From positions 1,103,497 to 1,167,496 of the forward strand of contig JBAZNR010000001.1 in NCBI GenBank assembly GCA_041649175.1: a stretch of DNA of 64,000 bases, given 5' to 3'. Both the position numbers and the translations under genes were made by a program. This DNA comes from Candidatus Omnitrophota bacterium (GTDB taxonomy: Bacteria > Omnitrophota > Gorgyraeia > Zapsychrales > JBAZNR01). A model generated the notes under the pieces. The model ran no database searches, was not told where the DNA came from, and saw nothing but the letters and a program-made list of their open reading frames with translations. This document shows positions 1 through 64,000 of the stretch, piece by piece; position 1 is the first letter of the stretch, and every line of letters starts with the position of its first letter.

Positions 1-1
1 T

Positions 2-1402
2 CTTGATCTACTCAACGACCCGCCGCCCGTTTCTTCGCGCAAGCTTCAAGAAGACTTGATGGGCGGGGCAAAAGTCTTAGAGGAAACATTAGCAGAATTT
101 GGCGTTACAATTCGTGTTGCTGATGTCGAGCGCGGCCCGGTTATTACTCGTTACGAAGTTGAATTAGCTCCGGGAGTTAAGGTCCAGCAAATTACAACAC
201 TTTCCGACGATATTGCGCTGGTCATGAAGGCTCAGACGGTGCGCATGATCGCGCCTATCCCTGGAAAAAACCGCGTTGGAATTGAGGTTCCTAATACATC
301 GACAAGCCTTGTTTACCTGAAAGATGTTTTATCTCAGAGCGAGTTTCGAACTACAAAATCAAAATTACCTTTGGCTTTAGGAAAAGATACGGCAGGCAAT
401 TCTTTGATCGCGGATCTAAGCGGCATGCCTCATCTTTTGATCGCCGGAACGACCGGTGCCGGAAAAACCGTTTGCGTTAACAGTGTTATCATGTCGATGC
501 TTTTTAATTCGGCTCCCGAAGAATTGAAATTCCTGATGATCGATCCGAAAATGGTGGAATTGTCTATTTACAACGCTTTGCCTCACATGCTTTGTCCTGC
601 CGTGACCGACCATAGAAAAGTTTCTGCCGCGCTCAACTGGGTTGTCGGAGAAATGGAAAACCGTTACACCGTTTTAGCTAAAGACGGCGTGCGTAATATC
701 GAAGGGTACAATACAAAAAATACCGAACAAAAACTGCCTTATATTGTCGTTATTATTGATGAATTAGCGGACCTCATGCAGGTATCAGCCAAACAAATCG
801 AAAGTGCTATTACGCGCTTAGCGCAACTTTCTCGCGCTGTCGGGATCCATCTTATTTTGGCAACACAGCGTCCGTCGGTGGATGTTATTACCGGTGTTAT
901 CAAGGCGAATTTTCCGGCGAGAATTTCTTTTAAAGTGGCTTCCAAGGTTGATTCTCGTACGGTCTTAGATATGAATGGCGCGGAAAAATTATTAGGCCGC
1001 GGCGATATGCTGTTTTTAAAACCCGGAGAAGCAAAGCCGATCCGGGCGCAATGCAGCTTGGTCGGCGATGATGAAATACAAAAAGTCATCGACTTTATCA
1101 AGGTCCAGCAAGAACCTCTTTATGATGAATCCATTGTCAAACAGCAGACGGGCGGTGCCACGGGCACTATTCAGGAAAAAGACGAGCGTTATGACGAAGC
1201 GGTTCAATTAGTTGTCGAAAACAATCAGGCGTCAACGTCGTTATTGCAGCGTCGTTTAGGCTTAGGATACGGCCGGGCGGCACGTTTGATCGATATGATG
1301 GAACAGCAAGGCATTGTCGGGCCGCTCAATGGCAGTAAGCCGCGCGAGATCTTGATCAACAGAGAAGAATGGCTTTTAAAGAATGTGAAACAAAATGGGT
1401 GA
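2..1402 (+). CDS. ftsK: DNA translocase FtsK, C-terminal motor and gamma domains. Partial: the frame is open to the window's 5' edge
   Basis: The frame at position 2 is open from the first base. Walker A LIAGTTGAGKTVCVNS and an FtsK/SpoIIIE ATPase core. C-terminal winged-helix gamma motif LLQRRLGLGYGRAARLIDMMEQQGIVGP. Confidence 0.85.
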   Translation, partial: LDLLNDPPPVSSRKLQEDLMGGAKVLEETLAEFGVTIRVADVERGPVITRYEVELAPGVKVQQITTLSDDIALVMKAQTVRMIAPIPGKNRVGIEVPNTSTSLVYLKDVLSQSEFRTTKSKLPLALGKDTAGNSLIADLSGMPHLLIAGTTGAGKTVCVNSVIMSMLFNSAPEELKFLMIDPKMVELSIYNALPHMLCPAVTDHRKVSAALNWVVGEMENRYTVLAKDGVRNIEGYNTKNTEQKLPYIVVIIDELADLMQVSAKQIESAITRLAQLSRAVGIHLILATQRPSVDVITGVIKANFPARISFKVASKVDSRTVLDMNGAEKLLGRGDMLFLKPGEAKPIRAQCSLVGDDEIQKVIDFIKVQQEPLYDESIVKQQTGGATGTIQEKDERYDEAVQLVVENNQASTSLLQRRLGLGYGRAARLIDMMEQQGIVGPLNGSKPREILINREEWLLKNVKQNG

Positions 1403-2294
1403 TCAAGCAAATAAAGGGCGCATTTTAAAGCAGGCAAGGGAATCCAAAAGGATCACTTTAGAAACAGTTCATTTGGAGACCAAAATTCCTTTAGATGCGC
1501 TTAAAGCCATTGAAGAAGGATATAATGTCCGCATCTTATCTCCGTTTTATTATCGCGGTTTTGTGAAGATGTATGCCCAATTTTTAGGATTAGACCTAGC
1601 GACTGTTCTCGACGATCAGCTGCCCGCAAAGTCAGGCGAGAAAAACATTCTCAAGAAAACCGGGCCCGTCGCTGAGGGTGAAGAAAATTCTGATAATGCC
1701 ACCGAAAATATCCTGGATGCGGTAGGGTCATTATTCACAGTGCAAACCGGGCGTTTTTTAGCTAAGGCCGTTGCCGTTATTGTTATAGGATTTCTTGTTG
1801 TGAAGTTTTCCGGATTTCTTATCCAGAAGATATCTCATCGTGACTCGGCCTCTATTTCCGCAAGTTCCACAAAAGAAAAATCTAAAAAAGCGAAATCTTT
1901 AATTTCCCCAGTAAAATCTAAGAACATATCGGAAGAAAGAATTTCTTTTAAAAATTCATCTGCAGCGCAGTCCTCTAGCCATGCGGCTTCGGCTGTCAAA
2001 GCTGTTTCATCAAGTTCAAAAAGCGCCGGTGTTAAAAAGGCTAACCTGACCGTCCGGGCTAAAAAAGATAGCTGGCTTCAGGTTAAAGTTGATGGAACCG
2101 TTGCTTTTGTTTCCGTCCTTAAAAAAGGCGCGAACGAGACGTGGTTTGGTAAAGAAACGATCGAGCTTTCCGGCCGCAATATCAGCGAGCTTGAATTTGA
2201 GATTAACGGAAAAATGATCGGGCTTTTAGGACGCCAAGACCGTCGCGCTAAAAAAATCGTTGTGACCCCCGAAGGCTTTACCATCAAGGAATGA
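1395..2294 (+). CDS. rodZ: RodZ-like cytoskeleton protein: N-terminal XRE-type HTH, one TM segment and a Ser/Lys-rich linker
   Basis: N-terminus RILKQARESKRITLETVHLETKIPLDALKAIEEG matches RodZ HTH architecture, followed by a TM helix. Overlaps the ftsK stop. Confidence 0.55.
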   Translation: MGDQANKGRILKQARESKRITLETVHLETKIPLDALKAIEEGYNVRILSPFYYRGFVKMYAQFLGLDLATVLDDQLPAKSGEKNILKKTGPVAEGEENSDNATENILDAVGSLFTVQTGRFLAKAVAVIVIGFLVVKFSGFLIQKISHRDSASISASSTKEKSKKAKSLISPVKSKNISEERISFKNSSAAQSSSHAASAVKAVSSSSKSAGVKKANLTVRAKKDSWLQVKVDGTVAFVSVLKKGANETWFGKETIELSGRNISELEFEINGKMIGLLGRQDRRAKKIVVTPEGFTIKE

Positions 2295-3613
2295 AACTCG
2301 CAGAAAAAATCAGTCAGCGGCAGAAGAATCAATTTTCTAAAGCCTCACCAAAGCATTCATCCGTCGGGATCATTAATCTTGGCTGTGCCCGTAATTTAGT
2401 GGATTCACAAGTTATTTTGGGCAGGTTAAAGAAAAACGGCCATCATCTTGTTGAGGTTGAAGGCGCCGACATTGCCATTGTTAATACCTGTTCTTTTATC
2501 GAATCAGCCAAGCAAGAATCGGTTGATGTCATTTTAGATCTGATCGACCTAAAAAATAAAGGGAAGTTACGAAAGATCATTGTTGCGGGTTGTTTAGCAC
2601 AGCGTTACGCGAAACAATTAGCTGACGAGCTTCCGGAGGTAGACGCATTTGTTGGCGCTATTTCGATCGAGAAAGAACGAAACCTTCCTCAAGTTCTTTT
2701 AACGCCGCCACATTTTGCTTATGTTAAGATCTGCGAAAGCTGTTTTAATCAGTGTAGTTTTTGCGCCATTCCGAAGATCAAAGGAAAATTTTCATCCCGC
2801 AAGATTGAATCAGTTCTCGAAGAAGTAAAATTATTAGATGCAAAGGGAACAAAAGAGGTCAATATTATTGGCCAAGATATTACGGCTTATGGTATGGATC
2901 TTTACCGCGAAAAAACTTTAGCAAAGTTGCTTAAGCAAATGACTACAGCTGTTCAAAATATTGAATGGATCAGGCTTTTGTACGCTTTTCCGGCTCATGT
3001 TAGCGACGAGCTTATTGACGTGATGGCCAATGAAGAGAAAATTTGCCGGTATATTGATATGCCTTTGCAGCACATTAGTGACCGGATCTTAAAAGACATG
3101 AACCGAAATATTTCAAAGGAAGAAACGATCCGGCTTATTGAGAAGATCAAAAAGAAAATTCCCCAGGGGATCTTGCGCACGACGTTTATTGTGGGATTTC
3201 CCGGTGAGACAGATGAAGAATTCAATGAGTTGCTCAAGTTTGTTAAGGAATTTCGTTTTGAGCGGGTTGGTGTTTTTGTTTATTCAAAAGAAGAAGACAC
3301 ACCGGCATTTGATCTAAGGGGTCAAGTTCCCGACAAAATAAAGAAAGAACGGTTGGATATTTTGATGCGCGAACAGCAGAAGATCTCAAAAGAAGTTCAG
3401 GAAAGTTTTATTGGCCGCGAGCTAGACGTCCTCATTGATGAAAAACAAAGAAACGATGAAGGGGTTTATCTGGGCCGAAGTGAATATGATGCTCCGGATG
3501 TGGACGGTATCGTTTATGTCCATTCTCAAAAAAAATTACAGCCAGGGGATCTTGTGCATGTTAGAATCACTGATGCCTTTGAATATGATCTTTCCGGAGA
3601 GACCGTAAGATGA
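2291..3613 (+). CDS. rimO: Radical-SAM methylthiotransferase, RimO-type (MiaB/RimO family) with a TRAM domain
   Basis: CxxxCxxC radical SAM motif CSFCAIPKIKG, an N-terminal MTTase domain and a C-terminal TRAM-like segment. The ~440 aa size fits RimO better than MiaB. Confidence 0.6.
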   Translation: MKLAEKISQRQKNQFSKASPKHSSVGIINLGCARNLVDSQVILGRLKKNGHHLVEVEGADIAIVNTCSFIESAKQESVDVILDLIDLKNKGKLRKIIVAGCLAQRYAKQLADELPEVDAFVGAISIEKERNLPQVLLTPPHFAYVKICESCFNQCSFCAIPKIKGKFSSRKIESVLEEVKLLDAKGTKEVNIIGQDITAYGMDLYREKTLAKLLKQMTTAVQNIEWIRLLYAFPAHVSDELIDVMANEEKICRYIDMPLQHISDRILKDMNRNISKEETIRLIEKIKKKIPQGILRTTFIVGFPGETDEEFNELLKFVKEFRFERVGVFVYSKEEDTPAFDLRGQVPDKIKKERLDILMREQQKISKEVQESFIGRELDVLIDEKQRNDEGVYLGRSEYDAPDVDGIVYVHSQKKLQPGDLVHVRITDAFEYDLSGETVR

Positions 3614-4188
3614 ATTTGCCCAATAAGTTGACGATATCCAGGATTTTCCTGACATTTCTTTTTATGTTCTTTATCGCCCAAAAAGGGCTGTCTGCGGCTG
3701 TTATGGCGACGATCATTTTTACTTTGGCGTCATTGACTGATTTTTTCGACGGATATCTGGCAAAAAAATATCATTTGATCAGTGATTTCGGGAAATTGAT
3801 GGATCCCATTGCGGATAAGTTCTTGATCCTCGCGGCTTTTATTGCTTTTGTCCGCCTCCAGTTAGTTGTGGATTGGATGGTCGTGGTTATCTTGGGCCGG
3901 GAAATCATTATTACGGGCTTGAGATTTTACGCGTTAACAAAAGGGCAGGTTTTGGCCGCCGAAAAAGCCGGAAAGCATAAAACCGTGTCGCAAATGGTCG
4001 CGATCTTTACTATTCTCGGTTTTATTGTGGTACGGGAGGCTTTAACAAAAACGACGTATTGGTCAGGCACAATTGAATTATGGTGGCGGCAGGGAATTGA
4101 CGTTTTGATGGTAGTGACCGTTGCTTTGACCCTTATTTCCGGAATTTCTTATTTGTGGAACAATAGAAAGTTTATTTATGTCCAATAA
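3610..4188 (+). CDS. pgsA: CDP-diacylglycerol--glycerol-3-phosphate 3-phosphatidyltransferase
   Basis: CDP-alcohol phosphatidyltransferase signature DFFDGYLAKK...GKLMDPIADK in a multi-TM protein. Confidence 0.8.
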   Translation: MNLPNKLTISRIFLTFLFMFFIAQKGLSAAVMATIIFTLASLTDFFDGYLAKKYHLISDFGKLMDPIADKFLILAAFIAFVRLQLVVDWMVVVILGREIIITGLRFYALTKGQVLAAEKAGKHKTVSQMVAIFTILGFIVVREALTKTTYWSGTIELWWRQGIDVLMVVTVALTLISGISYLWNNRKFIYVQ

Positions 4189-4627
4189 TTTAGTAAAAAT
4201 AATATCGACGTTTTTCTATATGGGCTATTTTCCAGGCGCGCCTGGCAGCATGGCTAGCATTGCCGGCGTTTTGATCTTTATGATCTTATTTGATTCGATC
4301 GTTCTTTATCTTCTTTGCTTGAGCGTGGTCATGGCCGCCGGAATTTGGGCAAGCGGAAAAATGGAAAAACTAGCGGGAAAGAAAGACCCTTCCTGTGTTG
4401 TGATCGACGAAGTAGCAGGGATATTGATCGCTTTCTTTCTTTTGCCGGCCCAATGGCCGGTCATCATAACGGCATTCTTTGTTTTTCGCGCTTTTGATAT
4501 GTTCAAGATCTATCCGATCAATCGATTCGAAAAACTTCCGGGAAGCTGGGGCATTATGATGGATGATGTTGTTGCCGGCCTTTACACTAACATTGTTGTT
4601 CATGTTGCTTTGATTATTCTGAAATGA
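4178..4627 (+). CDS. pgpA: Phosphatidylglycerophosphatase A
   Basis: PgpA-like membrane protein with FRAFDMFKIYPI...GSWGIMMDDVVAG. Adjacent to pgsA. Confidence 0.7.
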   Translation: MSNNLVKIISTFFYMGYFPGAPGSMASIAGVLIFMILFDSIVLYLLCLSVVMAAGIWASGKMEKLAGKKDPSCVVIDEVAGILIAFFLLPAQWPVIITAFFVFRAFDMFKIYPINRFEKLPGSWGIMMDDVVAGLYTNIVVHVALIILK

Positions 4628-4646
4628 TCGGCGTTACGACGGCTAT

Positions 4647-4676
4647 TTTACAAATTACTTAGTTTATTGTTATAAT
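4647..4676 (+). promoter_or_regulatory. Putative sigma70-type promoter TTTACA-18-TATAAT, upstream of a small secreted-protein ORF
   Basis: -35 TTTACA at 4647-4652 and -10 TATAAT at 4671-4676, in an AT-rich intergenic region. Three ACATAT boxes at 10-bp phasing follow at 4687-4712. Confidence 0.35.
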
Positions 4677-4750
4677 TCATAAAGTTACATATATTAACAT
4701 ATTGTTACATATTATTCAGTATATATCCACATTAATACAGGAGAGGATAA

Positions 4751-4969
4751 ATGAATAAGTTTATTCTAGCTTGTGTCATTTTATTTGTCTGTGCCTATGT
4801 CGGAAAACAAAGCAACTTTGTTGTAACGACGAAGCAGTGGGATGCTCGCATCGGCATTAATGTCGAAGAGACGCATCTTAGCTGGGACAATCTTTACGGT
4901 TATTTTGGAAAAATAGCTCAAGATGTTTCAAGCGCAGCGGGGAAAATAATTCCTTCCAAAAAGCGTTAA
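4751..4969 (+). CDS. Small secreted hypothetical protein (72 aa) with an N-terminal signal peptide
   Basis: RBS AGGAGAGG sits 5 nt upstream. Hydrophobic N-terminus KFILACVILFVCAYVG. No recognisable domain. Confidence 0.35.
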   Translation: MNKFILACVILFVCAYVGKQSNFVVTTKQWDARIGINVEETHLSWDNLYGYFGKIAQDVSSAAGKIIPSKKR

Positions 4970-5559
4970 CCTTTGCCCTCAGAATCTTTTAGAATAAATC
5001 CTTCCAGCGGTTCATAAATCGGCCCCTTAGCGGTTAAAGTGCTTTTGAACAAAATAATCTTGTCTATCTCTTGAGTTATCGGGAAATCAATAGAGTATTC
5101 GTTTAGCGCTTTGATAAGATCAGAACAATGATGCGATGATCGTAAGCGCCCCAGCGTAATATGGGCATTAAATTCTTGATGTTCTCCTTTTGGAAAGCCA
5201 GCTTCAATCAGTTCATTTTTAATGGCTTCCGACAATTGCCTTGTTTTGTCTTGGCCTTTCTTCCCGCCAATCCAAATAGTTCTAGGTTTTTCTAAGCTAG
5301 GAAAACCGCCTAATTCCGATAGCTCAAATGGGAAAACAGAAAAGTGACGAGAAACTCTGCTAAGGGCTTTTTTAACTTCATTGATTTGATTTTCAGAAAT
5401 TTCACCTAAGAATTTAAGCGTAAGATGGCTGTTGTTAGGATCGACCCATTTAATGTCAGCGTTTGCGCCCTTTAAATATTCCTGGCATTGGCGGATAAGT
5501 TCTTGGGATTCTTTGGAAATTTCGACGGCGATAAAAGAACGCACGGTTGATAGCGTCAT
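4966..5559 (-). CDS. thpR: RNA 2',3'-cyclic phosphodiesterase (2H phosphoesterase, LigT/ThpR)
   Basis: Two H-x-T/S-x motifs, HLTLKFLGE and HITLGRL, at the expected spacing. Confidence 0.75.
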   Translation of the reverse strand: MTLSTVRSFIAVEISKESQELIRQCQEYLKGANADIKWVDPNNSHLTLKFLGEISENQINEVKKALSRVSRHFSVFPFELSELGGFPSLEKPRTIWIGGKKGQDKTRQLSEAIKNELIEAGFPKGEHQEFNAHITLGRLRSSHHCSDLIKALNEYSIDFPITQEIDKIILFKSTLTAKGPIYEPLEGFILKDSEGKG

Positions 5560-5560
5560 G

Positions 5561-6064
5561 TTAAAACAGTTTTGACAATAAGTGAAGTGCGGCGGATGCT
5601 GCAGATGATTTTATGCGGAGTCTATTTCCCTGAAAAGTTTTCTTCATGACAACTGTCTTTTTTGCTGAACTGGCCGCGATAAAAACGAGGCCGACAGGTT
5701 TTGCTTTTGTGCCTCCACTAGGCCCGGCAATGCCGGTTATGGCAACGGCGTAGTCAGTTTTTAATGATTTCCGTATTCCCTTAACCATTTGCAGGGCGGT
5801 TTGCTGGCTAACGGCGCCGTATTTCTTTAAGGTTTGAAAGGAGACTTTAAGAAATTTAATCTTTGATTCGTTTGAATAAACAACAATGGCGGCTTTAAGA
5901 AATTGAGAGCTTCCGGTAATATTGGTCAGCCGGTGACTGACAAGGCCGCCGGTGCAGGATTCGGCAACAGAAAGGGTTTTCTTTTTTTGAATAAGGAACC
6001 GGGCTATTTTTTCTTCTATCTTCATGGCAATGCTTATTATAGGCACCGATGAAAATCTTGACAA
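5561..6064 (-). CDS. cinA: CinA C-terminal domain protein / nicotinamide-nucleotide amidohydrolase PncC-like
   Basis: LSVAESCTGGLVSHRLTNITGSS...AVAITGIAGPSGG is a typical CinA_C/PncC signature. TTG start. Confidence 0.75.
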   Translation of the reverse strand: MSRFSSVPIISIAMKIEEKIARFLIQKKKTLSVAESCTGGLVSHRLTNITGSSQFLKAAIVVYSNESKIKFLKVSFQTLKKYGAVSQQTALQMVKGIRKSLKTDYAVAITGIAGPSGGTKAKPVGLVFIAASSAKKTVVMKKTFQGNRLRIKSSAASAALHLLSKLF

Positions 6065-6094
6065 GCCTTAATATTTGGCATATAGTAGGCGTGC

Positions 6095-6335
6095 TTTCGG
6101 GATATCATCCTTAAAAAGATGATCAGGGTGCAAGCCCCGGCTGGTAGTAATTCTTTCCTTTAGAAAGATAAGCCTACGAGCGCAGCAATTTTTCGATTTG
6201 TTTAAGAAAATGCTGAGCAGATTAAGTGAGCTTCGTTAAGGAGCAAGTCTTAAGCCAATAGTTCGCTTTTTTTGCGGGTATGCTAAAGAGTAGATATGTC
6301 TTTAGCGTTCATAGCCTAGATGGGAGAAAGCAAAA
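6095..6335 (+). ncRNA. FMN riboswitch (RFN element) in the ribBA leader
   Basis: Conserved RFN core blocks CAGGGTGCAAGCCCCGGCTGGTAGTAA, AAGCCTACGAGCGC and AGCCTAGATGGGAGAAAGC appear in the right order upstream of ribBA. An intrinsic terminator lies downstream. Confidence 0.6.
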
Positions 6336-6398
6336 AACAAGGGGCGGATTGTATCTTTTGATGGTACAGTTTGTCCGGATGACTTGTTTTCTTTAACA

Positions 6399-6427
6399 AT
6401 CCCGAGACGATCGGGATTTTTTATTTT
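6399..6427 (+). terminator. Rho-independent terminator/attenuator: expression platform of the FMN riboswitch
   Basis: ATCCCGA-GACGA-TCGGGAT 7-bp stem followed by a TTTTTTATTTT run, 30 nt before the ribBA start. Confidence 0.6.
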
Positions 6428-6457
6428 ATAGAAAATTAACCAAAAACAAAGAGGGGC

Positions 6458-7666
6458 ATGATGTTTAATTCTATTCCGGAGATCATCGAAGAGCTCAAAC
6501 AAGGTAAAGTTGTTATTGTTATGGATGATGAAGGCCGTGAGAACGAAGGGGATTTGCTAGTGGCGGCTCAATTTGCCAAAGCCGAACACATTAACTTTAT
6601 GGCGAAAGAAGCCAGGGGGCTTATTTGCGTTCCCATGGAAGAAGAAAGGCTCAACGCTCTTGACCTTCACCCGATGGTTGATGATACGATCGTTAATCGG
6701 CCTCATCAAAAAAGCAATACGGCTTGGACAATTTCGGTAGATGCCTCAAAAGGGGTTACAACCGGTATCTCGGCATCGGACAGAGCCAAGACAGTCGAGG
6801 TTTTAATAGACCCAAAATCAGTATCGGCGGATCTAGAAACGCCCGGACATCTTTTTCCTTTGCGGGCGCGTAAAGGCGGAGTATTGGTGCGCGCCGGCCA
6901 CACGGAAGCTTCCGTTGACCTGATGCGCTTAGCCGGCCTTTATCCGGCCGGGGTTATTTGCGAGATCATGAATGAAGACGGGACCATGGCTCGTACCCAA
7001 GACCTCATCGAATTTTCTAAAAAGCACAAAATTAAAATTTGCACCATCGATAGCCTTATCGAATACCGTCGGAAGTATGAAAAATTGATCGAGCGGCAAG
7101 TTGAAACAACGCTTCCCACACCTCATGGTAATTTTCGTATGATCGGGTATGAATCAAAAGTTGACGGGGCATGTCATTTGGCTTTAGTGCTGGGCAATGT
7201 CAACGGAACGATCCCTGAGTTAGTGCGCGTTCAGTCGGAATGTTTGACCGGAGATGTTTTTGGCTCGCATCGCTGTGATTGTGGAGAACAACTGCATCAA
7301 TCACTTGAAATGATCAAAAAAGCCGGATCGGGAATTTTACTTTATATGCGTCAAGAAGGGCGCGGCATCGGGCTTCTTAACAAAATGAAGGCCTATCACT
7401 TGCAGGATGGAGGGCTTGACACCGTAGAAGCCAATGAGGCGCTGGGATTTTCCGCCGATTTAAGGGATTATGGCATTGGAGCCCAGATTTTAGTTGACCT
7501 GGGAGTAAAAAAAATCCGTCTGCTCACTAATAACCCCAGAAAGATCGTCGGATTAGAAGGCTATGGATTGACGGTTTCCGAGCGCATTCCCATAAAAGTT
7601 TCTCATAATCCGGCGAATGAGGGCTATCTTAAAACAAAAAAAGAAAAGTTAGGCCATTTATTGTAA
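6458..7666 (+). CDS. ribBA: Bifunctional 3,4-dihydroxy-2-butanone 4-phosphate synthase / GTP cyclohydrolase II
   Basis: DHBP synthase N-terminal half ([11 protein letters not shown]) and GTP cyclohydrolase II half (CDCGEQL...[12 protein letters not shown]). Confidence 0.9.
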
Positions 7667-7677
7667 TTTCTATCAAG

Positions 7678-8154
7678 ATGAAACAAAAAAAGATCAAAAC
7701 AATTGAAGGGCAATTAATAGTTCGCGGGAAAGAATTCGCTGTGATCGCGTCGCGATTCAATGATTTCATCACCAAAAGGCTTTTGGAAGCTTGCTTGGCT
7801 GAATTAAAACATCGCGGTGTTAAAGAAAAGGAAATTACTGTTACCTGGGTCTCCGGTTCTTTTGAGATCCCGGTCACCGCGCTTAAATTTGCGCGCAAAA
7901 AAAATATTGATGCCGTGATTTGTTTAGGAGCTGTTATCCGCGGGGAGACATTGCATTTTGAATTGGTTGCCAATGCGGCTTCCCAGGGCATCGCTCAGGT
8001 GAGTTTACTGACGGGAAAGCCGGTTATTTTTGGCGTTTTAACGACTGATACGATCGATCAAGCGTATAAGCGTTCAGAAATAAAAGGCGAGAATAAAGGA
8101 AGAGACGTTGCCACCACGGCTATTGAGATGGTTAGCGTTATGAATCAAATTTAG
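7678..8154 (+). CDS. ribH: 6,7-dimethyl-8-ribityllumazine synthase
   Basis: Typical 158 aa lumazine synthase: VIASRFNDFITKRLLEAC...GAVIRGET. Confidence 0.9.
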   Translation: MKQKKIKTIEGQLIVRGKEFAVIASRFNDFITKRLLEACLAELKHRGVKEKEITVTWVSGSFEIPVTALKFARKKNIDAVICLGAVIRGETLHFELVANAASQGIAQVSLLTGKPVIFGVLTTDTIDQAYKRSEIKGENKGRDVATTAIEMVSVMNQI

Positions 8155-8174
8155 CATTATCCAGAAATTATTTT

Positions 8175-8591
8175 ATGAGAAAACGAACCCAATCACGCGA
8201 TTTTGCTTTAAAGATCCTTTATCAGTCCGACATTACCGGGAAAGCTATTTTGCCAACGACGGAAGAATTTTTTACCAGCACGGAAACAAAAGATGTGGAA
8301 GTCATTGATTTTTCAAAGCGCCTTGTTTTAGGCGTCGAGAAAAATTTAAGCGCCATTGATGCGAAGATAGTTCAATACGCGACCAATTGGGACCTGAAGC
8401 GTATGGCGATCATTGACCGCAATATTCTTCGGCTTGGGGTTTTTGAATTAAATTTTATTTCCGATGTGCCGCCCAAGGTTGCCATTAATGAGGCTGTTGA
8501 GCTGGCCAAACGCTATGGCGACAGCGATTCCAGCAAGTTCGTCAACGGTGTTCTAGACAAGATCCATAAAACCGAAATCATACCGCAGTAA
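8175..8591 (+). CDS. nusB: Transcription antitermination factor NusB
   Basis: NusB fold motifs RNILRLGVFEL and ELAKRYGD. Conserved ribH-nusB pairing. Confidence 0.85.
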   Translation: MRKRTQSRDFALKILYQSDITGKAILPTTEEFFTSTETKDVEVIDFSKRLVLGVEKNLSAIDAKIVQYATNWDLKRMAIIDRNILRLGVFELNFISDVPPKVAINEAVELAKRYGDSDSSKFVNGVLDKIHKTEIIPQ

Positions 8592-8600
8592 ACTTTAACT

Positions 8601-9428
8601 GTGCCAAAATTAGCCGACCTCCATATCCATACCTATTATTCCGACGGGACTATGTCGCCGCAGGAAGTTGTTGAAGGAACACGAGCGGCGGGTTTAAACT
8701 GCATTAGCATTACCGACCATGATACCTTCGAAGGTGTTTTGCCTACACAGCTTGCCGCGAAAGAGTTTGATATTGAGGTGATCGCCGGAATTGAGTTTTC
8801 TTCGGAATGGGAAGGAAAAGATATTCATATCTTAGGTTATTGTATGGATCTGGATTCCGAAGCGCTTCGAGAACCTATCAAAAAAATGCAAAAAGGCCGG
8901 CGCATGCGCATCGAACAGATGATCGAAAAACTAAAAGCACAAGGCATTAACAATATAGTACCGCAAGAAGTTTTTGATCTGACGCAATCAGATTCCGTCG
9001 GGCGGATGCATTTAGCGACTATTTTAAAACAAAAAGGATGGGTTTCTTCTATCCAGCAAGCGTTCGTAAAGTACATCGGTGAAGGGTGCATTGCCTATGT
9101 TCCGAAATTTAAGCAAACTCCTCAGGAGATCATTGCCCTGATTCGAAAGGCTCGCGGAGTGGCGGTGATGGCGCATCCGATGTTAACGTTAAAGGATGAA
9201 CTTATTCCGGGCTTTGTGGATGCGGGTTTACGAGGGCTAGAAGTGTATTATCCGAATTGCTCGCAAAATATTATTCAGTTTTACGAGAACATTGCCAAGA
9301 AACATAATTTGATCCTCACCGGAGGCTCTGATGCTCATGGGAAAGCGAAAAACAATACGTCCATCGGGAAAATGAAAATCTCTTATGAGCTGGTCGAGCG
9401 CCTTAAAGAGGAAAAAGAAAAAGTATGA
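8601..9428 (+). CDS. PHP-domain metal-dependent phosphoesterase (TrpH/YciV-like), inside the rib operon
   Basis: N-terminal LADLHIHTYYSDGTMSP PHP motif and C-terminal GGSDAHG. GTG start. Confidence 0.7.
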   Translation: MPKLADLHIHTYYSDGTMSPQEVVEGTRAAGLNCISITDHDTFEGVLPTQLAAKEFDIEVIAGIEFSSEWEGKDIHILGYCMDLDSEALREPIKKMQKGRRMRIEQMIEKLKAQGINNIVPQEVFDLTQSDSVGRMHLATILKQKGWVSSIQQAFVKYIGEGCIAYVPKFKQTPQEIIALIRKARGVAVMAHPMLTLKDELIPGFVDAGLRGLEVYYPNCSQNIIQFYENIAKKHNLILTGGSDAHGKAKNNTSIGKMKISYELVERLKEEKEKV

Positions 9429-10519
9429 CCGATCTCGACTATATGAAGAAAGCTTTTCAATTGTCGCTTCGCGCCAAAGGAGAAACGTGGCCTAATCCGG
9501 TTGTGGGTGCCGTGATCGTTAAAAATGGTAAGATCATTTCTGAAGGACATCATCGTTATTGCGGAAGTGATCACGCGGAAGTGGTTGCCCTAAAGAAAGC
9601 CGGCAACAAAGCGCGCAGCGCTAAGCTCTACGTGACTTTAGAGCCGTGTTCTCATTTTGGGCGCACGCCGCCTTGTGTTGATGCCATTATTCAAAGCGGA
9701 ATTAAAGAAGCGATCTTTGCCGTAAAAGATCCTAACCCCATCAATAGCGGAAAATCTATTCAAAAGTTAAAACAGGCCGGAATTAAGGTGCGTTTTGGAT
9801 TTTTGGAAAAGGAAGTTTTTAAAGCCAATGAGCCTTTTTTCAAATATATTAAAACAAAAATGCCGTTTGTGACCGCAAAAATTGCTCAAACCTTAGACGG
9901 AAAGATCGCCGCCTCAAACGGGCGATCGCAATGGATCACATCCAAAGAGGCGCGTGATTATGCTCATCGGCTGCGCCAAGAGTTTGACGCGATCTTAGTC
10001 GGGGTGAATACTGTTTTAGCGGATGACCCTCGTCTTTCTGCCGTCAAGAAATTTAAACAGATCAAAAAGATCATCGTTGATACTCATTTAAGGACTCCCG
10101 AGCGTTCTCGAATTTTCAAAAACACACTTCCGTCTGATGTGATCATCGCCACCACAAAAAAATCTTCTTTAGCGAAACGAAATAGTTTTCTAAAGCGAGG
10201 CGTTGATATCGTGATTTGTCCTACAAAAAACAGCTATGTTGATATAAAATGGTTATTTAAAAGGCTGACTGAGCGCGAAATTGTTAACCTTCTCATTGAA
10301 GGTGGTGGGCGGATCATCGGAAGCGCCCTAAGGGAAAATTTGGTTGACCGAATGCTTGTTTTTATCGCGCCAAAGATTTTAGGCGATACACAAGCGATCA
10401 GTTCAGCTTGCGGATTAACGGCAAGACATGTTGATGATGCGATCAAGTTGCGTGATCTGTCCGTTAAAAAAATAGGACAAGATATTTTGCTGGAGGCGTA
10501 TGTTCACCGGGATCGTTAA
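9425..10519 (+). CDS. ribD: Bifunctional diaminohydroxyphosphoribosylaminopyrimidine deaminase / 5-amino-6-(5-phosphoribosylamino)uracil reductase
   Basis: CMP/dCMP deaminase zinc motif HAEVVAL...LEPCSHFGRTPPC plus a C-terminal RibD reductase domain. Confidence 0.9.
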   Translation: MTDLDYMKKAFQLSLRAKGETWPNPVVGAVIVKNGKIISEGHHRYCGSDHAEVVALKKAGNKARSAKLYVTLEPCSHFGRTPPCVDAIIQSGIKEAIFAVKDPNPINSGKSIQKLKQAGIKVRFGFLEKEVFKANEPFFKYIKTKMPFVTAKIAQTLDGKIAASNGRSQWITSKEARDYAHRLRQEFDAILVGVNTVLADDPRLSAVKKFKQIKKIIVDTHLRTPERSRIFKNTLPSDVIIATTKKSSLAKRNSFLKRGVDIVICPTKNSYVDIKWLFKRLTEREIVNLLIEGGGRIIGSALRENLVDRMLVFIAPKILGDTQAISSACGLTARHVDDAIKLRDLSVKKIGQDILLEAYVHRDR

Positions 10520-11081
10520 GGGCTTAGGGGCGGTTAAAGAAATTATTTCGAAGAAAAATCTTATTGTTCTTAAGGTTGATACGGGTAAACTTTTTAAGAA
10601 AATTTCCATTGGCGATAGTATCGCGATTGATGGAGTTTGCCTAACCGCTACTTCTCGAAAGTCAAATATTGTTTCTTTTGACGTGATGAAAGAAACGATT
10701 TCCTGCACGACGCTGAAGTATTTAAAATCAGGTTCAAAGGTCAATTTAGAAGAAGCCCTTCGCGCCAATAGCCCGTTAGGCGGGCATTTTGTTTCTGGGC
10801 ATGTGGATTGCGTGGGAAAAATCCTAGAGAAAATCACGCAAGAAAATTATGTTGAGTTTCAGATCGCGATCAGTAAAGATCAAATGCGCTATATTGTCCC
10901 GAAGGGTTCGGTATCTGTGGATGGAATAAGTTTAACCGTAGGAAAAGTATGGAAAAATTATTTCTCGATTTACATTATTCCGCATACATTGAAGATCACA
11001 ACGCTGGGATTTAAGGTATCCGGAGACGAAGTTAATATCGAAACCGATCTTTTGGCAAAATATTTTTTAAAACAAAAATGA
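10500..11081 (+). CDS. ribE: Riboflavin synthase alpha subunit
   Basis: MFTGIVKGLG N-terminus and the internally duplicated lumazine-binding fold. Confidence 0.85.
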   Translation: MFTGIVKGLGAVKEIISKKNLIVLKVDTGKLFKKISIGDSIAIDGVCLTATSRKSNIVSFDVMKETISCTTLKYLKSGSKVNLEEALRANSPLGGHFVSGHVDCVGKILEKITQENYVEFQIAISKDQMRYIVPKGSVSVDGISLTVGKVWKNYFSIYIIPHTLKITTLGFKVSGDEVNIETDLLAKYFLKQK

Positions 11082-12316
11082 AAAAACGCGTCGTCATAAC
11101 CGGTTTAGGGATTCTTGTCAGCAATGGCAAGGGTAAGGACGAATTCTGGAAATCCTTAGAAGAGGGAACCGTTGGTTACAAGCCGGTGACTCTATTTGAT
11201 CCGGCGGAATTTCGCGTTAACATTGCCGGTGAAGTCAGTGATTTTGACGCCAAGACGTATATGGGAATTAAGGGGTTGCGTAACCTTGACCGCAGCACAA
11301 AACTAATTGTTTCCGCCGCAAAACTCGCCATCGCCGACAGCCAATTTATTATTACGGATGATAATACGGATGATGTGGGTGTTTCCGTCGGAACGACATT
11401 GGGAAGTATTAAAAGTATCGCGGAATTTGATGAAGTGACTTTACGCGAAGGGCCCCGTTATGTTAATCCGGCGCTTTTTCCCAATACGGTTATCAATTCT
11501 CCGGCTAGTCAAATTTCCATTTGGCAAAATATCCAAGGCTTTAATACTACCATTTCCACCGGATTTACCGCGAGCCTTGATGCCATGAGTTATTCTTATG
11601 ATTTTATTCAGTACGGGCGCGCTAAGGTAATTTATGCCGGAACCGTGGAAGAAATGTGTAAACAAACCTTCTTTGGTTTTTATACGCTTAAGTTCATGTC
11701 GGGATCCAAAGAAGGCGAACCGTTCATTAATTGCCCCTTTGATAAAAGGCGTAACGGAATTACCTTTGGCGAAGGCGCTTGTATTATAGCCATGGAAGAT
11801 TATGAGCACGCCAAAAACCGCAATGCGCCGATCATGGCGGAAGTTTTGGGTTTCGGAACGTGTTTTGACCCATTTCGGATCAATAAATATAATCCGCGTG
11901 GGACAGGCCTTATTCAATCGATTAAAAATACTTTAGAGAATTGCGGTTTGGGAATTACCGATATTGATTATATTTGCGCTAATGCGAATTCAACCGTTGC
12001 GGCAGATAAAATTGAAACATTGGCGATCAAGGAAGTTTTTGGCCAGCAGGCGTATAAAATTCCGGTGAGCAGTATTAAGTCCATGACCGGAGAATGTTAT
12101 AGCGCGTCGGGGGCTTTTGCGGCGGCGGCATCTTTGGGCGCGCTCAATAGGAATTTTATTCCTCCGACGGTAAATTATAAAGAAAGAGACCCGGATTGTG
12201 ATTTGGATTATGTTCCTAATAAATCACGTAAGGCGAATTTAAAGAATATTCTAGTGATCACGTTCGGGCCAAATGGCAATAATACCTGTATGGTTTTAAG
12301 GAAATTTATTCCATGA
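11078..12316 (+). CDS. Beta-ketoacyl-ACP synthase family paralog with all three catalytic residues substituted (Cys->Phe, His->Asn, His->Glu). Probably catalytically inactive
   Basis: KAS I/II fold throughout (MKKRVVITGLGILV..., DKIETLAIKEVFG, KSMTGE). The positions that align to FabF C163/H303/H340 read TGFTAS, ANANSTV and KSMTGE. Confidence 0.75.
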   Translation: MKKRVVITGLGILVSNGKGKDEFWKSLEEGTVGYKPVTLFDPAEFRVNIAGEVSDFDAKTYMGIKGLRNLDRSTKLIVSAAKLAIADSQFIITDDNTDDVGVSVGTTLGSIKSIAEFDEVTLREGPRYVNPALFPNTVINSPASQISIWQNIQGFNTTISTGFTASLDAMSYSYDFIQYGRAKVIYAGTVEEMCKQTFFGFYTLKFMSGSKEGEPFINCPFDKRRNGITFGEGACIIAMEDYEHAKNRNAPIMAEVLGFGTCFDPFRINKYNPRGTGLIQSIKNTLENCGLGITDIDYICANANSTVAADKIETLAIKEVFGQQAYKIPVSSIKSMTGECYSASGAFAAAASLGALNRNFIPPTVNYKERDPDCDLDYVPNKSRKANLKNILVITFGPNGNNTCMVLRKFIP

Positions 12317-13068
12317 AAGAATTGAAAGATAAAGTAGCTATTGTAACAGGCGGGTCGCGCGGAATTGGCCGAGCGGTTGTTCTCATGCTGGCAAAAGAAG
12401 GATGCCATGTTGCCTTTAGCTATCATAGATCAAAAGAAGAAGCGCTAAAAGTTGAGCAAGATGCTAGAAAGCTCGGTGTAAAGTGCGAGGCCTCTCAAGT
12501 TGATGTTAAAGATTTTAATCAAGTCAAAAAATGGGTTGAAGAAACAAAGGAAAAATTCGGCCGCTTGGATATTTTGATCAATAATGCCGGAATTATTATT
12601 GATAAGGCTTTAATGTTGATGAGTCCGAAGGATTGGCAGGAGGTTTTGGGTACGAACTTGACAGGTGTTTTTAATGCCAGTCGTTCGTGTATCGTGACAT
12701 TTTTAAAACAAAAAAGCGGCGATATTATTAATATGTCATCGGTGAGCGGTCTAATCGGTCTTCCGCGCCAAATAAATTATGCGGCAACCAAAGGCGGGAT
12801 CAATGCGCTTACAAAATCTTTAGCCAAGGAAGTGGCCGGCTATGGTGTGCGCGTTAACGCGGTTGCGCCGGGATTTATTGAGACGGATATTTTATCGGGA
12901 ATGACACCGGAACAAAGGACAAAGATCTCAGAAAGCGTTCCTTTGGGGCGCATTGGAACGGTCGAAGACGTTTCTAATTGTGTCAAATTTTTATTAAGTC
13001 AAGAGGCGAGGTATTTAACGGGGCAAATTATTCAAGTGGACGGCGGTTTAGCCATTGGCGGCCGCTAA
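12313..13068 (+). CDS. fabG: 3-oxoacyl-ACP reductase (SDR family)
   Basis: TGGSRGIGRAV Rossmann motif. Catalytic S...YAATK and the NNAG motif. Confidence 0.75.
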   Translation: MKELKDKVAIVTGGSRGIGRAVVLMLAKEGCHVAFSYHRSKEEALKVEQDARKLGVKCEASQVDVKDFNQVKKWVEETKEKFGRLDILINNAGIIIDKALMLMSPKDWQEVLGTNLTGVFNASRSCIVTFLKQKSGDIINMSSVSGLIGLPRQINYAATKGGINALTKSLAKEVAGYGVRVNAVAPGFIETDILSGMTPEQRTKISESVPLGRIGTVEDVSNCVKFLLSQEARYLTGQIIQVDGGLAIGGR

Positions 13069-13079
13069 AAAAGGGGAGA

Positions 13080-13520
13080 ATGGCCATGCAACTTGATATC
13101 CAGGAAATAAAGAAGATCATTCCGCACCGGTTTCCGTTTCTGTTGATCGATAAGGTTATTGACCTAAAGCCTAATGAAAAACTTGTGGCGATCAAGAATG
13201 TGTCGGTCAATGAACAATTCTTTGTCGGGCATTTTCCGGAAGAAAAAGTGATGCCCGGTGTTTTGATCGTGGAGGCTATGGCTCAAGCGGGATGTATTTA
13301 TTTTTATCATAGTAAGAATTTGATCGGGAAGAAGTTGATCTATTATTTAGGCAAAGTGGAAGTGAAATTTTCAGCGCCGGTTATTCCGGGAGACCAATTG
13401 GTCATCGAAGTGACCACGGTTAAATTTTTGGCTAAAAACGGTATTTTGGCGACTAAGGCGATGGTCAACGATAAAGTTGTTGCCGAGGCGCAGATCGGTT
13501 TTAGCGTAAAAGAAGTTTAG
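13080..13520 (+). CDS. fabZ: 3-hydroxyacyl-ACP dehydratase FabZ. Start reassigned to the in-frame ATG at 13080 that follows an RBS
   Basis: Hot-dog fold with FFVGHFPEEKVMPGVLIVEAMAQ, including the catalytic His and Glu. The ORF-track start at 12978 overlaps fabG. AAGGGGAGAA lies 7 nt before the ATG at 13080. Confidence 0.8.
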   Translation: MAMQLDIQEIKKIIPHRFPFLLIDKVIDLKPNEKLVAIKNVSVNEQFFVGHFPEEKVMPGVLIVEAMAQAGCIYFYHSKNLIGKKLIYYLGKVEVKFSAPVIPGDQLVIEVTTVKFLAKNGILATKAMVNDKVVAEAQIGFSVKEV

Positions 13521-13550
13521 CGCATAAAAGATTCGCGGGATTAAGGATAG

Positions 13551-13587
13551 GAGCCTTGCGCCAAGCTTGCAGCTTGGCGCAAGGCTC
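13551..13587 (+). terminator. Perfect 17-bp inverted repeat with a 3-nt loop after fabZ. Likely a transcription terminator or protein-binding palindrome
   Basis: GAGCCTTGCGCCAAGCT-TGC-AGCTTGGCGCAAGGCTC, followed by moderately T-rich sequence. Confidence 0.45.
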
Positions 13588-13711
13588 AGTTCATTTCATT
13601 CTTCCGATCAAAATCAGACAGGGTAATTGACGAAACGATGCTCGGATGGTAAACTACACTCTGTTATTTATTGTTAACTACAAATTAAAAAATAAAAGGC
13701 GATTTAATTCC

Positions 13712-13786
13712 CGGGGAGTAGCGCAGCTTGGCTAGCGCGCAACGTTCGGGACGTTGAGGCCGTGGGTTCAAATCCCACCTCCCCGA
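13712..13786 (+). tRNA. tRNA-Pro (anticodon CGG)
   Basis: Manually folded cloverleaf: acceptor CGGGGAG/CTCCCCG, D-arm GCGC...GCGC, anticodon stem CAACG/CGTTG with loop TTCGGGA, T-arm GTGGG-TTCAAAT-CCCAC. No encoded CCA. Confidence 0.85.
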
Positions 13787-13854
13787 TTTTATCTAAATGT
13801 GGATTTTCTCGCTGTTCATCGTTAAACTGAAAAAATAGGCAGTTTAGAAAAAAG

Positions 13855-14121
13855 ATGTTTCAATCGCATATTGTGTATTTAGGAACAGTTCAAGGCGTTG
13901 GATTCCGTTATACGGTCCATCGCTTTGCCTCAGAGCTTGACTTAGTGGGCTGGGTTAGGAACTTAAGCGATGGCAGTGTTGAAATTTTAGTCGAGGGCAA
14001 GAAAGAATCCATCGAAGAGTTAATAAAAAATATTGATGAATATTTCTCCGGCTATATTCAGGACAAAAAGGTCACGCACCGAGAAGCAGAAGTCCATTTT
14101 AAAGATTTCCGGATCGCATAG
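13855..14121 (+). CDS. acyP: Acylphosphatase
   Basis: 88 aa with VQGVGFRYTV...GWVRNLSDGSVEI acylphosphatase signatures. Confidence 0.8.
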   Translation: MFQSHIVYLGTVQGVGFRYTVHRFASELDLVGWVRNLSDGSVEILVEGKKESIEELIKNIDEYFSGYIQDKKVTHREAEVHFKDFRIA

Positions 14122-14166
14122 CACGCCTGTTTTAGTTTTTTAAAATAGTATTTCCTCCACACAAAA

Positions 14167-14892
14167 ATGCGCTACGCCATTTTTTCCGATATTCACGCAA
14201 ACCTCCAGGCGGTTGAATCCGTCTTAGCCGAATTAAAAAAAGAAAAGATCGACGGGTATTTTTGTGCGGGCGATGTCGTCGGTTATGGCGCTAATCCGCA
14301 TGAGTGCATCGGGATCGTTCGTGATCTAAATACCGTTTGTGTCGCCGGTAATCATGATTGGGCTGTTGTCGACAAGGTCGATATCGCGTACTTTAATCCT
14401 ACCGCCCAAGAAGCCATTCTCTGGACTAGGGCAAAGGCCTTACGAGAAGACATGGCCTTTTTGGATAAGCTACCGCTTATTTATAAAAACGAAAATTTTA
14501 TTATGGTTCATGGCACCTTAGATGAGCCAAGCTATTTTCACTATTTAGTGGATATCCGGCAGGCCGCCACGATGTTCAGATATATGGACAGGAATGTATG
14601 CTTTGTTGGGCATTCTCATGTGACGGACATTTTTGTTCTCAAAGATGGGAAAGTCGCTCGGGGATTATCGGCGGATATTTCAGTCGAGAAAGAATGTAAA
14701 TATATTATTAATGTCGGTAGTGTTGGCCAACCTCGCGATGGAAATCCAAAGTCAAGCTTTTGTATTTATGACACCCAAGAAAATACGATTTCCATCAGAA
14801 GAGTTGATTACAATATCACCGAAGCCCAAAAAAGAATTTTAGAATCCGGCCTTTCTCCTTTTTTGGCCTCACGATTAAATCTTGGCCGTTAG
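14167..14892 (+). CDS. Calcineurin-like metallophosphoesterase (YfcE/MJ0936-type)
   Basis: MRYAIFSDIHAN...GDVVGYG...GNHD...GHSH metallophosphatase motifs. Confidence 0.7.
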   Translation: MRYAIFSDIHANLQAVESVLAELKKEKIDGYFCAGDVVGYGANPHECIGIVRDLNTVCVAGNHDWAVVDKVDIAYFNPTAQEAILWTRAKALREDMAFLDKLPLIYKNENFIMVHGTLDEPSYFHYLVDIRQAATMFRYMDRNVCFVGHSHVTDIFVLKDGKVARGLSADISVEKECKYIINVGSVGQPRDGNPKSSFCIYDTQENTISIRRVDYNITEAQKRILESGLSPFLASRLNLGR

Positions 14893-17438
<2,546 letters not shown>

Positions 17439-17453
17439 CGTTTTAAGATCCTT

Positions 17454-18341
17454 ATGAAAGAATTTATCGAAGAGTTTATCAATTTTCTTTCCGTCGAGCG
17501 AGGCCTGTCAAATAATACGATCCTGGCTTATCGTCGAGACTTGACAAAATACACACAGCATCTCTTAAAGCAAAATATTTCGAGTTCAGATGCGGTGAAG
17601 CGTGAAAATATTACGGCCTATATGCATGATCAGAAAGAAAAAAATCTATCGACGAGTTCGATTTGTCGAAGTTTAGCGGCTATCAAGATGTTCCACCGTT
17701 TTTTGGTCCGGGAGCGTTTAGCCAAGGAAGACCCTACCAATCTTCTGGAAACGCCGAAATTATGGAAAAAAGTTCCTGATGTTTTATCGTCCAGTGAAAT
17801 TGAGAGCATGATCAAAGAAGCTCAAGGAAAAGGCTGGCAAAAAATTAGAGATACTGCGATCTTGGAATTATTATACGCCAGCGGCATGCGTGTGTCGGAA
17901 CTTGTGGACTTAAAGATTGATAGCGTTAATGTTCAAGTCGGTTATGTCCGTTGCGTTGGTAAGGGGCGTAAGGAACGGATCGTTCCCATTGGACGGCGGG
18001 CTCAAACTGCAGTTAAGAAATATGCAGAAGAGGTACGTGCAAAATTGGTTAAGAAAAATATTACCAATTCTTTATTCTTGAGCCGCCTGGGAAAAAAGAT
18101 CAGCCGGCAGAGCATTTGGAAGATCATTAAGTCTTACGCGAAACTGGCGAGGATCAAAAAGGTCATTAAGCCGCATACGATCCGTCATTCATTCGCGACG
18201 CATCTTTTAGAGCACGGTGCCGACCTTCGATCAGTCCAAGAAATGCTGGGGCATTCCGATATTTCAACGACACAAATCTATACGCATGTTGATAAAGAAC
18301 GCTTGCGCACAATCCATCAACAATTTCATCCTAGGCCGTAG
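17454..18341 (+). CDS. xerD: Tyrosine site-specific recombinase XerD/XerC
   Basis: C-terminal catalytic R...HxxR...Y motif (RHSFATHLLEHGADLRSVQEMLGHSDISTTQIYTHV) and an N-terminal SAM-like domain. The flanking genes look like housekeeping genes. Confidence 0.8.
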   Translation: MKEFIEEFINFLSVERGLSNNTILAYRRDLTKYTQHLLKQNISSSDAVKRENITAYMHDQKEKNLSTSSICRSLAAIKMFHRFLVRERLAKEDPTNLLETPKLWKKVPDVLSSSEIESMIKEAQGKGWQKIRDTAILELLYASGMRVSELVDLKIDSVNVQVGYVRCVGKGRKERIVPIGRRAQTAVKKYAEEVRAKLVKKNITNSLFLSRLGKKISRQSIWKIIKSYAKLARIKKVIKPHTIRHSFATHLLEHGADLRSVQEMLGHSDISTTQIYTHVDKERLRTIHQQFHPRP

Positions 18342-18347
18342 ACAGCT

Positions 18348-19628
18348 ATGAAGCATTTATTACAAAAATTACCGAAAAAGATTTTAACGCTGATCAAAGA
18401 GATAGGCTTTGAGGCGAAAAGCCGTGGCGTTGTGGCCTATCTTGTCGGTGGATTTGTGCGCGATCTCATTTTGGAAAGAGAAAATCTTGATCTAGATATT
18501 GTTGTTGAAGGTGATGGTATCAGTTTCGCGAAGGCTTTTGCCCGCAAAAAAAATGCCGACATAACTGTATACGGAAAATTTGGGACAGCAACGATCGTTT
18601 TACCCAGCGGAAAAAACATTGATTTTGCCACGGCCAGAAAAGAAACGTATTGGCATAGCGGAGCTCTTCCGGATGTTGAGCCGAGTGTTATTTATGATGA
18701 CCTTTTTCGTCGAGATTTTTCTATTAATGCGATCGCCATGGCCATCAATCCTGGTCAATTCGGCAAAGTAGTGGATTATTTTAATGGGCTTAGAGATATC
18801 GCAAAGAAGAAAATAAGAGTGTTGCATGAAAAAAGCTTTCAAGATGATCCCACTCGTATCTTGCGGGCAATCCGGTTCGAACAAAGGCTTGATTTTCAAC
18901 TTGAGAAACAAACAGAAAAACTATTGAGAAATTCCGCTGAACAGAAAGTTGTGCAGAATGTTAAACCGCAGCGTTATTTTGAAGAATTTAAGAAAATGCT
19001 TAAAGAATTTCATCCCGTAAAACCTCTTCGTCGATTAAATCAGTTAAATGGCTTCCAATTTCTTGGAAATAGTTTTAAAATACGCGCATCGCAGTTTTTG
19101 CTTTTGTCCGCGGTCGAAAAAGAGGTTGCTTATTTTGCGAGAGAATTTTCTGGGAAACGATCCATTGATCCCTGGATCATTTATTTTATGTCGATCGTGG
19201 ATGTGGTGCCCGCAAAAACGCTTAAGAAAATATTAGCGCCGTTTAACCTATCTTCGGTAGACCAAGCGCGAATATATTCGGCGTGTTATGCGGACAGGGT
19301 CATTGAACAGCTTTCAAAAACGAAGTTGAAACCAAGTGCTGTCTATGAAATTCTAAAGCCTTTAAGCATTGAGACGACCATTTTCATTAAAGCAAAATCC
19401 GGGAAGAAGGTTATCCGGCAGCGCATTCACCGCTTTCTAAGTAAAGACAGCTTTGCAAGCCTTCATCTTCGCGGTGATGATCTTAAGTCTTTAGGAACTG
19501 CGCCCGGACAGCCCGTCGGAGCAGCTCTTAAAAAGCTTCTTGCTGCGAGAATAGATGGTACTCTTAAATCAAAACAGGATGAAATACTTTTTATAAAGAA
19601 GTTAAACCAATCTAACGTTAGGGGATAG
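18348..19628 (+). CDS. tRNA nucleotidyltransferase / poly(A) polymerase family protein (Pol-beta NT head domain)
   Basis: GGFVRDLIL...DLDIVVEG nucleotidyltransferase motif. CCA-adding or PcnB-like. No HD domain seen. Confidence 0.6.
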   Translation: MKHLLQKLPKKILTLIKEIGFEAKSRGVVAYLVGGFVRDLILERENLDLDIVVEGDGISFAKAFARKKNADITVYGKFGTATIVLPSGKNIDFATARKETYWHSGALPDVEPSVIYDDLFRRDFSINAIAMAINPGQFGKVVDYFNGLRDIAKKKIRVLHEKSFQDDPTRILRAIRFEQRLDFQLEKQTEKLLRNSAEQKVVQNVKPQRYFEEFKKMLKEFHPVKPLRRLNQLNGFQFLGNSFKIRASQFLLLSAVEKEVAYFAREFSGKRSIDPWIIYFMSIVDVVPAKTLKKILAPFNLSSVDQARIYSACYADRVIEQLSKTKLKPSAVYEILKPLSIETTIFIKAKSGKKVIRQRIHRFLSKDSFASLHLRGDDLKSLGTAPGQPVGAALKKLLAARIDGTLKSKQDEILFIKKLNQSNVRG

Positions 19629-19630
19629 CG

Positions 19631-19972
19631 ATGAGTCGGATCGATCGAATCAATGAATCTGTTAAAAGGGAAGTCAGCGATATTGTGCAAAAGGAAGTCA
19701 AGGATCCTCGCCTGAAGTTTGTGACGATCATGCAGGCAGAGGTGAGCCGTGACCTGCAGCATGCTAAGATCTATTTTAGCGTTTTTGGGGATAATTCTAA
19801 AATTGATTCGGCACAGCAAGGGCTTGACAGCGCCAAAGGTTTTATTCGAAAACTCGTCGGCCAGCGCGTGCGGATGCGTTATACGCCGGACATTGATTTT
19901 ATTTTTGATGAATCTGTTTCTTACGGCGCGCATATCGAAGAAATTATTGAGAAAATAAAACATGAATCTTAA
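19631..19972 (+). CDS. rbfA: Ribosome-binding factor A
   Basis: RIDRINESVKREVSDIV...VTIMQAEVSRDLQHAKIYFSV is a typical RbfA sequence. Confidence 0.85.
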   Translation: MSRIDRINESVKREVSDIVQKEVKDPRLKFVTIMQAEVSRDLQHAKIYFSVFGDNSKIDSAQQGLDSAKGFIRKLVGQRVRMRYTPDIDFIFDESVSYGAHIEEIIEKIKHES

Positions 19973-20921
19973 TCCCATTATAAAAGCCATCAAGGCTAAT
20001 AAAACTTTTGTTTTAACAACGCACGCTAATCCTGATGTTGATGCTCTGACGTCTGAATTAGCCTTGGCGATCTACTTAAGGTCTTTAGGGAAGATCGTTC
20101 ACGTTATCAATGCTGATGCCCCGCTTAAGGTGTATCGGTTTTTACCGAAGATTAACTGGGTCAAGAAATATAATGGTAAGCCTTTGCGCTATGATGTCGC
20201 TATTTTTCTGGATTGTGCTGATTTCTCTAGGATCGGTTCTGTCGAAGGCTTGATTGATCGAGAGAAAATGATCATCAATATTGACCATCACATTACCAAT
20301 GAGAAATTTGGTTGTTTGAATTTTGTCGACTCGCAAGCTTCTTCGGCTGCCGAGATGGTCTTTACTTTTCTTAAAAGTGTTCGTTATAAACTTACGAAAG
20401 ATATCGCCATTCTTTTGTACTCCGGGATCATGACGGATACGGGGTCATTTCGCTATGACAATACATCACCATATACTCATCAAGTCGTCAGTGAATTGTT
20501 GACGTTTAAGTTTTCGGCAAACCAAATTTATCGAAAGATCTACGAAGCCGTCAATCTTAAAGATCTTGTGATCCTTGCAAAAATATTAGACCGCTTTGAA
20601 ATTCATCATCAGGGAAAGGTTGTTTGTATTGAATTGACGAAGCAAATACTTAAAGGATTTTCCGGAGAATTTGACCTGAGAGATAAGATCTTTACATTTT
20701 TACGTGCCATACAGGGCATTGAGGTTGTTGTGATATTCACGGAAAACAAAGGTGATTTTACTCGTGTTAATTTTCGTTCCCAGGGCAAAGTTGATGTGTC
20801 CCGAGTGGCTTCCAAGTACAATGGGGGAGGACACGCGAAAGCTAGCGGCGGATACCTTGCGATGAGCTTAAAGAAGGCAAAAAAGGAAGTCTTGAGATAT
20901 TTGTCAAAAGTGGTCTGCTGA
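19962..20921 (+). CDS. nrnA: DHH/DHHA1 phosphoesterase NrnA (oligoribonuclease / pAp phosphatase)
   Basis: DHH motif NIDHHITN and DHHA1 motif NGGGHAKASGG. Confidence 0.75.
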   Translation: MNLNPIIKAIKANKTFVLTTHANPDVDALTSELALAIYLRSLGKIVHVINADAPLKVYRFLPKINWVKKYNGKPLRYDVAIFLDCADFSRIGSVEGLIDREKMIINIDHHITNEKFGCLNFVDSQASSAAEMVFTFLKSVRYKLTKDIAILLYSGIMTDTGSFRYDNTSPYTHQVVSELLTFKFSANQIYRKIYEAVNLKDLVILAKILDRFEIHHQGKVVCIELTKQILKGFSGEFDLRDKIFTFLRAIQGIEVVVIFTENKGDFTRVNFRSQGKVDVSRVASKYNGGGHAKASGGYLAMSLKKAKKEVLRYLSKVVC

Positions 20922-21583
20922 TGGACGGATTTTTGGTTATTGATAAGCCCGCTGGAATTACTTCTCATGATGTCGTCAGTTTTCTTCGTAGAAAATTCCA
21001 GATGAAGCGAGTTGGCCATGCCGGAACATTAGATCCTCTTGCAACGGGAGTTTTGATCATTTTTTTGGGGAAGAGCACACAGTTATTTGAGAAGTTCTCT
21101 TCTTTTGATAAAGCCTATGAGGCAACATTACGTTTAGGCTTGCGAACGAGTACCGCTGATATTGAAGGCCGTGTGATAAGCCAGAGGCCGTATGGCGCAG
21201 TGACATCAAATCAGGTGGAAGAGATTTTTACCCGTTTTGTCGGAGATATCGAACAGATTCCTCCCATGGTTTCTGCGATCAAAGTTGGTGGGAAACCGCT
21301 TTATAAATTGGCCCGACGCGGTATTGAAGTTAAAAGAGAGCCGCGCCGGATCAAGATTTATTCTTTGTCTCTTGTTGATTTCGCTTTGCCGGATGTAAAA
21401 TTCTGCCTGGAATGTTCAAAGGGAACTTATGTCCGCAAGCTCGCCGAAGATGTCGGAGATATCATCGGATGCGGGGCTTGCATCACGCAAATTCGCCGGA
21501 CAAAAATCGGTCCGTTTAAAATTGAAGAAGCGGTTAATCTTGAGGAAGTCAATGAAAGTCATTTACGACATTGGTCGTATTAA
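20921..21583 (+). CDS. truB: tRNA pseudouridine(55) synthase
   Basis: GFLVIDKPAGITSHDVV...VGHAGTLDPLATGVL catalytic Asp motif. Short form without a PUA domain. Confidence 0.85.
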   Translation: MDGFLVIDKPAGITSHDVVSFLRRKFQMKRVGHAGTLDPLATGVLIIFLGKSTQLFEKFSSFDKAYEATLRLGLRTSTADIEGRVISQRPYGAVTSNQVEEIFTRFVGDIEQIPPMVSAIKVGGKPLYKLARRGIEVKREPRRIKIYSLSLVDFALPDVKFCLECSKGTYVRKLAEDVGDIIGCGACITQIRRTKIGPFKIEEAVNLEEVNESHLRHWSY

Positions 21584-22499
21584 AAAGAAGTTTCCTCGCC
21601 CTGTTATCGCCATAGGTATTTTTGATGGTGTTCACCTTGGACATCAGAAACTTATCCGAAAAGTTATTGAAAAAGCGAAAAGCTTAAATGGGACAAGCAT
21701 GGTGATGACATTTTTTCCCCATCCGGCAAATATTTTGAATCCTAAGAATCCTGTTCCTCTGCTAGTTTCTCTTGAGAGGCGAATAGCCCTCATAAGAGAC
21801 TTAGGAGTTCAGGTTTGTTTGGTTGTGCCGTTTACGCGGAAATTTTCAAATTTAAAACCGCAAGATTTTATCGAGAAGTATCTTTTTGGGAAAGTTGCTC
21901 CTGAAAAAGTTTTTGTCGGAAAGAACTTCCATTTCGGGAAGAACCGACAGGGAACGCCAAATTTCTTAAAACAGATAGGCAACCAATATGGTTTTGAAAC
22001 AAATGTTGTTTCTTTTGCCAGGAATCATCGCAGGACGATCAGTAGCACGCGAATAAGAAAACTTATTTTAAAAGGACAGCTCCAAACAGCGCGGGAGTTT
22101 TTAGGGCGCCCGGTTTCAATCTTTGGGAAGGTTAGCGTGGGAAAAAAGGTCGGGAAAACGTTAGGGTTTCCGACGGCAAATATTCATCCTTCCGGAGAAA
22201 TTCTTCCGCCGCGAGGAGTTTACCTTGCCCAGGTTGTTCTCAATAAAAGAATTCATAATGGTGTTGCTAATATCGGGATCCGCCCTTCTTTTAGGGAGAG
22301 AAATAAAGCACTTAATGTTGAAGTTTATATTTTTAATTTTAAAAAAAATATTTATGGAAAGGAAATTGAAGTTCGATTTCTGTCTAAGGTTCGTCCCGAA
22401 AGAAGATTTTCGACAAGGGAGTCGCTAGCTCAACAGATCCAAAAAGATGTTGAATTGGCGAAAGAAATGTTTCGGGCTCATCGCGCGTATTCCGCATAA
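21552..22499 (+). CDS. ribF: Bifunctional riboflavin kinase / FMN adenylyltransferase. Start moved to the internal ATG at 21552
   Basis: VIAIGIFDGVHLGHQKLI FAD-synthetase motif. The ORF-track start at 21429 would overlap truB by 155 nt. MKVIYDIG is the standard RibF N-terminus. Confidence 0.85.
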   Translation: MKVIYDIGRIKKKFPRPVIAIGIFDGVHLGHQKLIRKVIEKAKSLNGTSMVMTFFPHPANILNPKNPVPLLVSLERRIALIRDLGVQVCLVVPFTRKFSNLKPQDFIEKYLFGKVAPEKVFVGKNFHFGKNRQGTPNFLKQIGNQYGFETNVVSFARNHRRTISSTRIRKLILKGQLQTAREFLGRPVSIFGKVSVGKKVGKTLGFPTANIHPSGEILPPRGVYLAQVVLNKRIHNGVANIGIRPSFRERNKALNVEVYIFNFKKNIYGKEIEVRFLSKVRPERRFSTRESLAQQIQKDVELAKEMFRAHRAYSA

Positions 22500-22662
22500 T
22501 ATCTCCCGCTTTTGTATCGGTTATACATTTTTGCCTACCGTTTCTCTCCTAGATAACAATATATCGATAAAGTTAATTCCTGCGGCTGAGATATAGCCAA
22601 AATCCCTTCGGTTTTTGTCAGAGCTATTTCTTATCTTAACCAGAAGAATTAGTATTTTGATG

Positions 22663-22691
22663 TTGACAAAGCCCGTGGACCCCACTATATT
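22663..22691 (+). promoter_or_regulatory. Putative Pmra promoter of the dcw cluster (TTGACA-17-TATATT)
   Basis: Consensus -35 at 22663-22668 and -10 at 22686-22691, about 55 nt upstream of the mraZ GTG start. Confidence 0.45.
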
Positions 22692-22696
22692 ATGAA

Positions 22697-22730
22697 ATTG
22701 GTGGAGCAAAGTGGAGCAAAGTGGTTTAAA
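22697..22730 (+). promoter_or_regulatory. Three direct GTGG boxes at exact 10-bp spacing between the promoter and mraZ. Putative MraZ operator
   Basis: ttGGTGGagcaaaGTGGagcaaaGTGGtttaaa. MraZ autoregulatory sites in other bacteria are GTG-containing direct repeats with 10-bp phasing just downstream of Pmra. Confidence 0.45.
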
Positions 22731-22746
22731 TCAACGGAGATGAAAA

Positions 22747-23184
22747 GTGTTTTACGGCGAATATATTCATACCATTGACCGCAAAGGACGCTTGATCTTG
22801 CCGGCGCGCTTTAGAGATGTCGCGAAAGAGCACGGCATTGAGAAGTTCTTTTTAACGCGCGGGTTAGATAAATGTATCTTTATGTTCAGTGATGATGAGT
22901 GGCGTTCCCAAGAGCAGAAGTTTCGTAATATGTCATTTACGAAACAAGAGGCGAGAAGTTTTAATCGTATGTTTTTCTCCGGAGCGGCAGAAATTATTCC
23001 GGATAGGCAAGGGCGGTTTATCGTCCCTCCTTATTTGAAAGATTTTGCCGGGATAAAAATTGATACCATTATTATTGGTATATCAAATCGCATCGAAGTT
23101 TGGGATGCTCAAACTTGGAAAGAATTTTACAGTAATTCTCGTGGTTCGTTCGAGGAAATTGCTGAAAAGATCATTGATGTCTGA
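22747..23184 (+). CDS. mraZ: Transcriptional regulator MraZ
   Basis: Duplicated SpoVT/AbrB-like halves: YIHTIDRKGRLILPARFR and DRQGRFIVPPYLKDFAG. Confidence 0.9.
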   Translation: MFYGEYIHTIDRKGRLILPARFRDVAKEHGIEKFFLTRGLDKCIFMFSDDEWRSQEQKFRNMSFTKQEARSFNRMFFSGAAEIIPDRQGRFIVPPYLKDFAGIKIDTIIIGISNRIEVWDAQTWKEFYSNSRGSFEEIAEKIIDV

Positions 23185-23192
23185 AATAAAAA

Positions 23193-24080
23193 ATGACTCA
23201 TATTCCTGTCATGACAAAAGAGGTTCTGGAAAATTTGAACCTCAAAGCAGGTAGTTTTGTATTAGATTGCACGCTTGGTACGGCAGGGCATGCGCTGGAA
23301 ATACTGAAAAGGATCGGCCCTCATGGACGTTACATCGGCACCGATCGCGACGGTGAATCGCTTTCTGTCGCGCAAGACAGGCTTAAAGATTTTGCCGGAC
23401 AATGTCATTTTGAACAAACGGATTTTCGTGATTTTGATGTTGTTTTAAATAAGTTAGGGATTCGCGAGGTTGATGCGATCTTGTTGGATGTGGGTATTTC
23501 CAGTTATCAAATAGATAATCCTCAGAGGGGTTTTAGCTTGAGATCTGATGGGCCTTTGGATATGCGCATGGATAAAAATAGCTATATTTCAGCGTATGAT
23601 TTGGTGAACTCTCTTTCGGAAAAAGAGATTGCATCGATCTTAAAAAATTTTGGGGAAGAGCGCTGGCATCATCGCATTGCAAGTTTTCTGGTGAGGGAAA
23701 GATCAAAAAATCCTATTGCTTCTACCGGAGATTTAAGCCGTGTCGTTTTAAGGGCGATCCCACGCGGTGCCGGAAAGCAAAAGATCCATCCGGCGACTAG
23801 GACTTTTCAAGCTTTTCGCATTGCGGTGAACCGCGAATTGGAAGCCTTAGAAGTAGCCTTAGATAAAAGCATAAATTATCTTAAAGTCGGCGGGCGGACA
23901 TGTGTTATTTCATTTCACTCGTTAGAAGACAGGATCGCAAAAGAGAAATTTAAAGAGTTTTCGCAAAAAGGATTAGGCCGGATCATTACAAAAACTCCGC
24001 TGCGCCCAAGCGATGAAGAAAATGCGGTTAATTCTCGCGCGCGAAGCGCGCGGCTTAGGGTTATAGAAAGGACAAAATGA
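23193..24080 (+). CDS. rsmH: 16S rRNA (cytosine1402-N4)-methyltransferase
   Basis: HIPVM...LDCTLGTAGHA...DLGVSS-like motifs throughout. Confidence 0.9.
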   Translation: MTHIPVMTKEVLENLNLKAGSFVLDCTLGTAGHALEILKRIGPHGRYIGTDRDGESLSVAQDRLKDFAGQCHFEQTDFRDFDVVLNKLGIREVDAILLDVGISSYQIDNPQRGFSLRSDGPLDMRMDKNSYISAYDLVNSLSEKEIASILKNFGEERWHHRIASFLVRERSKNPIASTGDLSRVVLRAIPRGAGKQKIHPATRTFQAFRIAVNRELEALEVALDKSINYLKVGGRTCVISFHSLEDRIAKEKFKEFSQKGLGRIITKTPLRPSDEENAVNSRARSARLRVIERTK

Positions 24081-24460
24081 GATTTTCGAAGTTTCTTTTA
24101 TTGATGTGTTCCGTTACGATCCTGTCGCTGGTTTACATCCGGCTTCAGGTTGATATCTTTGATCTGGCTTATCAAGGAAAGAATAAAGAAATTGAGATCC
24201 AGAAATTATTAGATCATCGAAGCAATGCCTTATCAAGTATCTCCACGTTAAAATCATCGAGTCATTTGGGCGTAAAGCTACTCGCGGATAATTCCGGTAT
24301 GCGCTTTTTAGATAATGATCATGTGGTTGAATTAAGAGCGCCGGTCGTGCTGGCGAATCAAGGCAAAAAAATCGCCTCAACTAGATCGGAAAATAAAATG
24401 AATTTTTTAGCCGGCCTTTTTACGCTAAAGTCTCAGGCTCAGGCCGAATCCATTAAATAA
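24077..24460 (+). CDS. ftsL: Cell division protein FtsL-like (small bitopic membrane protein)
   Basis: Position between rsmH and ftsI. Single N-terminal TM then coiled coil. Weak sequence conservation. Confidence 0.45.
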   Translation: MRFSKFLLLMCSVTILSLVYIRLQVDIFDLAYQGKNKEIEIQKLLDHRSNALSSISTLKSSSHLGVKLLADNSGMRFLDNDHVVELRAPVVLANQGKKIASTRSENKMNFLAGLFTLKSQAQAESIK

Positions 24461-24481
24461 ATCTAAGGTTAAATTATATCG

Positions 24482-26185
24482 GTGCATACCCGCAGGTATT
24501 CTTTTCGATTTAGCTTCATCTTTCTTTCCCTCATTTTATTTCTTGTCTTGTTTTCCGCAAAACTTGTCATGATCCAGGTCTTCAAATTTTCTTACCTATC
24601 CGGCCTTGCCGAGAAACAACACAATACCTTGATCAAGCTAGAGCCCAAACGGGGCACAATTTATGATCGAAATCTGAGGCCGCTGGCCATTAACGTTACG
24701 GCATATTCTCTCTATGCTAATCCGCGCGCGATGAGCCCAGCGAAAAAAGCAGAAGTTATCCGGCGTCTTCCGGAAATCTTAAATTTAAATTCAAAATTTC
24801 TTACGCAAGCCCTGAGCAAGGAAAAATATTTCGTTTGGCTTGCGCGAAAATTATCGCCGCAACAAATGGAAGAAATAAAAATGCTTAAACTGGACGGGCT
24901 CGATTTTGTCAAGGAAAGCAAGCGTTATTATCCCGGCGGGGAATTGGCCGCTCACATGATCGGTTTTTCCGGAATTGATAATGATGGATTAGAAGGCTTA
25001 GAGCTGACATGCGATAGATATCTTAAAGGTGATTTTGGCTGGACGCAGATCATGCGCGACGCAAAGCAGAGAGCGCTTCTTTTAGAAAAAAGTTTTTTTC
25101 CTCCCGAAGACGGAAAAGATTTAGTACTGACCATTGATGAGACGATACAGTATATCGCAGAGCGCTCTCTGGATAAGGCTTTCAAAAAGCATAATGCCAA
25201 AGGCGCCATGATCATTGTTATGGACCCGAAAACCGGAGAGATCTTGGCCTTAGCGAACAGGCCTACGTATCATTTGGGGCATCCCACAAAATCCAGCCAA
25301 GATAGCCACCGTAATCGTTGCGTTACGGATATGTATGAGCCGGGATCGGTTTTTAAGATCGTCACAGCTTCTGCCGCGCTTGAGGAAAAGAAATTTTCTG
25401 AAAAGAATATGTTCTTTTGTGAAAATGGCGCCTATAGAGTCGGGAACCATATCCTTCATGACCATCAAAAACATGGTAATTTGAATTTTAGTCAGGTCTT
25501 TGAGCAATCCAGCAACATCGGCGTAACCAAGATCGCGCAACAGTTGGGAGCCGCGGCTATCTATCGATATGCGCGGCTTTTTCGTTTCGGGATCCTTACG
25601 GGAATTGATTTACCCGGCGAAGTTAAAGGTGTTCTTAAGCCTCCTGCCGTTTGGTCAAAAACATCGATCGGAGCTATTCCTATCGGGCAAGAGGTTACGG
25701 TGACCGCAATTCAACTTGTATGTGCAATTTCAGCAATCGCAAATGATGGAGTTTTCATGCAGCCGTTTGTGATAAAATATATCAAAGATCAAAAAGGGGA
25801 GCTTATTAAGGAATTTAAGCCGACCGCAGTCGGACAAGTGATCAGTAAAGAAACAGCATTGCGGGTTAAAAATATCTTAAAAGGCGTTGTTGAGAACGGT
25901 ACGGGAAAATTAGCCAAGATCAAAGGAGTTTCGGTGGGCGGAAAAACCGGAACTGCCCAGAAAGTTACCGGAGGAACTTATTCGCATAGTGAATTTTATG
26001 CTACGTTCATTGGCTTTGCTCCGGTAGAAGATCCGAAAATTGCCGTTGTGGTTGTTTTTGACGAGCCTCATCCCAGTCATTATGGGGGGACAGTGTCAGC
26101 GCCGGTCTTTCAAGAAGTCGCGCAAGATACGTTGCGATATCTTAGGGCGACAAAATCCTCTGTCATTGTTCAAGAAAATCATTAA
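24482..26185 (+). CDS. ftsI: Peptidoglycan D,D-transpeptidase FtsI (class B PBP)
   Basis: SVFK (SxxK), SSN and KTGT motifs in order, with an N-terminal TM and dimerisation domain. Confidence 0.85.
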   Translation: MHTRRYSFRFSFIFLSLILFLVLFSAKLVMIQVFKFSYLSGLAEKQHNTLIKLEPKRGTIYDRNLRPLAINVTAYSLYANPRAMSPAKKAEVIRRLPEILNLNSKFLTQALSKEKYFVWLARKLSPQQMEEIKMLKLDGLDFVKESKRYYPGGELAAHMIGFSGIDNDGLEGLELTCDRYLKGDFGWTQIMRDAKQRALLLEKSFFPPEDGKDLVLTIDETIQYIAERSLDKAFKKHNAKGAMIIVMDPKTGEILALANRPTYHLGHPTKSSQDSHRNRCVTDMYEPGSVFKIVTASAALEEKKFSEKNMFFCENGAYRVGNHILHDHQKHGNLNFSQVFEQSSNIGVTKIAQQLGAAAIYRYARLFRFGILTGIDLPGEVKGVLKPPAVWSKTSIGAIPIGQEVTVTAIQLVCAISAIANDGVFMQPFVIKYIKDQKGELIKEFKPTAVGQVISKETALRVKNILKGVVENGTGKLAKIKGVSVGGKTGTAQKVTGGTYSHSEFYATFIGFAPVEDPKIAVVVVFDEPHPSHYGGTVSAPVFQEVAQDTLRYLRATKSSVIVQENH

Positions 26186-26187
26186 AT

Positions 26188-27657
26188 ATGAAACTTGAGA
26201 AATTACTAAAAGGTATTTATAAACAAAGCCTGCCGGCGTCATTTATTGATTTTGACGCAAGATCTGTTAGCTCTGATTCGCGGGCTATCGAAAAGGGAAG
26301 CTTGTTTGTTGCCGTCAAAGGCCCTATTTTAGACGGAACGCAATATATTGATGACGCGGTAAAAAAAGGAGCAAAAATTGTTGTTGCCGACAGTTATCCG
26401 GGCGGGGTTAAAAAAGCTCTTGATGCCGGTATCTGCTTTCTTGCGGTTGCGGACCCTAAAAAGTTTCTGACCGATATTGCGAAGAATTTTTATGGTGACC
26501 CTTCGCGAAAGATCAAGGTCATCGGCATTACCGGGACCAATGGAAAGACAACAACCTCTTATTTGGTCGAGTCTATTTTGGCCAAAGCGGCAGAAAAATG
26601 TTCCGTTATCGGGACGATCAACCATCGTATCGGAAATAAGATCCTTCCCTCCAAAAACACAACACCGGGCGTTATTGACAATCAACACTATTTATCCGAT
26701 ATGGTCAAAGAAGGTGTTGGGTATTGCGCCATGGAAGTTTCCTCGCATGCTCTTGATCAAGGGCGAGTTGACGGCATTGATTTTAATTCGGCGATCTTTA
26801 CGAACTTGACTGGTGATCATATGGATTATCATCAGAATATGGAGAATTATTTTCAGGCAAAGGCAAAATTATTTTCCGGATTATCAAAAGATGCTTCGGC
26901 CATCATCAATGCGGATGATCCGTATGGAAAAAGGCTTGTTTCGTTAACGAAAGCCAAGGTCATTACTTATGGGATTACGCATCAGGCTGACATTGTGGCT
27001 TCTGATATTCAATTGAGTTTAAGTGGTTCAAAATTTACGTTACGTCATGGCAAAGAGCTTGAAAAAATGACGACAAAATTGATCGGACGGCACAATATCT
27101 ATAATATTTTATCCGCAGTGGCTCAAGGCCTTTGGCAAAAAATAGATATGAAGGATGTTGAGCGGGCTATTGAAGATTTTGAAAATGTTCCCGGGCGGCT
27201 TGAGCGCATTGAAGCCGGACAAGATTTCCATGTGTTCGTTGATTACGCGCATACCGAAGATGCCTTAAAAAATATTTTAACAAATTTGAGATTAGTTACC
27301 AAAAGCCGGATCATTCTTGTGTTTGGTTGCGGCGGTGACCGTGATAAGACCAAACGTCCCAAAATGGGAATGGTGGCAAGCCAATTGGCTGATTTTTGCA
27401 TTGTCACCAGTGATAATTCTCGCAGTGAAGATCCTCAAGTGATCGCCAATGAGATCATTCAAGGATGCAAAAATAAAAACTTTACGGTTATCTTGGACAG
27501 GGAAGAAGCGATCAAAAAAGCGATTACGTTGGCAGGGAAAAACGATGTTGTTGTGGTTGCTGGAAAAGGCCACGAAACGTATCAGATCTTTAAGGAAAAA
27601 ACAATTTCTTTTGATGACTGTGATGTTGTCAAAAAATACCTCCATGCTAAATCTTAA
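26188..27657 (+). CDS. murE: UDP-N-acetylmuramoyl-L-alanyl-D-glutamate--2,6-diaminopimelate ligase
   Basis: Mur ligase P-loop GITGTNGKTTTS and the DNPR-like region. Confidence 0.9.
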   Translation: MKLEKLLKGIYKQSLPASFIDFDARSVSSDSRAIEKGSLFVAVKGPILDGTQYIDDAVKKGAKIVVADSYPGGVKKALDAGICFLAVADPKKFLTDIAKNFYGDPSRKIKVIGITGTNGKTTTSYLVESILAKAAEKCSVIGTINHRIGNKILPSKNTTPGVIDNQHYLSDMVKEGVGYCAMEVSSHALDQGRVDGIDFNSAIFTNLTGDHMDYHQNMENYFQAKAKLFSGLSKDASAIINADDPYGKRLVSLTKAKVITYGITHQADIVASDIQLSLSGSKFTLRHGKELEKMTTKLIGRHNIYNILSAVAQGLWQKIDMKDVERAIEDFENVPGRLERIEAGQDFHVFVDYAHTEDALKNILTNLRLVTKSRIILVFGCGGDRDKTKRPKMGMVASQLADFCIVTSDNSRSEDPQVIANEIIQGCKNKNFTVILDREEAIKKAITLAGKNDVVVVAGKGHETYQIFKEKTISFDDCDVVKKYLHAKS

Positions 27658-29017
27658 CGACATTCTGCTTGCTACGGGCGGCCGTCAATTAAGCGGAAAA
27701 AGGCATGCCTTGATCCGCTCGGTTTCAACTGATAGTCGAACCTTAAAACGCGGAGATCTTTTTATTGCTCTTTGCGGGAAGAATTTTGACGGGCATAACT
27801 TTCTTCGAAAGGTAATTGCGAGATCGGCAGCGGCGATCATTGTTTCCAAAAAAGTTTCTCTTCCTCACACCGATATCCCGATCATTTTTGTTGATGACAC
27901 GACGCAAGCTTTAGGGCAGATCGCCCGGTTTCATCGCCGGCGCTTTAAAATCCCTGTCATTGCCATTACCGGAAGCGCCGGGAAAACGACCACCAAAGAG
28001 ATGATCGCCGCGGTTTTAGAAAAGAAATATAAAGTTTTAAAGAATATCGCGACATTGAATAATAATATCGGCGTACCGATGACTTTATTAAAGCTCAATA
28101 AAACACATAAGATCGTTGTTGTTGAGCTGGGAACGAATCATTTTGGCGAGATCGCGCAGTTAGCACAAATTGCGGAACCGACAGTTTCGCTACTCACAAA
28201 TATTGGCGAGTCACATCTAGAATTCTTAAAAACACCTGCCGGAGTTTTTAAAGAAAAATTCAATATCATCCGGCGCATGCAAGAAAATGGGTTGGTCATT
28301 TTCAATAAGGATGATCGTTTTTTACGGACAATCCCGAACAAGGCCAAGGGGAAGGAATTTATTTCTTTTGGGATAAAATCGCAGTCTGATATCAAGGCGG
28401 GAAACATTCAGGAACCTGATAGTGGATCGCTTTGTTTTACTGTCAATGATCGTCAAAAATTCTGCTTGCAAGTCTTCGGTTCTCATAATGTCTATAATGC
28501 GTTAGCGGCAATTAGCTGTGGGCGATTATTTAAGGTCAATGATCAAAAAATCAAGGAAGCGCTTCTTGAATTCAAAAATCTTTACGGCCGGGGTGTTTTT
28601 AAAAAAGTGAAGTCCTGGAACATCTTAGATGATTCTTACAACGCCAATCCGATGTCTTTACGCAGTTCCATTGAAACGTTATCCCGCTTGAAAACAAAGG
28701 GGCGAAAAATCTTAGTTTGCGGTGATATGCTGGAGCTGGGGTCAAAATCTGAGCAGCTGCATCGTAAAATAGGAAAACTAGTAGGCCGTTCGAACATTGA
28801 TTCGATCATCACCTTAGGGAATTTATCAAAATTTATTTCTTTAGAAGCGAAAAAACAAAATAAAAATCTTAAAAGTTATCATTGTCATCGCATCGAACAC
28901 GTGCATAAAATACTTAAAAGCGATCTTAACTCCGGAGATGTTATTTTGATCAAAGGTTCGCGTGGGCTTCGGATGGAGCGTGTCATTGCTTTATTAAAAG
29001 GAAAGGAAGAAAACTAA
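27644..29017 (+). CDS. murF: UDP-N-acetylmuramoyl-tripeptide--D-alanyl-D-alanine ligase. Start reassigned to 27644
   Basis: Mur ligase P-loop AITGSAGKTTTKEM. The ATG at 27644 overlaps the murE stop, and the 5' extension in the ORF track lies inside murE. Confidence 0.85.
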   Translation: MLNLNDILLATGGRQLSGKRHALIRSVSTDSRTLKRGDLFIALCGKNFDGHNFLRKVIARSAAAIIVSKKVSLPHTDIPIIFVDDTTQALGQIARFHRRRFKIPVIAITGSAGKTTTKEMIAAVLEKKYKVLKNIATLNNNIGVPMTLLKLNKTHKIVVVELGTNHFGEIAQLAQIAEPTVSLLTNIGESHLEFLKTPAGVFKEKFNIIRRMQENGLVIFNKDDRFLRTIPNKAKGKEFISFGIKSQSDIKAGNIQEPDSGSLCFTVNDRQKFCLQVFGSHNVYNALAAISCGRLFKVNDQKIKEALLEFKNLYGRGVFKKVKSWNILDDSYNANPMSLRSSIETLSRLKTKGRKILVCGDMLELGSKSEQLHRKIGKLVGRSNIDSIITLGNLSKFISLEAKKQNKNLKSYHCHRIEHVHKILKSDLNSGDVILIKGSRGLRMERVIALLKGKEEN

Positions 29018-29020
29018 GAT

Positions 29021-30109
29021 ATGTTTCACTATTTAGCTAGCTTGCGGGATGTTTTCTTTGGCTTCAACATTTTTAAATATATTACTTTTCGTGCCGGCAT
29101 GGCCGCTGTAACAACGTTCGTCCTGTGCCTTATCTTAGGCCCTTTTTTGATCCGAAAATTCAAATCGCGTAATATCCGAGAAAACGTCAAAAGAGAATAT
29201 TGCGATAAGCTTGATCCGTTGCAAAAATCTAAAGAGGGAACGCCCACCATGGGCGGGATCTTTATTATCGGGAGCATTGTTCTCTCCATCTTGCTGTGGG
29301 GAGATTTAACCAATAAATATACGCTGATCGCCTTGGTGACTTGTATTTGGCTTGCGGTCTTGGGAGGCATTGACGATTATATCAAGCTAACGCACAAAGG
29401 AAAAAAACGCGGGCTTTCGGCATTAACGAAGTTTACCTGGCAGCTAGTTTTAGGGTTTTCAGTAGGATGTTTTGTCTACCTTGACCCGACAACATCAACA
29501 AAGCTTGATCTTCCATTCGTTAAGGAGTCGGTTATTGATTTGGGAATGTTTTATATTCCCTTTGTCATGCTGGTCATTGTAGGGGCATCTAACGCGGTCA
29601 ATTTAACTGATGGTTTGGATGGATTAGCCATAGGATGCACGCTCATGGTCGCGTTAACTTTAAGCGTTTTGAGCTACGTTACCGGCCATTTGAGATTCAG
29701 TGAGTATTTATTTATTCCTTATATTCCCGGAACAGGAGAATTAGCAGTTTTTTGTATGGCGATGGTTGGTGCTAGCTTAGGATTTTTATGGTTTAATTGC
29801 TATCCGGCGTCAATTTTTATGGGCGATGTCGGTTCCTTGGCTTTGGGCGGAAGCATTGGCGTTATTTCGGTGTTGATCAAAAAAGAACTCCTGCTTGTTT
29901 TTCTGGGAGGAGTGTTCGTTGTCGAGGTCGTTTCGGTCATGCTTCAAATCTTTGTTTTCAAGGTGCGGCGAAAAAGGTTATTCAAGATGTCGCCGGTGCA
30001 TCATCATTTACAACTTTCCGGATGGGATGAATCGAAGATCATTGTTCGTTTTTGGATCATTGCGATCATTCTCGCGTTATTAACGTTAACAACCCTAAAG
30101 ATCAGATAA
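29021..30109 (+). CDS. mraY: Phospho-N-acetylmuramoyl-pentapeptide transferase
   Basis: Polytopic; NAVNLTDGLDGLA motif. Confidence 0.9.
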   Translation: MFHYLASLRDVFFGFNIFKYITFRAGMAAVTTFVLCLILGPFLIRKFKSRNIRENVKREYCDKLDPLQKSKEGTPTMGGIFIIGSIVLSILLWGDLTNKYTLIALVTCIWLAVLGGIDDYIKLTHKGKKRGLSALTKFTWQLVLGFSVGCFVYLDPTTSTKLDLPFVKESVIDLGMFYIPFVMLVIVGASNAVNLTDGLDGLAIGCTLMVALTLSVLSYVTGHLRFSEYLFIPYIPGTGELAVFCMAMVGASLGFLWFNCYPASIFMGDVGSLALGGSIGVISVLIKKELLLVFLGGVFVVEVVSVMLQIFVFKVRRKRLFKMSPVHHHLQLSGWDESKIIVRFWIIAIILALLTLTTLKIR

Positions 30110-31371
30110 TGGATTTACGGCATAAACGAGTTGCCATCATTGGTTCCGGTAAAAGCGGCATGGCGATCGCGGAATTAGTTCTGCATTTCCAAGGCCAGCC
30201 CAAAATTTCTGAAAAAGCTCCCCAGGAGTCTTTAAAGAATATTCTAGAAAAATGGCCGCAACGAAAACGAGTTGAAATGGAATTTGGCGGCCATACGAGA
30301 AAGTTTATCGAAGAAAGCGATATGGTGGTTTTAAGCCCGGGTGTTCCAATCAGCGCCGAGCCGGTTGCCTGGGCGAAAGCCAAAGATATTTCTGTTTTTG
30401 GCGAGGTGGAGTTAGCATTTCGGTTTTGCCCTTGCCCGGTGATAGCGGTAACCGGCAGTAACGGTAAAACAACCGTTTCTACCTTGATCGCTAAAGTTCT
30501 CGAGGAAACAAAAAGAAAAGTTTGTCTTTGCGGCAATATCGGGTCGCCATTTTCCAGTCATGTGACGAGCCTTAAGAAAAATGACCTTGTGGTCCTTGAG
30601 ATCAGCTCTTTTCAGCTGGAATCCATCATTCATTTTCGTCCGCACGTGGCTGTTTTTGTTAATTTCAGCCAAAATCATTTAGACCGGCATAAGGATATGG
30701 AAGAGTATCTTTGTGCTAAAAAAAGAATTTTTTCAAATCAAAAGAAAAATGATTTTGCCATTCTTAATTACGAAGACCCTATCGTTAAAAATCTGGCATC
30801 GGAGGTTCAATCTAAAGTTTCTTATTTTAATTCTCCAGGTTTATCTGAAAAGCTAGGTATTCGCAATCCGAATCATTTGGCGGCTGCGGAGGTTGGCAGG
30901 ATTTTTGACGTAAGCCCTGACCAGTGCAAGAAAATATTCTCTGGATTTAAAGGAGTTGAACATCGGCTGGAATTAGTGCGCACCATAGATGGTGTTGATT
31001 TTGTGAACGACTCAAAATCGACAACACCCGAGGCTGGGCGATGGGCGCTTACAACGATGGAAAAGCCGATTGTAATGATCTGTGGCGGCTACGACAAAAA
31101 ACTTGGTTTTGATGTTCTGAGTGATTTGGTCGGCCGTAAAGTTAAGAGAATTTTCGCTATTGGACAAACGAAAGAAAAGATAACAAAGGCTTTCTCCGGT
31201 GTTGTCAATGTTGAGGAATGCGGCAACCTTGAAAGTGCTGTGGTGAGTGCGCGTAGGGCTGCGGTGCCGGGTGATTGTGTCTTGTTGTCACCGATGTGCG
31301 CCAGTTTTGATATGTTCAAAAATTTTGAAGAACGCGGAAAGGTGTTCAAGCAAATCGTTTCTCAACTTTAA
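30109..31371 (+). CDS. murD: UDP-N-acetylmuramoylalanine--D-glutamate ligase. Start reassigned to the ATG that overlaps the mraY stop
   Basis: RVAIIGSGKSG N-terminus and P-loop VTGSNGKTT. Confidence 0.85.
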   Translation: MDLRHKRVAIIGSGKSGMAIAELVLHFQGQPKISEKAPQESLKNILEKWPQRKRVEMEFGGHTRKFIEESDMVVLSPGVPISAEPVAWAKAKDISVFGEVELAFRFCPCPVIAVTGSNGKTTVSTLIAKVLEETKRKVCLCGNIGSPFSSHVTSLKKNDLVVLEISSFQLESIIHFRPHVAVFVNFSQNHLDRHKDMEEYLCAKKRIFSNQKKNDFAILNYEDPIVKNLASEVQSKVSYFNSPGLSEKLGIRNPNHLAAAEVGRIFDVSPDQCKKIFSGFKGVEHRLELVRTIDGVDFVNDSKSTTPEAGRWALTTMEKPIVMICGGYDKKLGFDVLSDLVGRKVKRIFAIGQTKEKITKAFSGVVNVEECGNLESAVVSARRAAVPGDCVLLSPMCASFDMFKNFEERGKVFKQIVSQL

Positions 31372-31373
31372 TT

Positions 31374-32462
31374 ATGCGCGAGATCAGGCGGTCACTGGCT
31401 ATTTTAACGGTTATTTTAGTCTGCGTAGGGATCATTATGATCTTTAGCGCCAGCAGTATCTATGCTTTACAACAGCTAAAAGACAGCGCTTATTTCTTGA
31501 AGCGGCATTTATTATTTCTCACAATGGGTTTGCCGCTTATGCTCTTGGTAATGGCGATCGATTATCGGGAACTGCGCAAATATGCCAAGCCGATCCTGAT
31601 GGTCGCGATTTTCTTGCTGATCTTGGTTCTTATCCCTGGAATTGGGAAAGAAAGTAACGGTGCCCGGCGTTGGTTTAAGGTTTTTGGTTTAAGTTTTCAG
31701 CCGTCAGAATTCGCTAAGATTGCCGTATTGATCTATGTTGCTGATTTTCTGGCGCGCAAACAGACAAAGATCCGCGATCTGGTTGAAGGGTTTTTGCCGC
31801 TTGTTTTTATGCTAGGCATTGTTTGCTTGCCGATCTTAAAACAGCCGGATCTAGGAACGTCCGTTTCTATCGCTTGCGTTGTCTTTGTTCTGATGTTTGT
31901 TGCCGGCGCGAGGATCTCTCATCTTAGCCTTGTCGGGCTCATGTCTTTACCGCTTATTTATCTTCTGATCGTCCGAGTTCCGTATCGTTTAACAAGGATC
32001 TTGGCGTTTCTTAATCCGTGGGGCGATAGCCAAGGAATAGGTTTTCAACTGACGCAATCGCAAATTGCTCTTGGATCAGGAGGGATTCTTGGCGTTGGTT
32101 TAGGGCAAAGCATGCAGAAACTTTTTTATTTACCGGCGGCGCATACCGATTTTATTCTGTCCATTATTGGCGAAGAACTAGGATTGGTTGGGACATTAAC
32201 GGTTGTTGTCTTATTCATGCTTTTTATCTGGCAAGGTGCCAGGATCGCCAAGAGAACAGAAGAAAGCTTTGGTTATTTTTTAAGCGTCGGCATCGTGGCC
32301 ATGCTGGGGTTACAAGCCGTTGTTAATGTCGGCGTCAGCATCGGAGCTTTGCCAACAAAGGGATTGCCGATGCCGTTCATTAGCTATGGAGGTTCGGCGT
32401 TGATTTTTAATCTTATTGCTGTTGCGTTATTGCTTAACATTTCCCGCACCCAAGAATCATGA
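31374..32462 (+). CDS. ftsW: SEDS peptidoglycan glycosyltransferase FtsW
   Basis: 10-TM SEDS topology and the conserved LPLPFISYGGSAL block. Confidence 0.85.
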   Translation: MREIRRSLAILTVILVCVGIIMIFSASSIYALQQLKDSAYFLKRHLLFLTMGLPLMLLVMAIDYRELRKYAKPILMVAIFLLILVLIPGIGKESNGARRWFKVFGLSFQPSEFAKIAVLIYVADFLARKQTKIRDLVEGFLPLVFMLGIVCLPILKQPDLGTSVSIACVVFVLMFVAGARISHLSLVGLMSLPLIYLLIVRVPYRLTRILAFLNPWGDSQGIGFQLTQSQIALGSGGILGVGLGQSMQKLFYLPAAHTDFILSIIGEELGLVGTLTVVVLFMLFIWQGARIAKRTEESFGYFLSVGIVAMLGLQAVVNVGVSIGALPTKGLPMPFISYGGSALIFNLIAVALLLNISRTQES

Positions 32463-33535
32463 AAATTATTATTGCGACAGGCGGTAGCGGCGGCCATGTT
32501 TTTCCGGCATTAAGCGTTGCCATTGAGCTAAGAAGCCGGGGGCATGAGATTGTCTTTTTGGGAACCCCGGGGTTGGCTGCGGAGAAAATAGAAAAAAATA
32601 ATTTTAGGTTTGTCGGGCTTTGCGCCAAGGGAATAGCTTACCGGTCTTTGGCTTCTTTTTTTGTTTCCATCAATTGTATGTTGACGGCAACCGGGCAGGC
32701 ACTTCGATTCCTTAAGGAATTCAAGCCTGATGTTGTTGCCGGATTTGGCGGTTATGGAGCTTTTCCGACGGTTGCGGCGGCATTTCTTTTGCGTTGTCCG
32801 ACATTAATCCATGAGCAAAATGTTGTTCCGGGCAAGGCTAATTACTTATTGTCAAAGTTTTCCAAACGTGTGGCGGTTAGTTTTGCGGAAAGCCGGAGAT
32901 ATTTTAATCAAAAAAAAGTTGTGTTAACCGGATGTCCGTGCCGTAAGAAGCCAAATGAGTTGCCGCGTGAGGAAATTCTGCGAAAATTTAATCTTTCTCC
33001 TGATAAACCGATTATACTAATTGTTGGAGGAAGTCAGGGAAGCCGCAGGATCAACAAAGATTTCTTTGAAGCGGCTATTTTGCTTAAAGAAAGCCTTGAT
33101 TTTCAAATTATCCATATTTCCGGGAAAAAAGACTATGAAGACCTGAAAGCGAGCTATGAGCGTTCGGGGATGCATTTTTGCCTTTTTGATTTTCTCGATG
33201 AGATCGATTTAGCGTATATGGCAAGCGACCTGGTTATTTGCCGGGCCGGGGCGATGACGATCAATGAAGTTGCTCTTTTTAGGCTCCCGGCGGTCCTTAT
33301 TCCTTATCCGTTTGCCGGCGGCCATCAAAAAGAAAATGCCAAAGTTCTTTGCCGGGCACAAATAGCGCAAATGATCGAAGAGCATGAATTAACGCCTGAG
33401 CGCTTAAGAGCGGTTATCCTAGAGTTGCTGACAAGAAGAATAAAGAAAGAGGAAATTGCATTGCGGGCAGAGAAATTCTTTTATGCGGATAGCGCCATTC
33501 GCTTAGCCAACGAGATAGAGTTAATTAAAGAATGA
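32459..33535 (+). CDS. murG: UDP-N-acetylglucosamine--N-acetylmuramyl-(pentapeptide) pyrophosphoryl-undecaprenol GlcNAc transferase
   Basis: IIIATGGSGGHVFPALSVA N-terminus, GT28 fold. Confidence 0.85.
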   Translation: MKIIIATGGSGGHVFPALSVAIELRSRGHEIVFLGTPGLAAEKIEKNNFRFVGLCAKGIAYRSLASFFVSINCMLTATGQALRFLKEFKPDVVAGFGGYGAFPTVAAAFLLRCPTLIHEQNVVPGKANYLLSKFSKRVAVSFAESRRYFNQKKVVLTGCPCRKKPNELPREEILRKFNLSPDKPIILIVGGSQGSRRINKDFFEAAILLKESLDFQIIHISGKKDYEDLKASYERSGMHFCLFDFLDEIDLAYMASDLVICRAGAMTINEVALFRLPAVLIPYPFAGGHQKENAKVLCRAQIAQMIEEHELTPERLRAVILELLTRRIKKEEIALRAEKFFYADSAIRLANEIELIKE

Positions 33536-34311
33536 ACATAAAAGTTTTGATCATCTCGGCCGCGATCTTCTTTGGATTTTCTGCCGCGGCTTTTTCCGAT
33601 AATAATTGGCAGGAGTACCGTTGCCAGCATTTCATTATTTATTACAAGGATGTTCCGCAGGATTTCTTGAAAAGTGTGGAAGAGATGGCGGAATATTATT
33701 ATCAGGAGATCACAAAGAATTTAGGATTTATTCGTTATGAAAATTGGTCGTGGGATAAGAGAGCAAAGATTTATATTTATAATGACGCGCAAAACTACAT
33801 TGATGAGGGAAGGCAAGCCGGCTGGTCGCATGGCTCGGCGTCGTTTAGCGAGAAGATCATCCGCACATTTCCGACAGCTGCCGGATTTTTTGATTCAACT
33901 CTTCCGCACGAACTAGGGCATATTATTTTCAGGGAATTTGTTGGTTTTAAAGCCGATGTTCCTTTGTGGATGGATGAGGGGATAGCGATGTATCAAGAAA
34001 AAGCGAAGCGTTGGGGCGTTAATGATTTTGTCAGAAAAGCGATCGAAGAAAAAAGATTTGTTTCTTTAAAAGAACTTTCAGAAATGCAGCTAAATTCTAA
34101 TACGGACCGAGACACGATCGATCTTTTTTATGCTGAGTCGGCGAGCGTTGTTTATTACTTGATCACCGAGGCGGGTGAATATAAATTTGTTAATTTCTGC
34201 CGGGCCTTAAAAGAAGGCAGACGTTTTAATGATGCCCTTAGATCTGTTTATATGCGCTTTAAGGATCTGGAAGAGCTAAATAAGGCGTGGGTAACGTATC
34301 TTAATAACTAA
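33532..34311 (+). CDS. Secreted protein with an HExxH...E gluzincin-type motif. A putative zinc metallopeptidase inserted between murG and murC
   Basis: Signal peptide. LPHELGHIIF, followed about 20 aa later by WMDEGIAMY (candidate third ligand). Translationally coupled to murG (overlap) and 2 nt upstream of murC. Confidence 0.5.
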   Translation: MNIKVLIISAAIFFGFSAAAFSDNNWQEYRCQHFIIYYKDVPQDFLKSVEEMAEYYYQEITKNLGFIRYENWSWDKRAKIYIYNDAQNYIDEGRQAGWSHGSASFSEKIIRTFPTAAGFFDSTLPHELGHIIFREFVGFKADVPLWMDEGIAMYQEKAKRWGVNDFVRKAIEEKRFVSLKELSEMQLNSNTDRDTIDLFYAESASVVYYLITEAGEYKFVNFCRALKEGRRFNDALRSVYMRFKDLEELNKAWVTYLNN

Positions 34312-34312
34312 A

Positions 34313-35692
34313 ATGAAACATTACCATTTTATTGGAATTGGCGGCGTTGGAATGGGGGCTATTGCCTTGCTGTTGGTTGGCAAAGGCGAAAAAGTCAGCG
34401 GTTCTGACTTAAAGGAAAGCCCACTGACCTTAAGGCTTCGCGAAAGCGGGGCGCAAGTTTTCTTAGAGCACGATGCAAAACATGTGCAACATCCGGATTT
34501 TGTCATTTACTCGTCAGCCATTGATGAGAATAATCCGGAGCTTGTCGCCGCGAAGCAGAAGAATATTCCAATTTTAAAACGCGCCCAGATGCTGGCGATC
34601 TTAATGAAAGATAAAAGATCTGTTACGGTTGGCGGCGCTCACGGAAAAACGACCACAACATCAATGATCGCTAATTTGCTGATCAATGCAGGGCTGCATC
34701 CTACCACGGCTGTCGGCGGAATTATCAACGGAACGACGAATAATGCCAGCCTCGGTGACGGGGAGTATTTTGTGGCCGAGGTTGATGAAAGCGACGGCTC
34801 CTTTCTGTATTTTGATCCATTTTATTCCGTGATCACGAACATTGATTTTGAACACGTTGATTATTATCACAATTGGGAAAATATTCTGCGTGCCTATCAA
34901 GAGTTTGTGATGCGTACACAGCCCGGCGGCCATCTTTTTATCTGCGGGGAAGATGAGCGCCTGGTGAAGATCTTAAAAGAAAGCGGCCGCGTTTTTTCAA
35001 CATATGGTTTCTCGCGTTCCCATGATCTGGCCGCTGAAAATATCCAGTATGGCGGATATTCGTCTCAGTTTGATTGTTTTACCAAAGATAAAAAGATCGG
35101 TTCTGTGCATCTTAAGGTTCCAGGAAAACATAATGTTTTAAATGCCTTGGCTTGTATCGGTGTAGGGTTAAAGCTTGGAATTGATTTTTCTCTGATTCGA
35201 AAAAGCCTCGATGAGTTTAGCGGTGTCCAGCGGCGTATGCAGCTTAAAGCTGATGCTGGCAATATTCTTGTACTGGATGATTATGGGCATCATCCAACCG
35301 AAATTGCGGCAACGATGGAAGCCGCAAAGTCTTTTGGAAAAAAACGCCTGATCGTCGTTTTTCAGCCGCATCGCTATACGCGGACTAAATTCCTTATGGA
35401 AGAATTTGTTAAAGCATTAGGCGCGTGCGACCATCTCGTATTGACGGATATTTATGCGGCGAGTGAAAAACCCATGGAAGGGGTTAATTCTCAAGTTCTG
35501 TTTGATAAAATAAGGTCAAATGGGCGGTCTGCGGTGTATTTGAAAAAGGATGAAATAGCTTCCTATCTTATTAATTTTGTTGAGCCCGGTGACTTGGTCT
35601 TAACTGTCGGCGCCGGAGATATCGGGCGTATTTCAGAAGATTTCTCGCAAAAACTTAAAACGGTAAAGAAAGAGTGCATTCATAATGCCTGA
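34313..35692 (+). CDS. murC: UDP-N-acetylmuramate--L-alanine ligase
   Basis: HFIGIGGVGMGAIA N-terminus and P-loop GGAHGKTTTTSM. Confidence 0.9.
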   Translation: MKHYHFIGIGGVGMGAIALLLVGKGEKVSGSDLKESPLTLRLRESGAQVFLEHDAKHVQHPDFVIYSSAIDENNPELVAAKQKNIPILKRAQMLAILMKDKRSVTVGGAHGKTTTTSMIANLLINAGLHPTTAVGGIINGTTNNASLGDGEYFVAEVDESDGSFLYFDPFYSVITNIDFEHVDYYHNWENILRAYQEFVMRTQPGGHLFICGEDERLVKILKESGRVFSTYGFSRSHDLAAENIQYGGYSSQFDCFTKDKKIGSVHLKVPGKHNVLNALACIGVGLKLGIDFSLIRKSLDEFSGVQRRMQLKADAGNILVLDDYGHHPTEIAATMEAAKSFGKKRLIVVFQPHRYTRTKFLMEEFVKALGACDHLVLTDIYAASEKPMEGVNSQVLFDKIRSNGRSAVYLKKDEIASYLINFVEPGDLVLTVGAGDIGRISEDFSQKLKTVKKECIHNA

Positions 35693-36632
35693 AGTTAGTT
35701 CTGCCGCGCTAGGCCGGATCGGTGTTTTGATGGGAGGATATTCGTCCGAGAGAGAAATATCTCTTAGGTCCGGACGAGCTATTCTGGAAGCTTTAAAGAA
35801 TTCCGGCTGTTCGGTCGAGGGAATTGACATTGCCTCTCATGAGAAGCATGTCATTGTCGAATTGATCAAAAAGTCTTCCATTAATGTTGCGTTCATCGCT
35901 TTGCACGGTAAGCTCGGAGAAGACGGGGCTATCCAGCAGATCCTCGAGGAATTAAAAATTCCTTATACCGGATCCGGCGTTGAAGCAAGCCGCTTGGCGA
36001 TCAATAAGGCTGTGTCGCAAAATATTTTTAAAAAGAATAATATTCCCGTTCCGGAACATGTTATTATCTCCGGTAGTATAAAAGCATCTGAGGATGATCT
36101 TGTTAAGTGCTTAGGCGGCCTTCCGGTTGTGGTTAAACCGGCTTTGGAAGGGTCGAGCATTGGCATTACGATCGTTACTGATAAAGCGAAATTAGCTTTA
36201 GCCTTACAAGAAGCTCTAAAATTTGGCCCGGATATCATTGTTGAACGTTATGTTAAAGGGCGAGAATTAACCGTCGGTATATTAGATGATCAGGCCTTGC
36301 CGGTCATTGAAATAAAACCGCAAAATCCATTTTTTGATTTTTCAGCGAAATATCAAGCAGGAACAACGCAGTATCTTATTCCCGCGCCTATTGCGCCGGA
36401 ATTAAGCCGTAAGGTCCAAGAGATCGCGCTGAAGGCATATCAGGTTTTAGGCTGTCGCCATCTATCGCGGGTTGATGTGATGATCGATGCAAAAGACAAT
36501 CCGTATGTTTTGGAGATCAATACCATCCCGGGCTTTACTTCAACGAGTCTTTTACCGAAAGCGGCTAAGATCTCGGGGATCGACTTTTCACAGCTATGTT
36601 TAAGATTGGTTTCTTTGGCTTATGAAAAATAA
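35685..36632 (+). CDS. ddl: D-alanine--D-alanine ligase
   Basis: ATP-grasp fold with RIGVLMGGYSSEREISLRSG...ALHGKLGEDG and a C-terminal EINTIPG block. Confidence 0.9.
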   Translation: MPEVSSAALGRIGVLMGGYSSEREISLRSGRAILEALKNSGCSVEGIDIASHEKHVIVELIKKSSINVAFIALHGKLGEDGAIQQILEELKIPYTGSGVEASRLAINKAVSQNIFKKNNIPVPEHVIISGSIKASEDDLVKCLGGLPVVVKPALEGSSIGITIVTDKAKLALALQEALKFGPDIIVERYVKGRELTVGILDDQALPVIEIKPQNPFFDFSAKYQAGTTQYLIPAPIAPELSRKVQEIALKAYQVLGCRHLSRVDVMIDAKDNPYVLEINTIPGFTSTSLLPKAAKISGIDFSQLCLRLVSLAYEK

Positions 36633-37383
36633 GAATACAAAATCAAAATCATCTTTTAAGATCCTTCCGGCGATCATTATTCTCGTTTTTTTTGCTTTCT
36701 TCGGATTTGTTGTCTATAAAAGTGTTATTTCATTCTTTGAATCATCAAGTTATTTTACTATTAGAAGCGTTATGTATCCGCCGTCGTTAAAATTCATTGA
36801 GACAAGCGAGATCCCCGCAAGCTTAAAAGGAAAAAATATCCTTAAGCTCGATATCAATAAATTGCAAAAACAACTTCAGGTGAAGTATCCACAGTTCGGG
36901 CAACTTAGGATCGTCAAACGTTTTCCTGACCGTATTTTGGTCATTGCCAAAGAACGCATTCCGTTTGCGCGGGTCCAATCCGGGACACATAGGCTCGCTG
37001 TCGACAGGGACGGTGTTGTGTTGTCAAAATCCTGGGATGATAGCGGTGATCTGCCGGTCATCTCCGGGATCAATCTGCCTAAGTCGCGGATCAGCTTAGG
37101 AGCTATCATTAGGACGGCTGACTTGCAGGTTGCGCTACGGATCATTGCATTTTTCCGGGTTAATAAAACATTGGCTTTTTACGGAATTTCTAAAATGGAT
37201 GTTTCAAATCTTTCGCAGATCTCTTGCTATCTGAGCAACGATATCAAAATTATTCTTGATGAAGATGACGTTTATCGAAAATTACGCACGCTCATCCTTG
37301 TCTTGTCGCAAGCAAAAAAAGAGTTACCGGATGTTAAATACATTGATTTGAGGTTTAAGGAGCCTATCGTCGGAAAAAAATGA
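36622..37383 (+). CDS. ftsQ: Cell division protein FtsQ (POTRA domain)
   Basis: N-terminal TM, a POTRA-like beta/alpha region, and position between ddl and ftsA. Confidence 0.7.
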   Translation: MKNKNTKSKSSFKILPAIIILVFFAFFGFVVYKSVISFFESSSYFTIRSVMYPPSLKFIETSEIPASLKGKNILKLDINKLQKQLQVKYPQFGQLRIVKRFPDRILVIAKERIPFARVQSGTHRLAVDRDGVVLSKSWDDSGDLPVISGINLPKSRISLGAIIRTADLQVALRIIAFFRVNKTLAFYGISKMDVSNLSQISCYLSNDIKIILDEDDVYRKLRTLILVLSQAKKELPDVKYIDLRFKEPIVGKK

Positions 37384-38606
37384 TGAGAGAAAGAATATAT
37401 TGCGGGTTGGACCTTGGGTCCCAATCTATTAAATCTAGCGCGGTTAAGACGCGCTCAGGCGGCCATGCGGAAATTTTAGGGGTCCATGAGTCACCGACGG
37501 TTGGCTTAAAGAAAACTTCCATTGCGGACTTAAATGAGCTTTCGGAAGCCATTCATCAGAATCTAAAAAATCTTGCTAAGAAAATTAATCTTAAAATAAA
37601 AGATATTCAGTTAGGGATTGGCGGGCATTTTATCGAGTCGCGTTATAGCCACGCGGTCGTGCCTTTATTAGATAAGGGCGGCAAGGCGATAACCCGCGGT
37701 GATATCAGAAATGTTAACCAGCATGCGCGTCTTCTAGGGATCAAGATGGAAGAAGAAATGCTGCATGATTTCCCGCAGAATTATACCGTGGATGATATCA
37801 TCAACACATCGTCTGATCCCCTGGGGTTATATGGGCGTAAGCTCGGTGTTAATTCACTTTTGATCTTTACCAAAGTTGCTTTAGCCAGCAATATTATTCG
37901 TGCGGTTAATCAAGTTGGTTTTGAGGCTTCTCGGATGACATTTTCCAGCCTTTGCTGTGCCCAGCATGTTTTAAATAAAAAATCAAGAAATGACGGGTGT
38001 ATTTTTATTGATGTCGGCGCAAGTACGGCGGATATTCTTATTTTTAAAGATAATGTGCTACGCCAAATTGATATTATTCATTTAGGCGGTGATCATGTTA
38101 CCAAGAATATTGCCCAGTCACTTAACCTTCCTTTTGATTTAGCCGAAGACATCAAGAAATCATACGCGGTAGCCCTAGCGGATGATGCCAAGAAAACGGG
38201 AGAGATCTTAATTAAACGTGACGCAAATTACATGCCTATCCGCCGGGAAAAAATTTATGAAGCCATTGAGCCGGAAATCACAAAACTGGTGAACGCCATT
38301 TCGAACACAATCCAATCTTCGGGATTGTCCGACAAATTGGCGGGCGGCATTGTTGTCGGTGGGGGCGGAGCGTTATTGCCGGGATTTATTGAGCGTGTCG
38401 AGGAAACAACAAAAATGGCGTCAATGATGGGGCGTATCGGCGCGGCTGCTTCGGGCGTGAACAATGCGGTTGTTTTTGGCGCGGCGATCAGTTTAGCTCA
38501 AGGAGCAACGTCAAGGCTTGCTGATTTTTCTGTCTCGCCTCAACCCCGCGGTCATGTTAAAAATGTTTTTCACCGTATCCGCGAGCTTTATGAGGAATAC
38601 TTCTAG
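37380..38606 (+). CDS. ftsA: Cell division protein FtsA (actin-like ATPase)
   Basis: GLDLGSQSIK phosphate-1 motif, DVGASTADI and GGGALLPG motifs. Confidence 0.85.
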   Translation: MMRERIYCGLDLGSQSIKSSAVKTRSGGHAEILGVHESPTVGLKKTSIADLNELSEAIHQNLKNLAKKINLKIKDIQLGIGGHFIESRYSHAVVPLLDKGGKAITRGDIRNVNQHARLLGIKMEEEMLHDFPQNYTVDDIINTSSDPLGLYGRKLGVNSLLIFTKVALASNIIRAVNQVGFEASRMTFSSLCCAQHVLNKKSRNDGCIFIDVGASTADILIFKDNVLRQIDIIHLGGDHVTKNIAQSLNLPFDLAEDIKKSYAVALADDAKKTGEILIKRDANYMPIRREKIYEAIEPEITKLVNAISNTIQSSGLSDKLAGGIVVGGGGALLPGFIERVEETTKMASMMGRIGAAASGVNNAVVFGAAISLAQGATSRLADFSVSPQPRGHVKNVFHRIRELYEEYF

Positions 38607-38618
38607 AAGTGAATGTTT

Positions 38619-38960
38619 TTAAGAATTTCGGTGTTTGGTCAGATTGAAATTGATCTCTTTAAGATTTGAGTTCATTCGCAGGATCCCGTTAAAAACATAA
38701 AGCATCCAGAATGAATTAAGCAAGATCAAGAGGGCGATCAAAAGCATTCCTCCCATCTGCAGGAAAAGTAATTGTTCGATCGTGGTCCCGCCAAGCGCTA
38801 TATGGCTTAGATCAATGGCTTTGAGCGTTACGATAAAAAGTCCGATAAAAATAAATACTAGAAAAATTTCAAAGAACAGGATATAGAAATGGCGCACCAT
38901 CCATTTTGCCATTCGGTTATCCCAATATCTGACCTTGGACATAAAGTCGTTAAATGTCAT
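38619..38960 (-). CDS. Hypothetical small integral membrane protein
   Basis: Three predicted TM helices. Tightly packed against zupT on the - strand. No recognisable family. Confidence 0.35.
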   Translation of the reverse strand: MTFNDFMSKVRYWDNRMAKWMVRHFYILFFEIFLVFIFIGLFIVTLKAIDLSHIALGGTTIEQLLFLQMGGMLLIALLILLNSFWMLYVFNGILRMNSNLKEINFNLTKHRNS

Positions 38961-38972
38961 GAGCTCTCCTTT

Positions 38973-39746
38973 TTAATGGGCAATTTGATTTAAGACCGTT
39001 GATATAAAAAGCATGCCAACAAGGCCCAACATGGTTCCCCAGGCGGCAATAGATTTATTGCCTTCGCGCAGGGCATCGGGAATTAATTCCGAAATAACCA
39101 GATAGATCATAGCGCCTCCCGCAAATCCTAATCCAATAGGAAGAAGCGGTTCGAAAAACCAGGCGATCATTGCTGAAGGGACGGCCATGATCGGTTGCGG
39201 AGCGCTGGAGAGAATTGAATACCAGGCGCAGCGCGCTGTCGAAACTCCGTCTTGTTTGAGCGGAAGAGAAATGGCAATGCCTTCGGGAATATTGTGCACC
39301 GAAATGGCAATGGCCATGATCAATCCAAAGGTAAAATTTCCCGTCGCAAATCCGACGCCGATAGCGATGCCTTCGGGGATAGAATGAACGAACATGGCTA
39401 AGAAAATAAGGTAGCCGCGCTTGCTTAAGTCTTTGGCAAAATGGTGTTCGGAGTTATCGTTGGCAAATTTCTTGTCGTAGAACCAAAAAAAAGCGGCGCC
39501 CAAAAGCAGCCCGATCATAACAATATATGGCGCTGCGGGAAATTTAGTTTTAAGAGCAATGCCTTCTTGGGCTAGAGAGAAAACAGATGCCGAGATCATC
39601 ATTCCGGCGGCAATGGCAGAGGCGTAAGCGCGGATCGATTTAGAGCCTGCCTGGATAAAATGAACCGGGATAGCGCCTAATCCTGTGGCCAGGGCGCTGA
39701 TAATTCCGGTAAAGGCAGTCCAAAGAATTACAGAGGATTGATCCAT
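38973..39746 (-). CDS. zupT: ZIP-family zinc/metal transporter
   Basis: HSIPEGIAIG and HNIPEGIAIS signature motifs. 8 TM. Confidence 0.8.
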   Translation of the reverse strand: MDQSSVILWTAFTGIISALATGLGAIPVHFIQAGSKSIRAYASAIAAGMMISASVFSLAQEGIALKTKFPAAPYIVMIGLLLGAAFFWFYDKKFANDNSEHHFAKDLSKRGYLIFLAMFVHSIPEGIAIGVGFATGNFTFGLIMAIAISVHNIPEGIAISLPLKQDGVSTARCAWYSILSSAPQPIMAVPSAMIAWFFEPLLPIGLGFAGGAMIYLVISELIPDALREGNKSIAAWGTMLGLVGMLFISTVLNQIAH

Positions 39747-39932
39747 AAGAATATTTTGATGGTAACACAGGGAAAAAGGAAATAAAAGAGAAAATTTCTC
39801 AACATTGAGCGTGAAAAAAATAAAATAAGTTTACAGAGAAATATTTTTTTGTTTTGTTTGAGCGTCTTGCGTTTTAATAAAGCGCTGATATAATAACGGT
39901 GCACTATTTGATATTTTGAGATCTAAAAGATT

Positions 39933-40049
39933 GCGCCCATAGCTCAATGGCTCCGACGCTTTAATAATGTATTAAAGGTCGGAGTCCCGACTTTCCATTT
40001 TTTTAGCTGAGAACGTCGGGAATAGAGCATTTGGCTTCGGATTTTAATA
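39933..40049 (+). pseudogene. Disrupted 5'-half copy of tRNA-Arg: positions 1-18 and 19-38 of the downstream gene, split by a 71-nt double-hairpin insert. No 3' half
   Basis: GCGCCCATAGCTCAATGG[71 nt]ATAGAGCATTTGGCTTCGGA is identical to the first 38 nt of the intact tRNA at 40059. The insert holds the hairpins CTCCGAC...GTCGGAG and TCCCGAC...GTCGGGA. Confidence 0.45.
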
Positions 40050-40058
40050 GGACTTTAT

Positions 40059-40131
40059 GCGCCCATAGCTCAATGGATAGAGCATTTGGCTTCGGACCAA
40101 AGGGTTGGGGGTTCGACTCCCTCTGGGCGCG
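40059..40131 (+). tRNA. tRNA-Arg (anticodon TCG)
   Basis: Cloverleaf: acceptor GCGCCCA/TGGGCGC, D-arm GCTC-AATGGATA-GAGC, anticodon stem TTTGG/CCAAA with loop CTTCGGA, T-arm GGGGG-TTCGACT-CCCTC. 73 nt, no encoded CCA. Confidence 0.85.
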
Positions 40132-40161
40132 TTTAATTTCTGATAGGCCCTTTAAAAAGGT

Positions 40162-42270
40162 TTGATACGCTCCGTGTCCATAAACGAATATTTCAAAAAT
40201 CCTTCCGTTATTAAAAAATGTGTCCTGCTGGTTTTTCTCCTTTCCCTTGTTGCTTCTGTTTGTTTAACGGTCTCTGTCTGGGATATTAATTTCTGGCCAA
40301 CGGATGCGGAAGCCTATTATTTACCCGCGGCAACAAAGCTATTTTCGCTTTCGCATATTTCTCAAATGCATGAAGCATTGGATGAGGCCCGTACGAAATG
40401 GCTTCATGGAAAAGAAATATTTATCTTAGCTTCCGCGGCTTTCCAGAGACTGTTGAGCGATGAAACGACTTTACGGCCGCTGATCTTGGTTTGTATTTTC
40501 GCCGTAGGGCTATCGTCCATTTTAGTGTTTTTTGTGACGAGGTTTTACTGGGGAACTTTGGTGGGCCTCGCTTGTTTCTTTATTTTTACGACGTGTTTTT
40601 GGCCTTATCAATATGTTCTTTTTGTTAAGCATCAGCCCTTAGGGCTGTTTTTCTTTTTATTGTCAGTCTTTTTATTGCAACAAGCCGGCCGGAGGAATAT
40701 TTTCTATGTTTTTTCCGGCGCATCCTTGTGCCTAGCTATTTATTCCTCCACAGTTTCCAGTCTTTATATCCCGTATTATCTCGCAGTTCTCTTTCTTATT
40801 ATTAGGGAAGACAGAACAAGGGTGCTGCTTAAAACAATTTTAGGTATTGGCGGTTTCCTTTGCGTATTTTTCTACGTTAATTATCCCGATATGATCGGCA
40901 ATATCAAAAGTTATTGGGAATACGTTCAGATCAGCAGTTCGTACAATCATTTTTATTATAATCAGCCTGTTTTGCGTCAATGGATCGAGCATCCCGACGG
41001 AAATGTACGCGGAGGCTGGCCTTGGATCATAAAATATTTTCTTTTGATCATGCCGGTGCTTTTCCCCCTTTTTATCTTTTGCGTAGGGTATCTTATTAAA
41101 AATATTTTTTCTACCAAGAAACTTTCATCTCGTTTTGCCATCGCGGGATTGATCTTGCTGAGCGTTTCAGGATTAGTGTTAGCTGAAGTAAAACAAGTAG
41201 CTCAATACGGTGCGAATTATTTTTCATTTTTGGTCGGGATCATCATGCTCACAGGGTATTCGCTTTTTATTTTCTTGCAAAGCGAATGGTTTAAAAAAGC
41301 TTCGATTAATTCTAGGCGGCTTGTTTTTTCTTTGCTTGTCCTTGTTTTTATCACGAATTGTTTTATTAATGCTTATCTTTACTTCGGCGATGTTTATCCT
41401 TCGCGAATGGCCACGACATTTTTATCCCGCGAGATCAAGAAGCGCGGCATTGCTGAAGTTTATACCTATGCCAAGCATCCGTATAAATACAATATGGTGG
41501 ATTGCCTTGATCCGGCGCTTTTAAAAGAGTTAAGGTTTGTTCGTATGGCGAACATTTCTCAGCCGCAAGCCGGCGTTATCTTGATGCCGCCAGTGACCGG
41601 AAAATCTATTTATCGGGACATTAACCGTAATACGTATAATGATTTTGATGAAGATATTTTCTTAAATGAGCTTTGGCGAAAAGGGAACTTTTATGATTAT
41701 GTCCTTGCTTCATTTCCGACGCTGTCATCTAGCCGTATCTGGCCTCACGAGGAAGAAGTTTTGAGCTATAAATATTTGATGCTAGGCCAGATCGGCCAAG
41801 AAGATCTGGACAAGGGAAGAGTTTGGCTGTTGGATGCTAAAAGAATCTATGAAGATCAGAAGGAAAATATTCCGTCCGCGGAATTCGTTCATTTGGTGCG
41901 TGACGGAGTACGCAATATCGGAACTCAAAAGGCTCTTTACATGTTTGAAGGGAATAAGCAGCGCGTTGCCAAGCCGGTTTCCATGGACAATCTTTCACTG
42001 CGGATCTATAAAGTTGGTAATCCTAAGGATAGTTTAGTGGCGTATCTTTACGGGATTGAAAAAGAACAGCCCGTTTGGATCCCGTCCGGCAAGCATTATG
42101 CCTCTTATCCGGTGCCGGCAGTAGACATTGCCGCTGATCCTTTTGGAGCATCGGTTCAATTTCGATTTCCTGAAGCCCTAGCTTTAGAGCCCGGGCCGTA
42201 TAATTTAGTTGTTTATCGCACGGGGGCACTCGACGACAGCAATTTTTATCGTATTTACATCAATGAATAA
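40162..42270 (+). CDS. Large polytopic membrane protein: about 13 TM over ~440 aa plus a ~260 aa soluble C-terminal domain. Possibly a GT-C-type glycosyltransferase-like protein
   Basis: Hydrophobicity pattern only. TTG start. No catalytic motif I can name. Confidence 0.35.
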   Translation: MIRSVSINEYFKNPSVIKKCVLLVFLLSLVASVCLTVSVWDINFWPTDAEAYYLPAATKLFSLSHISQMHEALDEARTKWLHGKEIFILASAAFQRLLSDETTLRPLILVCIFAVGLSSILVFFVTRFYWGTLVGLACFFIFTTCFWPYQYVLFVKHQPLGLFFFLLSVFLLQQAGRRNIFYVFSGASLCLAIYSSTVSSLYIPYYLAVLFLIIREDRTRVLLKTILGIGGFLCVFFYVNYPDMIGNIKSYWEYVQISSSYNHFYYNQPVLRQWIEHPDGNVRGGWPWIIKYFLLIMPVLFPLFIFCVGYLIKNIFSTKKLSSRFAIAGLILLSVSGLVLAEVKQVAQYGANYFSFLVGIIMLTGYSLFIFLQSEWFKKASINSRRLVFSLLVLVFITNCFINAYLYFGDVYPSRMATTFLSREIKKRGIAEVYTYAKHPYKYNMVDCLDPALLKELRFVRMANISQPQAGVILMPPVTGKSIYRDINRNTYNDFDEDIFLNELWRKGNFYDYVLASFPTLSSSRIWPHEEEVLSYKYLMLGQIGQEDLDKGRVWLLDAKRIYEDQKENIPSAEFVHLVRDGVRNIGTQKALYMFEGNKQRVAKPVSMDNLSLRIYKVGNPKDSLVAYLYGIEKEQPVWIPSGKHYASYPVPAVDIAADPFGASVQFRFPEALALEPGPYNLVVYRTGALDDSNFYRIYINE

Positions 42271-42300
42271 GGATTTTTAGCTAAATTTAAGCAAATTATC

Positions 42301-42329
42301 TTTACAAGAATTATGAATTCTTATATGAT
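42301..42329 (+). promoter_or_regulatory. Putative gcv promoter TTTACA-17-TATGAT with a perfect palindrome AAGAATT-ATG-AATTCTT in the spacer (candidate operator)
   Basis: Seen directly at 42301-42329, about 85 nt upstream of gcvT. No glycine-riboswitch motifs in this leader. Confidence 0.3.
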
Positions 42330-42413
42330 GGCAACGTGTCTTAGCATTGATCGCCTCATTGACGAGTACTTTCCTTATAATACGTAGTTCCTAGATAGAA
42401 AGCTTTATTTTTC

Positions 42414-43523
42414 ATGTTGTCGCACGTTGATACGCCGCTAAAACAAACGCCTCTTTATTCCGCACATATTGATCTTGGCGCAAAAGTTGTTCCGTTCGCC
42501 GGATGGCAAATGCCTGTTTCGTATCCTTCTGGGATCTTATCTGAATGCCAACAAACCAGGACCTTGGCCAGCCTTTTCGATACTTGCCATATGGGCGAAT
42601 TTCTAGTGGAAGGCGACTGTTTTCAAAGCGGTTTGGATGCTTTGGTAACTGCCAGTATCAACGATATGCCGGTTAAAACCTGCCGCTATGCGGTAACGCT
42701 TAATGACAACGGCGGTATTATTGATGACCTGATCGTTTATCGGCTTGCGCCAGACCAATGGATGATCGTTGTCAACGCCGGCAATATTGATAAAGATGAA
42801 AAACATTTCTTGAGCCATCTAAAGAGTGAGAAATCTTTTAAAAATATTTCTCCCGAAACCGGAAAGCTCGATATTCAAGGACCCTTAGCCCGAGAGATCT
42901 TAAAAGATATGGTGAAGGGAATTGAAAAGCTTAATTATTATTCGTTTGATCATTTTGACGTTTTAGGAGAACGCTGCATTGTCAGTCGAACGGGCTATAC
43001 GGGCGAATTAGGGTTTGAAATTTATTTTCCCCGGCATAAAATTAATATTCTCTGGGAGCGGCTTTTAGAAAATAAAAATATTAAACCCGCGGGTTTAGGC
43101 GCTCGCGATATCCTAAGAGTAGAGATGGGCTATAGCCTTTACGGGCAAGATCTCGATGACGCTATTTTGCCTTTAGAAGCAGGATTAGATAAATTTGTGG
43201 ATCTCAGTAAAGATTTCTGCGGTAAAGACGGCCTTTTGAAAGAAAAACAGTCCGGAATAAGAAGAAAAATGATCTATTTTTGCTCGGAAAGCCGTCGGGC
43301 GCCGCGCCATCATCATAAAATATTCCAAGAAGATGGTCGGGAAATCGGTTTTGTGACCAGCGGAACTTTTTCTCCGTTCTTGCAAAAAGGAATTGGTTTC
43401 GCTTTGATCGATCGCGCTATTGACCTCAAAGGACAACCAATATTTTTCGGCGATGAAAAAAACAAAATTGCCGCTCAGTTGGCAGGAAGGCCATTTTATA
43501 AAAAAGGAACGTTAAAAATTTAA
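42414..43523 (+). CDS. gcvT: Glycine cleavage system aminomethyltransferase (T protein)
   Basis: TPLYSAHIDLGAKVVPFAGWQMPVSY...FDTCHMGEF N-terminal block. Confidence 0.9.
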   Translation: MLSHVDTPLKQTPLYSAHIDLGAKVVPFAGWQMPVSYPSGILSECQQTRTLASLFDTCHMGEFLVEGDCFQSGLDALVTASINDMPVKTCRYAVTLNDNGGIIDDLIVYRLAPDQWMIVVNAGNIDKDEKHFLSHLKSEKSFKNISPETGKLDIQGPLAREILKDMVKGIEKLNYYSFDHFDVLGERCIVSRTGYTGELGFEIYFPRHKINILWERLLENKNIKPAGLGARDILRVEMGYSLYGQDLDDAILPLEAGLDKFVDLSKDFCGKDGLLKEKQSGIRRKMIYFCSESRRAPRHHHKIFQEDGREIGFVTSGTFSPFLQKGIGFALIDRAIDLKGQPIFFGDEKNKIAAQLAGRPFYKKGTLKI

Positions 43524-43563
43524 CTTAAAGATCCCGGAATTTGCGGGCAAGCGGAGGATAACG

Positions 43564-43953
43564 ATGGAAGTTATGAAGCATTATTTTTATACCAAGGAAC
43601 ATGAGTGGATCAATATTGACGGTGAAACAGCATATGTCGGGATCACCGAATACGCTCAGTCGGCTTTAGGTGATATTACTTTTGTTGAATTGCCTAAAGT
43701 GGATAGCGAGGTAGAACAATTTGAGCGTTTGGCGGCGGTTGAATCCGTTAAAGCGGCCAGTGATATTTTTTCGCCGATGTCAGGCAAGGTTATTGAAGTA
43801 AACACTGCTCTTGATTCAAAGCCGGAGTTGATCAATAAATCTTGTTTTGAGAATGGGTGGATCGCAAAAATTGAATTAGCGGATGAGGAAGAAAAATCCA
43901 ATCTTATGACGGCTGCTGAATACGAAAAATTCTTAGAAGGCCTAGAAGAGTGA
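43564..43953 (+). CDS. gcvH: Glycine cleavage system H protein (lipoyl carrier)
   Basis: EHEWI...GITEYAQ and the lipoyl-lysine context VESVKAASDIFSPMSGKVIEVN. Confidence 0.9.
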   Translation: MEVMKHYFYTKEHEWINIDGETAYVGITEYAQSALGDITFVELPKVDSEVEQFERLAAVESVKAASDIFSPMSGKVIEVNTALDSKPELINKSCFENGWIAKIELADEEEKSNLMTAAEYEKFLEGLEE

Positions 43954-45290
43954 ACCCCTATATTGCCAATACCGACGAAGAAGTAAAATTGATGCTTGAA
44001 GCCGTTGGCGTTAAGTCTATCGACGGACTTTTTGCGGACATCAAGCCTCATCACCGTCCTAAGTCGTTCAATATTCCCCAGGGAAAATCCGAATTTGAAG
44101 TTCTGGAATATATCAATCATTTAGCCAAGAAAAATGCGGACGACCTTACGCTTTTTATCGGCGGTGGTTATTACGATCATTACACGCCAGCGGCAATTAG
44201 CGCTCTTATTTCCCGAGGAGAATTTTATACAGCCTATACGCCCTATCAGCCGGAATGTTCGCAAGGGACACTGCAGGCCCTTTATGAATATCAAAGTTGC
44301 ATTTGCGCCTTAACGGAGATGGAAGTCTCCAATGCTTCTTTGTACGACGGAGGAACGGCTCTTTATGAAGCCATGATGATGGCTTTGCGTGTGACCGGAC
44401 GAAATAAAGTGATCGTAGATGGCGGGGTTAGCCCAATTTATCGGAAGATCATCAAAACCTACACTAGCAATTTAAATATTGAATTTAAAGAAACGCCTGT
44501 TGTCCACGGACAAAGCGACCGCAGTGAAATAACAAAACTTTTAGATGATAAAACCGCGGCAGTTATTTTACAGAATCCGAATTTCTTTGGCGCCATTGAT
44601 GATCATTCGGATATTGCGCAAAAAGCGCACACGTGCGGGGCGCTGGTGATCGAAAGCGTTTATCCGGTTTCTCTTGGTATCCTTAAAACACCCGGAGAGA
44701 TGGGTGTGGATATCGTAACCGGAGAAGGGCAAAGCTTAGGATTGTCGCTTAATTTTGGCGGGCCTTATTTGGGATTTATGGCAACGCGTCGGGAATTTGT
44801 CCGAAAGATGCCGGGACGAATTGTTGGCCAGACGGTCGATTCGAAAGGCCGGCGTTGTTTTGTCAATACTTTACAAGCCAGAGAACAGCATATCCGACGG
44901 GAAAAAGCCATGTCAAACATCTGCACCAATGTGGCTTTGTGCGCGACTCAGTCATTGATGTTCATGTCGCTTTTAGGAAAACAAGGATTAAAGGAATTGG
45001 CTCAGCTTAATTTAGACAAAGCCGAGTTTGCCCGCCAGGTGATCGGAAAGATCAAAGGCGTTGAAGTCAAAAAAAGTTCCCCGACATTTAATGAGTTTTG
45101 CGTTTTTTTACCCCAAGATGCTTCTAAAGTTGTGGCGGCTATGATTAAAAAGGGGTTTGCGGCCGGTTTTCCATTGGGCCGTTATTATCCGGGCATGGAA
45201 AACTATTTATTAGTGGCGGTCACCGAAAAACGCACCAAAGAGGAAATTGAGAAATTCGCGCAAAATTTAAAGGATGTCCTATGGAATTGA
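43950..45290 (+). CDS. gcvPA: Glycine dehydrogenase (decarboxylating) subunit 1
   Basis: Typical split P-protein N-terminal subunit: FIGGGYYDHYTPAAI...YTPYQPECSQG. Confidence 0.9.
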   Translation: MNPYIANTDEEVKLMLEAVGVKSIDGLFADIKPHHRPKSFNIPQGKSEFEVLEYINHLAKKNADDLTLFIGGGYYDHYTPAAISALISRGEFYTAYTPYQPECSQGTLQALYEYQSCICALTEMEVSNASLYDGGTALYEAMMMALRVTGRNKVIVDGGVSPIYRKIIKTYTSNLNIEFKETPVVHGQSDRSEITKLLDDKTAAVILQNPNFFGAIDDHSDIAQKAHTCGALVIESVYPVSLGILKTPGEMGVDIVTGEGQSLGLSLNFGGPYLGFMATRREFVRKMPGRIVGQTVDSKGRRCFVNTLQAREQHIRREKAMSNICTNVALCATQSLMFMSLLGKQGLKELAQLNLDKAEFARQVIGKIKGVEVKKSSPTFNEFCVFLPQDASKVVAAMIKKGFAAGFPLGRYYPGMENYLLVAVTEKRTKEEIEKFAQNLKDVLWN

Positions 45291-46747
45291 TTTTTGAAAA
45301 AAGCGTGACGGGTCACAGAGGATTTAGAGTTTCCAATTCCGATGTTGGAGTGCAGGCCCATTTGCCGGCACAATATTTGCGCGTGAAAGATTCCCAGCTT
45401 CCAGAAGTGACTGAACTTGATTGCGTAAGGCACTTTACGCTGCTATCCCAGCTTAATTTTTCCGTCGATACGCAGTTTTATCCTTTGGGCTCATGCACTA
45501 TGAAATATAATCCAAAGTTTACGGAAAAAGCGGCCAGTCTTTCCGGATTTGCCAATTTGCATCCGCTTTTACCGCAGTTAAAGGGCGGTGAATTATTTAC
45601 TCAGGGTGCTTTAGAAGTTTTGTATGAAATGGATATATTATTAAGCGAAATCACCGGCATGGATGATTTTACTATGCAGCCGCTCGCCGGAGCGCACGGA
45701 GAATTGACCGGAGTTATGTTGATGGCGGCGTATCATCGTGCCAAAGGCAATAAGAAAAAATACATTATTATTCCTGATTCCGCGCACGGAACTAATCCGG
45801 CATCCGCCGCGATCGCCGGTTATGAGATCATTTCCATTCCATCCGATAAAAACGGGCTGATGGATATTGTGAAGCTCAAAGAAAAGTTAAATGCGGATGT
45901 GGCCGGTGTGATGTTGACGTGCCCTGACACTTTAGGTATTTTTAATCCGGATATCGATAAGATCACCAAAATGGTTCACGATGTGGATGGATTAGTTTAC
46001 TATGACGGAGCTAATCTCAATCCGATCTTAGGGCGGTGCCGTCCGGGCGATGTCGGATTTGATATCATGCATATTAATTTGCATAAAACATTCAGCACGC
46101 CTCATGGTGGCGGCGGCCCCGGATCCGGCCCTGTTGGCGTTAAAAAGAAGATTTCCGCATTTTTACCTATTTCGCGCGTTGTCAAAAGAGACGACGGTGC
46201 GTTCGCGCTTGATTACGACTTTCCTGATTCCATCGGATATATCGCATCTTTTTACGGAAATTTTGGGCTTATCTTAAGAGCGTTCGCGTATATCTTGATG
46301 CTTGGCAAAGAAGGCCTTTTAGAGACAGCCAATCACGCGGTTTTAAACGCGAATTATATTCGAAGCAAGTTAAAACAATATTATCATCTTCCTTTTGACC
46401 GCATCTGTATGCACGAATGCGTTTTTTCGGCTTTGCGGCAGGCTGAAAAAGGCGTGCATGCTATTGATATCGCGAAATTTTTGATCGATAAAGGCATCCA
46501 CCCTCCGACAGTTTATTTTCCTCTCATTGTCAAGGAAGCGGTTATGATCGAACCGACCGAAACAGAATCAAAGAAAACCATGGATCATTTTATTGCCACA
46601 ATGATCGAAGCAGCTCAGCTGGTTGAAAAAGATCCGGACATGTTCCACTCGCTTCCGCTGACAACGCCTGTGAGCCGCCCCGACGAGGTTAAAGCGGCGA
46701 AAGACATTGATTGTAATTTCTTTTTTAAGGGAAGACCCGGGCAATAA
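45281..46747 (+). CDS. gcvPB: Glycine dehydrogenase (decarboxylating) subunit 2
   Basis: PLP-lysine region MHINLHKTFSTPHGGGGPG. Confidence 0.9.
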   Translation: MELIFEKSVTGHRGFRVSNSDVGVQAHLPAQYLRVKDSQLPEVTELDCVRHFTLLSQLNFSVDTQFYPLGSCTMKYNPKFTEKAASLSGFANLHPLLPQLKGGELFTQGALEVLYEMDILLSEITGMDDFTMQPLAGAHGELTGVMLMAAYHRAKGNKKKYIIIPDSAHGTNPASAAIAGYEIISIPSDKNGLMDIVKLKEKLNADVAGVMLTCPDTLGIFNPDIDKITKMVHDVDGLVYYDGANLNPILGRCRPGDVGFDIMHINLHKTFSTPHGGGGPGSGPVGVKKKISAFLPISRVVKRDDGAFALDYDFPDSIGYIASFYGNFGLILRAFAYILMLGKEGLLETANHAVLNANYIRSKLKQYYHLPFDRICMHECVFSALRQAEKGVHAIDIAKFLIDKGIHPPTVYFPLIVKEAVMIEPTETESKKTMDHFIATMIEAAQLVEKDPDMFHSLPLTTPVSRPDEVKAAKDIDCNFFFKGRPGQ

Positions 46748-46756
46748 TTTCTTTAT

Positions 46757-47491
46757 ATGGTCTTAAAAGACATATCATTTTCTGATCCGCTAGAAAATAT
46801 TCTTTTTGATGATGTTCTTTTGCAATTAGCGGAAGAAGGCCGTCAAGGAGAAGCGCTGCGGTTCTGGGAATCAGAGAAATTGTTCATTGTTTTGGGGCGC
46901 ACATCTCGTCCCGAGCAGGATTTGCGCAAAGAAACAGTTCTTCAAGATAATATTTTAGTGCTACGTCGTTCATCGGGCGGAGGAACTGTTTTGCAGGGAA
47001 AAGGCTGTTTGAATTTTTCGCTTATTTTGTCTAAACAAGCTAACGTGCAAGTCGCAACGATCCATAAATCCTATGAATTTATTTTAGGAAATGTCATTGC
47101 CGCTTTAAAAAATCTTGGTGTTGACACTTTTTTTAAGCCCATTTCTGATCTTGCCATGATGAATGGCCCAAATGAGCAAAAGATATCCGGCAATGCCCAG
47201 AAAAGAGGCAAAAAATTCGTTTTACATCACGGAACAGTGTTGTATAATTTTCCGTTAGGGAATATTGAGCGCTATCTTACGATACCGCAAAGTGTTCCCG
47301 AATATCGTCGCGGGCGAAGCCATTTGGATTTTGTTGCCAATTTTCCTAAGCCGGCCGGTGACATCAAGCAGGCGATCCGGTCAGTTTTTAGTGCCAACAA
47401 AGAAGAGCCTGTCACCTTTCAAGAAAAAGAACACCTTGAGTATTTAAAGAGAACTAGGGATATTGTCGTAGATGTATCGCGCGTTGTTTAA
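46757..47491 (+). CDS. Lipoate-protein ligase / octanoyltransferase family protein (BPL_LplA_LipB catalytic domain)
   Basis: RRSSGGGTVLQGKGCLNFSLI and a conserved Lys in NAQKRGKKFVLHHG. Adjacent to gcvH. Confidence 0.65.
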   Translation: MVLKDISFSDPLENILFDDVLLQLAEEGRQGEALRFWESEKLFIVLGRTSRPEQDLRKETVLQDNILVLRRSSGGGTVLQGKGCLNFSLILSKQANVQVATIHKSYEFILGNVIAALKNLGVDTFFKPISDLAMMNGPNEQKISGNAQKRGKKFVLHHGTVLYNFPLGNIERYLTIPQSVPEYRRGRSHLDFVANFPKPAGDIKQAIRSVFSANKEEPVTFQEKEHLEYLKRTRDIVVDVSRVV

Positions 47492-47515
47492 TTTGGTCCA
47501 ATTCACAAAGGAGGA

Positions 47516-47758
47516 GTGATGGCGAACTATACGAAGGGAAGAAAGCTGTCCGCTGCAACAAAAAGGAAAATGAGTTTAGTAAAGATAGGGAAAAGAAATT
47601 CTTTTTACGGCAAGCATCATACGGCTCAGGCAAGAAAACGCATCAGCCTTGCCGCAAAAGGAAAGAATAATCCCATGCACGGCAAGACGCATAGCCCTGA
47701 AGCTAGAAGGAAGATAGCTTTGGCTATGAAGCGTCGCTGGGTTCGCATAGGCCGTTAA
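47516..47758 (+). CDS. Stand-alone 80-aa basic protein made of three NUMOD3-like repeats (a DNA-binding motif of homing endonucleases)
   Basis: Repeats GRKLSAATKRKMSLVKIG / GKHHTAQARKRISLAAKG / GKTHSPEARRKIALAMKR match the G-K-x-H-S/T-x-E-x-+-x-K-I-S NUMOD3 pattern. Strong RBS AAGGAGG. Confidence 0.5.
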   Translation: MMANYTKGRKLSAATKRKMSLVKIGKRNSFYGKHHTAQARKRISLAAKGKNNPMHGKTHSPEARRKIALAMKRRWVRIGR

Positions 47759-47786
47759 GGTTTCATATCATTTACCGGGGCGTTTA

Positions 47787-48191
47787 ATGCAAAAAAGCAT
47801 TTTTTCGACGAGCTTTTTGTTCGTTATGGCGTGTGTCTTTTTCGTCTTTCTGACATACTCCTTTGCCGGCCTTATTGATTATGAAAGGCTGAGGCGTTTA
47901 AGAGAAAAGGGGCAAACCTTAACGCCGCAACAAGAAAAAGAAATGTATCCTTCCTGGGTTGTCGGTGAACCCAGGGTTAAGGATGTAGCCGAACGCCGTT
48001 ATGACATTAACCGCGACGGGCTTTTGCAAAGCGCCGAAACAAAAACGTTTTTGCGCGATGTCCTGGATGAAGTCGAATCAAAAAACGGTTATTTGGTCAA
48101 TTCCGACATCCTCAAGGAATACGACAAGAACAAAGACGGGATCATCAATCGTTTTGAATCAGAAACGATACGCCAGCAAGTAACTCGTTAA
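47787..48191 (+). CDS. Secreted EF-hand calcium-binding protein
   Basis: Signal/TM N-terminus. Two canonical EF loops: DINRDGLLQSAE and DKNKDGIINRFE. Confidence 0.6.
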   Translation: MQKSIFSTSFLFVMACVFFVFLTYSFAGLIDYERLRRLREKGQTLTPQQEKEMYPSWVVGEPRVKDVAERRYDINRDGLLQSAETKTFLRDVLDEVESKNGYLVNSDILKEYDKNKDGIINRFESETIRQQVTR

Positions 48192-48248
48192 CACAACTTA
48201 GATCTTTTTTCGTTAAGAATTATTTTTGCGCAATAGCAACGCCGCCGT

Positions 48249-49565
48249 ATGAAAACACAGACCAGGGTTTTTAAGTTTCTTTTTTTATTGGGCGTCTTTA
48301 CGATTTTCCTTTTGAACAATCCTCTTCAAAAATATTCCGCAGGTGTTTCTACAGCTCGGGCAGTTTTTGCCGAAGAAGAAACAAAAACTGCCCCCGTAAG
48401 CGCGAATCCTCATCAGGCATATCTTGATTTCTTTGAGCGTGTTTACGACATGATGGACAAGAATTATTATCGCCCCGTTAGCCGGCAAGTTTTTGATCAG
48501 TTTGTCGAGAAATTTGATTCGGCCATTTACGCCAAGCTTGCGGCGAGCGGCAAGTCCAGTGATTTTATCCGGTGGCGCAGCGCGGCTTTTTTAGTAGAAA
48601 ACCTTAAATCTCCCGAAGATACTTTTTCGGCATTTTTCCCGCCGAAACCGGCAAAAGATTTTGAGCAAAAAGTTTTAGGCGAGCGTGTTGATCTTGGCAT
48701 TGAAGGAAAAGCGGCCGCCGAAGGTTATATTGTTTCTCGCGTAGAGCCTCGTTCGGATGCGTATCTCAAAGGCTTAAGAGAAAATGATATCATTTTTAAA
48801 ATTGCCGGTTTGGATATCCGGACATTATCCGAAGAAAAGATCAATGAACTGCTCAATCCTTTAATGGACACGCTGGTCAGCCTTCAATATAAAGAATACG
48901 CGACCAAGCAGGAGAAAACCGTTGATGTTTTAAGTCAGGAGTATTACAAGCAGTCGGTTTTTATGGTTCCGGTTGATGTTCCCGGGATTTTTTGTTTAGA
49001 AATTCGTACATTCAATCGAAAAACATCCGAAGATATGTTGCTTTTTCTGTCTTCGATCGAACAGCAGGGCAGCTTAGGGCTGATCTTGGACCTACGCGGA
49101 AATCCCGGCGGTCCGCCTTTAGCGGCCGGTGAAATTGCCGGATTCTTTTTACCCGGCGGCCCGGAAATTGCTTACTTCCAGAGGAAAGACAATCCGACCG
49201 GAATGTTAACGGCGGCTGATCTTCCGGAAAAATATCATTATAAGGAACCCATTGTGATCCTGGTCAACAAAGAAAGCGGCAGCGCGTCCGAGTTGTTTTC
49301 CGGTGTTTTGCAAAAGTTCGGCCGGGCAATCTTGATGGGCGACTATACAGCCGGAAAAGTTTTGCTTAAAAGCATGTTCCATTTTGACGATGAATCGATG
49401 GTCCTTTTAGTAACAGCCCGCGGTCATTTTTATGATGGGTCGGAATTTAGTTTTGACGGGTTAAAGCCCGATGTTCTGACTGCGGAAAACGATGCTGATC
49501 TTGCGCGTTCCGCGGCGCATTTTCTTTTTCAGAAAAGCCGCTTATCTAAAGAAAAAGGACAATAA
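48249..49565 (+). CDS. ctpA: C-terminal processing peptidase (S41 family, Tsp/CtpA-like) with a PDZ domain
   Basis: Signal peptide. DLRGNPGG and the catalytic Ser/Lys context KESGSASELFSG...TAGKVLLKS. Confidence 0.75.
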   Translation: MKTQTRVFKFLFLLGVFTIFLLNNPLQKYSAGVSTARAVFAEEETKTAPVSANPHQAYLDFFERVYDMMDKNYYRPVSRQVFDQFVEKFDSAIYAKLAASGKSSDFIRWRSAAFLVENLKSPEDTFSAFFPPKPAKDFEQKVLGERVDLGIEGKAAAEGYIVSRVEPRSDAYLKGLRENDIIFKIAGLDIRTLSEEKINELLNPLMDTLVSLQYKEYATKQEKTVDVLSQEYYKQSVFMVPVDVPGIFCLEIRTFNRKTSEDMLLFLSSIEQQGSLGLILDLRGNPGGPPLAAGEIAGFFLPGGPEIAYFQRKDNPTGMLTAADLPEKYHYKEPIVILVNKESGSASELFSGVLQKFGRAILMGDYTAGKVLLKSMFHFDDESMVLLVTARGHFYDGSEFSFDGLKPDVLTAENDADLARSAAHFLFQKSRLSKEKGQ

Positions 49566-49566
49566 A

Positions 49567-49935
49567 ATGATCGCACTCGTTATTTTAAAGATCGTCTTAA
49601 TTCAAGTTGTTGTCATTGCTTTTATTATTTTTGCGCTAAAAAAGATCTTGGACCGCCAATTGATCGAATTTGCCGTTCATAAAGTTGAACTGACGCCGGC
49701 GGAAGAGCTAGGGGCAGGCCTTAAAGAAGTTATTATTATTACAGCCGATGGCAAATTTCAGGAATTATCCCAAAAAAAGATCCTGCATGCTATTTCCAAG
49801 AAGTTAAATCGGGTCGTCGCTTTAAATATTCAGCAAGACAAAACGATCAGAGGCGGCGCGATCATTAAAGTTAATAAAACGGTCATTGATTGTAGTCTAA
49901 CCAGTCGCCTTAAAGAAAGCGGCTTACTGCGGTAA
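49567..49935 (+). CDS. Small membrane-anchored hypothetical protein. Start reassigned to the ATG at 49567, right after the ctpA stop
   Basis: N-terminal TM helix IALVILKIVLIQVVVIAFIIFAL. The ORF-track extension upstream overlaps ctpA. Confidence 0.35.
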   Translation: MIALVILKIVLIQVVVIAFIIFALKKILDRQLIEFAVHKVELTPAEELGAGLKEVIIITADGKFQELSQKKILHAISKKLNRVVALNIQQDKTIRGGAIIKVNKTVIDCSLTSRLKESGLLR

Positions 49936-49941
49936 TATTTC

Positions 49942-50658
49942 ATGATTCAATCCAAAATCCTTATTATCGTTCCTGCTTATAATGAAAGCGGAAATATAAA
50001 AAAAGTTATCAAAGAACTTTTAGCACAACCGCTCAATGTTTCCATCGTTGTCGTTGATGATGGGTCTTGGGATGCGACAGCCAAAGAAGCGAAAGAAGAA
50101 AATATTTCGGTTATTTCGCTTCCGTTCAACTTAGGGATCGGTGCCGCGGTGCAAACCGGATTTCAATTTGCGCTTCGCGAAGGATTTGATGTGGCGGTTC
50201 AGGTGGATGGCGACGGCCAGCACGATGCCGGCTATCTAGCGGCCATTATCGATCCGGTGATAAAAAACCAAGCCGATATGGTTATTGGCAGCCGGTTTTT
50301 GCCGCCTAATTTAGGTTATCGTTCTTCCTTTATCCGCAGAGTCGGCATACAGTTCTTTTCTCATCTTATCAGTTCTTTGACCGGTGTAAAAGTGACCGAC
50401 CCGACATCGGGATTTCGCGCGTATGACCAGAAAATGATCAAGGCCTTTGCCGAACATTATCCATATGATTTTCCCGAACCGGAAGCGATCGTGTTAGCGC
50501 GGCAAATGAATGCCAGGATCTTAGAAGTCGCGGTGAGAATGCGCAAGCGTGAAACGGGGCACTCCTCTATCCGTTACTTGAAAACTTTATATTACATGGT
50601 CAAGGTAACGTGCGCCATTCTTTTGGATATGGTTAAAATGAAAAAAAGGATTGAATGA
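49942..50658 (+). CDS. GT2 glycosyltransferase, polyprenyl-phosphate sugar synthase type (Dpm1/GtrB-like)
   Basis: ILIIVPAYNESGNIKKVI...VVVDDGSWDAT...VQVDGDGQHD are the GT2 DXD-region motifs. Confidence 0.8.
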   Translation: MIQSKILIIVPAYNESGNIKKVIKELLAQPLNVSIVVVDDGSWDATAKEAKEENISVISLPFNLGIGAAVQTGFQFALREGFDVAVQVDGDGQHDAGYLAAIIDPVIKNQADMVIGSRFLPPNLGYRSSFIRRVGIQFFSHLISSLTGVKVTDPTSGFRAYDQKMIKAFAEHYPYDFPEPEAIVLARQMNARILEVAVRMRKRETGHSSIRYLKTLYYMVKVTCAILLDMVKMKKRIE

Positions 50659-51016
50659 TATGGACATTAAAATCTTTTCAGCCATTATTGTTGTTTTGAT
50701 CTTAGGGATGGTCATTGAGCTAGCCCGTCGAGAAAAACTTTCTTTTAAGTATGCGGCAGGATGGTTAACGGTTTCGGTCGCGGGAGTATTTTTTATCATT
50801 TTTGATGATTTTTTAGGGAACATTGCTCATTGGTTTGGCTTTCAGTTGACGAGCAATTTTATTTTCTTTGTTTTGCTGGGGCTTTTTATTTTGCTGAGCC
50901 TTCTGCTGACAACGTTTCTTTGCCAGCAAAATAATCGCAATGACCTTATGGCGCAAAAGATCGGCATTCTAGAGTTAGAAATTGCGCGCTTAAAAGAAAA
51001 ACTTCAAGGTAAGTAA
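50651..51016 (+). CDS. DUF2304-like small membrane protein with a C-terminal coiled coil. These frequently accompany GtrB-like GT2 enzymes
   Basis: Two or three TM helices then LELEIARLKEKLQGK. Adjacency to the GT2. Confidence 0.4.
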   Translation: MNDMDIKIFSAIIVVLILGMVIELARREKLSFKYAAGWLTVSVAGVFFIIFDDFLGNIAHWFGFQLTSNFIFFVLLGLFILLSLLLTTFLCQQNNRNDLMAQKIGILELEIARLKEKLQGK

Positions 51017-51018
51017 TC

Positions 51019-51678
51019 ATGGCAAATCCGCAAAGCGGTGATTGGGAACAATTTTGGAAGACAACAAATCATTACACCGCGCCTAAAATAAGCTGGTCCA
51101 AAAAACGCGTTCTCGACGTTATAAAGCCTTATGTTGTTGCCGGAAAAAATGCCCTAGATGCCGGTTGCGGCAGCGGGTTTTTTGCGAAACACTTTTATGA
51201 TGCCGCAATGGCGACAACCGCCTTGGATTATTCTCCCAAGGCTTTAGAAATAACGCGGCAACTGACTGGCGGTCGTGTTAAGATCATCCAAGAGGATTTG
51301 TTGAAGCCTCATTTATCGTCGAGAATTTCGGAGCGTTTTGACCTAATTTTTTCGGACGGACTTTTTGAACATTTCTTGCCAGGTGAGCAAGATGTCATTA
51401 TGAAAAATTTTATAAGCCTTTTAAATCCCAATGGTGTCGTTGTGACCTTTGTTCCAAACCGTTTTTCCCCTTGGGAGATCATCCGCCCATTTTTTATGCC
51501 CGGAATTGACGAAACTCCTTTTGTCCCAAGAGGTTTAGCGTCTCTTAATGAAAGAAACGGCCTTAAAATCTTAGGTTCTGGCGGTGTTAATGTTCTTCCT
51601 TTTTTTGTTTCTCCGGAGAAGTTTTTAGGAAAATATTTCGGAATGCTGCTCTATACAATTTCTTGCCGCAATGTCTAA
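51019..51678 (+). CDS. Class I SAM-dependent methyltransferase
   Basis: Motif I LDAGCGSGFFAKHF, plus post-I acidic and motif II residues. Confidence 0.7.
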   Translation: MANPQSGDWEQFWKTTNHYTAPKISWSKKRVLDVIKPYVVAGKNALDAGCGSGFFAKHFYDAAMATTALDYSPKALEITRQLTGGRVKIIQEDLLKPHLSSRISERFDLIFSDGLFEHFLPGEQDVIMKNFISLLNPNGVVVTFVPNRFSPWEIIRPFFMPGIDETPFVPRGLASLNERNGLKILGSGGVNVLPFFVSPEKFLGKYFGMLLYTISCRNV

Positions 51679-52672
51679 TTATTCGATCAGTATTGTCATC
51701 CCGGCTTTTAATGCGCAAAAAACCATCGCGCAAGCCATTGATGCCGCGCGTAATCAAGATTATCAAAGGTCCATTGAGATCATTGTTGTTGATGACGGCT
51801 CAACCGATGCGACCGCGCAGATCGCGACATCTTTTGCGGGCGTGAAGTATATTCATCAGAAAAATCTTGGGCCGGCGGTCGCGCGTAATCGCGGATTTAA
51901 AGAATCAAGAGGGGATATTATATTTTTTACGGACTCTGATTGTGTTGCGCAAAACGATTGGGTCAGCCGTTGTGTCGCGCATTTTTCCGACGACAAAATT
52001 GGAGTTGTTTGCGGAACATATGGCATTGTCAATACCCGGAATCTTTTAGCGCAATGCGTTCACGCGGAGATCGTTTTTCGCCATCGCGTGCTTTTGCCGG
52101 ATTTCCCTAAAGCGTTTGGCAGCTATAACTTTTGCGTGAGAAGATCGGTTTTTGAAGGCGTCGGCGGTTTTAATAAACATTATCGTTTTGCCAGCGGGGA
52201 AGACAATGATCTTAGCTATCGAATTCTCCAGATGGGATATAAAATTTATTTTGAGCGAAAAGCCGTCGTTGCCCATCATCATCCGGAACGCGTGATGAAA
52301 TATTTGTCCGAGCAATATCGCCATGGATTCTGGAGAGCTAAGATGTATTTCGATCATCCGCAGATGAGTATCGGCGACGATTATACTTTTTGGAAAGACA
52401 TTGTTGAACCGCCTTTGGCTCTGTTGATCACGCTATTGTTCTTCATAAATACTGCTTTTTTCTGGGCGAATTTGGTATATCTTTACTTATTTTTGGCGGG
52501 TTTATCCGCTTTGATTTTGATCGAATTATTCTATGGATTTATGACCACAAAAAGCTTTTTTAAAGGGGCTTTTTGGACATTAATTATGCTTCTTCGCGCC
52601 TTTGTCCGCATGGCCGGTTTCTCCCTCGGATTTCCCCTCTTTTTTGCCAAAAAAACCTTCCAAAAAAACTAA
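51671..52672 (+). CDS. GT2 glycosyltransferase with a C-terminal membrane anchor region
   Basis: ISIVIPAFNAQKTIAQAIDAA...IIVVDDGSTDAT...FTDSDC, and C-terminal TM helices. Confidence 0.75.
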   Translation: MSNYSISIVIPAFNAQKTIAQAIDAARNQDYQRSIEIIVVDDGSTDATAQIATSFAGVKYIHQKNLGPAVARNRGFKESRGDIIFFTDSDCVAQNDWVSRCVAHFSDDKIGVVCGTYGIVNTRNLLAQCVHAEIVFRHRVLLPDFPKAFGSYNFCVRRSVFEGVGGFNKHYRFASGEDNDLSYRILQMGYKIYFERKAVVAHHHPERVMKYLSEQYRHGFWRAKMYFDHPQMSIGDDYTFWKDIVEPPLALLITLLFFINTAFFWANLVYLYLFLAGLSALILIELFYGFMTTKSFFKGAFWTLIMLLRAFVRMAGFSLGFPLFFAKKTFQKN

Positions 52673-52680
52673 ATAAGTAT

Positions 52681-52708
52681 TTGCAAAATCAATCGGTTGT
52701 GATATTAT
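52681..52708 (+). promoter_or_regulatory. Putative promoter TTGCAA-16-TATTAT upstream of the secretin-module operon
   Basis: Seen in the 153-nt AT-rich intergenic region between the GT2 gene and the AAA ATPase gene. Confidence 0.3.
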
Positions 52709-52825
52709 GCAAGTGCAATTAACTTCCGTTTTTATTCAGTGATTTTATTCATCGGTTTTGGGCATTATTTTCGGCTATTTTAGCGCCTATACTTTGTTAA
52801 GAAGTACTAATATTACTTATAATAA

Positions 52826-53722
52826 ATGTCCTATCATAAACTACTAGGTTTCAACGTCGAACCCTTCTCCACAAGCCCCGATCCCGAATTTTTTTATCTT
52901 ACCCGCGAACACGATATGGCCCTTACCAATATCCTCATTGAACTGCGGTTACGCCGCGGCCTTACTGTTATTTTTGGCGATGTCGGCACCGGAAAAACAA
53001 CGCTTTCACGTAAGCTCGTTCAAGAATTAAAAAACCGCGGCGACATTATTTTTCATATGATCCTCAATCCTTCGTTTGAAAGCGAAGAGCAATTTTTAAC
53101 CTCATTGGTGCGCAACTTTGACGTGGATTATTCTTTTTCTCCTCAGTCCACCATGGCCAATATTCTGGATCTGCGCGATGCCATGGAAAAATTTCTTATT
53201 CAAAAATGCGTGGAAGAAAAACAAACGGTGATCCTTATTATTGATGAGGCGCAAAAATTAAATTTAACGACTCTGGAAGTTTTGCGCGTTCTTTTGAATT
53301 TTGAAACCAATGAATACAAATTGATCCAGCTTGTTTTATTGGGGCAGTTGGAACTTTATCCGAAGATCGTTAACATGCCCAACTTCTTGGACCGGATCAG
53401 TTTTAAATACACCTTAAATCCTTTAGGCCCGCAAGAGACGAAAGAAATGATCGAGTTTCGTATCCGTAAGGCTGGATATAATTCTTCGGCTAAACTTTTC
53501 AATGACGAAGCCATCAGCGAAATTTATACGTATTCGCGCGGTTATCCGCGGCGCATTACCATGTTGTGTCATCAGGCGCTCAAAGAATTAGTTTTACAGA
53601 ACAAGTACATTGTGGACCGCGTGATCATCCGCGATGTGATCGAGAAAGATAGAAAAGCGGAATTTGACCGCGCAGATATCGCGCCCAAAACAACGTATCA
53701 AAAGATCCAAGATATTAGCTGA
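52826..53722 (+). CDS. AAA ATPase of the ExeA/GspA/MshM family (secretion/pilus assembly)
   Basis: Walker A GDVGTGKTTLSRKL, Walker B IILIIDEAQKL. Size and organisation match MshM-type soluble ExeA-like ATPases. Confidence 0.7.
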   Translation: MSYHKLLGFNVEPFSTSPDPEFFYLTREHDMALTNILIELRLRRGLTVIFGDVGTGKTTLSRKLVQELKNRGDIIFHMILNPSFESEEQFLTSLVRNFDVDYSFSPQSTMANILDLRDAMEKFLIQKCVEEKQTVILIIDEAQKLNLTTLEVLRVLLNFETNEYKLIQLVLLGQLELYPKIVNMPNFLDRISFKYTLNPLGPQETKEMIEFRIRKAGYNSSAKLFNDEAISEIYTYSRGYPRRITMLCHQALKELVLQNKYIVDRVIIRDVIEKDRKAEFDRADIAPKTTYQKIQDIS

Positions 53723-53765
53723 TCTTTTAACGCGCAGAACCTGAGCTAAAATTCATTTACACCTT

Positions 53766-54473
53766 ATGGAAAAAAAAGAGACAGCCGAGAAGAAACTTCT
53801 AAAACTTATCGAAAGCTCTGGCTCCAGCGCGGAAGCTAAAACGCCGGCCGCGTCCGATGTGGCTATGCAAGTGGCTGCCGCGGTCAAAGAGACGGGTTTT
53901 TCTGTTCCCAATGCCGCATCTTTCTTGGCTCCCATCCTTGATCTTTTTCGCGGAAAATTTTCCTCAACCGCTAATTCTGTTTTAACCTTTGGCTTAAGAG
54001 AGGCTAATCAGCTTTTGGCAGTTATTGTCGGAGGCTTGCTGATCTTTTCTATTGCCAGTATGGTCAGAGACACAAAAATACTGGAAGAAAGAGTTTTGAC
54101 ATCGGTGAATATCCCCGAAATTGAAAGCGTGGAAAACGATGCGGTTCCGCAGAAAAAAGATGTCTCCGATTATTTGGCATCGGTAGAAAAGCGCAACATC
54201 TTCCAGCCGTTTGAAAAAAAGCCGGAAGAAAAAATTGTCGATGCATCTTCCGGATCGCCGCAGATCGCTACCATTGCTAAAAATTATAAACTCGTTGGGA
54301 TTTCTTGGCTTGACTCTCCGGATTCCGCTTCGGCATTGATCGAAGACACGCAAAGCGGTAATACCTTTTTCTTAAAGAAAGGCGAGAAGATCAGCAACAT
54401 CACTATTAAGGATATTTTTGCGGATCGTGTTATTTTAACCTACCAAGGCGAGGATGTTGCCATAAAGCTATGA
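53766..54473 (+). CDS. Bitopic inner-membrane protein with a C-terminal PilP/GspC-HR-like beta domain. Putative secretin-interacting protein
   Basis: Central TM LLAVIVGGLLIFSIASMV. C-terminus YKLVGISWLDSPDSASALIEDTQSGNTFFLKKGEKISNITIKDIFADRVILTYQGEDVAIKL follows the PilP/GspC pattern. Overlaps the secretin start. Confidence 0.45.
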   Translation: MEKKETAEKKLLKLIESSGSSAEAKTPAASDVAMQVAAAVKETGFSVPNAASFLAPILDLFRGKFSSTANSVLTFGLREANQLLAVIVGGLLIFSIASMVRDTKILEERVLTSVNIPEIESVENDAVPQKKDVSDYLASVEKRNIFQPFEKKPEEKIVDASSGSPQIATIAKNYKLVGISWLDSPDSASALIEDTQSGNTFFLKKGEKISNITIKDIFADRVILTYQGEDVAIKL

Positions 54474-56161
54474 GCCATTCTTTTAAAAAGATCTTTCTTT
54501 CCTTGTGTTTGGCGATAGGCATGTTTTTGTCTGCGCCTTCGTTCATTCTTTCTCAGGATGCCGATAACGGCGCGCCTGCCAATACAGAAAACGCGCAAGA
54601 CGCTCAGTCGGCGCCTTCCAAAGTTGTTCCTGTAAGCCCAACCGATATTCCTAAACCGATCGTGCTTGACGCGCCCAAGGAAACGTTGGAGCAAAGGCTT
54701 CTGCGAAAGATCACTTTAGATGTGCGCGATATGAATATCGTTGATGTGATCAAGTTTTTAGCGCTTAAAGGAGATTTCAATGTGGTGACCAGCCGCAATG
54801 TCGGAGGGCGCGCGACACTCTTTTTAAAGAATGTTTCCATCCGGGACGTTTTGGATATTGTTCTGATTTCCAATAAATTGGCGTATCAGCTTCAAAACGA
54901 TATTGTTTATGTTATGTCGGAAGACGAATATTTAACGATGTATGGCAAGAAATACAATGATAAAAGCGAAGTGGCCATCATCCATTTGTACTATGCCAAG
55001 CCAAGTTATGTTCTAGCAACGCTAGACACGATGAAAAGTGCTTTAGGAAAAGTGATCATTGATGAAGATACGGGCTCGGTGGTCATGATCGATACGCCGC
55101 AAACCATTGCCAATATGAAAAGAGCCATCGATGATATGGAAAGCCCGTTGGAAACCTATATCTATACTTTGCAATATGCCAAGGCCGATGTGATCTCTGA
55201 AAAGTTAAAAGCCCGGGTTGATGCCAATGCCGTTGGTTCTATCACGCCCGATGAACGTTCGAATCAGATCATCGTGCGGGCGCTTCCGGGGCGCCGCGAA
55301 GAAGTGGAGGCGATGATAAAAACCCTGGATGTTAAAACGAAGGAAGTTTTAATTGAGGCGCGCGTCCTGCAAGTTGTTCTAAAGCCGACGTTTAATATGG
55401 GCATTGACTGGAACATGAATTTTACCGATAGCAATGATCCTGAAATTAAAAAATTAACTTTTGGAAATACATTTCTCAATGAGGCGGTTTTAACATCCAG
55501 CAATCCTTTGTCGGCCGCGTTTAGCAAAATTGCTATCGGCAATATTGATGTTGATCATTTTGAATCAGCCATTCGGGCTTTAAAGCAGGTAAGTGATACA
55601 AAAATCCTTTCCAACCCTAAGCTTTTGGTGACCAACAATGAAGAGGCAAAAATTCATATCGGTGACACGATCCCTTATATCATTTCCACAACATCAGGGA
55701 CCGGGGACAATGCCGTTACCAGCGAAGATGTTCGCTTTGTTGACGTGGGCCTCAAGTTGTTAGTAACGCCCGCCATCAACGATGATGGGTTTGTCACCAT
55801 GCGCTTAAAGCCGGAGATCTCAACAGTCGTTGACAAAATAGAATCAAAAGGCGGCGGTATCCCGCAGATCAATAAAACCGAACTTGAAACAACCGTTATG
55901 GTCAAAGACGGCAACACGATCATCATGGGCGGTTTGAAAAAGGATGATAAAACGCATACTAAAAAAGGCTTGCCGTTTTTGATGGATATTCCGTTTTTAG
56001 GCCGGCTTGTCAGTTCAACTTCGGACAGCATTACGTCCACTGAGATCGTTATTTTCATAACACCTCATGTTGTTTCGGGAGAATCAACCTATACAAGCTA
56101 TGACGGGTCGATCAAACCGCTTAAAGACTATGGCGAGATCGAAGATTTGCGCAAGGAATAG
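54470..56161 (+). CDS. Secretin (GspD/PilQ/MshL family outer-membrane channel)
   Basis: Signal peptide. N0/N1-like domains. C-terminal secretin domain with LVTNNEEAKIHIGDTIPYI...GLPFLMDIPFLGRLV. Confidence 0.85.
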   Translation: MSHSFKKIFLSLCLAIGMFLSAPSFILSQDADNGAPANTENAQDAQSAPSKVVPVSPTDIPKPIVLDAPKETLEQRLLRKITLDVRDMNIVDVIKFLALKGDFNVVTSRNVGGRATLFLKNVSIRDVLDIVLISNKLAYQLQNDIVYVMSEDEYLTMYGKKYNDKSEVAIIHLYYAKPSYVLATLDTMKSALGKVIIDEDTGSVVMIDTPQTIANMKRAIDDMESPLETYIYTLQYAKADVISEKLKARVDANAVGSITPDERSNQIIVRALPGRREEVEAMIKTLDVKTKEVLIEARVLQVVLKPTFNMGIDWNMNFTDSNDPEIKKLTFGNTFLNEAVLTSSNPLSAAFSKIAIGNIDVDHFESAIRALKQVSDTKILSNPKLLVTNNEEAKIHIGDTIPYIISTTSGTGDNAVTSEDVRFVDVGLKLLVTPAINDDGFVTMRLKPEISTVVDKIESKGGGIPQINKTELETTVMVKDGNTIIMGGLKKDDKTHTKKGLPFLMDIPFLGRLVSSTSDSITSTEIVIFITPHVVSGESTYTSYDGSIKPLKDYGEIEDLRKE

Positions 56162-56228
56162 CGGATGCGGAATTTTGGAGTCTTGGAAATTTATTTGAAA
56201 CATTTGAAACATGAGGAGATAAAAACGG

Positions 56229-57302
56229 ATGAATAAGGCCACCAATAGATCTAAAAAGGAAAATTTAAGGATTGTTTTGTGCGTAGGAGCCGGCATGGCG
56301 CTCGTGATCGGCGCGCAAGGTGCTCATCTTGGGGCGGCTGTTGAAGATGTCGAAGTGGTAGAAACGGAAATTACTTCCGAGCAGATCTTATCTGATGAAC
56401 AAAACGCTCAAGGTGAAAGACCAGCTGCCGGCGGCAGTGTCAACGATAGCTTAGATGACTTATCGATGGCTGAACGGCAAATGGCGGTGATCAATACGAC
56501 ACTAAAAAATGTGATCGAAGAAAATAAGAAGCTTCTCGATGAGAAAGTTAAGATTGAAAATGAACTGAAAGAATTACGCGGTCAAACTGAGATCCGCGCG
56601 AGCCGCCTGAACACCTTAACGCGCCAGCGAGATGAATTAGAAAAGCGAATTACGGACACGGAGGAAGCTCAGGGGCAATATGCGTTAGAAATTGAACAGC
56701 TCAAAAAAGACCTTGCGGACAAAGAAAAGGAGCTGACCGAGAAATTAACGACTATGCAGGAGGCGCAGGCGAAAGAAAAAGAAGAGCAAGAAAAGGCCAT
56801 GGCGATGGTTTTGCCGGGGCAAAAAGATGCCGCGGCCGTAGCGGAGTCGAAAAAACAGCTTCAAGATATTAAAATGCAGGCCAAGGAAACATTAAATAGC
56901 GTGGAAGATAATGTCAAAAGAATTGCCGGGCAGATCTCTGAGCTTAATTTGGAAAATAAAAAGCTCAAGCAGGATTCGGTCAAGCTTCACTACAATATGG
57001 GGAATAATTATTTTGAACAGGGAAAATATAAAAAGGCGGCCGCCGAATATCAGCGGGTCATTGACTTAACGCCTAACGATGCGGCGGCGCATTATAATTT
57101 GGCGTTTGTCGCTAGTGAATTCTTAAAAGATCAAAAACTCGCTTTGGAACATTATCAGCAGTATTTATATCTTAGCCCGGATGCGGAAGATGCGCTTTTG
57201 GTGAAAGAGAAAATATTGCATGCGCAGCTAACACTTAAAACTCAAATTGACTCGGTGATCGAAGAAAAACCTAAGAAAATAAAAGCGGCAAAAGATAAAT
57301 AG
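56229..57302 (+). CDS. Membrane-anchored coiled-coil protein with C-terminal TPR repeats (MshN-like)
   Basis: N-terminal TM. Long heptad-rich segment. TPR-like YNMGNNYFEQGKYKKAAAEYQRVIDLTPNDAAAHYNLAFV. Confidence 0.55.
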   Translation: MNKATNRSKKENLRIVLCVGAGMALVIGAQGAHLGAAVEDVEVVETEITSEQILSDEQNAQGERPAAGGSVNDSLDDLSMAERQMAVINTTLKNVIEENKKLLDEKVKIENELKELRGQTEIRASRLNTLTRQRDELEKRITDTEEAQGQYALEIEQLKKDLADKEKELTEKLTTMQEAQAKEKEEQEKAMAMVLPGQKDAAAVAESKKQLQDIKMQAKETLNSVEDNVKRIAGQISELNLENKKLKQDSVKLHYNMGNNYFEQGKYKKAAAEYQRVIDLTPNDAAAHYNLAFVASEFLKDQKLALEHYQQYLYLSPDAEDALLVKEKILHAQLTLKTQIDSVIEEKPKKIKAAKDK

Positions 57303-57306
57303 TTTT

Positions 57307-59037
57307 TTGGATTTTTTTATGACGCAATTTATCAAGAAATTTTTCTTGTTGAAAATGGACTTTGGGCGAAAAGCCCCGAAAACGGGGCTTTTCGCCCCGA
57401 TTTTCCTTTTTTCTTTCTGCCTTTGGTCTTTGGTCTTTAGTCTTTGGCCTGCTGCGCCTGTCCTCGCCAATAATCTTGCGATCTCCAATGTCACCATGAG
57501 CACCCGTGATCCGGCTAATGACACTTTTATTCTACAATTTGATGTTTCTTGGAATAATTCTTGGCGCAACAAGATCAATCACGATGCCGTTTGGCTGTTT
57601 GTTAAAGTCGATACCGGCACAGCGCCGTATTCTCATTGCTTGATGAAAACTTCCGGCGCCAGCCCAACAGGATTTTCCGCAGGCTCAGACTCGGATCTGG
57701 CGATCTATGTTCCAACGGATAAAATGGGCGCGTTTTTACGGCCTTCAGCGTCTCAAGCTATGGGAAATATCTCAACAACAAGTGTCCAACTAAAGGTAGA
57801 TTACGGCGCTAGTAGCTGCAACATCGCGGATACCGCCAGCATCACGCCTTACGTTTACGGCATTGAAATGGTCTTTGTTCCAACGGGTTCGTTTTACGCT
57901 GGAGATTTTCCAACTTCGAGTAGCGCATTTAGGCAGGGCTCTGCAGATGCCGATCCTTGGTATATCACGAGCGAGGGAACTATTGCTGTCCAAAATGTAG
58001 CGTCTGATGGGTATTATTATAAAAATTCCGGCTACATAACTCCTCCTAATGAATTCTCCGATGGAACGGTTTTTACTATCCCTGCTGTTTTTCCTAAGGG
58101 TTACGCGGCTTTTTATGCCATGAAATATGAATTGACCGAAGGGCAATGGGTAAGTTTTTTTAACACGCTTACAACAGATCAAAAAAATACTCTGGATATA
58201 ACGGGCAATGTTACAAACATGGGGATTGTACTCGGTGGAAAAAATTCTGATAGCTTAATATACCGCAACACGGTTAGTTGGGATTCCGGAACGCCCACAG
58301 TGGCCGCTGTAACAACCCGAGGTGATCGTGCCATGAGCTACATTTCATGGGTTGATCTTTGTGCTTATTTGGATTGGGCAGGTCTACGTCCAATGACAGA
58401 ATTGGAATATGAAAAACTTGCTCGTGGTCCGGTTATTCCCGTGCGAGATGAGTATGCCTGGGGTAGCACAGATTTTGTAAAAGCTGTGACAATTTTGACG
58501 GCCATAGGCTCTGAGGACGGCGCGGAAACGATCACAACCACGGACGGAGTTACGCACGCAAACATATTTGTTCCTCCGGTTGGAGGTTCGGCTTACGTGG
58601 GGGGAGACGACTACATCGGAACGCATGGCGCCAGCGGGCCGTTGAGGGCAGGCATTTTTGCTACTGCCACGTCAGACCGAGTGATGAGCGGAGCTGGCTA
58701 TTATGGAGCGATGGAATTAAGCGGGAATTTAAAAGAGATGGTCGTAACTGTTGCGAGCACTGTTGGAATTGGATTTATTGGCAATCACGGAGATGGGGCA
58801 TTGACTAGTGGTGGTTGTTACGGTTGTGCTGATGTTACCGGCTGGGTACAGCTTACAGGCGCAGGAATTATCCTCGGCAGTGGTTCTGGTACCCGAGGCG
58901 GCGGGTGGGGGTCTCCGGTAGCGGGTGGTGACGAAAAAACAATTTCCTATCGCGGCCTTTGGATATCTGGTTATTCAACCAATACCAGATCTCCTGCTAT
59001 GGGCGGGCGCGGTGTTCGCACATATGATGGCAGTTAA
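57307..59037 (+). CDS. Secreted FGE/SUMF1-fold (formylglycine-generating-enzyme family) domain protein, paralog A
   Basis: Signal peptide ending VLA|NN. FGE-sulfatase domain blocks VFVPTGSFYAGD, FYAMKYELTEGQWVSFFN and VSYISWVDLCAYLDWAGLRPMTELEYEKLARG. TTG start; the true start is uncertain. Confidence 0.65.
   Translation: MDFFMTQFIKKFFLLKMDFGRKAPKTGLFAPIFLFSFCLWSLVFSLWPAAPVLANNLAISNVTMSTRDPANDTFILQFDVSWNNSWRNKINHDAVWLFVKVDTGTAPYSHCLMKTSGASPTGFSAGSDSDLAIYVPTDKMGAFLRPSASQAMGNISTTSVQLKVDYGASSCNIADTASITPYVYGIEMVFVPTGSFYAGDFPTSSSAFRQGSADADPWYITSEGTIAVQNVASDGYYYKNSGYITPPNEFSDGTVFTIPAVFPKGYAAFYAMKYELTEGQWVSFFNTLTTDQKNTLDITGNVTNMGIVLGGKNSDSLIYRNTVSWDSGTPTVAAVTTRGDRAMSYISWVDLCAYLDWAGLRPMTELEYEKLARGPVIPVRDEYAWGSTDFVKAVTILTAIGSEDGAETITTTDGVTHANIFVPPVGGSAYVGGDDYIGTHGASGPLRAGIFATATSDRVMSGAGYYGAMELSGNLKEMVVTVASTVGIGFIGNHGDGALTSGGCYGCADVTGWVQLTGAGIILGSGSGTRGGGWGSPVAGGDEKTISYRGLWISGYSTNTRSPAMGGRGVRTYDGS
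57365..57396 (+). terminator. Perfect 14-bp hairpin GGCGAAAAGCCCCG-AAAA-CGGGGCTTTTCGCC followed by a T-rich run. Terminator-like, embedded in the 5' coding region of FGE-like paralog A
   Basis: Seen directly. 63 nt after the upstream stop. It overlaps codons for the signal-peptide n-region (GRKAPKTGLFAP). Confidence 0.5.
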
Positions 59038-59063
59038 AAAACAGGGTTTAGTGTTTAGGAATT

Positions 59064-60704
59064 ATGCTTAGGTTTCAAGATATGAGAAAAACGTTTTCTA
59101 TTTTTTTTCTTTGGTCTTTCGTCTTTAGTCTTTTGTCTATTGTGCCTGCTTTTGCCAACAACTTACAGATTGCTAACTTTTATGATTACAGCACCGACAC
59201 CTCTGCCAACACTATGACTTTCACCTTTAATGTCACGCAAGACAATAGCTGGAGAAACGCCACCAATTATGATGCTGTATGGATGTTTATGAAGTATTCA
59301 ACCGATGGCGGAGCTAGTTGGAATCATGGCAGCATGTCCGCATCCGGCACTAATCCAACAGGCTTTAACGCGCCTACCGGATTTGAAATAAAAGTCCCGG
59401 CGGATGAAAAAGGATTTTTCTTGCAAAGAACCGATCTTGCCGCGGGAAGCATTTCCGCCTCAGGTGTTCGCGTAGTCTGGGATTATGGCCAAGATGGGCT
59501 GTCGGATGCGACCGCACAAGCCGGCAATACAACCTTGAAAATTTTTGGGCTAGAAATGGTTTATATTCCTGAAGGATCGTTTTATGCGGGGGATGCGAGC
59601 GGCGGCAATTTAACGGCAGTATTAAAGCAAGGTAGTGCCGATGAAGATTCTTGGTATATTGCAAGCGAAAATGCAATAAATGCCACAAACGCATCGGCAG
59701 ACGGATATTATTATTTCAGTGCGGGGCAAAATGATGAAGATGTAGACGGAGCTACCTTTCTTATTCCCGCTCAATTTCCTAAAGGTTATCAGGCATTTTA
59801 CTTGATGAAATATGAGCTGACTGAAGGCCAGTGGGTGTCATTTTTTAATACGTTAACGACTGACCAAAAAACGATCCGCGATATTACGAGTTCAACAGCA
59901 GGCGGAAAAAATTCCGATGCAGTTATCTTAAGAAACACAATTAGCTGGGATTCAGCTTCGCCTTTAAAAAATGCTAAGACAACCCGCCCCGATAGAGCGG
60001 TTTCTTATATCGGCTGGCCCGATATTTGCGCCTATGCCGACTGGGCTGCGCTTCGTCCTTACACGGAGTTAGAGTTTGAAAAAGCCGCCAGAGGCGCAGG
60101 TATTACTGCAGTATCGGGTGAATACGCTTGGGGTAATACAACGATTACAGCCGCGGCTACTTTTTCCGGAACTCCGGAAAATGGAACTGAAACAATCGCA
60201 ACGGCAAGCGCTAATGCTAACTACAACAATACGGCTTTTAGTCTTGGCGACGACTACTTAGGTGTTCAATATACCCGCGGGCCTGTTCGTGTAGGAATTT
60301 TTGCGACAAGCGTTTCAACGCGGACGACTGCCGGTACTGGATATTATGGCAATATGGAGTTGTCAGGAAATCTCTGGGAGCCGACGGTTACGGTAGGAAA
60401 TTCCTGGGGACGAGTATTTTTAGGAACCCACGGCGATGGAACGTTGACAACTTTAGCCAGCTATGAAGGCAATGCGACAAATTTAGATTGGCCAGGCTTT
60501 AATTCAGCTAATCCAACGCGGGGTGTTAACGGAACTAAAGGAAGCGGTTACAAAGGCGGTGGTTTTGAGACGGACTCCTTTGAAAGGCTTGGCACATCAA
60601 GCCGAAGAAAAGTTGCTGCAAATGCGGAAAGCGACGCGAGCACAAGCTACAGGTCTCATGGCGGACAATTTTTTGCCGGCAGGTTAGCTCGCACGGCAGA
60701 TTGA
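59064..60704 (+). CDS. Secreted FGE/SUMF1-fold domain protein, paralog B (tandem duplicate of A)
   Basis: Same blocks as A (MVYIPEGSFYAGD, FYLMKYELTEGQWVSFFNTLTTDQK, VSYIGWPDICAYADWAALRPYTELEFEKAARG). Homologous signal peptide ending AFA|NN. Confidence 0.65.
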   Translation: MLRFQDMRKTFSIFFLWSFVFSLLSIVPAFANNLQIANFYDYSTDTSANTMTFTFNVTQDNSWRNATNYDAVWMFMKYSTDGGASWNHGSMSASGTNPTGFNAPTGFEIKVPADEKGFFLQRTDLAAGSISASGVRVVWDYGQDGLSDATAQAGNTTLKIFGLEMVYIPEGSFYAGDASGGNLTAVLKQGSADEDSWYIASENAINATNASADGYYYFSAGQNDEDVDGATFLIPAQFPKGYQAFYLMKYELTEGQWVSFFNTLTTDQKTIRDITSSTAGGKNSDAVILRNTISWDSASPLKNAKTTRPDRAVSYIGWPDICAYADWAALRPYTELEFEKAARGAGITAVSGEYAWGNTTITAAATFSGTPENGTETIATASANANYNNTAFSLGDDYLGVQYTRGPVRVGIFATSVSTRTTAGTGYYGNMELSGNLWEPTVTVGNSWGRVFLGTHGDGTLTTLASYEGNATNLDWPGFNSANPTRGVNGTKGSGYKGGGFETDSFERLGTSSRRKVAANAESDASTSYRSHGGQFFAGRLARTAD

Positions 60705-60721
60705 GTTTTTAGAAATAAATA

Positions 60722-63700
60722 ATGAACTTATTAAATAAAATTTTCCAAAACAGGAATCAAAAAGATGAAAGGCGAAAAAATGCCTATAGGCATTTTTTCG
60801 CCCCATTCGTCTTTTCATTTCTTGTGTCTTTGGTCTTTGGCCTCTGGTCTCCTCTGACTGCTTTCGCCCAATACACCGGTGGCAGTTATGACGGCGGCGC
60901 CGACACGACTTTAGGCGATAATATTACAACCGGCGGTTCCTATGACGGTTTTTCCAGCGGTGCGTCGTCAGCTGGCTATGCCGGTCAGGGCGCTCCCAGC
61001 TACGTTTCCTTTTCCAATACCGTTCCTACAACTCAGCGTAACAGCTATTTTAATCCTCAGCCTAAGCTCCTTTTAAAAGACGCCGCCGGAAATACCATTA
61101 CCCATGGCACCTGGTCTGATGATACGGTAACCCTTTCTATTTATAATAATCCTTCCAACGGCACGCTTTCTGGTACAACCGGTATTACCTTTACGTCCGG
61201 CATTGCCGGCTTCACTTATCAGGGCCTTCGTATTGATAATCCCGGTGAGCTTTATACGCTTAAAGCAACCTTGCAGTCCGACACAACGATTGTCGGAACT
61301 TCCAATAGTTTTGATATTCTTAGCGGTGAATTTGTCCTCAAGTCGGCGGTCTTGCCCTTTGCCAGCTATCCTGAATCTCGTAAAGTTGTAGTCTGGCTAG
61401 AAGATCCGGTGGGTAATATCGTTACCCTTAATACAGTAGGCACTCCTTCCGGTAGCGTTGCAATTTATAGCGATGACGGCACATACAATTCGGATTGCGG
61501 AACTAGCGCTAACGAAGATTGCTCAGCAGGAAATATAGGCTTGGAGCCTCTTGCTGATGCAGATGGCACAACACGGACTGTTCAATATCCGGCAACTGAT
61601 CAATCTGGAGCCTATGGCACCAAAGCCTGGCGGCCGGATTTTACAAAATCCTATCGGTATCGTGCAACATTAACGGCAAATGGCGCGACATACACCGGCA
61701 TGTTTGATTATACGCCGCCCGAAGAATTTTCTGTTAAGACAGCGATCTTGGATTCTACCGGGAGCGGTAAATTTGCTCCGCAAGCCTGGATAGAAATTGA
61801 TGGCCAAAGAGTCACCTTCGATGCAAGCCGCCCTGACTCTGCGACAGTGACGATCACCGATGCTCAGGGATTAGGAGCAGTTGGTGATTGCGGTGGTGGC
61901 AGTTGCACTGCCATTGACATGACTTTGGACGCCGATATTTTTTATTATTATTTTTGGGAACCTGCCGATTTCTTAACTGGCTATCGCGGAAAAGTAGAGA
62001 TCACCTATGCGTATCATACCTATACGACCTATGCGACCTATGATCCTAGTTCATACTACATGGGGACTCTGCAAGGCAGCTTAGATACTATCGCAGCCAA
62101 AACCAACACCATCAACTGGACCAATATTACCGACATTAAATCCGCCACCGATACTATCAATTGGACCAATGTTACCGATATTAAATCTGCTACCGACACC
62201 ATTAATTGGCTTGATGTCGGCGTTTTAACATCCGGTACGGCGGCTATTCAAGCGGTCACCGATCTTTTATCTCCCATCAACTGGGATGATGTCGAAGTTC
62301 TCACCAAACAAGGGATTAACTGGGCTGACTTTGACCGTATGTCGGATGTCGGTATTAATTGGGAAGATTTGTATGTGTTGTCATCCGCCGGGATTAATTG
62401 GTCTGACCTAGATATCCTTTCGGACGCCGGTGTCAATTGGATGGACATTGATGTTTTATCGGACTCTGGAATTAATTGGTCTGATTTAGACGCATTTTCT
62501 GACGCGGGTATTAACTGGCTAGATATCGATATCCTAGCTGATGCGCTTATTAATTGGGACGACTTAGCCTTTATGGCGTCTGCCGGTGTTAACTGGTTTG
62601 ATGTCGCCTACATGAGCGGAGTGGGGACAAATTGGACATACGCCATTAATTGGGACAGCTTAGCCGAGTTAACAACAGCGGCTGTGAACTGGGCGGATAT
62701 GACGGTAATGTCCAGCGCTGGGCTCAATTGGTATGACCTGGAAGTGATGACCGATGCCGGAGTGAACTGGGAAGACGTGGGCGTTTTAAGCGCTACGGGC
62801 ATTAACTGGGTTGATTTGGATATCCTTTCAGATGCTGGCGTAAACTGGGGTGACTTAGATGTGCTTTCCAATACCGGTATCAACTGGCTTGATTTTGATG
62901 TGCTTTCTGACGCCGGCATCAACTGGATCGATTTGGATAAACTGTCAGATGCCGGTATCAATTGGGTGGATTTTGACAGTCTGTCCGATTCAGGTATTAA
63001 TTGGATTGATTTGGATATTTTGTCCGATGCAGGTGTTAAATGGGCTGACTTTGCCACTCTGACCAACGCCGGGATCAACTGGGTCGATTTGGATAAACTG
63101 TCAGATGCGGGCATTGCATGGTCTGACTTTTCCACTCTATCCAAGGCCGGTATCAATTGGGCGGATTTTGATATTTTGTCGGATGCGGGGATCAATTGGG
63201 TGGATTTGGATAAGTTTTCTGATGCCGGTATTAACTGGCTTGATATCGACATCCTCGCGGATAAGGGAATTAATTGGCTAGACTTGGACGTCCTATCCGA
63301 TGCGGGGATCAATTGGCTGGATATCGATACGATTTCAAATACTGGCATCAACTGGGTTGATTTTGACGTCTTATCCGATGCGGGAGTTAATTGGTCAAAT
63401 TTAGGCGCGCTTTCCGAAGCCGGCATAAACTGGACAGATTTGAATGTTCTCTCCGAGACCGGCATCAATTGGCTGGATCTGGATGTCTTGACCAATACGG
63501 GAATCAACTGGATTGACTTAGATGCGCTGGCAGATGCCGGGATCAATTGGTCGGACATCGATGTTATTTCCAAAACGGGTATCAATTGGAATGACTTGGA
63601 CATCCTCTCTGATGCAGGCATCAACTGGAGTGACTTGGACACCTTATCTAAGGCCGGTATCAATTGGTCGGACTTGGACGTCCTCTCTGATACGGGTATT

Positions 63701-64000
63701 AACTGGAGTGATTTGGATGTCTTATCTAAGACAGGCATTAATTGGAGCGATATTGACGTTCTTTCCGATGCGGGGGTCAACTGGCTGGATATCGACATCC
63801 TCTCTGACATCGGTATCAATTGGTCGGACTTGGACATCCTCTCTGACACCGGCATCAATTGGTCGGATCTGGACACCTTATCTAAAGCCGGTATCAACTG
63901 GAGCGACCTGGACGTCCTTTCTGATACAGGTATTAATTGGAGTGATTTGGATGTCTTATCTAAGACCGGTATCAATTGGAGCGATATTGACGTTCTATCC
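60722..64000 (+). CDS. Very large secreted protein, 3' partial: the frame is open to the window end at more than 1090 codons. A ~460 aa non-repetitive N-terminal region is followed by at least 45 tandem 13-residue repeats G-I-N-W-x-D-[LIF]-D-x-L-S-D-[AT]
   Basis: Manual translation from the ATG at 60722 shows no stop through 64000. Signal peptide homologous to those of the two FGE paralogs (AFA|QY). The ORF track lists no complete frame-0 ORF, consistent with read-through. Confidence 0.6.
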   Translation, partial: MNLLNKIFQNRNQKDERRKNAYRHFFAPFVFSFLVSLVFGLWSPLTAFAQYTGGSYDGGADTTLGDNITTGGSYDGFSSGASSAGYAGQGAPSYVSFSNTVPTTQRNSYFNPQPKLLLKDAAGNTITHGTWSDDTVTLSIYNNPSNGTLSGTTGITFTSGIAGFTYQGLRIDNPGELYTLKATLQSDTTIVGTSNSFDILSGEFVLKSAVLPFASYPESRKVVVWLEDPVGNIVTLNTVGTPSGSVAIYSDDGTYNSDCGTSANEDCSAGNIGLEPLADADGTTRTVQYPATDQSGAYGTKAWRPDFTKSYRYRATLTANGATYTGMFDYTPPEEFSVKTAILDSTGSGKFAPQAWIEIDGQRVTFDASRPDSATVTITDAQGLGAVGDCGGGSCTAIDMTLDADIFYYYFWEPADFLTGYRGKVEITYAYHTYTTYATYDPSSYYMGTLQGSLDTIAAKTNTINWTNITDIKSATDTINWTNVTDIKSATDTINWLDVGVLTSGTAAIQAVTDLLSPINWDDVEVLTKQGINWADFDRMSDVGINWEDLYVLSSAGINWSDLDILSDAGVNWMDIDVLSDSGINWSDLDAFSDAGINWLDIDILADALINWDDLAFMASAGVNWFDVAYMSGVGTNWTYAINWDSLAELTTAAVNWADMTVMSSAGLNWYDLEVMTDAGVNWEDVGVLSATGINWVDLDILSDAGVNWGDLDVLSNTGINWLDFDVLSDAGINWIDLDKLSDAGINWVDFDSLSDSGINWIDLDILSDAGVKWADFATLTNAGINWVDLDKLSDAGIAWSDFSTLSKAGINWADFDILSDAGINWVDLDKFSDAGINWLDIDILADKGINWLDLDVLSDAGINWLDIDTISNTGINWVDFDVLSDAGVNWSNLGALSEAGINWTDLNVLSETGINWLDLDVLTNTGINWIDLDALADAGINWSDIDVISKTGINWNDLDILSDAGINWSDLDTLSKAGINWSDLDVLSDTGINWSDLDVLSKTGINWSDIDVLSDAGVNWLDIDILSDIGINWSDLDILSDTGINWSDLDTLSKAGINWSDLDVLSDTGINWSDLDVLSKTGINWSDIDVLS
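60771..60802 (+). terminator. Perfect 14-bp hairpin GGCGAAAAAATGCC-TATA-GGCATTTTTTCGCC in the 5' coding region of the repeat-protein gene. Analogous to the hairpin in paralog A
   Basis: Seen directly. 67 nt after the upstream stop. Same outer stem GGCGAAAA/TTTTCGCC as at 57365, with compensatory inner changes. Confidence 0.45.
62100..64000 (+). repeat. 39-bp (13-codon) in-frame tandem repeat array encoding GINWxDLDxLSDA units. Continues beyond the window
   Basis: Visible periodicity of ggtatcaattggtcggacttggacgtcctctctgat-type units. It also creates a spurious long antisense ORF. Confidence 0.8.

What the first reader, a model, noticed from the sequence alone, without database searches (positions are those of the whole stretch)
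52826..64000. Secretin/MshM-like outer-membrane module with three leader-sharing secreted cargo genes
Four co-oriented genes encode an ExeA/MshM-type AAA ATPase, a PilP/GspC-like bitopic protein, a secretin and a TPR coiled-coil protein. This matches the MSHA/T2SS outer-membrane sub-complex (MshM-K-L-N). No pilin, GspE/PilB or GspF/PilC gene lies within the window. Immediately downstream are three large secreted-protein genes (two FGE-fold paralogs and a giant 13-aa-repeat protein). Their N-terminal leaders are homologous at the DNA level (ctttggtctttggtctttagtctttggcc / ctttggtctttcgtctttagtctt / ctttggtctttggcctctggtct, encoding LWSLVFSLW / LWSFVFSLL / LVSLVFGLW, each ending in an AxA signal-peptidase site). 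A duplicated, dedicated leader next to a secretin suggests a specialised export or surface-display system whose substrates are these proteins. A GT2-DUF2304-MT-GT2 module sits directly upstream.
Basis: partly seen in the sequence, partly recalled or inferred. Interest (0 to 1): 0.8.

Follow-up and report, generated by a model that had tools for sequence, protein, structure and literature searches.

The report
Omnitrophota secretin cluster with giant repeat protein
This is the front half of a gene cluster conserved across the uncultured phylum Omnitrophota, in which the outer-membrane part of a pilus/type II secretion-like machine sits next to two secreted FGE-fold proteins and a very long secreted protein built from hundreds of 13-residue repeats; the shared "leader" that drew attention is peculiar to this one genome and is not a sorting signal.

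Summary
Pfam and NCBIfam confirm an AAA_22/ExeA-like ATPase, a T2SSC-like bitopic protein, a secretin and a TPR/coiled-coil protein. Two FGE-fold paralogues and a 13-residue-repeat protein follow, and a GT2-DUF2304-MT-GT2 module lies upstream. A 67-nt leader repeat occurs only at the three gene starts.

In 64 other Omnitrophota genomes the three leaders are no more alike than chance, so there is no dedicated leader. Here the leader is a tandem heptamer (CTTTGGT)n, with strong hairpins in two of the three copies.

The genes are nevertheless tightly linked. The secretin lies upstream of the FGE pair in 60 of 63 informative loci. The repeat protein lies downstream in 59 of 60, often open for more than 3,300 aa.

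The module is not stand-alone. Complete loci of relatives continue with a membrane-anchored coiled-coil protein, F-type ATP synthase genes, an MshE/GspE-like ATPase with PilZ, then GspF or PilMN and PilO. This matches the "F-type ATPase/T4aP loci" of Seymour et al. 2023.

My best reading is Sec export followed by secretin-dependent surface display of a giant fibre. This is inferred, not shown.

The parts
49567..49935 (+). Small membrane protein with an ATP-synthase delta (OSCP) C-terminal-like domain. It lies directly upstream of the cluster; whether it belongs to the cluster is uncertain.
   Evidence: PF00213 E=2e-9. NCBIfam delta-subunit hits are below cutoff. Also called in L205 and L206 and weakly detectable in 9 further loci.
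49942..50658 (+). GT2 glycosyltransferase (short type).
   Evidence: PF00535, 86.8 bits. Present upstream in 48 of 57 informative loci.
50651..51016 (+). DUF2304 small membrane protein.
   Evidence: PF10066, 72.9 bits. Present in 46 of 57 loci.
51019..51678 (+). SAM-dependent methyltransferase.
   Evidence: Methyltransf_25/11. Present in only 19 of 57 loci.
51671..52672 (+). GT2 glycosyltransferase with C-terminal membrane segments.
   Evidence: PF00535, 126.6 bits. Present in 47 of 57 loci.
52826..53722 (+). ExeA/MshM-type AAA_22 ATPase, 298 aa, with no peptidoglycan-binding domain.
   Evidence: PF13401, 79.9 bits. TIGR03015 scores 184.5 bits, below its cutoff of 324.5. Present in 26 of 61 loci.
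53766..54473 (+). Bitopic GspC/PilP-like protein with one hydrophobic segment and a C-terminal T2SSC (HR) region.
   Evidence: PF11356, 28.3 bits against a cutoff of 27. GspC equivalogs are far below cutoff. Present in 59 of 63 loci.
54470..56161 (+). Secretin, 563 aa.
   Evidence: PF00263, 169.9 bits, with Secretin_N x2 and a weak STN hit. Equally similar to solved GspD and PilQ structures, E 1e-35 to 1e-32. Below the PilQ, GspD and MshL cutoffs. Present in 60 of 63 loci at a median 61% identity.
56229..57302 (+). Protein with an N-terminal hydrophobic segment, a probable long coiled coil and one TPR block.
   Evidence: TPR_11, 49.5 bits. The coiled coil rests only on sub-threshold matches to CCDC22_CC, SMC and Rad50; no coiled-coil prediction was run. 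Present in 58 of 63 loci.
57364..57397 (+). Perfect 15-bp-arm GC-rich hairpin inside the n-region codons of the FGE1 leader, followed by a U-rich tract.
   Evidence: RNA fold -37 kcal/mol, z = -6.9. Far below the local background of its own locus, unlike almost all other genomes.
57407..57473 (+). Leader repeat copy 1, with (CTTTGGT)n encoding LWSLVFSLW.
57319..59037 (+). FGE1: a Sec-exported protein with an N-terminal beta-sandwich and an FGE-sulfatase-fold domain. The start codon is uncertain (57307, 57319 or 57355).
   Evidence: PF03781, 34.7 bits. Gene call in L001. Two FGE paralogues are present in 71 of 74 loci.
59095..59161 (+). Leader repeat copy 2, without a hairpin.
59082..60704 (+). 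FGE2: a paralogue of FGE1 at 48% identity. It is identical to P0001, annotated as a SUMF1/EgtB/PvdO family protein from Candidatus Omnitrophota.
   Evidence: PF03781, 47.8 bits. 2114 homologues, the best 120 at 52-73% identity. No invariant Cys in a 30-sequence alignment. AF2 N-terminal domain pLDDT 75-95.
60771..60802 (+). Perfect 32-nt palindrome (16-bp arms) inside the n-region codons of the repeat-protein leader. It shares the outer arms GGCGAAAA/TTTTCGCC with the FGE1 hairpin.
   Evidence: RNA fold -31.2 kcal/mol, z = -8.2.
60807..60873 (+). Leader repeat copy 3.
60722..64000 (+). Rep: a Sec-exported protein with a roughly 450-aa non-repeat head followed by 13-residue repeats, G-[IV]-N-W-x-D-[LIF]-D-x-L-S-[DK]-[AT]. 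It runs off the window.
   Evidence: No credible Pfam family. Orthologous ORFs stay open for more than 3,300 aa and more than 220 repeats in 14 loci.
62798..64000 (+). Strictly regular 39-nt array with higher-order periods of 78, 117 and 234 nt. Less regular repeats begin near 62100.

Best explanation
The region is the upstream half of a supercluster conserved across Omnitrophota.

Gene order in the window:
1. A glycosyltransferase module (GT2, DUF2304, methyltransferase, GT2).
2. The outer-membrane and periplasmic sub-complex of a type IV filament machine, MSHA/T2SS-like. It consists of an ExeA/MshM-like ATPase, a GspC/PilP-like connector, a secretin and a TPR protein with a probable coiled coil.
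3. Two Sec-exported FGE-fold paralogues.
4. A Sec-exported, very long, acidic protein. It has a lineage-variable N-terminal head, tens to hundreds of 13-residue G-[IV]-N-W-x-D repeats and, in relatives, a conserved helical C-terminal domain.

In relatives the cluster continues with a coiled-coil protein carrying a C-terminal membrane anchor, whose gene abuts or overlaps the end of the repeat gene. F-type ATP synthase genes follow. The inner-membrane parts of the filament machine come last: an MshE/GspE-like ATPase with PilZ, then GspF, or PilM-N and PilO.

Likely mechanism (inferred): the three proteins cross the inner membrane by Sec and are cut by signal peptidase I. The repeat protein, and perhaps the FGE-fold proteins, then pass the outer membrane through this secretin. 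This is the route T2SS substrates encoded next to their secreton take. The product would be a long surface fibre or adhesin with a variable tip. The FGE-fold proteins lack the FGE catalytic cysteines, so they more likely bind or build structure than make formylglycine.

The shared leader is a recent local feature of this genome, a tandem heptamer with a hairpin in two of the three copies. It is not a targeting signal.
For: Shown:
- Domain assignments.
- Standard Sec/SPI leaders with conserved mature N-termini in orthologues.
- Synteny. The secretin is present in 60 of 63 loci, GspC-like in 59 of 63, TPR in 58 of 63, two FGE genes in 71 of 74 and Rep downstream in 59 of 60, across species-representative genomes.
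- The Rep ORF stays open for more than 3,300 aa in 14 loci.
- The repeat consensus holds over 2,500 units from 13 genomes. Asn is at position 3 in essentially all units; Trp at position 4 was the criterion used to pick the units.
- Complete loci L204 and L206, and the partial L201/L203, show Rep, the anchored coiled-coil protein, F-type ATP synthase genes, then PilZ/PilMN/PilO or MshEN-T2SSE-PilZ/T2SSF.
- L204 shares the window's upstream genes gcvP, lplA and the EF-hand protein.
- The cassette between the TPR gene and Rep varies: an FGE pair here, three small secreted paralogues in L206, nothing in L204. The Rep head also varies while the repeats and C-terminus are kept.
- The downstream protein has a C-terminal hydrophobic segment (read from its sequence). 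Its coiled coil is my reading of that sequence; no prediction was run.
- No T1SS genes and no autotransporter-type barrel appear in the loci. The secretin is the only outer-membrane channel in the cluster.

From the literature: F-type ATPase/T4aP co-located loci occur in every Omnitrophota class (PMC10066038).
Against: - No experiment, expression data or proteomics links Rep or the FGE proteins to the secretin. Conserved gene order does not prove a substrate relationship.
- The 78 genome loci were retrieved with FGE2 as bait, so they cannot show how often the secretin module occurs without the FGE pair. L204 and L206 show that it does.
- No pilin or pseudopilin gene was seen in any stretch I could read.
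- The ExeA-like ATPase is absent from 35 of 61 loci.
- The structure models are weak. The Rep repeats have pLDDT 40-55 and the FGE domain is below 50, so the fibre shape is not established.
- ATP synthase alpha and beta pass the ordinary atpA and atpD cutoffs. Their place in the cluster may be only positional.
Confidence: 0.5

Rival explanations
1. The four genes are simply the PilQ/PilP-type part of an ordinary type IVa (MSHA-like) pilus machine that assembles pilins encoded elsewhere. The FGE pair and the repeat protein are conserved neighbours that do not pass through the secretin. They might be periplasmic or envelope proteins, or reach the surface another way.
For: PilM-PilN, PilO-like, MshE/PilB-like and GspF/PilC-like genes lie in the same cluster in relatives. 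The secretin scores highest against the PilQ model. Seymour et al. report T4aP in nearly all Omnitrophota and call these loci T4aP loci (PMC10066038).
Against: No pilin genes appear in about 50 kb of cluster sequence read in L204 and L206. Rep follows the secretin module in 59 of 60 loci, and in L204, L205 and L206 even without the FGE genes. Rep has a Sec leader, and no other outer-membrane route is encoded nearby.
Confidence: 0.28
2. The FGE-fold paralogues are not cargo. They are periplasmic maturation factors, either enzymes or chaperones, that modify or fold the repeat protein, or they are ring-forming structural parts of the machine as PorK/GldK are in the T9SS.
For: The FGE-sulfatase domain is detected in both. 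Both paralogues are ancient and kept side by side (71 of 74 loci) directly upstream of Rep. Many residues are invariant, including His, Asp and Glu. FGE-fold lipoproteins GldJ, GldK and PorK are known structural parts of a secretion or motility machine (my own knowledge).
Against: There is no invariant Cys, so the FGE copper site is absent. No NCBIfam hit to GldJ or GldK appears at E<0.01. Rep loci exist without them (L204, L206). The model of the FGE domain is poor.
Confidence: 0.3
3. One reading: a stand-alone secretin-only export system that recognises a dedicated N-terminal leader shared by its three substrates.
For: The leader DNA is shared by the three genes and occurs nowhere else in the window.
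Against: The leader is not shared in 64 other genomes. Orthologues have unrelated h-regions. A probable fourth copy sits on a solitary FGE2-like gene far from any secretin, on a contig of the same sample with tetranucleotide correlation 0.968. GspE/F-type and PilMNO-type genes exist in relatives' clusters.
Confidence: 0.04
4. The cluster exports a glycan (an EPS or PEP-CTERM-type system). On this view the GT2 genes and the TIGR03015-like ATPase are the core and the secretin is the polysaccharide channel.
For: The ATPase's best NCBIfam hit is the XrtA/PEP-CTERM-associated ATPase. A GT2-DUF2304-GT2 module is conserved upstream.
Against: The score is far below the family cutoff (184.5 against 324.5). 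No exosortase, Wza/Wzc or flippase genes are present. No PEP-CTERM tail is seen on FGE1, FGE2 or the Rep C-termini. Secretins are not known glycan channels (my own knowledge). The ATPase is absent from more than half of the loci.
Confidence: 0.04

Closest known systems
Vibrio MSHA pilus cluster (MshI-J-K-L-M-N-E-G-F)
   Same: It has an ExeA-like ATPase (MshM), a PilP-like protein (MshK), a secretin (MshL) and a TPR protein (MshN) in one block. In relatives there is an assembly ATPase carrying an MshE-type c-di-GMP N-terminal motif, plus a platform protein.
   Different: The secretin is below the MshL cutoff (185.5 against 250.2). No pilin genes were seen. The machine genes are split by a giant repeat gene, an anchored coiled-coil protein gene and an F-type ATP synthase operon. 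The ATPase carries an extra PilZ domain.
Type II secretion systems with adjacent substrate genes (for example Klebsiella pul secreton and pulA)
   Same: The neighbours are Sec-dependent with SPI leaders. The machine has a GspC-like HR-domain protein, a secretin, and GspE/GspF-like genes in relatives. Putative cargo is encoded next to the machine.
   Different: GspC, GspD and GspE all score below the equivalog cutoffs. Pseudopilins were not found. The putative cargo is a fibre-like protein of over 3,000 aa rather than a globular enzyme.
[quoted passage not shown] 2023, PMC10066038)
   Same: This is very probably the same supercluster. L204 and L206 link the window's gene set to ATP synthase subunits and PilZ/PilMN/PilO or MshE/GspF genes.
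   Different: The main text of that paper mentions neither the FGE-fold pair, the 13-residue-repeat protein nor the ExeA/GspC/TPR genes. Here alpha and beta pass the ordinary atpA and atpD cutoffs.
Giant Omnitrophota proteins with an upstream T2SS-like locus (West-Roberts et al. 2023, bioRxiv 10.1101/2023.11.21.568195)
   Same: A very long, repeat-rich, probably surface-located protein is encoded next to secretion or pilus genes in Omnitrophota.
   Different: Those loci have gspD/E/F, rcpC and a rotamase. Their proteins have C39/S8 peptidase, SecA-like, HEAT or dockerin/TSP3 domains and many transmembrane helices. None of these is detected in the window's part of Rep.
Formylglycine-generating enzyme / SUMF1 family
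   Same: Pfam FGE-sulfatase domain. Profile matches to solved FGEs cover the conserved RPxxPVxxVSWxDAxAY...W core.
   Different: There is no conserved cysteine pair. The proteins have an extra N-terminal beta-sandwich and long insertions, and they carry a secretion signal.

Membership tests
Secretin superfamily (PF00263) | C-terminal secretin domain scoring above the Pfam gathering score, with N-domains. | tested here: met
   169.9 bits against 27.5. Secretin_N 76 bits. Matches to solved GspD and PilQ at E about 1e-35.
GspD / PilQ / MshL equivalogs (NCBIfam) | Whole-protein score above the curated cutoff. | tested here: not met
   PilQ 257.5 against 284.35. GspD 227 against 351.35. MshL 185.5 against 250.2.
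ExeA/MshM-type AAA ATPase | AAA_22 P-loop domain in a roughly 300-aa protein encoded next to a secretin. | tested here: met
   PF13401, 79.9 bits. Adjacent to the GspC-like and secretin genes.
XrtA/PEP-CTERM system-associated ATPase (TIGR03015) | Score above the cutoff of 324.5 and an exosortase or PEP-CTERM context. | tested here: not met
   184.5 bits. No PEP-CTERM tails or exosortase in the window or loci.
GspC / PilP (T2SSC HR domain) | Bitopic protein with an HR domain. GspC equivalog cutoffs are 150 and 101.6. | tested here: inconclusive
   Pfam T2SSC 28.3 against 27, just met. The equivalogs score 27.5 and 17.3, not met. In L205 the orthologue has no Pfam hit.
MSHA-type type IV pilus system | MshE ATPase with MshEN domain, platform protein, PilMNO-like proteins and MshA-type pilins in the cluster. 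| tested here: inconclusive
   Not in the window. In relatives: MshEN+T2SSE+PilZ and T2SSF (L206), PilM/N and PilO-like (L204). No pilins were seen, and the stretches read end there.
Type II secretion system | GspE, GspF and pseudopilins GspG-K together with GspC and GspD. | tested here: inconclusive
   The GspE model scores 579 against 630 in L206. T2SSF is present. Pseudopilins were not found in the sequence read.
Formylglycine-generating enzyme (catalytic) | FGE-sulfatase fold plus the conserved copper-binding cysteine pair. | tested here: not met
   The domain is present, but there is no invariant or near-invariant Cys among 30 family members.
Family-specific dedicated leader or sorting signal | The leader motif is conserved in orthologous substrates of other genomes that carry the same machine. 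| tested here: not met
   Within-genome identity 0.376 against a background of 0.363 in 64 genomes. Only this genome is an outlier. The h-regions are unrelated.
Archaeovorin or dockerin-type giant proteins | C39/S8 peptidase, SecA-like, HEAT or dockerin/TSP3 domains and many transmembrane helices. | tested here: not met
   Pfam finds none of these in Rep residues 1-1092. P0127 has only Ig_Rha78A_N.

The most novel reading that the evidence does not exclude
The cluster encodes a previously undescribed kind of surface appendage: one giant polypeptide threaded through a type IV filament-type secretin.

- The fibre has a variable head, hundreds of 13-residue repeats and a helical C-terminal base.
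- Its base is held at the inner membrane by the anchored coiled-coil protein encoded at the end of the repeat gene.
- It is assembled or moved by the co-clustered MshE-like ATPase, PilMNO proteins and possibly the atypically ordered F-type ATPase.

This would be a non-pilin fibre used by ultra-small Omnitrophota to attach to or move on host cells.
Probability: 0.12. Interest if true: 0.9.

Novelty: new variant of a known kind. Interest (0 to 1): 0.6.

Why it matters
Omnitrophota are widespread, mostly uncultured, ultra-small bacteria thought to live on other cells. How they attach is unknown.

This cluster is one of the most conserved multi-gene arrangements I could see in the phylum. It ties a secretin machine to a very long secreted repeat protein with a variable head. 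That makes the protein a concrete candidate for the attachment fibre.

The 13-residue repeat has no Pfam family, and the FGE-fold pair is annotated only generically. Short-read assemblies usually break inside the repeat gene, so it is under-reported.

If the link holds, it extends what secretin and type IV filament machines are known to handle. It also gives defined targets for proteomics and cryo-ET in Velamenicoccus cultures.

Tried and rejected
1. The leader as a sorting signal. I rejected this after anchoring 194 leaders at their cleavage sites in 65 genomes.

2. A metagenome scan for the leader DNA. It returned more than 120 hits. All are (GGTCTTT)n simple repeats in short, mostly non-coding contexts, and none lies next to cluster genes. 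The scan was uninformative, except for showing that the motif is low-complexity.

3. A conserved 5' RNA structure. Energies at the 5' ends of FGE1, FGE2 and Rep in the other genomes do not differ from local background, with mean rank fractions of 0.74, 0.48 and 0.51. The first attempt at this timed out.

4. Structure of FGE2 from a 30-sequence alignment. Only the N-terminal beta-sandwich was confident. The Foldseek search of the PDB gave no hit at E<=0.001, only generic adhesin or CBM-like sandwiches.

5. A self-alignment of shifted repeat windows as an MSA. MAFFT placed the rows in their true overlapping register, so it was useless.

6. Structure of the repeats plus C-terminal domain from P0276. 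The model shows a 9-residue helix and a 4-residue turn per repeat, but pLDDT is 40-55, so the fold stays open. I did not run a fold search on it.

7. Word-indexed homologue searches with the Rep head and the repeats. They found only 6 and 20 proteins. The exhaustive HMMER search worked better.

8. Extending L204 downstream by looking up a locus-encoded protein.

9. A PEP-CTERM/EPS reading. I rejected it (see rivals).

Full report
**What is in the sequence**

The window is the last 64 kb of a 1.23-Mb contig from a Candidatus Omnitrophota metagenome assembly (ENA ERZ27247363, k141_2258133). The contig ends 1,107 nt past the window.

From 49942 to the end, all genes lie on the + strand with short or overlapping junctions.
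- GT2, DUF2304, a methyltransferase and a second GT2 (49942-52672).
- An AAA_22 ExeA/MshM-like ATPase (52826-53722).
- A bitopic protein with a marginal T2SSC hit (53766-54473).
- A secretin (54470-56161).
- A TPR protein (56229-57302). Its probable coiled coil rests only on sub-threshold matches to coiled-coil families.
- Two FGE-sulfatase-fold paralogues, 48% identical (57319-59037 and 59082-60704).
- A repeat protein starting at 60722.

None of the machine proteins reaches an NCBIfam equivalog cutoff. The secretin scores 257 against PilQ (cutoff 284), 227 against GspD (cutoff 351) and 186 against MshL (cutoff 250). The ATPase scores 184 against the PEP-CTERM-associated ATPase (cutoff 324).

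The rest of the window is housekeeping: ftsK, riboflavin and fatty-acid genes, ligA, the dcw cluster and the glycine cleavage genes. It holds no pilin, GspE or GspF gene.

**The leader observation**

With up to 3 mismatches the motif occurs only at these three gene starts in 64 kb, against 0 expected by chance. A 67-nt repeat family covers the h- and c-regions of all three leaders, at 75% and 64% identity.

The repeat core is a tandem heptamer, (CTTTGGT)3-4. Because 7 is not a multiple of 3, the repeat reads as L-W-S-L-V-F-G with a 21-nt period. Each leader ends in a normal signal-peptidase I site.

Directly upstream lie perfect palindromes, inside the codons of the n-region of FGE1 and of the repeat protein. 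They are at 57364-57397 and 60771-60802. They share the outer arms GGCGAAAA/TTTTCGCC but differ, complementarily, inside. They fold at -37 and -31 kcal/mol (z = -6.9 and -8.2) and are followed by U-rich tracts. FGE2 has no such hairpin.

**Is the leader a dedicated signal? No**

I retrieved 78 loci from species-representative genomes. I anchored the leaders of FGE1, FGE2 and the repeat protein at their cleavage sites.
- Within-genome DNA identity of the leaders averages 0.376.
- Between-genome background averages 0.363 (sd 0.06, maximum 0.636).
- Only this genome stands out, at 0.70 for FGE1 against FGE2. The copy in the repeat gene is 64% identical to FGE1's.

Orthologues have unrelated h-regions. 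They conserve the residues just after the cut: A-N-N-L-x-I-x-N in the FGE proteins and A-Q-[YF]-[ST]-G-G in the repeat protein.

Strong 5' RNA structure is also not general.

A metagenome scan for the leader DNA returned more than 120 hits. All are simple (GGTCTTT)n repeats in short, mostly non-coding contexts.

A fourth gene carries the same leader type. It is a solitary FGE2-like gene, 73% identical, flanked by gshA/gshB and an ABC transporter. It lies on another contig of the same sample whose tetranucleotide profile matches the window (r = 0.968, against 0.985 for the window against itself).

The leader module is therefore a recent, local feature of this lineage. It probably spread by duplication or conversion between 5' ends. 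It is not a sorting signal.

**Linkage of the genes**

The comparative data strongly support a functional link, though not through the leader.
- Secretin within 4.5 kb upstream of the FGE pair: 60 of 63 loci.
- GspC-like gene: 59 of 63.
- TPR gene: 58 of 63.
- Two FGE paralogues: 71 of 74.
- Repeat gene immediately downstream: 59 of 60.
- GT2-DUF2304-GT2: about 47 of 57.
- S41 peptidase further upstream: 49 loci.

The ExeA-like ATPase (26 of 61) and the methyltransferase (19 of 57) are each missing from a large share of the loci, usually from the same loci.

One caveat applies. These loci were found with FGE2 as bait, so they cannot show how often the module occurs without the FGE pair.

**The repeat protein**

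The window holds a signal peptide, a head of about 450 aa, and then 13-residue units. The head contains a domain that recurs 10-34 times in many other very long proteins.

The repeat region is acidic (pI about 4.05) and 7.8% Trp. Over 2,500 units from 13 genomes the consensus is G-[IV]-N-W-x-D-[ILF]-x-V-[LM]-[ST]-x-[AT]. Asn at position 3 is essentially invariant; Trp at position 4 was the criterion used to pick the units. Pfam has no family for this repeat.

As assembled, the gene ends at an apparent frameshift 831 nt past the window. The repeats go on in another frame to the contig end.

In 14 other genomes the ORF is still open after 10 kb, at more than 3,300 aa and more than 220 repeats. 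Most contigs break inside it.

Complete examples are 2,809 aa (L204) and 1,292 aa (L206). Both end in a conserved helical domain of about 250 aa...K[ST]WFE..E.

AlphaFold gives a 9-residue helix plus a 4-residue turn per repeat, but only at pLDDT 40-55. The C-terminal domain comes out as long helices at pLDDT 60-80. The fold of the repeat is not settled.

**What follows the repeat gene in relatives**

Three independent loci show the continuation.
1. A protein of about 430-460 aa with a signal peptide, apparently coiled-coil segments (judged from its sequence) and a C-terminal membrane anchor. Its start overlaps or abuts the end of the repeat gene.
2. F-type ATP synthase genes in an unusual order: alpha, epsilon, a small ORF, c, a small ORF, b/delta, gamma, beta. 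No a subunit is seen.
3. Either PilZ, a PilM-PilN fusion and a PilO/T2SS-M-like protein (L204), or a 740-aa MshEN-T2SSE-PilZ ATPase and T2SSF (L206).

L204 shares the window's upstream genes gcvP, lplA and the EF-hand protein. Its secretin is 62% identical and its ATPase 69% identical to the window's. The window's genome very likely continues the same way beyond the contig end.

[quoted passage not shown] Alpha and beta here pass the ordinary atpA and atpD cutoffs, so I do not claim a special motor.

The cassette between the TPR gene and the repeat gene varies. It is the FGE pair here, three small secreted paralogues in L206, and nothing in L204. The head of the repeat protein varies too: Ig-like here, beta-helix-like repeats in L204 (my reading of the sequence), LamG in L206.

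**The FGE-fold proteins**

The family has more than 2,000 members, and all that carry a name are annotated as Omnitrophota. It shows the conserved FGE core motif. It has no invariant cysteine, so it lacks the catalytic copper site of true FGEs.

The N-terminal 140 aa form a confident beta-sandwich with no specific structural match. The proteins may be binding or structural proteins, maturation factors for the repeat protein, or co-secreted cargo. I cannot separate these possibilities.

**Most likely mechanism**

Shown: Sec-type leaders, the domain content, and the conserved order of the genes.

Inferred: after Sec export, the secretin machine carries the repeat protein to the cell surface. This is the route T2SS substrates encoded next to their secreton take. 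The C-terminal base stays near the envelope, and the variable head points outward as an adhesin.

The upstream GT2/DUF2304/GT2 module and a weak PMT_2-like GT-C protein at 40162-42270 suggest glycosylation of an envelope component. This is speculative.

I put about 0.5 on this reading. I put about 0.28 on the rival that the machine is an ordinary pilus apparatus and the repeat protein only a neighbour.

**Comparison and novelty**

The closest known systems are:
- the MSHA pilus cluster;
- T2SS with adjacent substrate genes;
- the Omnitrophota F-ATPase/T4aP loci of Seymour et al.;
- the T2SS-like loci next to giant genes of West-Roberts et al. Those have gspD/E/F, rcpC and a rotamase, and their giant proteins carry peptidase, SecA-like, HEAT or dockerin domains. 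That is a different locus and a different kind of protein.

In the papers I could search, I found no description of three things: the secretin sub-complex with ExeA-like, GspC-like and TPR genes; the FGE-fold pair; and the 13-residue-repeat protein.

I rate the finding a new variant of a known kind, with interest 0.6. The leader argument that motivated it is wrong. It nevertheless points at a real, conserved and largely uncharacterised cluster.

Noticed in passing
window 57364-57397 and 60771-60802: Two perfect palindromes lie inside signal-peptide n-region codons. They share outer arms but have different, mutually complementary inner arms, and each is followed by a U-rich tract. They look like intrinsic terminators or attenuators placed 62-67 nt after the preceding stop codon. 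In the RNA-folding comparison with the other loci, only this genome's FGE1 and Rep 5' ends stand far below local background.
   Followed up: partly
metagenome loci L081-L200: The heptamer array (GGTCTTT)n, read as GLWSLVFGLW, is a widespread short tandem repeat in unrelated metagenome contigs, mostly in tiny ORFs. Its reverse complement reads ...KDQRPKT.... Its origin is unexplained.
   Followed up: partly
L001 15640-16026 (window about 64720-65107): The repeat gene stops at an apparent frameshift, and the same repeats continue in another frame to the contig end. This is probably an assembly error or collapse inside the array.
   Followed up: partly
window 49567-49935; L204 19859-25409; L206 15342-21351: A small membrane protein with an ATP-synthase delta-like C-terminus precedes the cluster. 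In relatives an F-type ATP synthase operon in unusual order (alpha, epsilon, c, b/delta, gamma, beta, with no a subunit seen) sits between the repeat gene and the inner-membrane pilus genes.
   Followed up: partly
L206 8057-9880: Three tandem paralogous secreted proteins of about 190 aa, with no family hit, occupy the place of the FGE pair. In L204 that place is empty, and the repeat protein has a different head of about 1,200 aa.
   Followed up: partly
L027 11831-11859, L068 11813-11841, L052 4732-4758: AT-rich perfect palindromes with 12-13-bp arms fall in the signal-peptide h-region of the repeat gene and encode TFIITLIINV. They are not energetic outliers, and their meaning is unknown.
   Followed up: partly
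L002 10001-11623 (contig k141_2245591, same sample): A solitary FGE2-like gene, 73% identical, carries the same heptamer-type leader. It lies between glutathione synthesis genes and an ABC transporter. The contig's tetranucleotide profile matches the window (r = 0.968), so it is probably from the same genome.
   Followed up: partly
window 40162-42270: A 702-aa membrane protein has a weak PMT_2 (GT-C glycosyltransferase) hit. It could use a lipid-linked sugar made by the GT2/DUF2304 pair.
   Followed up: no
window 47787-48191: A small secreted EF-hand protein lies upstream. It is also upstream in L204, L205 and six further loci, so the conserved neighbourhood extends to gcvP, lplA, this EF-hand protein and the S41 peptidase.
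   Followed up: partly
P0283, P0285: Two proteins of 350-370 aa, each starting with an apparent signal peptide, contain irregularly spaced G-I-N-W-x-D motifs. The motif therefore also exists outside the giant arrays.
   Followed up: no

What the first reader, a model, noticed from the sequence alone, without database searches (positions are those of the whole stretch)
57340..60810. Conserved terminator-like hairpin embedded in the signal-peptide n-region of all three cargo genes
Each of the three genes carries a hairpin followed by T-rich sequence about 50-65 nt after the previous stop codon. In the annotated reading frame it lies inside the n-region of the signal peptide. The hairpin at 57365-57396 is GGCGAAAAGCCCCG-AAAA-CGGGGCTTTTCGCC. 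The one at 60771-60802 is GGCGAAAAAATGCC-TATA-GGCATTTTTTCGCC. A weaker AGAAAA-ACG-TTTTCT plus T9 sits at 59085-59108. The outer stems are identical in the first and third copies, and the inner base pairs differ by compensatory changes. This argues for selection on RNA structure. The element could terminate the upstream transcript, act as an attenuator or translation-control element at the start of each cargo gene, or mean the true start codons are mis-assigned.
Basis: seen in the sequence. Interest (0 to 1): 0.65.

Follow-up and report, generated by a model that had tools for sequence, protein, structure and literature searches.

The report
Perfect palindromes inside two signal-peptide codings
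Two of the three claimed hairpins are real, exceptionally stable, terminator-shaped palindromes written in frame into the start of two exported-protein genes of an uncultured Omnitrophota bacterium; they most likely act on the operon's RNA, though a mutational by-product is not excluded.

Summary
The palindromes at 57364-57397 (15 bp, loop 4, -31 kcal/mol) and 60771-60802 (14-16 bp, -21 kcal/mol) are real. They rank 2nd and 4th among all 40-nt folds on the + strand of the 64-kb window. Both share GGCGAAAA/TTTTCGCC arms. Five of the six inner pairs differ on both sides and still pair. They lie in frame, in the same codon phase, in long signal-peptide n-regions. No start codon lies downstream of either.

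The third "hairpin" (59085-59099) is noise (-1.9 kcal/mol).

The element is not a dispersed repeat: there are two copies in about 77 kb of this genome. Orthologous junctions in seven other Omnitrophota loci lack this sequence. Strong hairpins nevertheless recur at cistron junctions of the same secretin-TPR-FGE-FGE-giant-protein operon. One relative (L201) has a perfect 16-18-bp GGCG...CGCC palindrome at the same n-region/h-region boundary, in another codon phase.

Best reading (about 0.4): these are junction RNA hairpins, acting as partial terminators or decay barriers, placed in the permissive n-region. Main rival (about 0.3): DNA-level "perfected" quasi-palindromes that are tolerated there. 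This fits the complete absence of G-U pairs, the zero-spacer centres, and the complete turnover of the core.

The parts
56229..57302 (+). Upstream cistron: coiled-coil/TPR protein with a signal peptide. It is the last gene of the secretin module (AAA 52826, GspC-like 53766, secretin 54470).
   Evidence: Pfam TPR_11 etc., Secretin, T2SSC, AAA_22. The same gene order is seen in L201, L202, L205, L206 and L208.
57303..57363 (+). Junction 1 leader. It has 16 nt of spacer, ATG 57319 (the gene caller's start) and a second in-frame ATG at 57355. It is very AT-rich (GC 0.23) and has no clear Shine-Dalgarno sequence.
57364..57397 (+). Palindrome 1: 15-bp perfect stem, AAAA loop. It codes GRKAPKTGLFAP in the n-region of FGE-domain protein 1. 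Its 3' half can also form an alternative hairpin, CGGGGC-UUUUC-GCCCCG (57383-57399), followed by AUUUUCCUUUUUU.
57421..57447 (+). 7-nt tandem repeat (CTTTGGT x3.9) coding the hydrophobic core of signal peptide 1. The signal peptide ends at 57468 (VLA|NNL).
   Evidence: The cleavage motif A-N-N-L is conserved in more than 100 homologues.
59085..59099 (+). Claimed third hairpin AGAAAA-ACG-TTTTCT in gene 2 (start 59064 or 59082). It is not significant.
   Evidence: -1.9 kcal/mol, 15 of 200 shuffles as good. Regional z +0.79. Best 5' fold of gene 2 is -7.2.
59108..59138 (+). 7-nt tandem repeat (x4.4) coding the hydrophobic core of signal peptide 2.
60705..60770 (+). Junction 3 leader. It has 17 nt of spacer and ATG 60722, the only in-frame start of gene 3. 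GC is 0.18. An out-of-frame ATG at 60765, with AGGA 9 nt upstream, sits in the lower stem.
60771..60802 (+). Palindrome 3: 14 bp plus a UAUA loop as RNA, or 16+16 with no spacer as DNA. It codes RRKNAYRHFFA(P) in the n-region of the 1369-aa repeat protein. The helix extends through 60760-60815 (10 more pairs).
   Evidence: (141-nt region -46.6 kcal/mol, z -7.56).
60826..60850 (+). 7-nt tandem repeat (x3.6) coding the hydrophobic core of signal peptide 3. The signal peptide ends at 60868 (AFA|QY).

Best explanation
The two palindromes are RNA stem-loops that belong to the cistron junctions of one long operon: ExeA-like AAA, GspC-like, secretin, TPR, FGE-1, FGE-2, large repeat protein. In this compact genome the next reading frame opens only 16-17 nt after the previous stop. 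The junction hairpin therefore cannot sit in a spacer. It is written instead into the most sequence-tolerant part of the next gene, the basic n-region of its unusually long (about 50 aa) signal peptide.

On the transcript, the hairpin forms 62-67 nt behind the upstream stop codon. It either stops a fraction of polymerases (A-tract, GC core, U-tract: a partial, bidirectional-type intrinsic terminator) or blocks 3'-to-5' decay of the upstream segment. Either way the operon is divided into three expression units: the secretion machinery, the FGE pair, and the large protein.

A ribosome that has started at the upstream ATG melts the hairpin. Read-through into the costly downstream gene would then be favoured when that gene is being translated.

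Shown: the structures, their stability, their frame, their position, and the recurrence of junction hairpins in relatives.
Inferred: formation in vivo, termination or protection, and coupling to translation.
For: - Shape. Both keep an A-run (4 or 6), a G+C-containing core and a T-run (4 or 6), while the core sequence is completely different. That is what a terminator requires.
- The consensus scan ranks them as the two best terminator-like sites in 50-64 kb.
- The only sub-threshold Rfam matches are to models of small RNAs and a leader element; I take these to match on a terminal hairpin, though no alignment was inspected.
- Position. They start 62 and 67 nt after stop codons, at two junctions of one co-oriented, tightly packed gene string with no promoter-like site in the junctions.
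- Gene 2, the partner of gene 1, has none. This gives a sensible partition: machinery | FGE pair | large protein.
- Recurrence in relatives, with unrelated sequences:
  - L207 junction 1 has a perfect 10-bp hairpin plus GCTTTTTC, then GGGAGG and ATG.
  - L206 junction 1 has a -18.4 kcal/mol hairpin directly before AAGGAGG-ATG.
  - L201 junctions 2 and 3 have -12.6 and -20.8 kcal/mol spacer hairpins.
  - L201 FGE-2 has a 16-18-bp palindrome at the same n/h boundary, followed by GCGTTTTTGTATTTTT. Its GGCG...CGCC clamp is in a different codon phase, so the constraint is on nucleic acid, not peptide.
- Enrichment. 14 of the 36 strongest hairpins in six loci lie within -100..+180 of a gene start, against 7.5 expected (P about 0.01). 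All five hairpins at or below -30 kcal/mol are centred +61..+120 from a start.
- Paralogues outside the operon (P0002, P0041) have no hairpin.
Against: - The hairpins are inside reading frames, where ribosomes unwind them.
- The U-run is part of the stem. After the complete stem come CGAUUUUCC and CCAUUCGUCUUUU, not an immediate U-tract.
- Other operon ends inspected in the window show no classical terminators. The scan finds 17 terminator-like sites against 16.3 expected.
- No downstream promoter is evident, so efficient termination would starve genes 1-3.
- The in-frame palindromes (two in the window, two in L201) together have about 60 pairs. None is G-U and none is mismatched, and two have self-complementary centres. 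This is more than an RNA hairpin needs.
- The core is 12/16 diverged while the arms are 0/16 diverged. That is not how stems under purifying selection usually evolve.
- Four of eight loci have no strong hairpin at any cargo junction.
Confidence: 0.4

Rival explanations
1. The palindromes are a DNA-level product with no dedicated function. A signal peptide is a natural quasi-palindrome, because Lys/Arg codons (AAA, CGA) face Phe codons (TTT, TTC). Strand-switch (templated) replication errors 'perfect' and extend such quasi-palindromes. The result survives only where the protein tolerates any sequence, namely n-regions and the linkers after signal peptides.
For: - Gene 2 shows the seed state AGAAAA-ACG-TTTTCT.
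- All in-frame palindromes are perfect Watson-Crick with no G-U. Two have no spacer (TATA, TGCA centres).
- The spacer hairpin in L201 has, by my reading of the fold, G-U pairs; this was not separately computed.
- The core has turned over completely while the arms are identical. One templated event changes both arms at once.
- Every in-frame perfect stem of 10 bp or more in the window lies in a permissive N-terminal segment of an exported protein. This includes 48358-48393 in the S41 peptidase gene, which is outside the secretin operon.
- L201 TPR (13 bp) and L202/L205 GspC-like (11 bp) palindromes lie in Ala/Pro-rich linkers.
- The distribution among orthologues is sporadic and lineage-specific.
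Against: - Both copies keep exactly 32 nt and identical 8-nt arms, although the flanks are only about 77% identical.
- A/T-tracts flank a G+C core, as in terminators.
- The palindromes coincide with cistron junctions, where relatives carry non-coding hairpins.
- The GGCG...CGCC clamp is present in 4 of 6 long palindromes (about 2e-4 even for G+C-only ends, my estimate).
Confidence: 0.3
2. The hairpin acts on translation or export. A very stable hairpin 46-50 nt after the start codon slows the first ribosomes, or limits re-initiation after the upstream stop to the nearby ATG. This would tune synthesis of exported proteins or coordinate it with targeting to the Sec machinery.
For: - All carriers are exported or membrane proteins.
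- The hairpins are 46-50 nt after the ATGs. Those ATGs lie 16-17 nt after the upstream stop and lack a Shine-Dalgarno sequence, which suggests termination-reinitiation coupling.
- The lower stems enclose a second AUG: 57355 in frame, 60765 out of frame.
Against: - The position relative to the hydrophobic core is inconsistent. It is before the core in the window and L201 FGE-2, and after it in L201 TPR and the S41 peptidase.
- A pause before the hydrophobic core has been synthesised cannot help targeting.
- Most homologues (over 85% of 120 N-termini) have short ordinary signal peptides.
Confidence: 0.12
3. Mis-assigned starts: the hairpins are ordinary intergenic terminators and the genes begin downstream of them.
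For: - The sequence between the upstream stop and the hairpin is AT-rich like non-coding DNA (GC 0.18-0.23 against 0.43).
- In L206 and L207 the junction hairpin does precede the ribosome-binding site and start.
Against: - No ATG, GTG or TTG lies between either hairpin and the hydrophobic core. The first candidates (TTG in gene 1, GTG 60823 in gene 3) would leave an uncharged stub too short to be a signal peptide.
- The basic residues of both n-regions are coded by the 5' arm.
- Orthologues of gene 3 have similarly long n-regions: MNKKNLSAQIISVSTRTRKGRFFA in L201 and MINLRFLRFKNLNFSAWRT in L202.
Confidence: 0.05
4. The palindromes are a mobile or recombination element: a REP-like dispersed palindrome, an integron attC-like site, or the target hairpin of a diversity-generating retroelement (FGE/C-type-lectin folds are typical targets).
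For: - Conserved outer arms with a variable centre.
- Position shortly after stop codons of co-oriented genes.
- The signal-peptide module is shared by unrelated mature proteins. The paralogue P0002 has the same mature N-terminus with a different signal peptide.
Against: - There are only two copies in 64 kb, none in L003 (12.7 kb, same contig) and none in L001 (17.6 kb, same sample).
- No attC core sites are present.
- Among the nine products of the secretin operon that were scanned against Pfam there is no integrase, transposase or reverse transcriptase; the rest of the window was not scanned.
- No template-repeat-like copy of the 3' ends of genes 1 or 2 exists in the window.
- The element is in frame inside a continuous signal peptide.
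Confidence: 0.05

Closest known systems
Rho-independent (intrinsic) terminators, especially bidirectional ones, and ORF-internal/premature 3' ends found by 3'-end mapping (e.g. E. coli, PMC7815308)
   Same: A-tract, G+C stem, short loop, T-tract. Strictly Watson-Crick, so both strands fold. Located tens of nt after a stop codon. Sequence is free and structure is kept. Gain and loss between species is rapid.
   Different: Lies in frame inside the next gene. A GGCG/CGCC clamp closes the stem beyond the U-run. No immediate U-tract follows the full stem. No 3' ends have been mapped.
Intercistronic stem-loops that stabilise upstream mRNA segments (REP in malE-malF, the puf operon hairpins; from my own knowledge)
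   Same: Very stable hairpins at cistron junctions of a long operon, giving graded expression. L206 and L201 have such hairpins in spacers without U-tracts.
   Different: Here the hairpin is translated. It is not a repeated family.
Rickettsia palindromic elements (in-frame palindromic insertions in protein-coding genes; from my own knowledge)
   Same: Palindromic DNA carried in frame in tolerant parts of proteins.
   Different: Those elements are 100-150 bp and dispersed in many genes, with sequence similarity. Here the palindromes are 32-36 nt, there are two copies, and no family is evident.
Quasipalindrome-templated mutation (strand-switch 'perfection' of imperfect inverted repeats; from my own knowledge)
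   Same: Explains perfect arms, zero-spacer centres, and multi-base 'compensatory' changes in one step.
   Different: It is a mutational process, not a functional element. It does not explain the tie to junctions or the conserved clamp.
Neisseria Opa phase variation by CTCTT repeats in the signal-peptide coding region (PMC3745409 is on Opa phase variation; the location of the CTCTT repeats in the signal-peptide coding region is from my own knowledge). This bears on the neighbouring 7-nt repeat, not the hairpin.
   Same: A tandem repeat whose unit is not a multiple of 3 codes the hydrophobic core of a signal peptide. It reads as hydrophobic in every frame.
   Different: Only 3.6-4.4 imperfect units. 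No copy-number variation has been observed.

Membership tests
Intrinsic terminator | G+C-containing stem of 5-15 bp with a 3-8 nt loop | tested here: met
   15 bp with loop 4, and 14 bp with loop 4. Core hairpins fold at -11.2 and -7.5 kcal/mol.
Intrinsic terminator | U-tract immediately 3' of the stem | tested here: inconclusive
   U4 and U6 follow the core stem but are themselves paired with the A-tract and closed by CGCC. After the full stem come CGAUUUUCC and CCAUUCGUCUUUU.
Intrinsic terminator | Lies in non-coding DNA after a gene | tested here: not met
   62-67 nt after the upstream stop, but in frame inside the next ORF. No downstream start exists.
Intrinsic terminator | RNA 3' ends map to the U-tract | not testable with these tools
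   No transcript data available.
REP-like dispersed palindrome | Many copies across the genome, mostly intergenic | tested here: not met
   2 copies in 64 kb, 0 in L003 and L001. The whole 1.226-Mb contig could not be scanned.
Integron attC site | R''/R' core sites (RYYYAAC...GTTRRRY), extrahelical bases, nearby integrase | tested here: not met
   Arms are GGCGAAAA/TTTTCGCC with perfect pairing. None of the nine operon products scanned against Pfam is an integrase.
Diversity-generating retroelement target hairpin | Template repeat matching the 3' end of the target gene, plus a reverse transcriptase nearby | tested here: not met
   No second copy of the 3' ends of genes 1 or 2 in the window. 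None of the operon products scanned is a reverse transcriptase.
Leader-peptide attenuator | Mutually exclusive terminator and antiterminator hairpins | tested here: inconclusive
   Copy 1 has an alternative hairpin at 57383-57399 (-11.4 kcal/mol) followed by AUUUUCCUUUUUU. Copy 3 has none.
Any Rfam family | Score at or above the gathering threshold | tested here: not met
   Only two tRNAs in the window. In 57200-60950 the best hits are far below threshold.
Phase-variable repeat in a signal peptide (Opa type); applies to the adjacent 7-nt repeat | Tandem repeat with a unit not divisible by 3 inside the signal-peptide coding region | tested here: met
   Period 7, 3.6-4.4 copies in all three genes. 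Also present in L001 and L002.
Phase-variable repeat in a signal peptide (Opa type) | Copy number varies between clones or reads | not tested
   Needs read-level data.

The most novel reading that the evidence does not exclude
The stretch from the previous stop codon to the signal-peptidase site would be a portable 'export cassette' of this Omnitrophota lineage. It would comprise a short spacer, an ATG, an AT-rich leader, a strictly Watson-Crick terminator-like palindrome with a free core, and a hydrophobic core coded by a frame-independent 7-nt repeat. The palindrome would couple continued transcription of secretion-system cargo (including very large proteins) to their translation. The repeat would allow recombination between cargo genes or on/off switching.
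Probability: 0.07. Interest if true: 0.7.

Novelty: new variant of a known kind. Interest (0 to 1): 0.42.

Why it matters
Omnitrophota are uncultured. Their conserved type II secretion-like loci sit upstream of very large or giant genes (bioRxiv 10.1101/2023.11.21.568195), and how expression along these long operons is graded is unknown.

If the junction hairpins terminate or stabilise RNA, they show how a compact genome places regulatory RNA structure inside coding sequence by using the tolerant n-region of a signal peptide. They would also be a ready target for Term-seq on enrichment cultures or metatranscriptomes.

If they are instead templated palindromes, they are a clean natural example of strand-switch mutation shaping signal peptides. 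They would also be a caution against reading two-sequence 'covariation' as RNA selection.

Tried and rejected
1. Dispersed-repeat test in public collections.
74 of 121 hits had no further pairing.
   - The 18-base version in metagenome contigs gave 76 hits, none from the source genome. Some belong to unrelated dispersed palindromes of other organisms.
2. A profile of the five signal peptides against the protein database was too short to reach significance.
3. Mis-assigned start: rejected, because there is no start codon downstream.
4. Tat or ESPR-type signal: I saw no twin-arginine motif when reading the sequence, and ESPR was not among the Pfam hits at E <= 0.01.
5. Diversity-generating retroelement hairpin: no template repeat.
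6. Programmed frameshift from the out-of-frame ATG 60765: no slippery site precedes the hairpin (read).
7. Rfam: nothing at threshold.
8. Codon usage of the hairpin codons is unremarkable.
9. The viral contig collection gave only two distant homologues (33-35% identity), with no 5' hairpins.
10. Literature search for this locus. Only the giant-gene preprint gives context. A search for papers on terminators or RNA 3' ends inside reading frames found general 3'-end-mapping studies but none about signal-peptide regions; I did not search for hairpins in signal-peptide codons as such.

Full report
**What is in the sequence**

The window is one end of a 1.226-Mb contig of an uncultured Omnitrophota bacterium. 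The finding lies in a co-oriented gene string, annotated with Pfam:
- an ExeA-like AAA ATPase (52826-53722)
- a GspC-like protein (53766-54473)
- a secretin (54470-56161)
- a coiled-coil/TPR protein (56229-57302)
- two paralogous proteins with an FGE-sulfatase domain: gene 1 at 57319-59037 and gene 2 at 59082-60704, 48% identical
- a 1369-aa repeat protein, gene 3, from 60722

The same order recurs in five other Omnitrophota genomes (secretin-TPR-FGE-FGE-large or giant protein); L207 holds the FGE-FGE-large-protein part and L002 the TPR-FGE part. This fits the published observation that giant Omnitrophota genes follow a type II secretion-like locus.

**The observation**

Two of the three hairpins are exactly as described.
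- 57364-57397 is a perfect 15-bp stem with an AAAA loop.
- 60771-60802 is a perfect 14-bp stem with a UAUA loop. As DNA it is a 16+16 palindrome with no spacer.
- The arm pattern occurs twice in the window and never in 100 shuffles.
- The two fold at -30.8 and -21.3 kcal/mol (z -7.2 and -6.6).
- They rank 2nd and 4th of about 32,000 overlapping 40-nt windows on the + strand.
- Only four perfect stems of 10 bp or more exist in the 64 kb.
- A-rich and U-rich flanks extend both helices. For gene 3 the 141-nt region folds at -46.6 kcal/mol, z -7.56.
- The arms GGCGAAAA/TTTTCGCC are identical in the two copies. Five of six inner pairs differ on both sides, none on one side only, and all cells pair.

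The third 'hairpin' (59085-59099) is not meaningful. It folds at -1.9 kcal/mol, 15 of 200 shuffles fold as well, and the regional z is +0.79. It is simply AGA-AAA (Arg-Lys) facing TTT-TCT (Phe-Ser).

**Coding status**

Both palindromes are read in frame and in the same codon phase: xGG CGA AAA ... TTC GCC CCx, giving GRKAPKTGLFAP and RRKNAYRHFFAP. They supply the basic residues of the n-region just before the hydrophobic core.

No ATG, GTG or TTG lies between either palindrome and the hydrophobic core, so the starts must be upstream: 57319 or 57355 for gene 1, and 60722 for gene 3. The resulting signal peptides are about 50 aa long. Orthologues of gene 3 in L201 and L202 also have long n-regions.

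The leaders between the upstream stop and the palindrome are very AT-rich (GC 0.18-0.23 against 0.43). They begin with an ATG only 16-17 nt after the stop and have no clear Shine-Dalgarno sequence. Codon usage inside the palindromes is ordinary.

The exact gene 1 product, hairpin-coded residues included, is also on record from Logan, a separate collection of assemblies made from public sequencing runs. The palindromes are therefore not assembly artefacts.

**Is it a dispersed repeat?**

There are two copies in the window. There are none in 12.7 kb from elsewhere on the same contig (L003) and none in 17.6 kb of a contig from the same sample (L001). The two large collection scans did not return the source genome, so they say nothing further. 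Within what could be seen, it is not a common dispersed repeat.

**Relatives**

Most of the 120 best homologues have short, ordinary signal peptides.

Loci without the palindrome:
- The nearest syntenic relative, L002 (57% identical protein), has a 163-nt spacer, GGAGG and GTG, and no hairpin.
- L001, L202, L205 and L208 also lack it.
- Paralogues outside the operon lack it too. P0002 has a nearly identical mature N-terminus but a different signal peptide. P0041 is 73% identical to gene 2.

Strong hairpins nevertheless recur at junctions of this operon, with unrelated sequences:
- L207 junction 1 has a perfect 10-bp stem plus GCTTTTTC, then GGGAGG-ATG.
- L206 junction 1 has a -18.4 kcal/mol hairpin directly before AAGGAGG-ATG.
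- L201 junctions 2 and 3 have spacer hairpins of -12.6 and -20.8 kcal/mol that share the loop UUUCUnnCCCAGUUGA.
- L201 FGE-2 carries AGGCGGCTGTGAAGAA-TGCA-TTCTTCACAGCCGCCT in frame (KAAVKNAFFTAAC), immediately before its hydrophobic core and followed by GCGTTTTTGTATTTTT. This is the same architecture as in the window. The GGCG...CGCC clamp is the same but sits in another codon phase.

Further perfect palindromes lie 60-110 nt into other genes:
- the L201 TPR gene (13 bp)
- the L202/L205 GspC-like gene (11 bp)
- the window's S41 peptidase gene (12 bp, 48358-48393)

All three are in linkers of exported or membrane proteins.

Over six loci, 14 of the 36 strongest hairpins lie within -100..+180 of a gene start, against 7.5 expected (P about 0.01). 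All five at or below -30 kcal/mol are centred +61..+120 from a start. In the window, most other genes have nothing comparable in their first 160 nt.

**Interpretation**

The favoured reading (about 0.4) is that these are junction RNA hairpins of a long operon. They would act as partial, bidirectional-type terminators or as barriers to 3' decay. In this genome the next frame opens 16-17 nt after the stop, so they have to sit inside that frame, where the n-region tolerates them.

Points in favour:
- the A-tract / core / U-tract layout, kept while the core is replaced
- the distance from the stop codons
- the sensible partition into machinery | FGE pair | large protein
- the non-coding junction hairpins of relatives

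Points against:
- translation through the hairpin
- the clamp beyond the U-run
- the scarcity of classical terminators elsewhere in the window
- the absence of a downstream promoter

**The main rival**

The main rival (about 0.3) is mutational. Lys/Arg codons facing Phe codons make every signal peptide a quasi-palindrome, and gene 2 shows this seed state. Strand-switch errors can extend and perfect such a quasi-palindrome, and the result survives only in permissive peptide segments.

This explains:
- why the roughly 60 pairs of the in-frame palindromes include no G-U pair and no mismatch
- why two centres are self-complementary
- why the core is 12/16 diverged while the arms are 0/16 diverged
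- why carriers are always tolerant N-terminal segments of exported proteins

It also weakens the covariation argument, because one templated event changes both arms at once.

It does not explain the equal 32-nt length, the arms that are identical amid about 77%-identical flanks, the terminator-like tracts, the clamp, or the tie to junctions.

**Other readings**

- A role in translation or export is possible (about 0.12). It fits poorly with the variable position relative to the hydrophobic core.
- Mis-assigned starts are disfavoured (about 0.05).
- Mobile or recombination elements (REP, attC, retroelement target) are also disfavoured (about 0.05).

**Verdict**

This is a real and statistically exceptional pair of structures. 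Calling it 'conserved in all three genes' overstates it. It is best filed as a coding-embedded variant of junction or terminator-type hairpins, with a serious non-adaptive alternative. It is moderately interesting, and the question is decidable with 3'-end mapping and a whole-genome palindrome census.

Noticed in passing
window 57421-57447, 59108-59138, 60826-60850; L001:8036-8065; L002:1546-1575: The hydrophobic cores of all three signal peptides are coded by a 7-nt tandem repeat (TCTTTGG, 3.6-4.4 units). It reads as the same heptapeptide (SLVFGLW) in every frame. The repeat is kept at the DNA level in relatives whose mature proteins are only 50-57% identical. One unit more or less would shift the frame, as with Opa-type phase variation.
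   Followed up: partly
window 60765 and 60780: Two ATGs in the +1 frame lie in and just before palindrome 3. The first has AGGA 9 nt upstream. Adding one 7-nt unit downstream would bring them into frame with the mature protein.
   Followed up: no
L003:1122-1220 against window 57319-57530: Paralogue P0002, on the same 1.226-Mb contig, has a mature N-terminus almost identical to gene 1 but an unrelated ordinary signal peptide. The break point is at the cleavage site, which suggests that signal-peptide modules are exchanged.
   Followed up: partly
L201:5417-5456, 7229-7268, and copies near 5473 and 7277: Two spacer hairpins with different stems share the loop TTTCTnnCCCAGTTGA. Further CCCAGTTGA copies sit just before the start codons of FGE-2 and the large protein.
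   Followed up: no
window 48358-48393: A perfect 12-bp stem with a 12-nt loop lies in frame in the S41 peptidase gene, just after its signal peptide (RAVFAEEETKTAP).
   Followed up: partly
window 13551-13587: The strongest hairpin of the window: a 17-bp perfect stem, -35 kcal/mol, 31 nt after an ORF end and 125 nt before a tRNA gene. It has no T-tract.
   Followed up: no
L202:2300-2324 and L205:3297-3321: An identical 11-bp G+C palindrome (GCGCAGGCGCC-TGC-GGCGCCTGCGC) lies in the Ala/Pro linker of the GspC-like gene of two different genomes. The window's GspC-like gene has an imperfect -18.6 kcal/mol hairpin at the equivalent place (53846-53885).
   Followed up: partly
window 62000-64000 (gene 3) and minus-strand ORF 62608-63975: Gene 3 consists largely of about 20-aa 'GINWxDLDxLSDA' repeats. 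The 455-aa minus-strand ORF is probably a shadow of these repeats. The Pfam Ntox33 hit has no stretch that passes the threshold on its own, so I treat it as not meaningful.
   Followed up: no
L129, L132, L137, L147, L172, L177, L190, L195 (metagenome hits): An unrelated dispersed palindrome GGTGGGGCGAAAATCTCGGCGCGCCGAGATTTTCGCCCCACC recurs on many contigs of other samples (locus GC about 0.54).
   Followed up: no
L208:11355-17656: In this relative, the gene in the position of gene 3 codes a product of at least 6919 aa that runs off the locus. This links the locus to the giant genes of Omnitrophota.
   Followed up: no

What the first reader, a model, noticed from the sequence alone, without database searches (positions are those of the whole stretch)
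60722..64000. Giant secreted protein with at least 45 tandem 13-residue G-I-N-W-x-D-L-D-x-L-S-D-A repeats
The + strand frame beginning at ATG 60722 stays open for 3.28 kb to the window edge. After a signal peptide and a Gly/Tyr-rich non-repetitive ~460 aa region (including a Cys-pair segment DCGGGSC), the sequence settles into a strict 39-bp repeat. Each unit encodes one Trp, one Asn and three Asp per 13 residues (GINWSDLDILSDA and variants). This is not the RTX nonapeptide or any repeat I recognise. The acidic periodicity suggests a metal-binding solenoid or surface fibre. The reverse strand of the array also lacks stops, giving a 455-aa antisense ORF that is almost certainly an artefact.
Basis: seen in the sequence. 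Interest (0 to 1): 0.7.

Follow-up and report, generated by a model that had tools for sequence, protein, structure and literature searches.

The report
Secretin-linked giant 13-residue repeat protein
This is the first 1,093 codons of a real, exported protein made of a strict 13-residue repeat with no existing annotation, conserved across the uncultured phylum Omnitrophota next to an outer-membrane secretin gene and exceeding 6,700 residues in some genomes, so it is probably a long surface fibre.

Summary
From ATG 60722 the + frame stays open to the window edge (1,093 codons). It encodes a signal peptide, a ~460-aa head, three 15-residue units and then 43 full 13-residue G-[IV]-N-W-x-D-h-x-x-[LM]-[ST]-x-[AST] units.

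The + strand is the coding strand, and the 455-aa antisense ORF is a by-product.

The gene belongs to an unannotated family: no credible Pfam, NCBIfam, PHROG or PDB match. A profile search of 1.84 billion proteins found 339 representatives, and the named core members are Candidatus Omnitrophota. In 81 related loci the gene follows GspC-like, secretin and TPR genes (53 of 56 loci that hold the 5' end). A ~430-aa membrane protein follows it in 24 of 25 loci that hold the 3' end.

Array length runs from about 28 units (868 aa) to at least 462 units (at least 6,706 aa). 56 of the 81 loci run out inside the array.

The "acidic, metal-binding" reading is not family-wide. Net charge per unit runs from -2.5 to +0.1 between genomes.

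Covariation favours one short helix per unit rather than a beta-roll, but both AlphaFold runs were low-confidence and disagreed.

Best reading: a length-variable fibre stalk with a modular head and a conserved C-terminal anchor, working with the adjacent secretin. That function is inferred, not shown.

The parts
60722..64000 (+). 5' part (1,093 codons) of the INW-repeat protein gene. It is cut by the window edge, and the true length is unknown.
   Evidence: Open frame. 42% identity to the complete 868-aa homologue P0001. Codon-position entropy 0.91/0.51/1.51 and synonymous:non-synonymous ratio 2.6:1 among units.
60722..60868 (+). Predicted Sec signal peptide, aa 1-49: basic n-region, hydrophobic core, and ...TAFA|QY cleavage motif.
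   Evidence: Read from the sequence. The AxA-QY(T/S)GGS junction aligns with P0001. This is an inference; no signal-peptide predictor was run.
60872..60952 (+). Two Gly/Tyr-rich GGSYDG motifs directly after the cleavage site, a family hallmark.
   Evidence: The same motif follows the signal peptide in P0001, P0024-P0026, P0029-P0031 and P0055.
61004..61321 (+). Ig-like (Big-type) domain, aa 95-200.
   Evidence: Window aa 22-227 align to P0001 aa 13-206 (36% identity, E 2e-22). This is also the only part matched by the Gemmatimonadales multi-Ig proteins P0002-P0019.
61322..62086 (+). Two further non-repetitive modules (aa 201-455), each with a W[LI]E motif and a Cys pair (DCGTSANEDC and DCGGGSC).
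   Evidence: The C-G-G-x-C...M loop recurs in P0021, P0022 and P0138. No Pfam match.
62096..62272 (+). Three 15-residue K/A-T-D-T-I-N-W-T-x-[IV]-T-D-I-K-S units plus a linker (aa 459-517).
   Evidence: TRF period 45 bp at 62102-62209. Trp spacing of 15. Conserved in P0001, P0020, P0021, P0030 and P0138.
62273..62623 (+). INW 13-residue units 1-9 (aa 518-634).
   Evidence: The same run of ten 13-spaced Trp (nine full units plus the first Trp of the landmark) precedes the landmark in P0001, P0021 and P0024.
62585..62692 (+). Family landmark ...VNWxDVAYMSGxGxNWxx-[AI]INWDSLAELTTxxVNW, containing the 6-residue half unit (62624-62641).
   Evidence: Present in the window, P0001, P0020-P0024, P0026, P0029-P0031 and P0172-P0179. 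This was the pattern that retrieved 100 genomic loci.
62642..64000 (+). INW 13-residue units 10-43 plus one unit cut by the window edge. This is the variable-length part of the array.
63578..64000 (+). A duplicated six-unit (234-bp) block. The copies are 86.8% identical in DNA but 61/63 identical in protein.
   Evidence: TRF period 234 bp, 86% matches. Of the 25 nucleotide differences only 2 change an amino acid.
62608..63975 (-). 455-aa antisense ORF, a by-product of the repeat's codon composition and not a gene.
   Evidence: Listed. It lies in the frame whose wobble positions coincide with those of the sense frame, and its synonymous:non-synonymous ratio is lower (1.4:1 against 2.6:1). In 44 homologous arrays the best antisense frame carries 3-85 stops while the sense frame stays open.
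52826..53722 (+). ExeA/GspA/MshM-like AAA ATPase.
   Evidence: AAA_22 match, and TIGR03015 at 184 bits, below its cutoff. Upstream on the same strand in 31 of 56 loci.
53766..54473 (+). GspC-like protein.
   Evidence: PF11356 T2SSC at 28.3 bits. Upstream in 48 of 56 loci.
54470..56161 (+). Outer-membrane secretin.
   Evidence: Pfam Secretin E 4.6e-50 plus Secretin_N. PilQ 257 bits, GspD 227 and MshL 185, all below their equivalog cutoffs. Upstream in 53 of 56 loci.
56229..57302 (+). TPR protein, possibly a pilotin or MshN/PilW-like accessory.
   Evidence: TPR families. Weak PilW and Tgl matches. Upstream in 52 of 56 loci.
57307..60704 (+). Two paralogous exported proteins with an FGE-sulfatase-like domain (57307-59037 and 59064-60704). 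This part of the operon is variable between genomes.
   Evidence: PF03781. 48% identical to each other. Signal peptides seen in the sequence. Present in 39 of 56 loci.
49942..52672 (+). GT2 glycosyltransferase, methyltransferase and a second GT2 at the head of the conserved gene string.
   Evidence: The same genes, plus DUF2304, are found in L001-L003. The 360-nt gap between the first GT2 and the methyltransferase leaves room for the small DUF2304 gene, but that stretch was not examined. From the methyltransferase to the INW gene, gaps are -8 to 67 nt except one of 153 nt between GT2b and the ATPase.

Best explanation
The window holds the 5' 3.3 kb of a protein-coding gene under strong purifying selection. 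Its family is previously unannotated and widespread in Candidatus Omnitrophota.

Architecture, shown from complete homologues, in order:
- a Sec signal peptide;
- GGSxDG motifs;
- a modular head: an Ig-like domain plus beta-sandwich-like modules, and in some genomes LamG or Rha78A-type Ig domains, up to about 1,800 aa;
- two or three 15-residue TDTINW units;
- nine full 13-residue INW units (ten 13-spaced Trp);
- a conserved landmark;
- an INW array of very variable length (about 19 to more than 450 units);
- a terminal landmark;
- a ~250-aa helical Ser/Thr-rich C-terminal domain ending in VV[VI]K[TS]WFE[SA][ED].

The gene sits in a co-directional operon after GspC-like, secretin and TPR genes (usually also an ExeA-like ATPase, often two FGE-like proteins). 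A ~430-aa protein with a signal peptide, coiled coils and a C-terminal membrane helix follows it.

Inferred mechanism: the protein is exported by Sec and displayed through, or released by, the operon's secretin. It then acts as a long fibre. The INW array is a stalk whose copy number sets its reach. The N-terminal head is the distal binding module. The conserved C-terminal domain tethers the fibre to the cell, possibly through the downstream membrane protein.

Each unit most likely forms a two-turn helix (positions 5-13: N-cap at position 5, Gly C-cap at position 1) joined by a G-[IV]-N-W hairpin. I2, W4, h7, L10 and A13 are buried. Positions 5, 8 and 12 form an exposed, fast-evolving stripe, which is Asp-rich in this genome.

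Confidence is split. That this is a real gene of this family, with this architecture and synteny: about 0.9. The anchored surface-fibre mechanism: about 0.45. The helix-hairpin unit: about 0.6.
For: Real gene on the + strand:
- Third-codon-position entropy is 1.51 bits, against 0.51 at position 2, and synonymous:non-synonymous is 2.6:1 among units.
- The duplicated 234-bp block differs at 25 nucleotides but only 2 residues.
- The complete homologue P0001 is 42% identical.
- Sense frames stay open for thousands of codons in homologues, while antisense frames carry stops.

Family and distribution:
- 339 representatives at E<=1e-3 and 129 at E<=1e-10 among 1.84 billion proteins.
- The named core members are Omnitrophota.
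- 100 loci were found among GTDB species genomes.

Architecture and landmarks.

Synteny:
- Same gene order in L001-L003.
- Upstream on the same strand: secretin 53/56, TPR 52/56, GspC-like 48/56. The downstream ~430-aa protein is present in 24/25 loci.
- From the methyltransferase to the INW gene, gaps are -8 to 67 nt except one of 153 nt between GT2b and the ATPase.

Length variation: 868 aa with 28 units up to at least 6,706 aa with at least 462 units.

Unit logo from 8,391 units: G86, [IV]96, N99, D80, h100, [LM]92 and [ST]91 percent.

Evidence for a helix:
- The top direct couplings are 8-12, 6-9, 9-12, 5-8, 5-9 and 9-13 (i+3 and i+4), with none at i+2.
- The entropy moment peaks at 90-100 degrees and the hydrophobic moment at 120 degrees.
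- An acid at position 6 or 9 is interchangeable (S6D9 enriched 9.6x).
- The MSA-based AlphaFold run gives one 8-9-residue helix per unit.
- There is local similarity to the first helix-hairpin-helix of the RAD51 N-terminal domain.

Modular heads. Downstream protein topology.
Against: - Nothing shows secretion, surface location or adhesion. The role of the secretin rests on gene order only.
- The secretin module looks like the cell's general type IV pilus or type II secretion secretin, because pilus and T2SS E/F/M/N genes lie a few kb downstream in L001-L003. Adjacency may therefore not mean a dedicated conduit.
- The two AlphaFold runs disagree and both have low confidence: all-beta at pLDDT 61.5, helical at pLDDT 44 and pTM 0.20.
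- Covariation among tandem repeats is confounded by shared descent.
- No Pfam helix-hairpin-helix model matches.
- The window does not contain the 3' end, so the C-terminal anchor and the downstream partner are inferred for this genome from homologues of at most 64% identity.
Confidence: 0.5

Rival explanations
1. One reading: the array is a beta-solenoid or beta-roll with one or two units per coil, and its regularly spaced Asp side chains bind Ca2+ or another metal, as in RTX proteins.
For: - Single-sequence AlphaFold gave an all-beta model with two short strands per unit (pLDDT 61.5, pTM 0.57).
- Its only, non-significant, fold matches were beta-helices.
- In this window D6, D8 and D12 are frequent and net charge is about -2.2 per unit.
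- An invariant Asn and an aromatic ladder are typical of beta-solenoids (general knowledge).
Against: - Positions 8 and 12 are not conserved in the family. D is only 20% and 23% there, and some genomes have neutral or Lys/Arg-rich units (P0023).
- Couplings are i+3 and i+4, not i+2.
- Variable positions 5, 8 and 12 lie on one helical face, and L10 would point outward in a strand.
- No RTX or other beta-roll Pfam family is found even at E<=10. The only beta-solenoid-type entry is a sub-threshold Pentapeptide_4 match (16 bits against a cutoff of 38, no passing stretch).
- No fold match reached E<=0.001.
Confidence: 0.13
2. The protein is a released type II secretion substrate, or a polyanionic coat or matrix (S-layer-like) protein, rather than a cell-anchored fibre with a distal head.
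For: - Signal peptide plus a GspC-like protein, secretin and ExeA-like ATPase in the same operon.
- Strongly acidic arrays in many genomes.
- GT2, DUF2304 and methyltransferase genes head the operon, and about one third of units carry an N-W-[S/T] sequon. That would suit a glycosylated coat protein.
Against: The conserved C-terminal domain and tail, and the invariably adjacent membrane-anchored partner (24/25 loci), suggest retention rather than release. The modular N-terminal heads resemble adhesin tips. Neither point is decisive.
Confidence: 0.2
3. It is a periplasmic or envelope accessory of the type IV pilus / type II secretion machine, for example a glycan- or peptidoglycan-binding scaffold that helps the secretin assemble. 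It is not an extracellular product.
For: - It lies between the secretin/TPR module and pilus or T2SS E/F/M/N genes.
- ExeA-type ATPases act on secretin assembly through peptidoglycan (established knowledge of ExeA/GspA).
- Each unit offers a Trp/Asn/Asp triad typical of sugar-binding sites (inference).
Against: Arrays of 2,000 to more than 6,700 residues are hard to fit in the periplasm of a bacterium. More than twenty-fold length variation and a fast-evolving exposed stripe are unusual for a machine component.
Confidence: 0.1
4. The array is a chain of helix-hairpin-helix motifs that binds DNA, acting with a PilQ/HofQ-like secretin in DNA uptake, like a giant ComEA.
For: - The unit aligns with the first HhH of the RAD51 N-terminal domain: GINANDVKKLEEAG, hhalign probability 35%, pairwise E 4e-4.
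- Weak DMC1 matches.
- The secretin also matches the DNA-uptake porin HofQ at 182 bits, far below its cutoff of 554.
Against: - No Pfam HHH family matches even at E<=10.
- Most arrays are strongly acidic, net -1 to -2.5 per unit, which argues against binding a polyanion.
- The G-h-G hairpin that contacts phosphate is G-[IV]-N here.
Confidence: 0.04
5. The open frame is not a functional gene. It is a decaying pseudogene, an assembly artefact of a repeat, or the antisense ORF is the real product.
For: The window ends inside the array, so an early stop cannot be excluded. Repeats of this kind break or collapse short-read assemblies: 56 of 81 related loci run out inside the array.
Against: - Strong purifying selection among units.
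- Orthologous landmarks and head domains in the + frame across about 100 loci.
- Complete homologues with conserved C-termini.
- Antisense frames are interrupted in every homologue.
Confidence: 0.02

Closest known systems
Omnitrophota giant proteins next to type II/IV secretion-like loci (West-Roberts et al. 2023, bioRxiv 10.1101/2023.11.21.568195; 2026 preprint 10.64898/2026.06.07.730766)
   Same: Same phylum. Very long repetitive exported proteins encoded beside secretion or pilus genes, proposed to mediate attachment to prey or host.
   Different: Those proteins are defined by Pfam content (dockerin, TSP3, SecA DEAD-like, WD/HEAT/NHL and others). They are preceded by a locus of more than 10 genes with gspD/E/F, rcpC and a Rotamase_2 isomerase, and followed by pilZ. 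Here the array has no credible Pfam match. The operon is ExeA-like / GspC-like / secretin / TPR / (FGE-like x2), and the gene is followed by a ~430-aa membrane protein and the ATP synthase operon. Neither paper mentions secretin, sulfatase or a 13-residue repeat.
RTX repeats-in-toxin adhesins (LapA, MpIBP type)
   Same: The overall logic is the same: a giant surface protein with a long repetitive extender, a ligand-binding end, a cell-retention end, and a dedicated outer-membrane conduit. This window's units are acidic, with G at position 1 and D at position 6.
   Different: The RTX unit is a 9-residue GGxGxDxUx Ca2+-binding beta-roll, exported by type I secretion through a C-terminal signal. 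Here the period is 13, no RTX Pfam family matches, there is an N-terminal Sec signal, the neighbour is a secretin rather than a TolC/ABC/MFP set, and the unit is probably helical.
Helix-hairpin-helix motifs (first HhH of the RAD51/DMC1 N-terminal domain; tandem (HhH)2 arrays such as topoisomerase V)
   Same: Local sequence pattern h-x-x-L-x-x-x-G-I-N-x-x-D-h-x-x-L-x-x-A-G. The predicted short helix, hairpin, short helix geometry fits a 13-residue period if neighbouring motifs share helices.
   Different: Similarity is weak (hhalign probability 35%; DMC1 PDB E 2.4). No Pfam HHH model matches. The hairpin is G-[IV]-N-W rather than G-h-G. The arrays are acidic and extracytoplasmic, and no known HhH array has hundreds of contiguous 13-residue units.
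MSHA-pilus / type II secretion outer-membrane module (MshL secretin, MshM/ExeA ATPase, MshN TPR, GspC)
   Same: The four upstream genes match these families by Pfam and NCBIfam domains. Pilus or T2SS E/F/G/M/N genes lie nearby in homologous loci.
   Different: All matches fall below the equivalog cutoffs, so the subtype is undetermined. No described MSHA or T2SS operon carries a repeat protein of this kind between the secretin module and the platform genes (my own knowledge; not tested against the literature beyond).
Tight beta-rolls with short repeats (YadA head, 14 residues per turn; Tenebrio antifreeze protein, 12 residues per turn)
   Same: Repeat length close to 13, invariant Asn/Gly positions, and a fibre-like role for YadA.
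   Different: These comparisons come from memory. No YadA, Hep_Hag or antifreeze family matched in Pfam. There is no C-terminal beta-barrel anchor. The covariation pattern is helical.
Phage tail-fibre-like proteins with short runs of INW units
   Same: The same x-I-N-W motif at 13- or 14-residue spacing, in 3-13 copies, in P0115, P0139, P0167 and IMG/VR contigs L091, L093, L095 and L102. The C-terminus of P0115 matches tail-fibre family phrog_9017.
   Different: The runs are short and less regular. There is no landmark, no conserved C-terminal domain and no secretin context. Homology as opposed to convergence was not tested.

Membership tests
RTX / hemolysin-type Ca2+-binding repeat proteins | Nonapeptide GGxGxDxUx repeats recognised by Pfam HemolysinCabind. 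| tested here: not met
   The period is 13 residues. No RTX family appears in Pfam even at E<=10.
RTX / hemolysin-type Ca2+-binding repeat proteins | Type I secretion: a C-terminal signal, no N-terminal signal peptide, and adjacent ABC/MFP/TolC genes. | tested here: not met
   An N-terminal Sec-type signal peptide is present. The neighbours are a secretin, a GspC-like protein and a TPR protein.
Pentapeptide-repeat / other catalogued beta-solenoid repeats | A match to the family HMM above its gathering score. | tested here: not met
   Pentapeptide_4 scores 16 bits against a cutoff of 38, with no passing stretch. Fold search of the beta model gave no match at E<=0.001.
Helix-hairpin-helix (HhH) motif family | A match to Pfam HHH models, or a significant profile match to a known HhH domain. 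| tested here: inconclusive
   No HHH family at E<=10. hhalign against the RAD51 N-terminal domain covers 23 columns at 35% probability. DMC1 scores 23 bits in NCBIfam against a cutoff of 448.
Helix-hairpin-helix (HhH) motif family | Non-sequence-specific DNA binding through the hairpin. | not testable with these tools
   Net charge of -1 to -2.5 per unit in most arrays argues against it.
Dockerin / EF-hand-type Ca2+ loops | A 12-residue loop with conserved D/N at positions 1, 3, 5 and 12, and a Pfam Dockerin_1 or EF-hand match. | tested here: not met
   No Pfam match. Read as an EF-hand-type loop starting at unit position 8 (my own mapping), loop position 3 falls on the conserved Leu/Met and loop positions 1 and 5 fall on the variable unit positions 8 and 12.
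Omnitrophota 'Archaeovorin' / 'Dockerin-type' giant proteins (West-Roberts 2023) | Domain content (dockerin, TSP3, SecA DEAD-like and others) and size in the tens of thousands of residues. | tested here: not met
   None of these Pfam families occur in the window protein or in P0001, P0021, P0022 or P0026. The largest member seen is at least 6,706 aa.
Omnitrophota 'Archaeovorin' / 'Dockerin-type' giant proteins (West-Roberts 2023) | An upstream locus of more than 10 genes with gspD/E/F, rcpC and a Rotamase_2 isomerase, and pilZ downstream. | tested here: not met
   The operon composition differs (against the paper text).
Secretin-dependent exported protein (T2SS substrate or pilus-associated fibre) | An N-terminal Sec or Tat signal for periplasmic delivery. 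| tested here: met
   The signal-peptide features are read from the sequence and conserved in homologues. No dedicated predictor was run.
Secretin-dependent exported protein (T2SS substrate or pilus-associated fibre) | Genetic linkage to a secretin and its accessory genes. | tested here: met
   A secretin lies upstream on the same strand in 53/56 loci, TPR in 52/56 and GspC-like in 48/56.
Secretin-dependent exported protein (T2SS substrate or pilus-associated fibre) | Secretin-dependent appearance outside the outer membrane. | not testable with these tools
   This needs fractionation, microscopy or genetics in an uncultured phylum.
Trimeric autotransporter adhesins (YadA-like) | A C-terminal 4-strand beta-barrel anchor, plus YadA head, stalk or neck motifs. 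| tested here: not met
   No YadA-family Pfam match in the window protein or in the complete homologues. Their C-termini are helical and Ser/Thr-rich and end in ...KTWFESE.

The most novel reading that the evidence does not exclude
The INW array is a new structural class. It would be the shortest known helical solenoid, at 13 residues per helix-hairpin unit, forming a single-polypeptide fibre hundreds of nanometres long. Omnitrophota would thread this fibre through a secretin, keep it tethered by its conserved C-terminal domain and the downstream membrane protein, and tune its length by repeat copy number. In that case it would be the cells' main tether to hosts or prey, and a third kind of secretin cargo beside pili and folded exoproteins.
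Probability: 0.25. Interest if true: 0.8.

Novelty: new variant of a known kind. Interest (0 to 1): 0.62.

Why it matters
Omnitrophota are abundant, uncultured, ultra-small bacteria thought to live attached to or preying on other cells. How they attach is unknown.

This gene is conserved in one fixed position beside a secretin in about 100 species-level genomes. It has no annotation. It also varies more than twenty-fold in length, which makes it a concrete candidate for the attachment apparatus.

The repeat has no solved or catalogued relative. More than 8,000 natural unit sequences are available, enough to support a structure determination or a design study of a very short solenoid unit.

There is also a practical point. 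Most short-read genome bins break inside this gene, so its size and even its existence are systematically under-reported.

Tried and rejected
- Exact look-up of the neighbouring FGE-like protein, to read past the window edge: not on record.
- Metagenome scan with the N-terminal 460 aa, to find the source contig: no relative found.
- Genome scan: the best hit is 64% identical, so the source species is not among the GTDB representatives, and the true 3' end of this gene could not be read.
- Second word-indexed protein search with a 52-column unit profile: it returned only short fragments and added nothing.
The permitted 31-row alignment gave pLDDT 44, so no fold search was run on it.
- Pfam Ntox33, NCBIfam DMC1 and phrog_35229 matches: rejected as annotations. 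On the full-length protein they pass whole-protein E-value filters (and Ntox33 its Pfam gathering score) only by summing sub-threshold repeat matches, with 0 passing stretches. Ntox33 has one passing stretch on a 182-aa sub-fragment.
- Whether the big-head variants had absorbed the FGE-like proteins by fusion: no similarity found.
- Viral-contig scan with the strict window consensus: 0 hits.
- Literature searches for a 13-residue Trp repeat, and for Omnitrophota + secretin + pili: no papers.

Full report
**1. Observation**

Translating 60722-64000 on the + strand gives 1,093 codons without a stop. After aa 518 the Trp residues are exactly 13 apart up to the window edge, apart from one 6-residue step at aa 638/644.

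That yields 43 complete units, one unit cut by the edge and one half unit. Three 15-residue TDTINW units precede them. Tandem Repeats Finder sees periods of 39, 78, 117 and 234 bp.

The window consensus is G-I-N-W-x-D-L-D-x-L-S-D-A, with W 43/43, N 41/43, D6 41/43, D8 31/43 and D12 24/43. The 455-aa antisense ORF at 62608-63975 exists. The description is confirmed.

**2. Coding strand and selection**

Across the 43 units, column entropy is 0.91, 0.51 and 1.51 bits at codon positions 1, 2 and 3 of the + frame. Single-nucleotide codon differences are 2.6:1 synonymous to non-synonymous.

The open antisense frame is the one whose wobble positions coincide with those of the sense frame, and its ratio is lower (1.4:1).

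The last 420 bp are a duplicated six-unit block. The two copies differ at 25 of 189 nucleotides but only 2 of 63 residues. That indicates strong purifying selection on the + frame protein.

In 44 homologous arrays the sense frame is open for up to 6,357 codons, while the best antisense frame always carries 3-85 stops. The antisense ORF is a by-product.

**3. Annotation status**

Pfam, NCBIfam and PHROGs give no credible match to the protein or to complete homologues.

On the full-length protein, Ntox33, DMC1 and phrog_35229 pass the whole-protein E-value filters (Ntox33 also its gathering score) only by adding up many sub-threshold repeat matches, with 0 passing stretches. Ntox33 has one passing stretch on a 182-aa sub-fragment.

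A unit profile finds nothing in the PDB; the best E-value is 0.06. Literature searches found no description.

**4. The family**

A word-indexed search found one true homologue: P0001, 868 aa, from a Candidatus Omnitrophica genome bin. All other hits matched only the N-terminal Ig-like domain.

An exhaustive search with a three-unit profile against 1.84 billion representatives found 339 proteins at E<=1e-3 and 129 at E<=1e-10. The named core members are all Candidatus Omnitrophota.

Complete members share one architecture:
- a signal peptide ending AxA|QY(T/S)GGS;
- GGSxDG motifs;
- an Ig-like domain;
- one or two beta-sandwich-like modules with a C-G-G-x-C loop;
- two or three 15-residue TDTINW units;
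- nine full INW units (ten 13-spaced Trp);
- the landmark ...VNWxDxAYMSGxGVNWxExINWDNLAELTTxGVNW;
- a variable INW array;
- a terminal landmark ...AFMSGxGINWxDxGxxSxxGxNWSDLAxMxxxNINWxxIAYLADNA;
- about 250 aa of helical Ser/Thr-rich sequence;
- the tail VV[VI]K[TS]WFE[SA][ED].

The window protein has every N-terminal element in the same order. It is a family member by orthologous landmarks, not only by repeat composition.

**5. Genomic context**

The window is chromosomal: it carries FtsK, riboflavin genes, NAD-ligase, a PBP, glycine cleavage genes and a lipoate ligase.

Upstream on the same strand lie:
- GT2, a methyltransferase and a second GT2;
- an ExeA/MshM-like AAA ATPase;
- a GspC-like protein;
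- a secretin (Pfam E 4.6e-50; PilQ, GspD and MshL all below their equivalog cutoffs);
- a TPR protein;
- two paralogous exported FGE-sulfatase-like proteins.

From the methyltransferase to the INW gene, gaps are -8 to 67 nt except one of 153 nt between GT2b and the ATPase.

The same order occurs in three Omnitrophota contigs. There the repeat gene is followed by an unannotated 427-455-aa protein, the ATP synthase operon, and then T2SS/pilus E, F, G or PilM/N genes.

A scan of one genome per GTDB species with the landmark pattern returned 100 confirmed loci. Of the 80 kept, most are titled Omnitrophota or Omnitrophica. Many others carry 'uncultured Planctomycetales/Planctomycetia' labels on automated bins, and single records carry Saccharibacteria, Patescibacteria or Puniceicoccaceae labels.

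Of 56 loci that hold the 5' end, 53 have the secretin upstream on the same strand, 52 the TPR protein, 48 the GspC-like protein, 39 an FGE-like protein and 31 the ATPase. Of 25 loci that hold the 3' end, 24 have the ~430-aa protein downstream, in most of them within 101 nt of the stop.

That protein has a signal peptide, coiled-coil-like sequence and a C-terminal membrane helix. It has no family or PDB match.

**6. Size**

Three complete genes are 868, 1,295 and 2,809 aa. In the longer contigs the ORF is still open after at least 6,706 aa (L063, 462 units), at least 5,016 aa (L024, on a complete 3.36-Mb chromosome), and at least 4,595, 4,309 and 4,044 aa.

L036 and L075 lie 1.8 kb apart on one contig. 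If they are continuous they would form a gene of more than 8,800 aa.

56 of the 81 loci run out inside the array (in most the contig itself ends there). In at least eight genome bins the 5' and 3' pieces lie on separate contigs. The repeat therefore breaks short-read assemblies.

The window's own length is unknown. Attempts to read past the edge failed. Its closest relatives are 63-64% identical, and one of them (L005) already has at least 184 units.

**7. What is conserved in the unit**

Across 8,391 units the frequencies are G1 86%, I/V2 96%, N3 99%, W4 100% (by construction of the register), D6 80%, hydrophobic at position 7 100%, L/M10 92%, S/T11 91% and A/T/S13 77%. NW-to-NW spacing is 13 in 8,349 of the roughly 8,650 intervals.

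Positions 5, 8 and 12 are highly variable, at 3.2-3.5 bits. Net charge per unit ranges from -2.5 to +0.1 between genomes, and the window is at -2.2.

**8. Fold**

Single-sequence AlphaFold gave an all-beta model (pLDDT 61.5), with only non-significant beta-helix matches. With a 31-row alignment it gave one 8-9-residue helix per unit, but at pLDDT 44. Neither model is reliable.

Independent sequence statistics favour the helix:
- MI-APC and mean-field DCA on 7,627 unique three-unit windows rank 8-12, 6-9, 9-12, 5-8, 5-9 and 9-13 highest. All are i+3 or i+4, with no i+2 pair.
- The variability moment over positions 5-13 peaks at 90-100 degrees and the hydrophobic moment at 120 degrees, not at 160-180 degrees.
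- Gly1 and the S/T/N/D-rich position 5 fit helix C- and N-caps.
- When D6 is lost, an acid appears at position 9 (S6D9 9.6x, N6E9 5.4x).
- The unit aligns locally with the first helix-hairpin-helix of the RAD51 N-terminal domain, GINANDVKKLEEAG (hhalign probability 35%). No Pfam HHH model matches, so this is a structural lead and not a membership claim.

Covariation between tandem repeats can be inflated by shared descent, so the fold stays unresolved, with helix-hairpin the better-supported model.

**9. Mechanism (inferred)**

Four features fit a surface fibre:
- a Sec signal;
- a fixed place in a secretin operon;
- modular N-terminal heads, from about 300 aa to about 1,800 aa, with LamG or Rha78A-type Ig domains;
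- a stalk whose copy number varies more than twenty-fold, with a fast-evolving exposed stripe.

In this model the head is distal and the stalk length sets the reach. The conserved C-terminal domain and the adjacent membrane-anchored partner would retain the fibre.

The shown steps are gene, family, architecture, synteny and length variation. The inferred steps are export route, location, polarity, anchoring and binding function.

The rivals are a metal-binding beta-solenoid, a released coat or matrix protein, a periplasmic machine accessory, a DNA-binding HhH chain, and a pseudogene or artefact. Each is weighed in its own entry.

**10. Comparison with known systems, and novelty**

The general kind is known: a giant repetitive exported protein beside a secretion system in Omnitrophota (West-Roberts 2023). 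However, the published classes are defined by other domains and a different flanking locus.

The repeat, the conserved landmarks, the C-terminal domain and tail, the downstream partner and this particular secretin operon are not described in the libraries or papers searched. I rate it a new variant of a known kind. Interest is 0.62, chiefly because the family is phylum-wide, unannotated and structurally unassigned.

Noticed in passing
window 57307-59037 and 59064-60704; loci L002, L007-L010, L017, L024, L035, L040: The two exported FGE-sulfatase-like paralogues (48% identical) are present in 39 of 56 loci. They are missing from every locus whose INW protein has a 1,250-1,780-aa 'big head' N-terminus. 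No sequence similarity between the two was found, so the mutual exclusivity is unexplained.
   Followed up: partly
P0115, P0139, P0167; IMG/VR loci L091 (1-1077, - strand), L093 (2-1153), L095 (3922-5751), L102 (9362-12196): Short runs (3-13 copies) of x-I-N-W units at 13- or 14-residue spacing occur in phage-tail-fibre-like proteins. The C-terminus of P0115 matches tail-fibre family phrog_9017. The unit may therefore be a more general fibre building block.
   Followed up: partly
P0046, P0058, P0059, P0062, P0063, P0087, P0088, P0131: A second bacterial architecture carries about 8-10 INW units between an N-terminal region rich in GGLVG-type motifs and Ig-like C-terminal domains. P0131 is also from an Omnitrophica bin; the others are unnamed metagenome proteins.
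   Followed up: partly
loci L004-L083 (for example the pairs L010+L048, L006+L078, L012+L055, L016+L064, L047+L066, L049+L069, L056+L073, L033+L061): 56 of the 81 loci run out inside the array (in most the contig itself ends there), and many genome bins carry the 5' and 3' halves of the gene on different contigs. Short-read assemblies systematically truncate this gene. L036 and L075 lie 1.8 kb apart on one contig and could form one ORF of more than 8,800 aa.
   Followed up: partly
window 49942-52672 and the array 62273-64000: Two GT2 glycosyltransferases and a methyltransferase head the conserved gene string, with a DUF2304 gene as well in the homologous loci. N3-W4-[S/T]5 forms an N-X-S/T sequon in about one third of all units. 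Glycosylation of the array is conceivable but untested.
   Followed up: no
L001 12610-13917; L002 18502-19785; L003 13888-15255: The ~430-aa protein always encoded directly after the INW gene has a signal peptide, coiled-coil-like sequence and a C-terminal membrane helix. It has no Pfam, NCBIfam or PDB relative. It lies beyond the window edge here.
   Followed up: partly
L001 13933-19336; L002 19859-25409; L003 15342-21351: In the homologous loci an F-type ATP synthase operon is nested between the secretin/INW module and the pilus or T2SS E/F/G or PilM/N genes. This is an unusual arrangement, conserved in all three contigs examined.
   Followed up: no
window 48249-49565: An S41 C-terminal processing peptidase with a PDZ domain lies a few genes upstream of the operon in this window but not in L001 or L002. 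A link to the conserved C-terminal tail of the INW protein is pure speculation.
   Followed up: no
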